Shown: positions 1 through 33,939 of the stretch, piece by piece
Position numbering within the stretch: position 1 is the stretch's first letter
Layout of the letters: each line of letters starts with the position of its first letter
Assembly: GCA_026129095.1 (NCBI GenBank)
Contig: JAHCIT010000007.1
Coordinates: 186,001 to 219,939, forward strand
Direction: 5' to 3'
From: Deltaproteobacteria bacterium
GTDB taxonomy: Bacteria; JAGRBM01; JAHCIT01
Length of the DNA stretch: 33,939 nucleotides
Notes under the pieces: model-generated
Seen by the model: the letters and a program-made list of their open reading frames with translations, nothing else
Databases searched by the model: none
What the model was told of the DNA's origin: nothing
Translations under genes and position numbers: made by a program

Positions 1-920
1 GGACACCGGTGGCGGCCAGCGGCAGCGTGGAGCTCAAGGGTTTTGATCCAGGCAAGAGACAGTCCGGCTCGGTGGACCTGAAAGCCCACAGTCGCGCACT
101 CGACACCAGCATCCGTCCGCACCAGCTTCTCGCCCTCCGGCTCCGGACGGATGGGGCATTTTCATCGGTGGGACTTCTTCCACTGACGCGTGGCGATCTC
201 CGGGTGGACTATCCCCGGGTCACGGTCCGCGAACTGGCTGATGGTACCGGCCTCAAGATGACCGTACGGACCGACCTCGCCCTGATCGTCAACGAGCGGC
301 AGATCATCGCCCCGCTCTTCCCGGCCGAAGGCATCGGCACCGTCCAGATCATTGGTGGAACGTGCGCTGGGGCCGACCCTGAAGCTCCCGATACAGTCCG
401 GAATCAGTGTCCTGGTACTCTTATCCATCTGCTCCCGTTCACGCTAACGGTTCCTCCGCCGGTCATTGCTGCCCAGTTTCCACACCCTCCCCGCGAGGGG
501 TCCGTCATACTGCCGCCGCCGGACGGGAGGTATAGTGATGAAGACTGGCTGAGTATTCACCTTTCATTCGAGGGCCTTACCGATGAACGGGCAGAGCAGT
601 GGCTTCTGCTCCCGCTGAAAGATACCAGACCCGGTCCGCTGAATATGGAACGGTTTGTGGTCACACCTACGCAAATGAACCTGAAGGCCGGTGAACTGGC
701 CAGTTTCACCTTCGACGGCATTCTCAACACCGGCGACCGGATGCCGCTACTTCACGATCCCGACACCCGGATCAGCGTATCAGAAATCTCGCATCCAATG
801 CCGGGCATCAGTGTCTCGCCCGGTACGGTCCGGGCTGCCCGGCCCGGAGAAGGGTCTGTACATATCCGGAACCGCAAATTTCCCCTGTGGCCGGTGAGCA
901 TTACGATTCTCGTTGAGTGA
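1..920 (+). CDS. hypothetical protein, 5'-partial
   Basis: Frame of ORF 9..920 is open to the window edge; Pro/beta-rich, no family recognised. Confidence 0.55.
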   Translation, partial: TPVAASGSVELKGFDPGKRQSGSVDLKAHSRALDTSIRPHQLLALRLRTDGAFSSVGLLPLTRGDLRVDYPRVTVRELADGTGLKMTVRTDLALIVNERQIIAPLFPAEGIGTVQIIGGTCAGADPEAPDTVRNQCPGTLIHLLPFTLTVPPPVIAAQFPHPPREGSVILPPPDGRYSDEDWLSIHLSFEGLTDERAEQWLLLPLKDTRPGPLNMERFVVTPTQMNLKAGELASFTFDGILNTGDRMPLLHDPDTRISVSEISHPMPGISVSPGTVRAARPGEGSVHIRNRKFPLWPVSITILVE

Positions 921-1016
921 AGGCTTGCCGAAAGAAACTATTTAGTCTCTTAAAAATTGGCGCTATACAGGAAAGTCGCCGCTCCGAATGTGGAGAGCGA
1001 TGGAGGACACCCAATC

Positions 1017-2123
1017 ATGCGTTCCTGGCTGCAACTTCAGAAGGGACAGACGCCCCGGCAGGCCCATGTGGGCCTGGATGGTCTTAAGGATGACGAACTC
1101 GGCCGCCAGGGGTTTTCCGGGAAGGTGGCAGAACTCTACCGCCGTAACGATCCGACAGCCTGGAGCCGGATAGAGGGTCCGCATCGTCCCCGCGATTTCA
1201 GCCTGAACCGGCTGGTTCCACCTGACCAGAATGACCCGAACGGCCGTCCGCTCAAGCTGATGTTCAATGCCGACCTGTCAATACATCTGAGCCGCCGGGC
1301 AGCACCGATGCCCTATTTTTTCCGGAATGCCGATGGCGATGAGCTTCATTTCGTCCACCGCGGCGAAGGAACAGTTGAAACCGAATTCGGCCCCCTCACC
1401 TACGGACCGGGGGACTATGTGCTGATTCCAAAAGGCGTCACCTACCGGGTAGTTCCGGCAAATGCGGACAACTACTTCGTCATTCTGGAAACCGTGGGCG
1501 AGATCGACTTCCCCGACTTTGGGGCCCTTGGCCGCCACGCTCCGTTCGATCCCACAGTAATCCGCATTCCGGAACCACAGGCATTCGACCAGCCGGGCGA
1601 GCACGAGGTACGCATCAAGCTTGATGGCCGGTATACATCTTGCACCTACCCGTTCCATCCGTTCGACGTCGTGGGATGGAAGGGCGATCTTTTCCCTTTC
1701 GCCATGAACATCCGTGACTTCTGCCCGATCCTGAGCGACCGGGTGCATCTGCCGCCATCGGTCCACTGCAATTTCCAGGCGGCAGGTGTCTACGTCATCA
1801 ACTTCCTGCCCCGGCCTGCCGAAGGCATTCGTGACGCCGAGAGGGTTCCCTGGTATCACCGGAACGTCGACTTCGACGAGGTGATTTTCAACCACGGCGG
1901 AGAATTCATGGGAGTTCCGATTCCCAAGGGACGCATGTCCCTCTCGCCCCAGGGAGTCCACCACGGCATTCCCGAAATGGTACGGGAGTTCACCCGCAAG
2001 AACTGGAAAAAAGACCAGATGCTCAACTGGGAAATCATTAGTTTCGACTGCTCCCGCCCTCTACACGTAACTCCAGAGGCTGACGCCGCTGTCCGGCTTC
2101 CCAAGGCATCGCTCGGGACCTGA
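1017..2123 (+). CDS. hmgA: homogentisate 1,2-dioxygenase family protein
   Basis: Motifs FFRNADGDELHFVH, HPFDVVGWKG, PPSVH, PWYHRNVDFDE and GVHHG (Fe ligands). ATG at 1017 follows GGAGGA, preferred over 957. Confidence 0.85.
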   Translation: MRSWLQLQKGQTPRQAHVGLDGLKDDELGRQGFSGKVAELYRRNDPTAWSRIEGPHRPRDFSLNRLVPPDQNDPNGRPLKLMFNADLSIHLSRRAAPMPYFFRNADGDELHFVHRGEGTVETEFGPLTYGPGDYVLIPKGVTYRVVPANADNYFVILETVGEIDFPDFGALGRHAPFDPTVIRIPEPQAFDQPGEHEVRIKLDGRYTSCTYPFHPFDVVGWKGDLFPFAMNIRDFCPILSDRVHLPPSVHCNFQAAGVYVINFLPRPAEGIRDAERVPWYHRNVDFDEVIFNHGGEFMGVPIPKGRMSLSPQGVHHGIPEMVREFTRKNWKKDQMLNWEIISFDCSRPLHVTPEADAAVRLPKASLGT

Positions 2124-2157
2124 CCCAGAGCCACACACTCCGGAAGGAACCATCATC

Positions 2158-3432
2158 ATGAAGTTCAAGCCGTTTCACGTTCACGCCCACTACGTTGACA
2201 TCGATCCGTCAGTCCGTATTGAACCGGTCCGGTTTCATGCGCCGGACGGATTTCCGCTCAACGGCCTGCTGCATTTGCCCGCCAAAAACACACCGGAAGT
2301 GGCCGTACTGGCCATGCACCCCAGAGGCGACTTCTCCCGGCACTATCTTGCGCCGGGCCTTGTGAATGGCGGATACGCGTTCCTTGGTGCGAATTCGCGT
2401 CATCTCAACAATGATGCTGACGCCCTGCACGAACGGCTGCTGATCGACGTGGCAGGCTCGATCCGGTTCCTGAAAGACCGGGGCTTCAAGAAGATCATCC
2501 TGGCGGGAAACTCTGGTGGCGGATCGCTCTTTGCCTTTTACATCCAGCAGTCGGGGCTTCCACCCGATCAGCGGTTCGATAGCGGCCCGTCGGGTGACAA
2601 GGTGCCGCTCCGGGAAGTGGAGCTCCCCCCCGTGGACGGGTTCATCATCCTTGCCGCCCATCCCGGCGAAGGCCGCTTCCTCATGGACCGGCTGGACCCC
2701 TCCGTAGTGGACGAAACCAGTCCCACCGCCTGCAACCCGCGGCTTGACATGTACAATCCAAAGAATGGCTACCGGCCCATGCACGAAGGTCCCTCGAAAT
2801 ACTCACCCGACTTTCTGGCCGAGTATCGCGCAGCCCAGCGCCAGCGATGCGAACGAATCGACCGGCTCTGCAAGGAATGGAGCGCCGAGTCACTTTACTA
2901 CCGGGCAAGATTGAAAGATCCGGCACGGCTCACGCCCGCCGAAATGCTGATGGCCAGCCGTCACGGGCTCCAGCGTCGCTATCTTGTCATCTACCGGACC
3001 CTGGCCGACCCGCGGTATCTGGACCCGGCCATAGATCCGAATCGCCGTCCCATCGGTTCCCTTTTCGCCCAGGGAGGACGGGATCCCATCGCCGGAAACT
3101 ATGGCGAGGGGCTCTCACGCGTAATGAGCGCACGCGGATGGCTTTCTACGTGGTCTGGACTCGAATCACGCGCGGCGCTGGAACTCACCGCACCATCGAT
3201 CCGGATTCCAACCCACATGGTCTATGCCGATGCTGACACGGAGATATATGAGCGAGAATGCCGCGCCGCATACGGTCTCATTCCTGCCACTGACAAGACT
3301 TTCACGACGATGGAGTGGGCGGACCATTACCTGTTCCCGGTTGGGTCGGAAGGACAAAGCCGCGGGAATGCGCGCCAGAAACTGTGCGAAGATGCCCTGC
3401 TCCCGTGGCTGAAGCAGCGGTGGCCGGTTTGA
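2158..3432 (+). CDS. alpha/beta hydrolase
   Basis: Nucleophile elbow GNSGGG, late Asp (ADAD) and His (ADHY); AAGGA RBS; 34 bp after hmgA-like gene. Confidence 0.8.
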   Translation: MKFKPFHVHAHYVDIDPSVRIEPVRFHAPDGFPLNGLLHLPAKNTPEVAVLAMHPRGDFSRHYLAPGLVNGGYAFLGANSRHLNNDADALHERLLIDVAGSIRFLKDRGFKKIILAGNSGGGSLFAFYIQQSGLPPDQRFDSGPSGDKVPLREVELPPVDGFIILAAHPGEGRFLMDRLDPSVVDETSPTACNPRLDMYNPKNGYRPMHEGPSKYSPDFLAEYRAAQRQRCERIDRLCKEWSAESLYYRARLKDPARLTPAEMLMASRHGLQRRYLVIYRTLADPRYLDPAIDPNRRPIGSLFAQGGRDPIAGNYGEGLSRVMSARGWLSTWSGLESRAALELTAPSIRIPTHMVYADADTEIYERECRAAYGLIPATDKTFTTMEWADHYLFPVGSEGQSRGNARQKLCEDALLPWLKQRWPV

Positions 3433-3479
3433 TGACACCGGGAACCGCTGCTCCCAAAAGCTGAAACCGGTCCCTGAGG

Positions 3480-4415
<936 letters not shown>

Positions 4416-4515
4416 GCCACCAACAGTAGCCGCACAAGGCACGAATTCCGAGAAGGAACAAGCCCTGCACTTGAAGCCCTCCGGCAAGGCCAGTCAGTCT
4501 GAACCGACATTCCTG

Positions 4516-6855
4516 ATGGATGACGAACCCAAACCACTTTCCCGGCGGACCCCACCCTGGATGCCGTGGGCGGCCGCCATAGCCGCCCTTAACGTTATCC
4601 TTTTCGCGGGTATTTATGCCGGCCATGAGGCCACCTACTTCCGCGACATACTCACCCAGTACGTTCCGACCCGGGCGTGGATGTTCGGCCGCATCCTTGC
4701 CGGAGAGATACCGCTGTGGAATGACCGGATGTTTGGCGGCATTCCGTTCTGGGGTGATCCGGTACAGAGTGTCTGGTTTCCCGGCCAGTGGCTGTACCTC
4801 TTCTTTGCACGCCTGCACCCGGTCCATGCGCTCGGATGCCTGATTGGCGTTCACTACCTGATCGCCCATGCCGGCTTCTTTCGCCTGCTGAGAGCGCTCC
4901 ATATCCGGCCATGGATCGCTTTTGTTTTTTCGGCAGTCATCTCCTGTGGTGGCCCCGGCCTGTCGCTTCATTGGGGCTTGCAGTTTTTGTATGGGTTTTC
5001 CGTACTTGGGTGGGCCGCCGCCTCGCTGGTCCATTTCCGGAAGAAGCCGTCCAGCCGGAGCGTCATCTGGATCGTTGTGTGGACAGTCCTGATGGTGACG
5101 AGCGGCGACGTGCAGCTCGCCTCGCTCTTCGGACTGTTGTCAGTGGCCGTCTTCATAAAAAGCCACGGAATCCGCAGTTCCCATTCCCGCAGGTTTGTGC
5201 TGGCGATGTTGCTCGCCGGCCTTGCCAGCGCAGCAGTGATACTTCCGGCTCTTGAGATTTCCGGCCAGTCGGACCGGGTCGACCATCTCAAGGGCTTCTA
5301 TGCCTATACCTGGTCATGGCGGCCATTACGGTTTGCCGAGTGGTTCCTCCCCGGCCTGTTTGATCCCAGATTTGATGGGGGAACTCCCATTGCATTCACA
5401 CACGCCGTTACTGGACCAGTCCCCTTCGCCGGAGCTGCCACCTACTTCCAGCGGCTCAATCCAGGGCTCTGCGCGCTGCTGCTCCTTCCAATGGCTGCGT
5501 TGCTCACACGGGAACGCCGCCAGCTATGGTGGTTATGGGGAGGGGCTGGAGTTTCCCTGCTGATGTCGCTGGGCGAGCCGGGCGGACTCTTTCCGCTGGC
5601 CCGTCTCATGATTCCTGGTTGGAACCAGTTCCGCTATCCGGAAAGGTTCATGCTGCCAGCCATCATATCCCTTGTCACGCTGGCCGCGATTGCAGCAGAC
5701 GCCTGGATGACCCGCTCAGATGTCCCGCGAAAAACAGTCATGGCAACAGCTGGCGCGATTGTCTCCACCGCGCTCGCAACCGCCTTCATGCCTGGAGCAG
5801 CCGGCCTCCTGCTGCAGAGCGGTGAGCATGCGATATACACGAATCATATGCGCTCAACCGGATGGTGGGTGCTAATGATCACTGGCATTGCCACCGGAGC
5901 GCTGCTCGCGACCAAAATCAGCATGCGTCTCAGGGCAGGACTTCTTGCGACAGCCATCGCTGCTGAAATAGTTGTCTTGTCGGTCCCGGCGCTCAAAACG
6001 GTACCTCTTGAAGCATTTGATGCGCCACCGCTGGCAATTGCGCCACTTGACCACGCTTTCAAAGACGAGCTTCCGCTGCCCCGTGCGATATTCGCCTTTC
6101 AACGTCCGAAAATCATCCTGCCTCCGGCGGAGCTGGCTCGCCACCAGTGGGAAACATCGTTTCTGAATCTAGCCCTGCTGACACCCCATGCGACACTTGG
6201 CGGCTACGGTTCGTTCTGGCCAACCCGCTACCTGGAAGCGGAAAAAGTCATGGACCCGGCCGCCTTCCAGCTGATTATGGGGGTGGGAGCGGCCGTAGGC
6301 CATGCGGAGCAGCGGTTTTCAGGGCACTGGACGTGCGAGCAGCCGGCAGCCGAGTCCGTTCGGCTCTGCCATCCTTCCAGCATGATGCGGCGGGTACGGG
6401 TACCCTCAAACTGGGAAACCATTTCCGATGCAGATATCCTGCGAGAGCGCCTGCACTCGCTGGGCTCTGATACCCCACAGACAGAGTATCTGGGAGTCCT
6501 GATTGATGGCCGGGCAGCCTCTCCAGTTTCGGCGGCAGCACCAGCCGGGAATGCATCAGTAACCGTTCGCCACTGGTCCCCCGAGCGCCGCACATTCGTG
6601 GTTCATCGTGAAACCGAGGGCCCGGTCATCCTCGCTGAAAACTGGTACCCGGGATGGACCGTAACCGTAGGCGGCCACGAGTCAGGCCTGATTGCAGCCA
6701 ACGGCTTCCAGATGGCAGCCTGGGTTCCAGCAGGGGAACATTCGGTGGAATTCGTCTACCAGCCCGCATCGGTCAGGGTTGGGATCCTGATTTCACTGGC
6801 GGGAATTGCCGGACTTCTGGTGATGTACTGGCGGACAAGGGAAATGCCCGGCTGA
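4516..6855 (+). CDS. YfhO-family polytopic membrane protein (GT-C-like)
   Basis: Many hydrophobic segments; GEIPLWND..GGIPF, FRYPERF, C-terminal ENWYPGW...VPAGEHSVEFVYQP; start chosen to avoid overlap with divergent gene. Confidence 0.8.
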   Translation: MDDEPKPLSRRTPPWMPWAAAIAALNVILFAGIYAGHEATYFRDILTQYVPTRAWMFGRILAGEIPLWNDRMFGGIPFWGDPVQSVWFPGQWLYLFFARLHPVHALGCLIGVHYLIAHAGFFRLLRALHIRPWIAFVFSAVISCGGPGLSLHWGLQFLYGFSVLGWAAASLVHFRKKPSSRSVIWIVVWTVLMVTSGDVQLASLFGLLSVAVFIKSHGIRSSHSRRFVLAMLLAGLASAAVILPALEISGQSDRVDHLKGFYAYTWSWRPLRFAEWFLPGLFDPRFDGGTPIAFTHAVTGPVPFAGAATYFQRLNPGLCALLLLPMAALLTRERRQLWWLWGGAGVSLLMSLGEPGGLFPLARLMIPGWNQFRYPERFMLPAIISLVTLAAIAADAWMTRSDVPRKTVMATAGAIVSTALATAFMPGAAGLLLQSGEHAIYTNHMRSTGWWVLMITGIATGALLATKISMRLRAGLLATAIAAEIVVLSVPALKTVPLEAFDAPPLAIAPLDHAFKDELPLPRAIFAFQRPKIILPPAELARHQWETSFLNLALLTPHATLGGYGSFWPTRYLEAEKVMDPAAFQLIMGVGAAVGHAEQRFSGHWTCEQPAAESVRLCHPSSMMRRVRVPSNWETISDADILRERLHSLGSDTPQTEYLGVLIDGRAASPVSAAAPAGNASVTVRHWSPERRTFVVHRETEGPVILAENWYPGWTVTVGGHESGLIAANGFQMAAWVPAGEHSVEFVYQPASVRVGILISLAGIAGLLVMYWRTREMPG

Positions 6856-6858
6856 TAG

Positions 6859-6934
6859 TGGCGCCCCCAACCGGAATCGAACCGGTGTTTTCGCCGTGAG
6901 AGGGCGACGTCCTGGGCCGCTAGACGATGGGGGC
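6859..6934 (-). tRNA. tRNA-Glu(CTC)
   Basis: Reverse complement GCCCCCATCGTCTAGCGGCCCAGGACGTCGCCCTCTCACGGCGAAAACACCGGTTCGATTCCGGTTGGGGGCGCCA: 76 nt cloverleaf, anticodon CTC, encoded CCA. Confidence 0.97.
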
Positions 6935-7073
6935 AAATGGCCGCTTGCTGCTGCGTCAGCCCCCGAAGGAGATGGCGCGGGACTCCATGCGTAGCCGGAG
7001 AGACCACCGGGGGCAAGGGGCTCCTTTTCCGGCAGCATAGGGAATCCGGTGCCAGCCCGGTAGCCGCCCTGCC

Positions 7074-8450
7074 CTACCCCACTGCCTGTTCCAGTTCATT
7101 GAGAGCCTCGCCAGTATAGACGGCCACCCTCTGCATGCGCGGGAGCGTGTCCCGGCAGCCGGTAAAACCGAAATTGAGTGTGCCGGCATAGCTCTGGCAG
7201 GTGATATTGATCGCCTGCCCATGAGTGGGAATCGACACGGGATAACAGGCGTCCAGCCTCGCGCCCCGGAAATAGAGCGTCTCCTTTGGCCCCGCCACGT
7301 TGGAGATTACCACGTTGAAAGGCGGACGCATCCGCCCGCTCATCCCGGTCACATGCTGAAACGCAAAGGGGAGCATCTGCAGTGCACTGAACTGGATAAT
7401 CGCCTCGCGGCTCATGCCGTGAAGCTGTTCCTTTGCCTGGCAGGCTGATTCACGAATCACCTTCAGCCGTTCCACCGGATCGGCGATGTGGGTCGCCAGC
7501 GAGGCGAGGATGGATCCAACTGCATTGCCCCCGCCGGGATCGTCCTTGGGGCGGACATTGACAGGGATCATGGCGATGAGCGGATCGGCGGGAAGCGCTC
7601 CGAGTTCCATGAGAAAGCGCCTCAGGCTTGCCGACGAGAGCGCCAGAACAAGATCGTTCAGCGTGCAGCCGGCACGCCGCGCCAGCGTTTTTACCCGTTC
7701 GAGCTGGTACTGCTGGGTGGCAAACCGGCGGTTGCGCGAAACCCGTCCGTTCAGGATCGACATGGGCGCCTCGTATGGCGTCACGCCGTGCGGCTTGTGG
7801 CCTGTGACGATATCCCTCAACTCCCGTCCCACCTGACGGGCCGATTCGAGCTGCTTCTGGAAACCCGCCCGGAAGGCGGCGATCGCATCGTCGCCGGAGT
7901 CCGCTGGCGAGCCCGCTCCCTCCGGCGGCGGGATGGAGAAGAACATCGGGCGCGTCCGGTCGTCCGGATCGTTCGAGAGACTGCGGGCCAGTATCCGGGA
8001 GCCGGTGAACCCGTCCACCAGCGAATGATGGACCTTGAAATACATGGCGAACCGGCCGCCTTCGAGCCCTTCGATCAGGTGCACCTCCCACAGAGGGTGG
8101 TGGAAATCCATCGCGTGACTGTGGAGCCGCGAAACGAGTGTACCCAGTTCGCGCTCGTCGCCCGGCGCGGGAAGCGCCGACCGCCGGACGTGATAGTCGA
8201 TGTCTATATCAGGCTCTTCCACCCAGGAATGAAGTGGATTGGCAAGAAACTCCGGCGTCCTGAGCCGGAGATTCCAGGGCGGGTATATTTCGCGGCTTCC
8301 CCGCAACTCATCCAGCAGGGAGCGGAGAAAATCGGGCCGTGCGTCTTTCGGCGGAGTAAAGATAAGCAGCGAGGCGACGTGCATCATCACCTCCCGTGTC
8401 TCGCCATAAAGGAATATGGCGTCCATCGGGGTCAGCCACCTGTCGGACAT
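7074..8450 (-). CDS. wax ester/triacylglycerol synthase (WS/DGAT) O-acyltransferase
   Basis: Catalytic HHSLVDG, PLWEVHLIEGL, FNVVISNVAGP; GGGGAGGGG RBS. Confidence 0.93.
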   Translation of the reverse strand: MSDRWLTPMDAIFLYGETREVMMHVASLLIFTPPKDARPDFLRSLLDELRGSREIYPPWNLRLRTPEFLANPLHSWVEEPDIDIDYHVRRSALPAPGDERELGTLVSRLHSHAMDFHHPLWEVHLIEGLEGGRFAMYFKVHHSLVDGFTGSRILARSLSNDPDDRTRPMFFSIPPPEGAGSPADSGDDAIAAFRAGFQKQLESARQVGRELRDIVTGHKPHGVTPYEAPMSILNGRVSRNRRFATQQYQLERVKTLARRAGCTLNDLVLALSSASLRRFLMELGALPADPLIAMIPVNVRPKDDPGGGNAVGSILASLATHIADPVERLKVIRESACQAKEQLHGMSREAIIQFSALQMLPFAFQHVTGMSGRMRPPFNVVISNVAGPKETLYFRGARLDACYPVSIPTHGQAINITCQSYAGTLNFGFTGCRDTLPRMQRVAVYTGEALNELEQAVG

Positions 8451-8592
8451 GATGAGATCCCCCTCCCCGGCTATCCGCGCCAGCCAAGCACGCTAAAGCA
8501 GTCGCCTCAGCGGGAGTATGACCGGGGACAGGACACGACTGGAACCAGCATCCCTATGAGCAATCTAACTATCCGGATTTACTCGTATTTTA

Positions 8593-8636
8593 TGGTTCCC
8601 GATGATGGATTCGAACCACCACAAGCAGAGTCAGAG
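8593..8636 (-). mobile_element. 3' fragment of tRNA-Gln(CTG): probable att site / island boundary
   Basis: Minus strand CTCTGAC-TCTGC-TTGT-GGTGG-TTCGAAT-CCATC-ATCGGGA-A-CCA gives anticodon loop, T-arm, acceptor 3' strand and CCA; the 5' half is absent. Confidence 0.85.
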
Positions 8637-8953
8637 GCTCGGAAACAGCCTCCACGACTGTCCGGCGGAATCCGTCGAATCAGCAATTTCAGACGGTTAC
8701 AAATATGTCAATCCACCGACATCCAGCGATATTCAGGCTGGAGGTGGTCTGGATAGTGGTCAAAATACCGAGATCGAAGCCGCCGTCACCACTCTGCTTG
8801 TGGTGCTGACCGAGGCCACGAAAGTCTTCTGGAATGCTTTGGAACGGGGGGAGTCCTTCGAAGCAGCGAAGGGGGAGTTTCAAGCGGTGATGGCGAAAAG
8901 GGGGTGGTGAACCTCTGGCGGAAAGGCTGGGGGATACGGCATACTCCAGCCGA

Positions 8954-9697
8954 ATGGGAGACCCGCTCAAAACCGTCCTGGATCAGGCCGACGCGCTTCT
9001 GAAGCGGTGGCAGGCCTTGCTCCCCCTTGCCCCGGATGCGCTGGCGAAACTCCGGCAGCATTGGGATGTCATTCACACCTACAATTCGAACGCGATCGAA
9101 GGAAATACCCTCACCCTCGGCGAGACGAAAGCCGTACTTCTCGACGGAATCACGATCAGCGGTAAACCGCTTCGTGAAATTCTTGAAGCTACGAACCACC
9201 GGGAGGCGATGGGGCTATTGTACCGTCTCGCCGGGTCGCGCTCCCCGGTCACGGAACGGGAGATACTGGATCTTCACCGGATCATCCTGACTGGCATCCA
9301 GTCGGACGACGCCGGTCGATACAGGACGGTCGGAGTCAGAGTCGCCGGTTCAAAACATGTTTTCCCGAATGCAGCCAAAGTCCCGGCGCTGATGTCTGAT
9401 TACGTTACCGGCATCAGTTCCGAAGGCGATCACCCGATAAGAATCGCCGCCAGAGCCCATTACCGGTTTGTCGCCATCCATCCCTTTGCAGATGGCAACG
9501 GGCGAACAGCCCGGCTACTCATGAATCTGTTTCTGATGCGGAGTGGATATCCGCCTGCCTGCCTGCCCATCGAACGGCGCGGTGAATATTACGATCTGCT
9601 GGAAGCGGCTCACAACGCCGGAACGGAACGGTTCGAACTGTTCATCGCCGAGTGCGTACGCGATTCATTGGAAGATGCCCTGCAAGGGCTTGAATGA
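8954..9697 (+). CDS. Fic family protein (AMPylase)
   Basis: Canonical HPFADGNGRTAR; N-terminal inhibitory SNAIEGN motif. Confidence 0.95.
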   Translation: MGDPLKTVLDQADALLKRWQALLPLAPDALAKLRQHWDVIHTYNSNAIEGNTLTLGETKAVLLDGITISGKPLREILEATNHREAMGLLYRLAGSRSPVTEREILDLHRIILTGIQSDDAGRYRTVGVRVAGSKHVFPNAAKVPALMSDYVTGISSEGDHPIRIAARAHYRFVAIHPFADGNGRTARLLMNLFLMRSGYPPACLPIERRGEYYDLLEAAHNAGTERFELFIAECVRDSLEDALQGLE

Positions 9698-10089
9698 GCG
9701 ACCTGCCAGCCGCCTGGCGTACGGGTTCCATCCGATTCATTGCGAACGATCTGTCCAGGGAAAGCGGGATCGGTCCTGCAAACCGGATTTCAGGACCATC
9801 CGGAGGGCGCGAATTGTTCTTGCCGCGCGTTTCATGAGAACAAGATGCGGCAACTACCCAGGGAAATAAAATAGCCATTTTTCCGGAATTTTGTGGGTGA
9901 CGCCACTGGGACATTCCAGAATGTATCGTTGACGCCTCACTATACCGCCCTCAAAGCGCTAGCAGCTCGTTTCAGTGATTTCCGTAGAAAGAATTCTTCA
10001 CGTATACTTGCCTAACTAATGGTTTGATGCGCTCATTTGTATTGAGCAGAAATATTTATCGAATTGCTTAAATCGGACACTCGGAACGC

Positions 10090-10896
10090 ATGATCGCACG
10101 GGAACTTGATTTTCAAACAGTTGACGACCTAGGCCACGCGTTTTCTAACGGGCGAATTGCGGATGGCGAAAAACTTGAAATAATAGTAAATGAAATCGGG
10201 CCGTGGATTGAGTACCAATCGATGATTCGCTCATGCGCTGGCTACGAAAAGATTGCTGATGATCGGATACAGTTTAGCGGCCTGACCGTATTTCGCGCCA
10301 ATCTTTTATCCAATGATCGATACTGGAATTGTGGCGACACAAAGGACATAGGCTTCATCATTTCGAATAAAAATGGTGCGGTGGATGAGAGCGACGTTTA
10401 CCGGACATCGTTTCTTCTGGATGCTGAGCATTGCGCCGTTCGAGCGGGATTTTCGCGTCAGACGGCTAAAGAACTAATCGGTGCAATTAGAGAACTAGAA
10501 GATAATATCTATGCCCATTCAGGAAAGTCGGCGTCAGGTCTGATTGCGTATCAACGCATAGAACGGCATTTTTCATTTGTAGTTCGAGATCTTGGCATCG
10601 GAATCCTTGCAAGCCTTAGGACATGCCCGGTCTATCAAGATCTTGTAGATCATGGCGAAGCGTTGAGACTCGCATTGGAAACAGGAACGTCCCGGTATGG
10701 ACCTGAGACGGGCCATGGATTTGGATTTCGACAACTCTGGCTTGGTTTAGCAAACCACCAGGGAAATCTAAGATTTCGGACTGGTAACTATTCGCTTCAG
10801 ATCAATGACGCCGGACCATCTCTTAAGAGTGCCAGATTAGCGCAAAAACCTCCAATATCTGGATTCCTAGCGTCAATTGATTGTTCGCCGACTTGA
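10090..10896 (+). CDS. GHKL/HATPase anti-sigma-factor-like kinase
   Basis: N-box ELEDNIYAHS, G1 VRDLGIGI, G2 GHGFGF; no transmembrane or HisKA region evident. Confidence 0.75.
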   Translation: MIARELDFQTVDDLGHAFSNGRIADGEKLEIIVNEIGPWIEYQSMIRSCAGYEKIADDRIQFSGLTVFRANLLSNDRYWNCGDTKDIGFIISNKNGAVDESDVYRTSFLLDAEHCAVRAGFSRQTAKELIGAIRELEDNIYAHSGKSASGLIAYQRIERHFSFVVRDLGIGILASLRTCPVYQDLVDHGEALRLALETGTSRYGPETGHGFGFRQLWLGLANHQGNLRFRTGNYSLQINDAGPSLKSARLAQKPPISGFLASIDCSPT

Positions 10897-10910
10897 TGTT
10901 CGCAGTTGGT

Positions 10911-12011
10911 TCAACGGCCTTGAATGGCTGCTCCCAAATGACGCTCCATTGCTGAAAAATTATGGCGGAACATGCCATCTAGCGGAGAGCCCTTTTCGGT
11001 TGGAACGCTTTTCCACCGAAGTGCGCCGGACTGTTCGATTGTGGCTTGTTGTCGCTTGATCGTTTTTACGAATGCAGACGTATCTATCACACAGATTTGG
11101 TGAAAGGATCGTTTGAGTTCGCTTAACGCATCCGTGCCGCCACGAACGATTAGCGTCAACGGACGCTTCACGGTGTCGCCCATTCGTCGCAAGTGGTCTA
11201 TGTGCCATTGTATGCGAGTCGGGAAGCCGCCACCAGTACCGAATTCGAAGCATAGATGATCGACTTCGTCACGATCGGATATAAAAGAAGTCCATCGTGA
11301 CCAATCATGGTCAGTGCGCGCGTTAACATGAAGCGCTGCTGGTATACCGACGTTCAAGAATTCCTGCCATACAAGTGCGATACGCTTCATGCTGTGCATG
11401 TCGTCCCACCGTGGACGATCAGTAAAGAGGCTGAAGTTTGGTGTTGTAACTATATCGACCTTGAGCGCTTTCAGTTCTTTTAGAATCGACTGGCGATTAT
11501 CTCCAAATCCCCACCACCGTTCGAGTGGCGCGTCTTTGTGGGTCCCAGTTAAAAGGATCTTCGCGTCGTGTTGTATTCCAAAATAGTCGCAAAGATCGGC
11601 CCGATCATTAATTCGTGATTTTCCCGAAATCCTGGCCACTACTTGATATAGCGATAACGCGATAAAGTCCTTATCGAATTTCTCCCTACGCCCGCTATTG
11701 TGATAGATAAGTGGAACCACTGGCGGGAGGTTAGGATAGGCTAGGCGGCGTGATCGTGGCACGTTGTCAAATTCGAAACCTCCCACTTCACGAACTCTAT
11801 CCACAAAATGAGGATTCTTTAGACATACCGAGTCGCATTTTTCAGGCTTACCACAACATAGTTCGAGACAGTCGAGCATAGCTCGTTCTAGGTTCAAACC
11901 GCCGCACACCGAACGCTCGGAACATTTCACGCATCCCAAGTACATTGGATTTTTTTCGGAGTCATGCCAGAGATCTGCCGTGGAATTTATAAGACGCCGT
12001 TGCTTAGCCAT
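10911..12011 (-). CDS. DUF4417-like protein with Cys-rich N-terminus
   Basis: TTPNFSLFTDRPR resembles the DUF4417 P(D/N)FSL motif; 8 Cys in CVKC..C..C..CC..C..C near the N-terminus. Confidence 0.65.
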   Translation of the reverse strand: MAKQRRLINSTADLWHDSEKNPMYLGCVKCSERSVCGGLNLERAMLDCLELCCGKPEKCDSVCLKNPHFVDRVREVGGFEFDNVPRSRRLAYPNLPPVVPLIYHNSGRREKFDKDFIALSLYQVVARISGKSRINDRADLCDYFGIQHDAKILLTGTHKDAPLERWWGFGDNRQSILKELKALKVDIVTTPNFSLFTDRPRWDDMHSMKRIALVWQEFLNVGIPAALHVNARTDHDWSRWTSFISDRDEVDHLCFEFGTGGGFPTRIQWHIDHLRRMGDTVKRPLTLIVRGGTDALSELKRSFHQICVIDTSAFVKTIKRQQATIEQSGALRWKSVPTEKGSPLDGMFRHNFSAMERHLGAAIQGR

Positions 12012-12020
12012 TATAAGTTC

Positions 12021-12368
12021 TCATCGTATCGCTATTTCAACCGTTCGGCTGAGGGGGTTTATTTGTTCAACGTGACCTTGCGCGATTCCGCATCCCGCGC
12101 GTATCGCCTCTAAAATTTCTTGAGATGGTTCGACGAGTTGGCCAATTTCTTCATTGCCAACGTAGATACCAATATGATCTGGATTCGCTCGTACAAGCAC
12201 GTTGTCGAGTTTCGACGGGATATTCTTCACCGTTAGATCGGCGACGACTGTCGTCGGCTGATGTTCGGGCTGAATGGAAAACAGATCGGGAGTTCCGAGT
12301 CGAAGCCGCGCGCGGTCCCAGGATTTCGCAAACGATCTAGTCTTGTTTCGGAGAAAATCGACGCCCAC
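12021..12368 (-). CDS. hypothetical protein (~115 aa)
   Basis: GTG at 12368 is 2 nt after the upstream stop with GGAGGG RBS; stops 9 bp before the next gene, so operonic. Confidence 0.7.
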   Translation of the reverse strand: MGVDFLRNKTRSFAKSWDRARLRLGTPDLFSIQPEHQPTTVVADLTVKNIPSKLDNVLVRANPDHIGIYVGNEEIGQLVEPSQEILEAIRAGCGIAQGHVEQINPLSRTVEIAIR

Positions 12369-12370
12369 GA

Positions 12371-12946
12371 TTATGCGCCCTCCGACAGAAGCGGCCGATA
12401 CCGTTTTGACCGTCCATTTGAGATTTCCATTATGAGCGCCTTGGATACCAATGAAGATAGGCGATTGTTCCACGCGGTCTGTTTGATGTCTTCTCTCTGT
12501 TCACCGTTGCGCGGATCGTTCATTAGAGTACTGGCATCAGTTTCGCCGTATTGACTGACCAACTTAAAAGTAAGCTCCTGTTTGGGGTCGAGCTTCCCGA
12601 GTAACTTTACATTTGAGACTTCACCGCTGGTCGTTCGATTGCAGGACAATATGACGTCGCCCTTCGCCGTCAGAAGATCTTCAAGTTCTTCAACAATTCG
12701 TTGCGAAGCATTCGCGACCACCGGATAAAGCTGAGACCTTCGATTCCGAACAAAATCTCTGAAACCAACAACGGACTCCCGGAGGTAGCTTGCGGTTGCG
12801 ACTTGGATTCCCGCGAAGTCGAGAAAGCACACTTCGGGCTTCGCGGGCTCTTCGACCCGTTCTAACAATTTTCCGAGCGACTGCCGTCCAAAACCCGCGC
12901 CAGCCAGAATTGGATCCTCGACGATGTCTAATATTCTAAAATTCAC
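12371..12946 (-). CDS. STAS-like plus winged-HTH regulator
   Basis: N-terminal FLDFAGIQVATASYLRES (STAS/DUF4325-like); C-terminal QTAWNNRLSSLVSKALIMEISNGRSKRYRP (wHTH with wing). Confidence 0.7.
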   Translation of the reverse strand: MNFRILDIVEDPILAGAGFGRQSLGKLLERVEEPAKPEVCFLDFAGIQVATASYLRESVVGFRDFVRNRRSQLYPVVANASQRIVEELEDLLTAKGDVILSCNRTTSGEVSNVKLLGKLDPKQELTFKLVSQYGETDASTLMNDPRNGEQREDIKQTAWNNRLSSLVSKALIMEISNGRSKRYRPLLSEGA

Positions 12947-12954
12947 ACATCACC

Positions 12955-13003
12955 ATCCTCACGTTACAGAAGTGAGGATAATGACGATAGGCGTCTAGGT
13001 CAA
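12955..13003 (-). promoter_or_regulatory. sigma70-type promoter with overlapping inverted-repeat operator
   Basis: Minus strand TTGACC (13003-12998), 17 nt, TATCCT (12980-12975); perfect inverted repeat ATCCTCAC-N9-GTGAGGAT at 12955-12979. Confidence 0.6.
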
Positions 13004-13106
13004 GTATTTATTTTGGGGTGAGCGTCCATCGAAGTGCGATGAGTTACGTAACATATGGTAATTACTATTGAAATATATCTCGGCCGACGTGGCCAAAGAG
13101 CGAGCA

Positions 13107-13544
13107 TTACTCCTTCAACCCGAACCGCCGGAGTTTGGTTGACAGTGTGCTCTGGGGGATACCGAGCAGTTTTGCCGCGTCACCCTTACTTCGGGCGCTA
13201 TTCAGCGCCATCCGAATGACCTCCCGCTCGATTTCCTCCATGTGCGACACCAGCGTCCCCTTCCCATTGAGGATCCGGATGACGGCCAGAATGAGCTGGC
13301 CCTTCAGTTCGCCCAGTTCGGCTCCCGCTTTGAGCAGCCCGGTCCTGGTCTCCAGCGGCCCGAGGATGACCGACCTCGTGAGCGCGACAGCAACGTCCGG
13401 AACGGTCATTGCGTCCGGAAGTAATTTGGAAAGGGTGCCAAACGCATCGCGCAACGCCGCGTTGATTTTCTCCGGGTGGTCCTGCTCCTTGATAAATAGC
13501 TCAAGTTCCGCCCGCGAATCCTTTAGGCCGTTTTTATGGTTCAT
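13107..13544 (-). CDS. Fis-type HTH domain protein
   Basis: C-terminal EIEREVIRMALNSARSKGDAAKLLGIPQSTLSTKLRRFGL. Confidence 0.75.
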   Translation of the reverse strand: MNHKNGLKDSRAELELFIKEQDHPEKINAALRDAFGTLSKLLPDAMTVPDVAVALTRSVILGPLETRTGLLKAGAELGELKGQLILAVIRILNGKGTLVSHMEEIEREVIRMALNSARSKGDAAKLLGIPQSTLSTKLRRFGLKE

Positions 13545-13606
13545 GGTTTAACCTTTCGTGGTATCCGTCAGAAAACATTTGCTGCCTGGAGAAGATCGCC
13601 GGTTAT

Positions 13607-14293
13607 TCATTTCGGTCTGATGGGCTCTACGCACTCTGGCTTATCATTCTTCGGGTCGTTGACGATACGGCTAACCGGTAATGCTTGCATCATGTCCGCC
13701 GATAGCGGCACCAGTATCGGTTTCAGATCATCCGCCTTGGTTTTCGGATCAATCCACTTCCTGGCTTCGGACGGCGGCAGTATCACCGGCATCCGGTTGT
13801 GGATCGGGGCCATGAGGTCATTCGGCTCGGTTGTGAGGATCGTGCAGGTTTCGAGTTCGCTGCCGTCCGGGGCCTGCCAGTGTTCCCAGAGGCCGGCCAT
13901 CGAGAACAGCCCGCCCGCTTTCATCGTGATGTGATAGGGCTGTTTCGGTCCCTTGCCTCTCGCCTGCCATTCGTAGAAGCCGGTCGCGGGGATCAGGCAA
14001 CGCCGGTGTTTGAACGCCGACCGGAACGACGGCTTCTCGTGCGCCGTCTCCGCTCGGGCGTTAATCATCCGGTTCCCGATGGCCGGATCTTTCGCCCACG
14101 ACGGAACGAGCCCCCACTTCACCGGGACCAGCTCAGTCTTGCCACTCGACGGCGACACCCGGACGATCTCGACCGGCTGCGACGGCGCGATGTTGTAGCG
14201 GGGCGCGACCTTGTGGCTCAGGTCAAAACCGAGGAGATCAGAGTATTCCTCCCAGGTCAGATCGTCTGCATTGCTGGTAAAACGGCCGCACAT
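13607..14293 (-). CDS. SOS response-associated peptidase (SRAP, YedK/HMCES family)
   Basis: MCGRF start (Cys2), PRYNIAPSQ, INARAET, RRCLIPATGFYEW, IHNRMPVIL. Confidence 0.96.
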   Translation of the reverse strand: MCGRFTSNADDLTWEEYSDLLGFDLSHKVAPRYNIAPSQPVEIVRVSPSSGKTELVPVKWGLVPSWAKDPAIGNRMINARAETAHEKPSFRSAFKHRRCLIPATGFYEWQARGKGPKQPYHITMKAGGLFSMAGLWEHWQAPDGSELETCTILTTEPNDLMAPIHNRMPVILPPSEARKWIDPKTKADDLKPILVPLSADMMQALPVSRIVNDPKNDKPECVEPIRPK

Positions 14294-14437
14294 AGGTTCT
14301 CAAAACCTTAGCAGTTTCAGCCACTTCCGGGAACTGTGCCGCTACCTGACACACCCCCGTTCTAAGATGGGGCGGGTGCGGGATTGACCTGTCCGATGCT
14401 TTCGGTTTATTTACGGTATCGGTAAGTGAGGTGGTAT

Positions 14438-15052
14438 ATGGGTCTTTCCGCCCAGGAACTGCTGGCCGTTCTGCCGCCCGGTGTGGTTACACGCGGCGGC
14501 CTGATTAAAACAACCGGAGGGGTCTGGGACCGGGCCGAAACGGCCGGGCGGCTTGTGGAACTCTCCGGGGTCGCGGCCCTCACGATGGCCTTCCGGCTGA
14601 TTCGGGATTCCCAGAAGGCGGGCGATCCGGCCGCCTGGGTTGGAACCGCCAGTTCGATCTTCTTCGCCCCTGACGCGGTAGCTGGCGGCATTGACCTGAA
14701 CTCGCTCGCCGTCGTCCGGCTTCGGAATTCACGCGATATTCCGCGGGCGGCGGAACGGCTGCTCCAGTCCGGGGCGTTCGGCGTGGTCGTGATTGATCTG
14801 CCCAAAGAGGCCGATGTCCCCATGCCGCTCCAGTCCCGGCTCGTTGGGCTTGCCCAGACGCACGACACGGCAGTGGTGTTCGTGACGGCGCGGCCAAGGC
14901 CGCTTGGATCGCTCGTGAGCCTTCGGGCGGAGACGCGGCGGATTGCCGCCGGGCGCCGGCGATACCGGTGCGAGCTTGAGGCGGTGAAGGACAAGCGGCG
15001 CGGGCCGGGATGGGTTCGGGAGACAGACTGCCGTGGACCAGCCGGACTCTGA
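14438..15052 (+). CDS. imuA: ImuA / RecA-like protein
   Basis: GRLVELSG (degenerate P-loop), GIDLNSL, AERLLQSGAFGVVVID; first gene of imuA-imuB-dnaE2; ATG after GAGGTGG. Confidence 0.8.
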   Translation: MGLSAQELLAVLPPGVVTRGGLIKTTGGVWDRAETAGRLVELSGVAALTMAFRLIRDSQKAGDPAAWVGTASSIFFAPDAVAGGIDLNSLAVVRLRNSRDIPRAAERLLQSGAFGVVVIDLPKEADVPMPLQSRLVGLAQTHDTAVVFVTARPRPLGSLVSLRAETRRIAAGRRRYRCELEAVKDKRRGPGWVRETDCRGPAGL

Positions 15053-16535
15053 AACCCGCTGGGCGTGCGTGAACCTGCCGGAGCTTCCGCTCCAGATCCT
15101 CGTACGCGCCCATCCTGACTGGCACAAACTGCCGGTGGCGGTGGTTGAGTCGGACAAGCCGCAGGCGTTCATTCTTGCCGTGAATGAAAGCGCACGGCGC
15201 AACCGGATCATTCCGGGGATGCGGTATGCGGCGGGGTTGTCGCAGTCGAGGGAGCTTCGCGCCGGGCCGGTCGGCAGGCCGGAGATCGAGACGGCTGTGA
15301 AACTGGTCGGCGGCGAGCTGCGCCGGTTCAGTCCGGAAGTGGAGCCCTCAGATGACGAACCGGGAATCCTCTGGCTGAACGCCACCGGTCTTGAGCCGGT
15401 CACGCCGTCGCTTCCCAAATGGGCATGGTCCATTCTGGATACGCTGAGGGCCAAGGGGTTTCGGTCGAACGTCGCCGTCGGTTTCAGCCGGTTCGGGAGT
15501 TATGCAGCCGCCAAGACGCGCCCCGGTGTCACGGTGTTTCCGTCACTCAAAGACGAAACGGCAGTCGCGGGTTCGGCGCAGCTCGACCGGCTTGGTCTCG
15601 CCCCAAAGCTTCTCTCGCACCTGGCAAAGCTGGGTGTTGTGACCGTCAGGGACTTTCTAGGGCTCCCGCCGACGGGCTTACTCGAACGATTTGGTCCCGA
15701 AGCACAGCGGTTTCACCGCATGGCGACCGGCGAAGCCTGGAAGCCGCTCGCGCCGGAATCGCCCGTGGAAGCTCCCCGGTCGTTGCTCCTTCTCGATCAC
15801 CCGGAGACCGACTCAACCCGGCTTCTGTTCTTTATCCGCCGCCAGCTTCATCCGCTGCTCTCGGAACTTGCGGCCCGGTATCAGGCCCTTAGTGAACTGA
15901 GGGTCCGGTTCGCCCTTGAGCGAAAGCTGACTTGGCGTGAAGCAGTCCGTCCGGCATTCCCGACGCTGGACAGCGTAGCGATCCTCGATCTCGTGCGCCT
16001 GACACTGGAACGGACGCCGCTCCAGGCGCCGGTCCGGGAACTGGAACTGACCGCCATTGGTACACCAGCCGAGCAGGAACAGCTCCGGCTGTTCAATGAG
16101 AACCCACGCCGCGACCTCCGGGCGGCGGCGCGGGCCTTTGCGAGGCTCCGGGCCGAATACGGAGAAAATGCCGTCTCTCGCGTGGTGCTCCGCGACGGCC
16201 ATTTGCCGGACGGCCGATACTCGCTGGAACCGCTCCAGGCCTTACCCCTGCCGAAGGATTTGCCCGAAGCTGATCCGGCCCTGATTCGCCGGATTTACGA
16301 CAAGCCGGTCGCGCTCCCGGTCCTGCCCGGACGGGAACTTTCCCGGAATCTTCTCAGGGCCTTTATCGATGGTGCGATTGCCAGAACAGCCGGCCCGTTT
16401 CTGTTCGAGGGCGGCTGGTGGCACCGGGATACGGACCGTGAATACCACCTGGTCGAGACCGTCAACGGCGAGATCGTCTGGGTTTTCTACGACCGCAAGC
16501 AGTCCCGCTGGTTCCTGCACGGCGAGGTCCGCTGA
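15033..16535 (+). CDS. imuB: ImuB, inactive Y-family polymerase
   Basis: [26 protein letters not shown]-terminal [19 protein letters not shown]. Confidence 0.9.
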
Positions 16536-16537
16536 CC

Positions 16538-19500
16538 ATGTATGTGCCGCTCTGGTGCAAGACGAACTATTCGTTCCTGGAAGGGGCGAGCCACCCAGAG
16601 GAACTGATAGAGACGGCTCACCGGCTGGGCCTGCCCGCCATCGCGGTTACCGACCGGGACGGTTTGTACGGGATCGTCCGGGCGCATGTCCGGGCGAAAG
16701 AGTTGGGTATCAAGCTGATCGCTGGTTCCGAAGTCACTGTGCCCGGTATTTCGCCGGTCGTCCTGCTGGCGAAAGACCGGCCGGGATACGCAAACCTCTG
16801 CCGCCTGATCTCAAAGGGGCGGCTCCGCAAGCCCAAGGGCGAATCGGAAGTGACCTTGGCGGAACTCTGCGAACACGCGGAGGGTCTGTTCTGCCTGTGC
16901 CGGAGACCGGTTGAAGCCGCCGATAATCTAAAGGCCGCCTTCGGGCTTCGCCTTTATGCACTCCTCGCTCGTCACCGTGTGGCTGAAGAAAACGACGACG
17001 AGGTTTCGCTGAGAGAATGGGCCGTCCGCCATGGCGTCCAGACGGTTGCTGCCGCTGAAGTTCTCTATCACCAGCGTTCACGGAAACATCTTCAAGATGT
17101 ACTCTCCTGCATCCGGCACGGTGTTACGCTTGCGACCGCCGGAACCCGCATCCGCCCGAACGCGCAGAACGGTCTCATTCCGCCGGAAAGTTTCAGCCGC
17201 CTGTTCGCAGACGACCCTGGCGCAGTTCGCCGGACCGTTGAGATTGCTGACCTGTGTTCTTTCTCGCTTTCCGAGATCCGCTACCGCTATCCGGACGAAA
17301 GGCTCCCCTCCGGGCTCACGACTTCCGGGTGGCTGCGGGTGCTGGCGGCGCAGGGAGCCGCCAAGCGGTACCCGGATGGTGTGCCCGCCGACGTGACGGC
17401 CCAACTCCACAAGGAAATCTCGCTCGTCGAGGAGCTGGACTACGCCGGTTACTTCCTGACCATGTGGGAGATCGTCGAATACTGCCGGGCGAACGAAATC
17501 CTCTGCCAGGGGCGGGGATCGGCCGCGAACTCCGCTCTCTGTTACTGCCTTGGCATTACGGCGATTGATCCGGTTCGCATGGGGCTGCTGTTCGAACGGT
17601 TTCTCTCGAAAGAACGGGCGGAACCGCCTGACATCGATCTCGACATCTCCCATGCCCGTCGTGAAGAAGTAATCCAGCATGTCTATGAAAAGTACGGCCG
17701 CGACCGGGCCGCGATGGTCGCCAACATCATCCGCTACCGGGGCCGCTCGGCCGTCCGGGACATAGGCAAGGCGCTTGGTTTCCCAGAAACCGCCCTCGAC
17801 CGGGTAGCGAAACTCATGGACTACTACAGCCCGCCGTCGCCGGAACTGCTCCACCAGGCTGGTTTCGATCCCGATGCACCGGCCTGCGGGCACCTCATTC
17901 GCCTGTGCGAGGAGATTATCGATTTCCCCCGGCACCTCTCCATCCATCCCGGCGGTTTCCTGCTCGGCCATGAGCCGGTCCACGACCTCGTGCCGATCGA
18001 AAACGCGACCATGCCGGGCCGGACCGTCATCCAATGGGACAAGGAGGACGTGGAGAGCCTTGGGTTGTTCAAGGTGGATCTGCTGGGTCTTGGCGCACTG
18101 ACGATGCTCGACATCTGCTTCCGGCTGCTGAAGGAGCACCGGGGGATTGAGCTTTCGATGGCCACGATCCCGGCGGAAGACCCCGCTACGTATGACCTCA
18201 TGTGCCGGGCCGATACCGTCGGTGTTTTTCAGATCGAGAGCCGGGCGCAGATGGCGATGCTACCCAGGCTGAAGCCCCGGACCTTCTACGACCTCGTGAT
18301 CGAGGTGAGCATCGTCCGGCCCGGACCCATCACTGGCGGCATGGTGCATCCCTACCTTCGCCGCAAGCACGGCAAGGAACCTGTCACGTACCCCCATGAA
18401 CTGCTTCGCCCGGTTCTGGAGAAAACGCTCGGCGTGCCGCTCTTTCAGGAACAGGTGATGCGGCTGGCCGTTGTCGCCGCCGACTACACCCCCGGCGAAG
18501 CGGACCAGCTCCGGCGGGACATGGCCGCGTGGCGAAAGACCGGCCGGATCGAGAAACACCACGAACGGCTCGTCCAGCGGATGACTGCCAAAGGGATCGC
18601 CCCGGAGTTTGCCGAACGGGTCTTCGAGCAGATCAGGGGTTTTGGCGAATACGGCTTCCCCGAGAGCCACGCCGCCAGTTTCGCGCTGATCAGCTACGCA
18701 ACGGCGTATCTCAGGACTCATTACCCCGTGGAGTTCACCTGTGCGCTCCTTAATGCCCAGCCGATGGGCTTCTACAGTCCCTCCACGATCATCGACGATG
18801 CCAAACGGCATGGCGTGAGAGTGCTCCCTGCCGATGTCACCCTGAGTGATTGGGACTGTGCCCTCGAAAGCGGTTCTATCCGGATGGGGCTTCGCTTTGT
18901 GAATGGTCTGGGTGCGGCCGATTGGGAGAAAATGCTTGCCGGTAAACCGTTCGCGTCGTTGGCCGATTTTGTCCGCCGTACGAAGCTGGATGAAAATGCC
19001 TTGAACACCCTGGCTGAAGCCGGTGCGCTGGATGCCTTCGGGGGTGACCGGCGAGCGATGCTCTGGGAGGTGCGCGGACTCCTGAGCAGCCGGCAGTTTT
19101 CGCTACCGCTGGATACCGTCGCCGCGAATCCCGGTTTTCGGCCGCTCAACGCTTTCGAGACAATCGCCTGGGACTACCGGACAAAAGGCCACAGCACGGA
19201 GGCGCACCCCCTGTCGGAACTCCGGCCCGAACTCATCCGGCAGAGGCTCCCCGACGCCAAGACTCTGTCAGGAATGAAGCACGGCGACCGGGTCCGCTAC
19301 GCCGGTATCGTCATCTGCCGCCAGCATCCGGGGACCGCCAACGGGGTGACCTTCTACACGCTTGAAGACGAGACCGGCTTCGTGAACCTCATCGTCTGGA
19401 GGAAGGTGTTCGAACACTATTCCGTTATCGCCAAGTCGGCTTCGCTGATGGGAGTCACCGGGAAGCTCCAGTCCGAAGACGGCGTGGTCCACCTGGTCGC

Positions 19501-19567
19501 CGAACGGCTTTGGGAGCCGAAGCTCAAGATCAGGCCGGAGCGGGTGGGGAGCCGGGATTTTCGATGA
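16538..19567 (+). CDS. dnaE2: error-prone DNA polymerase DnaE2 (ImuC)
   Basis: PHP start [39 protein letters not shown], terminal SRDFR. Confidence 0.97.
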
Positions 19568-19584
19568 AACGGCTATCTAAATCT

Positions 19585-21444
19585 CTAGAATTCTTTCCCA
19601 AGTTTACGGCCTTCGATCTTTACGGCCTCCATACGTTTCGCAAGGTCAACTTGAAGCGGTTCGAGTCTACGTGTCATGTCCTCAACAAGACGTGTCACCA
19701 GTTGGGATAAAGCGTCCAAAGCCTTGAATCTGGCTTCGCTAATACGAGCCCGTCCCTCGTCGATGAGTTGCCGAAGTTCTGACTCGCGTCTGATCCGTTC
19801 GGTGTGGTGCTCTTTCACTGACAATAAATATTGATCGCGCCACACCCCGAAAGACGCAAAGAGAGAAACTATGTCAGAACGAAACACCTGCCGTTTTGCG
19901 CGCAATAGATCGGTTAACGACATAAGTTTTTTCAATCGTTCGCGGCAAAGCGATATCGCTTTCCAGAATACTAGGATCCGTCGATCTGGCCAAAAGATTC
20001 TCCGCAGAATCGAGGTCCGCGTCAATTGCGCCGCGATCTCCTTTTGATGCTGAATAATTTCGTTTCGTCCGGCCGCAAGTAAACCGATTATCACTGAGTC
20101 ATCAGGACATTCGCAGGTGTGCAGCCATCTCTGCAGATCCAATACGACTTGCCCAATTGCACTATTGTGTTGGTTTACTAATTTTGTAAGGTCCGACTGA
20201 TATCTCGCTTTTTCTGCATCAAACGTAGACTGCATTTCGTTGTTTAAACGCTTCGCCGTCTCGCCAAAACCAGCTCGTGCCTTCTCGTACTCTTCTAGTG
20301 ACGCCCGTAACGGTCGTTCTTTCAGATTTTCAGACAAAAGTCGGCCACCGATTGCGCCAAAGATTCCACCAAGAACTCCGCCAATTGCCGTCCCCACACC
20401 AGGAGCGATAAATGTTCCTATAGCAGCCCCAATTTTCCCACCTGCGGTGCCCCCAATCGCAACTCCACCAATATCAAATCCCGCATTCCCAACTGCCGTA
20501 ACTAAGTCTGTGTGGCCTTTATCTAATAGATTAAATTCCCGCCACCCGGAAAATACGGCCGTTATCCACGGAAAGTGTAAGTCGACTATGTCTGGTGAGC
20601 CCAATGCGGCGTGAGTTGCATTTGCCGCATGCTCCGTAACAGCCGCACCGGTTAGGCTATGATCAACGATAACAAGATGATCTTTACCCGAGCTTAAATA
20701 GTGAAGCAGATCATTAGCTGAAGCATGTGCATCTAGATGGAACGCACTGGCCGGCACATGCACCGCGTCTGATGGAATGACAACAGGAATATCCGGAAAA
20801 CGGGCAAAATGTCCGGCGAGCTGGTGGGCATCGGCCACAAGTTTTACGTTTACCTCATGACCGTGGAGTATCAGGTCCCAACCTGTCTGGTTAGAGGATT
20901 CGGGCCATCCAACATTTAGCCCCGCATGAACCAAATGATTAGCGACCACGACCTCGGCGAGATGGCCCTTCAGTTTATTCAGTCCTGCGTCACTTAATCC
21001 TGTCCATAATGAATGTTCATACCCCTGAATCTGTTGGCTCAAATCACCGAAAGTTCTCAGCTGAGTTCCCGACAATCTTTGCATAGCTTCGTAATATGCA
21101 CCATCAACTGTCGAAAGTTCGTGAAGCACATCTGCCGTCCGGATGACAGCTGCTTCGATACCGGCGGTGATAAGTCCGGCCCTTAATTGATCGCCAGCAT
21201 CGCGGGTATTCGAGGACATTTGGCCGATTTGCACTTCGAGTTCTGGGACTTCTTCGCAACAATCCTGAGTTGATACCCGCATCCGGAGATCGAGCGCTAC
21301 TGGATCGTATGGGTCTGGCAACAATTCATCGGCTAGTTTTTTAATCTCTGCCCCATGGCGTTTCGCTAGCCATTTATGACGACTGAATGATGCCGCAACG
21401 GCCATGAAACCTAATACAATCGCGATTTGTACGGCGATACTCAT
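19585..21444 (-). CDS. hypothetical membrane protein: N-terminal TM, nuclease-like motif, glycine zipper, coiled coil
   Basis: Hydrophobic N-terminus; KGHLAE...NQTGWDL...VNVK; GGVAIGGTAGGKIGAAIGT..GGVLGGIFGAIGG; helical C-terminus. Confidence 0.7.
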   Translation of the reverse strand: MSIAVQIAIVLGFMAVAASFSRHKWLAKRHGAEIKKLADELLPDPYDPVALDLRMRVSTQDCCEEVPELEVQIGQMSSNTRDAGDQLRAGLITAGIEAAVIRTADVLHELSTVDGAYYEAMQRLSGTQLRTFGDLSQQIQGYEHSLWTGLSDAGLNKLKGHLAEVVVANHLVHAGLNVGWPESSNQTGWDLILHGHEVNVKLVADAHQLAGHFARFPDIPVVIPSDAVHVPASAFHLDAHASANDLLHYLSSGKDHLVIVDHSLTGAAVTEHAANATHAALGSPDIVDLHFPWITAVFSGWREFNLLDKGHTDLVTAVGNAGFDIGGVAIGGTAGGKIGAAIGTFIAPGVGTAIGGVLGGIFGAIGGRLLSENLKERPLRASLEEYEKARAGFGETAKRLNNEMQSTFDAEKARYQSDLTKLVNQHNSAIGQVVLDLQRWLHTCECPDDSVIIGLLAAGRNEIIQHQKEIAAQLTRTSILRRIFWPDRRILVFWKAISLCRERLKKLMSLTDLLRAKRQVFRSDIVSLFASFGVWRDQYLLSVKEHHTERIRRESELRQLIDEGRARISEARFKALDALSQLVTRLVEDMTRRLEPLQVDLAKRMEAVKIEGRKLGKEF

Positions 21445-21688
21445 CTAAGGATTACACCCGTATTCTTGATAAGCGATCGAATAAGTATTCGACTGATAAG
21501 CAATACATTGCCCATTATTACGATGGCGATGATTGAAATTCTAATCGAGCCGACCAACGCGTGTTCATTTGAGTCATCTCACATCCTGGGCGCAGCGGAA
21601 ACCATTGCCATTGCTTCGGGACAAAGGAAGATAATGGCCTCGGTGAGTTCCTCTGAAGCTTCTCGGATCGTCAATCATCCACGCGCCC

Positions 21689-24600
21689 TCACGCCGCCCA
21701 CTTCTCGGCGAACAATTCCGCCTGGCTGAGGACCGTCTGGATCGCCTTTTCCTGTTTGTCGGGTGGATAGCCGTAGCGTTTCAGGATCACCTTCACGAGG
21801 CTGCGTAGTTTCGCGCGGACGCTTTCCTTGACGGTCCAGTCGATAGTGGCGTTTTTGCGGACCTTTTCGACCAGCTCGCGGGCAATATTCCGTAACGTGT
21901 CGTCGCCCAGCACCTTTACGGCGCTGTCGTTCACTTCCAGAGCGTCGTAGAAGGCCAGTTCGTCATCGGAGAGACCAAGTTTGTCACCCCGGTCCTGCGC
22001 CTTCCGCATCTCCTTGGCGAGTTCAATCAACTCCTCGATCACCTTGGCGGTCTCGATGGCCCGGTTCTGGTAGCTTTTGACCGACTTCTCCAGCATCTCG
22101 GAGAAACTCTTGGACTGGACGAGATTGCGTTTCGACCGCTGCCTGATCTCGTCGTTCAGGAGCTTCTTGAGCGTCTCTAGTGCCAGATTCCGGTGCGGCA
22201 TCCCCCGGATTTCCGCCAGGAACTCGTCGGAGAGAATCGAGATATCCGGTTTCTTGAGGCCGGCTGCCGCGAAAATATCGATCACGCCGGTCGGCGCCAC
22301 GGCACTGGATACCAATTGACGGATGGCGTGTTCGATATCCTCCGGGTCGCGGGTGGAGGCGGTCCCGGTCTTCGCCAGTGCGCCCTGAACCATCTGGAGG
22401 AACGCCACCTCGTCCCGGATAGCGAGCGCGTCCTCATGGGGGGCGGCCAGCGCGAACGCCTTCGAAAGGTCCGCCACCGCTTTCAGGAACCGGGAGCGGC
22501 CGTCCTCAAGACCGATCACGAAATCGAGCACCATCGGGAGCAGCGCAAGCTGTTCCCTCGGTTTCCCGATCACCTGCCGGTATTCAAACCCATGAAGCAG
22601 GTGCTGGCAGATCTCGAACTTCTCCTTGAGGACGGCGACCGCCTCCGCCTGATCGACTGCCGTGCTGCCCTGTCCGCCGCTCTCCGTATAGGTGGCGAGC
22701 GCATATTTCAGCTGGTCGGCGAGCCCGAGGTAGTCCACCACGAGACCGCCCGGCTTGTCCTTGAACACCCGGTTCACCCGCGCGATCGCCTGCATCAGAC
22801 CGTGACCGCGCATCGGCTTGTCCACGTACATCGTGTGCAGGCAGGGTGCGTCGAAACCGGTGAGCCACATATCCCGCACGATCACGATCTGGAACGGGTC
22901 GGCCGGGTTCTTGAACCGCTTGGCCAGATCCTCGCGCCGGGGCTTGTTGCGGATATGGACCTGCCAGTCGGGATTGTCGTCGGCGGAGCCGGTCATCACG
23001 ACCTTGATCCGCCCCTTGTCGTCCGAGTCGTCGTGCCAGCCGGGGCGAAGCGCCGTGATCGCCTTGTAGAGGTCCACGCAGATCCGGCGGCTCATGCAGA
23101 CGACCATCGCCTTGCCGGACATGGCCGAAGTGCGGTTCTCGAAATGCTTCACCAGGTCTTCCGCGATCAGTTTGATCCGCTTCTCGGAACCGACCAGTGC
23201 TTCGAGCGCCGCCCACTTGCTCTTGAGCTTTTCCTTGCGGGAGGTCTCTTCGTCCTCGGTAATTTCGTCGAACTCGGCGTCCACCCGAGGCTTCTCGCTG
23301 TCTTTAAGTTCGAGCTTGGCGAGTCGGCTCTCGTAGTAGATCGGCACCGTCGCGCCGTCCAAAACTGCCCGCTGGATGTCGTAAACGCTGATGTAGTCGC
23401 CGAACACGCTGCGCGTGTTCTTGTCCGACAGCTCGATCGGCGTCCCGGTGAAGCCGATGAACGAGGCGTTCGGGAGCGCGTCCCGCATATGCCGGGCGAA
23501 CCCGTCGATGAAGTCATACTGCGTCCGGTGCGCTTCGTCGGCGATCACCACGATATTGCGCCGGTCGGAGAGCATCGGGAACTTCTCGCCCTTCGCTTCG
23601 GGCATGAACTTCTGGATCGTCGTGAAGATCACCCCGCCGGACGCCCGCGTGAGCAGTTCCCTCAGGTCGCCACGGTCCTTCGCCTGCTGCGGTTTCTGGC
23701 GCAACAGCTCGCTGCACCGGCTGAAGACGCCGAAAAGCTGGTCGTCCAGGTCGTTGCGGTCGGTAATCACCACAAGCGTTGGGTTCTCCATCGCCGGATG
23801 CTGGATGACCCGTCCGGCATAGAACGTCATCGTGAGGCTCTTGCCCGACCCCTGGGTGTGCCAGACGACCCCGGCGCGGCGGTCCTTCTTCGTCGCCGTA
23901 ACCGTGGCCTCCACCGCCGTCCGGACCGCATGGAACTGGTGGTAGCCGGCGATCTTCTTGATCGTGGCTGCGTCCTCCTGCTCGAAGACGATGAAATAGT
24001 GCAGATAGTCGAGAAATCTCTCCTTCTCGAACAGCCCGCGAACAAGGACCTCCAGTTCGAGGAGCCCCTGCGGCATGTCGGTCTCGCCCCGGATCGTCCG
24101 CCAGGGGTTGAACCGCTCCTTGTCGGCCGTGAGCGATCCGACCCGCGCGTTCACGCCGTCCGACACCACCAGAAGCTCGTTCGGGCCGAAGAGCGACGTG
24201 ATCTGCTGCTTGTAGGTCTGGAGCTGGTTGAAGGCGGTCCAGATATTGGCCTCTTCGTCGCCGGGATTCTTCAGCTCCAGCACGGCGAGCGGCAGGCCGT
24301 TCACGAACACGACGATATCTGGCCGCCGGTTCATCCGGTTCTCGATCACCGTGAACTGGTTCACGGCGAGCCAGTCGTTCCGGTCCGGCCGGTCGAAATC
24401 GATCAGCGCGACCTTGTCGTGCCTGGTGCCGCCCCCGGACAGCAGGTATTCGACATCCACGCCTTCCACGAGCAGCTGGTGGAACGCCCGGTTTGTGCCG
24501 ACGAGCGACGGTGCGCCGATCCGCTGGATCTTCCGGAATGCCTCGTCCAGCGCGTCAGCGGGGATCTTGGGGTTCAGCCGCGCCAGCGCGTCCCGCACCC

Positions 24601-24742
24601 GGCCTTCAAGCAGGACTTCGGAAAACTCTTTACGCTCCGGTCTCGGCCCTTCCGGTTCGATGTTCGGACCGTATTCGACCGAATACCCCAGCCCTCGGAA
24701 CCACTCCAGGCATGCTTCTTCGAGGTGGGATTCGGTAACCAT
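21689..24742 (-). CDS. hsdR: type I restriction endonuclease subunit R
   Basis: [21 protein letters not shown], Walker [36 protein letters not shown]. Confidence 0.97.
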
Positions 24743-25665
24743 TACTTAGATTTGGGTGTGCTGGCTGCGTCCGCGCGAGTTTTTGCTGGAGTCTTCTTCA
24801 CTCGAACCTTCCTCCCGCCGCCACCAGTTACGACTATTGCTCTCCAGTCGTTAATCCCGCTTCGGTCTAATTCACTTTGAAATATATCTCGAGTGGTAAA
24901 TGCTTCCGTCTGATATATAAGCGAAATGAATCTCTTCCATTGACCAGGCTTATACCCATTTGCGTCCTCCAGAATTCCTGAAAACGCGACCTTCAGCTCC
25001 TCTTCTTTATCTACGAATTTGAGCTCGACGGCAACGTGTGAATCGAGCAATCCGAAATCCGGTTCAAATCCCTTGATTGGCCTCGATATCTTGGGACGAT
25101 CAACATAATCGACGTATTCCGTCGATAACCATGCTCTCGCGAGTTTATGTAATTCAGGCTCACTTTTAGGCTCAGCACCAAGTTTTTTTGTATAATGTCC
25201 TAAACTTTCAAGCCTTCTTGATAGTCCTCTAAAGGCTTCCTCCTCAACTGCATCCTCTTGTGTTTTGCCCTTCAATGCCGAAGCTCCACCAACTAACGCT
25301 ACTACAGCATAATAGTAAGTTACTAAAAGGTTGAGTTGATGACTGTGCAAACAGTCATAGTCGGGTACCGGCTCTATATCCTCAGGATTTCTGCCACCAT
25401 TACTTTCTTCCCATTTCGCTTTATTATCAGTTAATAGTGTATTAAATCCATATGCTTCCATCATCGCACATAATGATAAAAATACCTGTTGTAGATCACC
25501 GTAATATCTTTCGTAATCGAGGTCTTTCTCACTATCACCTAAATCATCGTCCCCATAATGAAAGAAATACGGGTCTAGCCGATTTAGCGATTTCTGAGCT
25601 TCATCTATAGTTTCTTTGACGCCAGCCAATGCGATTATTAACGCTTTACGGATATCTCCGTTCAT
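24742..25665 (-). CDS. PD-(D/E)XK nuclease-domain protein
   Basis: EPELHKL...[17 protein letters not shown]; lower GC; TAATG overlap with hsdR. Confidence 0.65.
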
Positions 25666-25699
25666 ACAGCACCCTAATTTTTCATATATTACAATGTCA

Positions 25700-26662
25700 C
25701 TAGGTCACGATCCTTGAATATGGATTTTTATCTATAATTGCGGATCTGATTTTTTCTCTCAGCACATTTTTGAAATCAGAACCCTTATTTAAGGCCAATA
25801 CAATTTCTTCAAGAGTACAAAGCACGATCACTTTTTGTTGAAGGGCATCCCGGCAAGTGCTGATTGCTGGTTCAGTAAAATCACTCGCAGATATAATTAA
25901 CGCTCTTCCTTCCGCACGATGATACACCCTTACCAAATGTTCGGATATTTGCGGCACGCCTAGTGGTGTATTCCACCACTTCATCTCGACAAAATAAACG
26001 TGTCCATCAAGATCAATTACGCCATCAATCTGCTCAACGACGCCTTCGCCCGATCCACCGACTACAGTGAAGGCGTCCCTTATGCCTATATCGAACGCTT
26101 TGAATAACGCATTTAGAGCTGGCTCAAGAGCTTTGCCCCGTTCTTGCGGATTACTTATCGCGAAGATTCGGAAGAGGTCGTTTTTTGAGGTCTCAATTGC
26201 TAGCGCTCGTCGGCGGATAGCTTCCTTCTTCACCTGTTCTTGATCGAGACGCAGTTTTCTCTCGCGTTCTCGTTCAATATCTATCCTCGTGAAGCTATCT
26301 TTGACGTTAACTAATTCACGTACCTCCGTGACCAGCCCACGAGCCTTGAGCCGATCTTCGTCCCAGCAGACCGAGAAGTTTTCGAACTCCACTACGCGCT
26401 TAAGAACCTCCCTACGCTCTCTTAGGCAAACTTCCCCCTTTTGGTTGAGGGCGGTCAGAATCTGACGGACAATATCGAATTTATTTATGCTTTTGGGCTC
26501 GCGCTCCCACTGTTGGAACGGACCAACAACGAGTGCGTCCGAAACACCAGCACCCTTGAAGAAGAGGAAAACGTCCTTTTTGGCTTTGTTTAAAAGCGGG
26601 ATCGTGCTGATAAGCAGATTCATCAGCTCTGGTGGATAGTGGAACGTTATGTCGACGCTCAC
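25700..26662 (-). CDS. Mrr-like restriction endonuclease
   Basis: QERGKALE, EQIDGVIDLDGHVYFVEMKW, ALIISASDFTEPA; helical N-terminal region. Confidence 0.8.
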   Translation of the reverse strand: MSVDITFHYPPELMNLLISTIPLLNKAKKDVFLFFKGAGVSDALVVGPFQQWEREPKSINKFDIVRQILTALNQKGEVCLRERREVLKRVVEFENFSVCWDEDRLKARGLVTEVRELVNVKDSFTRIDIERERERKLRLDQEQVKKEAIRRRALAIETSKNDLFRIFAISNPQERGKALEPALNALFKAFDIGIRDAFTVVGGSGEGVVEQIDGVIDLDGHVYFVEMKWWNTPLGVPQISEHLVRVYHRAEGRALIISASDFTEPAISTCRDALQQKVIVLCTLEEIVLALNKGSDFKNVLREKIRSAIIDKNPYSRIVT

Positions 26663-26751
26663 ACCCGCTCCCTATTTAGTCTCGCTATCTCATTCGGCCT
26701 ATCCCGGAACCACTCCAGGCACAGCTCTTCGAGATCGGATTCGGCGACCAC
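26659..26751 (-). repeat. hybrid hsdR-5'/hsdS-3' spacer repeat 1 (mini-ORF MVAESDLEELCLEWFRDRPNEIARLNRERV)
   Basis: 26705-26751 matches hsdR start 24696-24742 at 38/47 nt; ends in GGAGCGGGTGTGA versus hsdS end GGAGAAGGTGTGA. Confidence 0.85.
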
Positions 26752-26770
26752 TATTCAAATGCCTCTTAGC

Positions 26771-27817
26771 TCATTTACCTTGCTTCAATCGCTGGAGAAG
26801 ATTTGGCAGCCGATTCCTAACACTATAGGCAGTTTCAACGTTAGGGTTGTTTTTCGGAGCCGACTCCAAGCGAGATATCTGCTCCGAAGACAGCGTCTCT
26901 AATAACTCCAGAAAATCCATCGACGAATTTGCTTGGGTATAGGATGGAGACTTTTCAAAGCAATTGATCATGGAATCAATTAGCGCCTCACCAATCGCCT
27001 TTTGTTTAAGCATTACCGAAACAATTTTTCTCGATATATCAGCTGGCTTTTGGCCTTTCCCAGCCAATGCCTGATATTTGCTAACAAACCCAACAGGGTC
27101 TGCACCAGTTCTCACTGGTATGATCAGCACTCCACGGCCCAGAGCGAATCCAATTTCCTGATTCGTCCAGAAGCTACTTCCAAAACTTTCCGTGACCAGG
27201 AGAATCATCACATGCATTGTTTTCAATGCACGCTCAATTTCATCCTGCCAAGGCTTGGTGACTTCTATATCCTCATGCGCGACGAAACTCGAAATTCCGC
27301 ATGGCAATAACGCATCTTTAAACTGAGTGGCCTTCTCTTTGTGCTTCGCTTCGTGGCTGATAAATGCCCGTAGGTGCCCTGAAATCCATATTTTATTTAT
27401 GTCTTCGTCGGACACCGGAAGAGCGGAGGTTTCTTCAACAAGAACTCCCGAACGCTCTTTCCAGTTTTTAAATTCCGGCCCCGCCCGAAGCTCTAATTGC
27501 ACTTTTGCAACATGCTCATGCGGCGTGTTGTCAATTTTATTGAAGCCCTTTTCTAGCTCTTCTTCAATCGAAGCTTTTGAATCGAGAGTTTCGAAATATA
27601 TTTCTGAGGGAATAGCCATGCGCACAAGATGCCCGGATTGTCCCCCATCCCAGCCATCATAGTCGTATTCCTCTTCAACCGAGTGAGTGGAGTTTACCAG
27701 AATCTTTTGGAGCAGCATACGTCCCTTACGCCCATAATAGTCCGATAAGATCGCCTTGAGCGTTTCCAGCTTTCCTGGGAGCTGGAATTTCGGTCGTTCC
27801 TGCTCCTGTCCCCTCAC
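26771..27817 (-). CDS. TIR domain protein
   Basis: RAFISHE, SFVAHEDIE..PWQDEIERAL, SFWTNQEIGFALG (catalytic Glu), IIPV. Confidence 0.88.
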   Translation of the reverse strand: MRGQEQERPKFQLPGKLETLKAILSDYYGRKGRMLLQKILVNSTHSVEEEYDYDGWDGGQSGHLVRMAIPSEIYFETLDSKASIEEELEKGFNKIDNTPHEHVAKVQLELRAGPEFKNWKERSGVLVEETSALPVSDEDINKIWISGHLRAFISHEAKHKEKATQFKDALLPCGISSFVAHEDIEVTKPWQDEIERALKTMHVMILLVTESFGSSFWTNQEIGFALGRGVLIIPVRTGADPVGFVSKYQALAGKGQKPADISRKIVSVMLKQKAIGEALIDSMINCFEKSPSYTQANSSMDFLELLETLSSEQISRLESAPKNNPNVETAYSVRNRLPNLLQRLKQGK

Positions 27818-27915
27818 ACCCGCTCCTCTGCCAGATTCACTACATATCCCAACAGCTCACGGCACCACTCCACGCAAGTTTCTTCGTGGTGGGATTTGGT
27901 GACACTTCTCGTCAT
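27814..27915 (-). repeat. hybrid hsdR-5'/hsdS-3' spacer repeat 2 (mini-ORF MTRSVTKSHHEETCVEWCRELLGYVVNLAEERV)
   Basis: 27860-27906 matches hsdR start at 38/47 nt; 27814-27838 matches hsdS end 28982-29006 at 20/25 nt. Confidence 0.85.
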
Positions 27916-28985
27916 TGAGTGACCCTTAGCGGATGAAGCGCTGCCCAAATGCTCTCGGCACTCTCATTTTTAAGTGCGTCTTTAATTTTTTCTACGGCCT
28001 TAATCGAATACCGTTTAAATCCAGCGTTGCCAATTCTGATTTCCTTGTAGCAATCAGGCTGCTGGCGGATTCCTAAATGATCCACAACCGCAACAGCCTT
28101 CGGCACAGTCAACGACACCTTTTCGGCCAGCTGTTTTGCACCAAGACTGTAAAAATCGAGTTCATTGATGCGCTTCACGCCCACGACAGCCGCGTCGGGT
28201 GTCCCCTCTGGAACAAGCTGAATCGGAATGCCTTCCTTCTTAGACAACCGCAGGGATATCGCTGGACCTGTCGCATCCGAGCGAATTTCGACCGCCGCAA
28301 CACCTGGGAATAATTCTGCCCAACTTTTTCCCCTGAGCAATTCCTCTCCGATATGCCGCAATTCAGAGGAACTTGGCTGTCCCTTTTGTCCACGGATTGT
28401 CGCGTCAAGGATAACGAGGGGACGGAGGCGGGCTTCCGCTTCGATCTGGCGCCGCCGCTTGGGTCCGAGAAGTTTCTGGATTTCCTTCGCCTCTGTGTCG
28501 AACATCGAAGCTAGAGTAGTTGGTGGAGTCGTCGATATCGGAAGAACTCTGTTTGGCAGGTAATCCGTTAAGTTTTGATCAAATACATTTTTTAATAGAT
28601 CTCTAAATAGCGTCACCCCAGATTGTTCATGAAGGTATAGTTGGCCTTCTGAGATCTCCAAAAGGTGATGCTGCGCGGCGTCACGAAGACCATTGATAGT
28701 TTGCAGTGTTAGGGCTTGCTCATCTGTCAGAAACTTAATCCGTCCATCACTCAATCCTCGCCGCACACAAGCGTCAAAACCGATCGTTTCCTTGGCCCGT
28801 TTCTCGCGAATTCGCCCCCCTCGGTAGACGATCGCGGCCTTCAGCAGCATTTCGAACGCATGGTCAATCTGAATCAGCGTCGAACTTACCCGTCCGCGAT
28901 CGTGTGGTCGATTAAAGAGTTCGATGCTCAGCAAAAGAGAGTCGCAAGCCTTTTCAAGGAGTAGCTTGGCTTCTCGTTTCATCAC
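27912..28985 (-). CDS. DUF3644-like (HEPN) protein
   Basis: LLLSIELFNRP, AFEMLLKA, RxxxxH motif RDAAQH; start overlaps hsdS stop. Confidence 0.75.
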   Translation of the reverse strand: MMKREAKLLLEKACDSLLLSIELFNRPHDRGRVSSTLIQIDHAFEMLLKAAIVYRGGRIREKRAKETIGFDACVRRGLSDGRIKFLTDEQALTLQTINGLRDAAQHHLLEISEGQLYLHEQSGVTLFRDLLKNVFDQNLTDYLPNRVLPISTTPPTTLASMFDTEAKEIQKLLGPKRRRQIEAEARLRPLVILDATIRGQKGQPSSSELRHIGEELLRGKSWAELFPGVAAVEIRSDATGPAISLRLSKKEGIPIQLVPEGTPDAAVVGVKRINELDFYSLGAKQLAEKVSLTVPKAVAVVDHLGIRQQPDCYKEIRIGNAGFKRYSIKAVEKIKDALKNESAESIWAALHPLRVTQ

Positions 28986-30268
28986 ACCTTCTCCCCCGCC
29001 AGCTTCTCCGCGTCCTTCACCCGCAACTCCCCGCTCATCAGCTTCGGCAGCAGCGTGTCGCGAAGTTGCATAAGCGTCTTGGTTTCCTGGAGATTTGCCA
29101 CCATTCTCCGATAGGCGGAACCAACAGAACTCATAAAAGAGTCCAAAACTGCTTTTACAGGAACTATCGCGGGAATCGGGCGGAAATTCCCTTTGCTAAT
29201 CTCTTGAAATGTAGTTCCGTTGGCACGACCGATAATCACATCCAGGTTTGATCGCGCCCAATTCAACACGTAGAGGTTCGGCAGTAAGCCGTCACATACC
29301 ATCGCGATATATCCCTGATTGATTGCGACCGGAACTTCCGAGACGGCGAGGTATCCAATCGGAGCGCGCGACGAGAGCAGCACCGTTCCAGCGGGCAATA
29401 GGCCCGAACTGATTCCACGCAGCCCCGCCTCTGTGATCATCCGCTCCGTGTCCAGCAGAACCGGGCTATTCAGATTCGACAGGTCTTTTGGAGTCGTCCA
29501 GTGGTACGTCCCACCGACCCAATATTCAGGTTTTTCCGTGCTCGGCGTGCTCCCGCCAGCTATCCGCACGCAATCATTGATGGGTTGAACCCTCCACCCC
29601 TTCGGGATCTTCCCTAGCGGCGAATCCTCAAACGAGTCGGGGAACAGGGCGGCCGTGGCGTCGTCCATACCGAACGGGCGGCGGCCTTCGGCCTTCGCCC
29701 GGACCGGGTCGAAATCCACGAACCAGCTCTGGAAGATCGCCCTGGCGGTCTGCTCCAGCGTCTCGTTCATCTTCCGGTTCAGCTCGATCTTGTCGTCGAG
29801 GGCGCCGAGGATCGAGGCGATGGCAGACCTCATCCTTCTCGAAGGCCAAGGAACCTGAAATTCGGCAATATCAGACCTCGAAAGATTGGGAAATACTGAA
29901 CCAGCGCAGAGTGACAACAGCCGATCTAGATCATTCACAATTGCGAAATACAAAAAACGCGTATCGGTGGTATCGGATTTTGCCCTGAAAGCACCAAGTC
30001 CTCGCCCAATGCAGTACTCTTTATCAGCCCAGTTCATCCGACCGGTGGTCGAACCGCGAACACAAAACAAGATATCGCCCACCCTGCAAAGTCTGGTTGG
30101 AGCGGTGGTCCAAAGTTGCGGATCAGGATGAATCGAACCAAATTCTGTCGGGCCATTTAGAAGCGGCACCCCACTACCCGAATTATTATATGTATCGCCG
30201 GGCGGGGATTGACCCATTTCGATATTTGCGACATCACCAATTTCCTGGATCGAGATCTCTTGGTTCAT
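28982..30268 (-). CDS. hsdS: type I R-M specificity subunit S
   Basis: Two TRDs; conserved [49 protein letters not shown]. Confidence 0.96.
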
Positions 30269-31917
30269 ACAAGACCTCGTAAAATCTCCCGAATCTGCCT
30301 CTCCAGCCGGGCACTTTCGGCAAACTGTTCTTCAAGCTTCGCCGACAGCCGCTTGATCTTCTCCTCGAACGGTTCGCCGTCGTCCTCGATATCCTCAGCC
30401 CCCACATACCGGCCCGGCGTCAGCACATGGCCGTGGGATTTGATCTCCCCCAGCTTCGCGCTCTTGCAGAAACCGGGGATGTCTTCGTATTTACCGGCGT
30501 CCTTCTCGCCCCGCCAGGCGTGATAGGTAGTCGCGATCCGGGCGACGTCGTCGTCGGTCAACTCCCGGTGAGTGCGGTCCACCATCTGGCCCAGCTTGCG
30601 GGCGTCGATGAACAGCGTCTCGCCCCGGCGGTCGCGGAACTTCCCGTTCGACTTGCTGCGTGTGAGGAACCAGAGGCAGGCGGGGATCGGGGTCGAGTAG
30701 AAGAGCTGTCCCGGCAGCGCGATCATGCAGTCCACCAGATCGGCCTCGACGATACTTTTACGGATCTCGCCTTCGCCCGACTGGCCGGACGACATGCTAC
30801 CGTTCGCCAGCACGAATCCGGCGATCCCGTTCGGCGCGAGGTGGTGCAGGAAGTGCTGCACCCAGGCGAAGTTGGCGTTGCCCGCGGGCGGCGTGCCGTA
30901 TTTCCACCGGACGTCGTCCTTGAGGCGTTCGCCTCCCCAGTCGCTCACGTTGAACGGCGGATTGGCCAGGATGAAGTCGGCTTTCAGGTCCTTGTGCTGG
31001 TCGCGGTGGAAGCTGTCGGCGTTCTCCGCGCCGATGTTCCCCTCGATCCCCCGGATCGCGAGGTTCATCTTGCAGAGCTTCCAGGTGGTGGGGTTCGACT
31101 CCTGCCCGTAAATCGACAAGTCGCCCACCTTGCCGCCGTGGGCCTCCACGAACTTCTCCGACTGCACGAACATGCCGCCCGAGCCGCAGCACGGGTCGAA
31201 CACACGCCCCTTGTAGGGCTCGATCATCTCCGTCAGCACGCGGACCACCGACCGGGGCGTGTAGAACTGGCCGCCCAGCTTGCCTTCGGCGCTCGCGAAC
31301 TTGCCGAGGAAATATTCATAGACGCGGCCGAGGATGTCCTTGGACCGGCTCTCCCGGTCGCCGAGGCCGATGGTGCCGATCAGGTCGATCAGTTCGCCCA
31401 GTCGTGTCTTGTCCAGCGCCGGCCGGGCGTAGTCCTTGTTCAGCACGCCTTTCAGGACCGGGTTTTCCTTCTCGATCGCCTCCATGGCGTCGTCGATGAT
31501 CCGCCCGATGGCGGTGTCTTTCGCCTTCGCCTGGATGTGTTCCCACCGCGCCTTGCCGGGCACCCAGAAGATGTTTTCGGAGGTGTACTGGTCGCGGTCC
31601 TCGGCGAGGTCGCGCCGGTCCTTGTCCTTGGGCAGATACAGGTCGCTCTTGGGGTCGGCAGTCTCCCGCAGGATTCCCGAGCGGCGCTCCTCGAAGGCGT
31701 CGGAAATGTATTTCAGGAAGATCAGCCCCAGGACGACGTGCTTGTATTCCGCCGCGTCCATGTTGTTGCGGAGCTTGTCGGCCGCCTGCCAGAGCTTTTC
31801 CTCGAACCCGAGGTTCGCCCCGCCGTTACTCTTGTCTTTGCCGCCGCTTTTCTTCGTCACCGCACCTTCATGCTTGGGCGGCGATTTCTCGTAAGCGGCC
31901 TTCTTCCCCTTGGGCAT
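30265..31917 (-). CDS. hsdM: type I R-M methyltransferase subunit M
   Basis: [31 protein letters not shown] (m6A motif IV). Confidence 0.97.
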
Positions 31918-32147
31918 TTGCGCTCCCTGAACCCCTCTATGGGCGGATTAAGATTACCCGGCCGGGCTATTTCGCCCATCCGAAGAATCCCCGTCCAATC
32001 CGAACCCCGCCAATCTAGCCGCTCCCCGTGACCGGGTGAAGCGGGGGCGGGCCGGGTATCGGCATAAAGCCTAACCCATGGATGTGACAGGTAGTGTCAC
32101 AGTTTTCGCAGGGCCATCTGACGCGGGTTTTGGGGCGAAGGCAGGGT

Positions 32148-32918
32148 TCAATGTTCCGCGGAACCGGGAAATCCGTCCTCTGCAATGGGTAGCAGAATCG
32201 TCTTCGCCATCGCATCAATAATTCCGCGAACTGCCGCGACGTCATCGGGGAGACTCATCCGTTCGCAGATCTCACTTTCGGTCTGGCCTAGAACGTGATG
32301 CCGGACGAGTATCTCACAGTCCCGGTCCAGGCCTGCGTGATCCGGCGACAGCTTCCAGAGCCCGCGCTCCCCAAGGACGCTGTAGATAGCTCCGGCGTAG
32401 TCGCGGCCGTACCGATAGGCCTCCGGCCTGATACGGCTGGTACAATCAGGGACCTGCTTTTCTTCGAAATCCAGGGTGGGAGGGAAGGCGAATGGATAGC
32501 TTCCGCAAACGAGTGTCTCGGCGATCTCGTTTTCACGCTCGAACCGGAGAGTCATTGTTCCGCTCTCCGCCCACCGGTGGAGCTGCCAAGCCACTTCGGA
32601 CGAGAACCATCCGCCCAGGCGGTAGCTCTCCTCCAGATCGACTACCCGGCTAGCGAGTTCGTCAGCCACCGATGCCGCCTCCGAACGTATACGAATGTCC
32701 ATAAACGTCCGCCACAGCGGGAAAACCTCGTCCCGGAGCGGGACCATGAATTCAGGCAAAAGCTGCTGGATCTTGTTCAGGTAGCGGAGCTGCGCCCGCA
32801 CGACAGGCGAATAGCCTGTGATGAGGTACCGGGGACGGCCCCAAGCGGCAACGTCGGGTGTCAAAGCGGATTTGCCTCTCTTTTTCACCGTCACCTGACC
32901 CATCACCTTACCGTCCAT
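32148..32918 (-). CDS. hypothetical protein with C-terminal sigma-region-4-like HTH
   Basis: C-terminal RDCEILVRHHVLGQTESEICERMSL; GGAG upstream; rest unrecognised. Confidence 0.5.
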   Translation of the reverse strand: MDGKVMGQVTVKKRGKSALTPDVAAWGRPRYLITGYSPVVRAQLRYLNKIQQLLPEFMVPLRDEVFPLWRTFMDIRIRSEAASVADELASRVVDLEESYRLGGWFSSEVAWQLHRWAESGTMTLRFERENEIAETLVCGSYPFAFPPTLDFEEKQVPDCTSRIRPEAYRYGRDYAGAIYSVLGERGLWKLSPDHAGLDRDCEILVRHHVLGQTESEICERMSLPDDVAAVRGIIDAMAKTILLPIAEDGFPGSAEH

Positions 32919-33016
32919 GGTTACTCACTCCAAGCTGGGAGGGATTTCTGTGCTCCGCTCACGACACTGACCAGCGGATGCCCAGAGCGGAATCTGTATC
33001 GGTCCAGCAAAATCTC

Positions 33017-33163
33017 GCAGAGGACCAGGCTTCTTTCGGAGTGGACCGGACCATTTCCAGAGTGGACCGAACCAGAATCCAGAGGCACCAGACTTTTTTC
33101 GGAGTGGACCGAACCAAAGTCCAATCGAACCAGACCGATTGGCAGCCACTCCAGACGAATTTT
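33017..33163. repeat. degenerate 21-bp tandem repeat, about 7 units
   Basis: Units at 33017, 33038, 33059, 33080, 33101, 33122, 33143, e.g. GGAGTGGACCGGACCATTTCC, AGAGTGGACCGAACCAGAATC, GGAGTGGACCGAACCAAAGTC. Confidence 0.75.
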
Positions 33164-33197
33164 GGCTGCGAAATGTACATTCATCACAGTTTCCCGC

Positions 33198-33939
33198 TCA
33201 CGGACAGGTCGCCGCGAGCTTTACGCCCAGCTCTTCGGCCTTGGCAGGGAGCTGATCTTCCGGTCCCTGTACCTTCGCGGACGCGATCACCCGCCCGGTG
33301 CCGCCCTCGACGATCATCGCCGATACTATATAACTGGGCCCGAACTTCACGATCTCGCCCTGTACGGCAAGATCGGCTCCCTTTTGAGGGTCGGTGGCGA
33401 GGATCAGGCAGTTCGACCTGGCGATTTCGCTGGCAACCACCGACTGAACGGCTTCCGAGTAGGTCGGATCGGCTCCGGCCTTCGCGGTAAAAGGAGCGAC
33501 GGTAATTCGCTTGGGACCGGCAACGGGAATGGCCGCTGGCGCTACGACGGGTACCACCGAGGCGGTTTCAACTGGCTTCGGAACGACTGGTGGTTCTTTT
33601 GCCCTGGCGAGGTCGGCAATTCGGGGAGAAGATCGGACCAGATTAACGATCTTGTCGGCGGCTTTGTCCGCCGCCGAATCCGCTCCCACCGAACCCAGGC
33701 TGATCCCGCCGCCGTAGTAGTCGCTGATCGAATCATCGACGGTTACAACCGTTTCGCCTTTTGTGGAAAGCGTGAACTTCACCCGGTCGGGACCTTTCCA
33801 GACCGAGGTTTCGATTTCTACAGTCCCGGCCAGGTCCGCCTGGCCGTCGCCAATTATCCGGTATCCGGCGTTTGTGAGCTTCCCGGCCAGCCGGTCCCTG
33901 AAACTCTCCGGCTTCCACGCGCCGGGGCTGCCAAGCGCT
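33198..33939 (-). CDS. CsgG/TolB-N/FlgO-like domain protein, 5'-partial
   Basis: Frame open to window edge; RITVAPF, GADLAVQGEIVKFGPSYIVSAMIVEGGTGRVIASA; Pro/Ala/Val linker. Confidence 0.6.
   Translation of the reverse strand, partial: ALGSPGAWKPESFRDRLAGKLTNAGYRIIGDGQADLAGTVEIETSVWKGPDRVKFTLSTKGETVVTVDDSISDYYGGGISLGSVGADSAADKAADKIVNLVRSSPRIADLARAKEPPVVPKPVETASVVPVVAPAAIPVAGPKRITVAPFTAKAGADPTYSEAVQSVVASEIARSNCLILATDPQKGADLAVQGEIVKFGPSYIVSAMIVEGGTGRVIASAKVQGPEDQLPAKAEELGVKLAATCP

Follow-up and report, generated by a model that had tools for sequence, protein, structure and literature searches.

In our main reading, to which we give a probability of about 0.75, this locus holds three independently acquired defence-type units (cargo A, cargo B, and cargo C plus D), and the spacers between them are seams formed by the joining of separate single-module hsd loci. 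The units occupy the cargo bay of an intact type I restriction-modification operon. By sequence comparison both spacers derive from hsd genes and appear as recombination scars at module borders. Other loci contain scars of this kind too, of differing length.

On the minus strand of the window, the whole stretch of 33,939 nt that was analysed, the gene order is hsdM, hsdS, A, scar 1, B, scar 2, C, D, hsdR. The three hsd genes lie on one strand and are complete, with intact ORFs and full-length Pfam and PADLOC matches. The methyltransferase subunit gene hsdM (30265..31917, 550 aa) matched N6_Mtase (3.3e-110), HsdM_N (9e-29) and PADLOC MTase_I (1.3e-231). The specificity subunit gene hsdS (28982..30268, 428 aa) matched Methylase_S in two stretches (3.5e-32) and PADLOC Specificity_I (9.6e-107), and the restriction subunit gene hsdR (21689..24742, 1017 aa) matched HSDR_N (2.8e-52), SWI2_SNF2 (3.7e-83), T1RH-like_C (6e-135) and PADLOC REase_I (1157.6 bits). 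Four cargo ORFs of 307–357 aa, co-oriented with the hsd genes, are found between hsdS and hsdR. Their G + C content is 0.43–0.51, versus 0.62–0.63 in the hsd genes. Stop and start codons overlap at six of the eight gene borders of the operon, for example as ATGA between hsdM and hsdS.

Cargo A (27912..28985, minus strand, 357 aa) is a DUF3644 protein (Pfam, 5.7e-14) of the PADLOC candidate family PDC-S19 (1.9e-155). Its start overlaps the hsdS stop, with an alternative ATG at 28982. Cargo B (26771..27817, minus strand, 348 aa) is a TIR-domain protein (Pfam TIR_2, 1.2e-14, residues 152–241). Cargo C (25700..26662, minus strand, 320 aa) has a C-terminal Mrr-type restriction endonuclease domain (Pfam Mrr_cat, 1.7e-06, residues 183–287). 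Cargo D (24742..25665, minus strand, 307 aa), whose stop overlaps the hsdR start (TAATG), probably has a DpnII/MboI-like PD-(D/E)xK nuclease fold: the Pfam DpnII-MboI match (0.0028) was under the cut-off, and the nearest ESM Atlas clusters carry PF18742 (scores 0.97–0.98). A word-indexed search of 5.8 billion proteins gave no relative of cargo D. The PADLOC matches of cargo A–D included no PrrC model at E ≤ 0.01.

The first-pass annotation had expected the cargo genes to occur singly at hsdS/hsdR junctions elsewhere, and three of them do. A homologue of cargo A is the sole cargo between hsdS and hsdR in locus L043 (8.8e-140), one of cargo B in L071 and one of cargo C in L112. Further cargo B homologues were found in L061 and L031. 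Cargo C had relatives in 29 metagenome loci (43–67% identity), directly 3′ of hsdS in at least 9 of the 29; in none of the 29 was a cargo D homologue beside it. The border between C and D, a spacer of 34 nt with a G + C content of 0.29, has no scar, so the locus would comprise three units, not four. That C and D adjoin without a scar, although the C relatives elsewhere lack D beside them, counts against the seam reading. Cargo content also varied among the related loci compared, as had been proposed.

Scar 1 (27814..27915, minus strand) is the A/B spacer and forms a mini-ORF of 33 codons, whose ATG overlaps the cargo A stop (ATGA) and whose TGA overlaps the GTG start of cargo B. It consists of a copy of the hsdR 5′ end (about 27903–27853, possibly to 27836), followed in frame by a copy of the hsdS 3′ end (27838–27814). 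It matches hsdR at 38/47 and 41/51 positions and the hsdS end at 20/25; the nearest hsdR is the resident one, and the HsdR protein profile scored 8.1 bits. The G + C content of the scar is 0.529, versus 0.46–0.51 in the adjoining cargo. Scar 2 (26659..26751, minus strand), the B/C spacer, is a mini-ORF of 30 codons. It starts with GTG after TAG, where hsdR has TAATG. The hsdR 5′ copy (26753–26705; 38/47 and 40/49 versus the resident hsdR) scored 21.6 bits with the HsdR N-terminus profile, and is followed by ~30 nt of unclear origin and by a 3′ end of 14 nt common to scar 1, with a TGA that overlaps the GTG start of cargo C. The hsdR-start copies are templated by the first 47–70 nt of hsdR, and the hsdS-end copies by the last 25 nt of hsdS.

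The hsdR part of both spacers is strongly supported. The ungapped matches to hsdR nt 1–47 reported by the first-pass annotation (38/47 in each spacer) were reproduced exactly, as were its counts for the last 25 nt of hsdS (20/25 and 16/25), and the peptides it quoted are the translations of the spacers. On both strands of all 23 contigs of the genome (3,668,516 bases), nothing exceeded 30/47 apart from hsdR (47) and the spacers (38 each), the next-best positions being two at 30/47. Smith-Waterman scores for the hsdR 5′ part were 33 and 31, against a shuffle mean of 7.7 (sd 1.3, max 15), and were reached by 0 of 2000 shuffles for both spacers. An independent repeat search returned a 56-nt family of three copies, at 24696–24751, 26705–26760 (79%) and 27860–27915 (73%), and an exact 14-nt pair at 26658–26671 and 27813–27826. 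The claim of an hsdS end in each spacer stood for one of the two. The A/B tail (20/25) scored 15, a value reached by 6 of 2000 shuffles, and reached 18 when compared with the ends of 68 hsdS genes as a library (null maximum 16), both significant. The B/C tail (16/25) was not significant on its own, with a score of 10 reached by 559 of 2000 shuffles and a library score of 12 (null 95% = 13); it rests on the exact 14-nt match to the A/B spacer, at the same place before the next start.

A first sample comprised 84 related loci; 68 of them had both hsdS and hsdR, and 61 of these 68 a gap of at least 300 nt. The same kind of spacer was present in 14 of the 40 multi-ORF cargo bays, as the first-pass annotation had anticipated for related multi-cargo loci; most survey loci belong to metagenome-assembled genomes, in which assembly errors can arise at short repeats. 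None of the 20 single-ORF bays had a scar. In the 14 loci, all scars were on the coding strand and between recognised defence modules. Counting matches of 9 bits or more, there were 10 extra HsdR-N-terminus matches in the coding strand of the gap, 0 in its other strand and 1 elsewhere, and 5 extra HsdS-C-terminus matches in the gap. Scar length ranged from 9 to 159 codons, and some scars were hsdR-only or hsdS-only. PADLOC multi-gene candidates were never split by scars in the surveyed loci. The remaining 26 of the 40 multi-ORF loci had no scar, so scars are common only in part of the related hsd loci. A second, independent sample of 55 viral-contig loci (40 with hsdS and hsdR, 16 multi-ORF) gave no scar, its single match being the true end of a broken hsdS. 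Both absences count against the seam reading. Rapid loss of scars could account for them, as could a different route of formation for many stacks.

Several loci illustrate the module borders. In L047 the scar lies between DUF1848 and PDC-M03A+B, and in L077 between SIR2+HerA and PDC-M24A+B. SIR2 plus HerA, followed by the scar in L077, stand alone in L053; RhuM/Fic plus PDDEXK_3 stand alone in L032 and have a scar in front of them in L033. Abi_C, compared with L088, is alone in L069 and L097. Further scars were found behind cargo C homologues in the metagenome loci L099, L102 and L110. Remnants of the hsdM 3′ end adjoin the hsdS start in L033, L040, L027 and, weakly, L020, and the same scar logic thus holds at the hsdM/hsdS slot.

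Scar 1, L033 and L080, the hybrids whose hsdS tail is significant at the DNA level, are all in frame, and 7 other scars included no out-of-frame hybrid. The in-frame argument draws on no more than 3 or 4 independent junctions (chance 1/27 to 1/81). This pattern would also fit mini-ORFs that are not passive scars but are retained chiefly for their own role, either as adaptors for translational coupling or as leader peptides setting the expression of the next cargo and hsdR. Both mini-ORFs in this locus run without interruption from a start of hsdR type to a stop of hsdS type overlapping the next start (GTGA), in line with the codon overlaps at most borders of the operon. In 9 of 12 scars, no more than 26 nt separate the end of the mini-ORF from the next start, and the hsdS-tail and hsdM-tail scars adjoin the next start. 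However, the cases are few, any hsdS tail that is in frame reaches its native stop by construction, and other borders manage without mini-ORFs. The peptides are also unconserved, with varying length, an insertion in L063 and substitutions in L080. We consider a function of their own an unlikely main reason for the mini-ORFs.

The origin of the hsdR pieces bears on a further alternative, a local tandem duplication of the interval from hsdS end to hsdR start within a single locus, through slippage or unequal crossing over, followed by cargo replacement. An unusual Cys at residue 11, present in all three hsdR-start copies, in the resident HsdR and in G001, a genome of the same family, would agree with it, as would the closeness of scar 1 to the resident hsdR. 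Scar 2, however, is closer to the hsdR of G001 (43/48, 89.6%) than to the resident one (40/49). G001 has hsd genes 82–89% identical and different cargo, with an hsdS-tail scar (PDC-S54, hsdS tail, unknown plus PDC-S11). In L047 and L080, too, the scars are closer to foreign hsdR types than to the locus's own. Over 184 nt, the L047 scar and the real hsdR start of L063 have 94.6% identity, versus 84.8% for the two full-length hsdR genes, and the L047 HsdR has N-terminal residues that differ from those in its scar. In addition, A, B and C are unrelated proteins, each found alone in loci of other phyla, and the cargo differs from the hsd genes in G + C content. Local duplication is therefore slightly less probable still than a function of the mini-ORFs.

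For the joining of separate loci, we infer a one-sided-homology mechanism. The parents would be ordinary hsdS-cargo-hsdR loci, and at each seam the start of the hsdR of one locus would have been joined to the end of the hsdS of another. One end of the incoming DNA would enter by a homologous crossover in a conserved hsd gene, the other by an illegitimate join. Joins that spare a cargo gene together with its start region would leave both modules working; since only such joins do so, the surviving ones would retain bits of each module's old neighbours, giving the pattern cargo, hsdR start, then hsdS end, cargo. In-frame fusions would be retained because ribosomes pass from gene to gene. The first-pass annotation had proposed recombination through the conserved flanks, which does not agree with the architecture: the join is between non-homologous ends (hsdR 5′ to hsdS 3′), with the conserved hsd genes outside, and the flanks can only have been the homologous anchor, not the crossover site. 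At the scar 1 join GAA is shared, as compared with the resident genes, which need not be the true parents. We found no parent and offspring loci similar enough for a breakpoint or microhomology to be mapped, and so we infer the illegitimate join rather than see it. Homology-facilitated illegitimate recombination, a laboratory-defined process of naturally transformable bacteria, inserts foreign DNA through one homologous anchor and one illegitimate join of unrelated sequences at a short microhomology. It would give exactly hsdS-A-hsdR′ followed by hsdS′-B-hsdR.

A more tentative extension, possible but clearly weaker than the seam reading, is that type I restriction-modification operons act as integrase-free, multi-slot landing pads, whose slots are swapped singly by homologous recombination while an in-frame mini-ORF keeps translation coupled. 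The hsdR-like and hsdS-like arms of each scar would flank a slot with homology to hsdS-cargo-hsdR loci. A hint comes from L080 and L063, which have one common junction, downstream modules with 51% protein identity and unrelated upstream cargo. The hsdR part of their scar is ~88–90% identical to real hsdR starts, as if refreshed by later crossovers. In the locus analysed here, excision or shuffling through the repeats appears unlikely, because the longest exact runs that the scars have in common with hsdR are only 9 and 17 nt.

Integron cassette arrays are rows of co-oriented, mostly promoterless cassettes read from one end, with an adjacent intI tyrosine recombinase and with attC sites, whose imperfect palindromes fold in single-stranded form. 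The present locus resembles them in its row of co-oriented genes and in a content that differs between relatives. It differs in the lack of intI among the window ORFs and of an attC-like folded site, and in repeats that are decaying pieces of the flanking genes, variable in length and often absent. In agreement with the first-pass annotation, which saw no dedicated integrase, the 27 window ORFs scanned matched no Pfam family of integrases, recombinases or transposases. When each spacer was folded as DNA on either strand, there was no excess of secondary structure (z −0.42, −1.34, −0.20 and +1.06), and no inverted repeats were found within the spacers. The integron-like array that the first-pass annotation had suggested was not borne out: many module borders are scarless, including C/D, those of the 26 multi-gene loci and those of all 16 multi-gene loci of the second sample. 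A hybrid hsdR-start/hsdS-end acting as cassette site for the insertion, excision and shuffling of genes by a recombinase encoded elsewhere is the least probable of the alternatives, although the cassettes belong to a single operon and alternate with a repeated unit, both junctions have similar boundaries (about 47–70 nt of hsdR, 14–25 nt of hsdS) and L080 and L063 have their junction in common. The copies are decaying (scar 1 has lost the hsdR start codon), and variable scar length, the lack of a hairpin and the lack of an integrase among the window ORFs scanned point to illegitimate, homology-anchored recombination.

Accessory defence systems nested in a type I operon are exemplified by EcoprrI with PrrC. 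TgvAB is another single system nested in such an operon (PMC11411939). Like these, as described, the cargo here lies between hsdS and hsdR (or hsdR and hsdS), co-oriented with the restriction genes; unlike them, with one module per locus, it forms three stacked units with seams. Part of hsdS is also repeated within the locus in phase-variable type I systems that have additional, partial copies of this gene, such as epigenetic invertons (PMC7672463). Their copies are inverted and contain target-recognition domains, and an invertase flips them so that specificity changes, whereas here only the last 14–72 nt of hsdS are retained, in direct orientation before unrelated genes. The embedding of defence genes in type I restriction-modification loci is already known: Payne, Hughes, Fineran and Jackson (bioRxiv 10.1101/2024.01.29.577857) reported it for type I, BREX, DISARM and Hma loci as “guilt by embedding”, with the same orientation for 96.7%. 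The present locus is similar: putative defence genes outside restriction-modification lie among its hsd genes and point the same way. Cargo A belongs to their candidate family PDC-S19, and many cargo genes of the related loci belong to PDC or HEC families. Their main text catalogues embedded content and describes neither leftovers of flanking genes at seams nor module stacking; it does not once use the words recombination, remnant, exchange or hotspot. In the literature searched, we found no paper describing seam scars and no description of how nested genes arrive and stack.

Embedding in restriction operons is already in use for discovering new systems. Seam scars would add a record of assembly, indicating which genes came together and from what kind of locus. 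They would also be a practical marker of module borders, which helps to decide which neighbouring unknown genes work together. The model that conserved restriction genes serve as homology anchors, by which defence genes accumulate without a dedicated recombinase, is testable. Should the scars also act as arms through which slots are exchanged one at a time, such operons would be a simple counterpart of the integron in nature.

The ORFs, Pfam and PADLOC assignments placed the type I restriction-modification (R-M) genes in a single tight operon on the minus strand, running from hsdM (methyltransferase subunit, 30265–31917) and hsdS (specificity subunit, 28982–30268) through four accessory genes, cargo A to D, to hsdR (restriction subunit, 21689–24742). 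Cargo A (27912–28985) had a DUF3644 domain and matched the PADLOC candidate family PDC-S19 (E 1.9e-155), a name with no mention in the literature searched. Cargo B (26771–27817) carried a TIR_2 domain, and cargo C (25700–26662) a C-terminal Mrr_cat domain. In cargo D (24742–25665) there was a weak DpnII/MboI-like PD-(D/E)xK signal, supported by its neighbours in the ESM Atlas. The spacers between A and B, B and C, and C and D, all on the minus strand, were 102, 112 and 34 nt long. The G + C content was 0.62–0.63 in the hsd genes, like the genome (0.615), 0.43–0.51 in the cargo genes, and 0.53 and 0.57 in the two long spacers.

Directly downstream of hsdR, inside a stretch of low G + C content (0.46–0.52), a 619-aa ORF (19585–21444, minus strand) had a glycine-zipper match and weak PADLOC matches to LeoB/LeoBC (6.1e-07 and 1.1e-04). 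It may represent an additional defence-type passenger beyond the operon itself. Adjacent to the island lay a SRAP peptidase gene (13607–14293, minus strand), a 500-aa ORF without Pfam match (15033–16535, plus strand) and a DNA polymerase III alpha-type gene (16538–19567, plus strand), a group (13607–19567) which resembles an imuB-dnaE2 mutagenesis cassette. A Fic gene was found at 8954–9697. The same genome (G000) had a second type I R-M locus on contig C20 (L018, ~94070–102471), 33–35% identical, with a 184-aa ORF between hsdM and hsdS, ORFs of 97 and 352 aa after hsdS, and an hsdR ORF of 1269 aa with an N-terminal extension.

The first-pass annotation had read both long spacers, on the minus strand, as a degenerate copy of the hsdR start followed by one of the hsdS end. 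This observation was confirmed and its counts were exact: both spacers had 38/47 positions identical to hsdR nt 1–47, and the A/B spacer (scar 1) and B/C spacer (scar 2) had 20/25 and 16/25, respectively, identical to the 25 terminal nt at the hsdS end. A match of more than 30/47 to the hsdR start was found nowhere else on either strand of the whole 3.67-Mb genome, and local alignments of the hsdR parts scored 33 and 31, versus 7.7 ± 1.3 for 2000 shuffles. Chance similarity was rejected on the basis of these shuffles and the genome-wide scan. A repeat search independently recovered the three-copy family and a 14-nt exact pair. The hsdS-end copy was significant in scar 1 (6 of 2000 shuffles as good; with a library of hsdS ends, score 18 and null maximum 16); that of scar 2, taken alone, was not (559 of 2000 shuffles, and likewise in the library test). 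With a profile of the HsdR N-terminus, scar 1 reached only 8.1 bits and scar 2 21.6 bits. Neither an hsdR-start nor an hsdS-end copy was present in the C/D spacer.

Both long spacers formed an open mini-ORF, beginning in the reading frame of hsdR and finishing in that of hsdS. Scar 1 (27915–27814, 33 codons) had lost the hsdR start codon; its ATG overlapped the stop of A and its TGA the GTG start of B. Scar 2 (26751–26659, 30 codons) had a GTG start after TAG, where hsdR has TAATG, and its TGA overlapped the GTG start of C. Overlaps were found at 6 of the 8 gene borders in the operon, counting hsdM/hsdS, hsdS/A and D/hsdR.

Among related loci the cargo varied. In a genome of the same family (G001), with hsd genes 82–89% identical in DNA, hsdS was followed by a PDC-S54 gene, a 72-nt hsdS-end copy, a 424-aa gene without assignment, a PDC-S11 gene and hsdR. 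The stop of this copy overlapped the next start; the hsdS tail was present and the hsdR piece absent. In a further relative (G005) hsdS and hsdR were adjacent, and another (G044) had three genes, other than the cargo of the window. Only six genomes from the phylum of G000 were in the collection searched, and the best HsdR matches outside G000 came from many different phyla.

For a wider survey we used 80 genome_contigs loci from many phyla, mostly from metagenome bins and with HsdR N-termini 53–62% identical, plus the window and the three relatives. Six-frame searches used profiles covering HsdR residues 1–29 and the 40 C-terminal residues of HsdS, with a cut-off of at least 9 bits. Both hsdS and hsdR were present in 68 loci, adjacent in 7 and separated by a gap of at least 300 nt in 61. 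Extra HsdR starts were found 10 times on the coding strand of the hsdS-to-hsdR interval, never on its other strand, and once elsewhere, as a 9.9-bit match inside hsdR. Extra HsdS ends were found five times in the interval; two others were genuine termini of hsdS genes that had been fused. Scars with an hsdR start or an hsdS end thus recurred in 14 of the 40 intervals with at least two ORFs and in none of the 20 with a single ORF; the remaining 26 multi-ORF intervals had no detectable scar. The hsdR-start scars spanned 9 to 159 codons and, in nine of ten cases, started 6–32 nt past the preceding stop. The longest (L031, 4276–4755) was a 159-codon open fragment of the hsdR N-terminus, directly behind a B-like TIR gene; another gene came next and, at 5995, the complete hsdR. 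In L026 (3215–5143) and L096 (5444–7414) the hsdS ORFs continued for ~200 residues beyond the conserved HsdS C-terminal motif, and look like hsdS-cargo fusions.

A second sample of 55 viral_contigs loci, 40 with hsdS and hsdR and 16 of these with multi-ORF intervals, gave no scars; this set was more divergent, with 33 of 40 true hsdR starts reaching 9 bits, and had many near-duplicate loci. Its sole match, in L137, fell at the genuine end of an hsdS gene that is interrupted. Along with the 26 scar-free multi-ORF intervals of the first sample and its predominance of metagenome bins, this result speaks against the scars being general.

Cargo was also found between hsdM and hsdS, in 28 of 61 loci. 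In loci with such cargo, copies of the hsdM 3' end abutted the hsdS start: L033 (3801–3914, 50.6 bits), L040 (4193–4285, 39.9 bits), L027 (7833–7895, 20.2 bits) and, weakly, L020 (7620–7697, 9.5 bits). These remnants are the same seam pattern, in which a gene retains the end of its former upstream neighbour.

We clustered 142 cargo ORFs from these loci and ran Pfam and PADLOC on the representatives. Modules that were solitary in some loci recurred as parts of stacks elsewhere. RhuM/Fic with PDDEXK_3 stood alone in L032 and behind a scar in L033; SIR2 with HerA was alone in L053, and in L077 had behind it a scar and next PDC-M24A+B. Abi_C was alone in L069 and L097, and in L088 preceded a scar and a PDC-S02 gene. 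AbiP2 was alone in L082 and adjoined hsdS tails in L035 and L084, and L047 had a DUF1848 gene, a scar and PDC-M03A+B. None of the PADLOC multi-gene candidates in the surveyed loci was split by a scar.

Homologues of the window's own cargo were likewise found alone: L043 had no gene other than that of A between its hsdS and hsdR, L071 none other than that of B, and the C homologue was the only cargo in L112. Homologues of C were present in 29 metagenome loci, directly after hsdS in at least nine, with further scars behind them in L099, L102 and L110. None of these 29 loci had a homologue of D, ruling out C and D as an obligate pair. For D, a word-indexed search of 5.8 billion proteins returned only D itself, none of 72,556 plasmids was matched by tblastn, and the search of the phylum (six genomes only) found the window's own copy alone. 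In the ESM Atlas, D was placed beside PF18742 (DpnII-MboI) clusters at 0.97–0.98.

Hybrid junctions were also recognized elsewhere. A 66-codon hsdR start ran in frame into an L032-type hsdS tail in both L080 (2342–2577) and L063 (4537–4824); aligned as DNA with the hsdS end of L032, it scored 33 (null maximum, 14). In L033 a 28-codon hsdR start was joined in frame to a tail of this type (16 against 14). Seven other hsdR-start scars had no hsdS tail detectable at the DNA level, and no out-of-frame hybrid was seen among them. Scar 2 was nearer to the hsdR start of G001 (43/48) than to the resident hsdR (40/49). The L047 scar was 94.6% identical over 184 nt to the real hsdR start of L063; over their full length the hsdR genes of the two loci were 84.8% identical. 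The HsdR of L047 itself differed from the scar in its N-terminal residues. Together, these results indicate that at least some scars came from other alleles and are not copies of the resident gene.

An order hsdS-A-hsdR'/hsdS'-B-hsdR, the primes marking partial copies at the seam, would be the expected product of a single homologous crossover within a conserved hsd gene and one illegitimate join. A join that fell inside a cargo gene, or in the region of its start, would wreck the module, so that the survivors would retain pieces of their old neighbours. The in-frame fusions, and mini-ORFs ending at or near the next start, tentatively suggest selection for translational coupling.

The earlier reading, that cargo captured at hsdS/hsdR junctions was stacked in tandem, is supported by the solitary modules elsewhere, the cargo variation and the recurrent scars at module borders. 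Its analogy to an integron is not. Scar length was variable, some scars were hsdR-only and others hsdS-only, both spacers of the window folded no better than shuffles, excluding an attC-like structure, and no integrase or transposase family was found among the 27 window ORFs scanned, which argues against a dedicated site. Scans for terminators and promoters found none in the spacers, with counts not above the shuffled expectation.

Active shuffling of cargo through the repeats is not supported either. The longest exact runs common to the scars and hsdR in the window locus were 9 and 17 nt, and repeat-mediated deletion is therefore expected to be rare there. L080 and L063 had a common hsdR'/hsdS' junction and downstream module (51% protein identity), with unrelated upstream cargo, and the hsdR part of their scars had ~88–90% DNA identity with real hsdR starts, a hint that long scars can act as homology arms for the exchange of one slot.

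Type I R-M loci are known to carry embedded defence genes (Payne et al., bioRxiv 10.1101/2024.01.29.577857), with TgvAB as a tested example (PMC11411939). The words recombination, remnant, exchange and hotspot are absent from the main text of Payne et al., and the literature searched yielded no account of pieces of hsdR or hsdS left between embedded genes. As a system the locus belongs to a known type; it bears a recurrent signature of assembly, one that we did not find in print.
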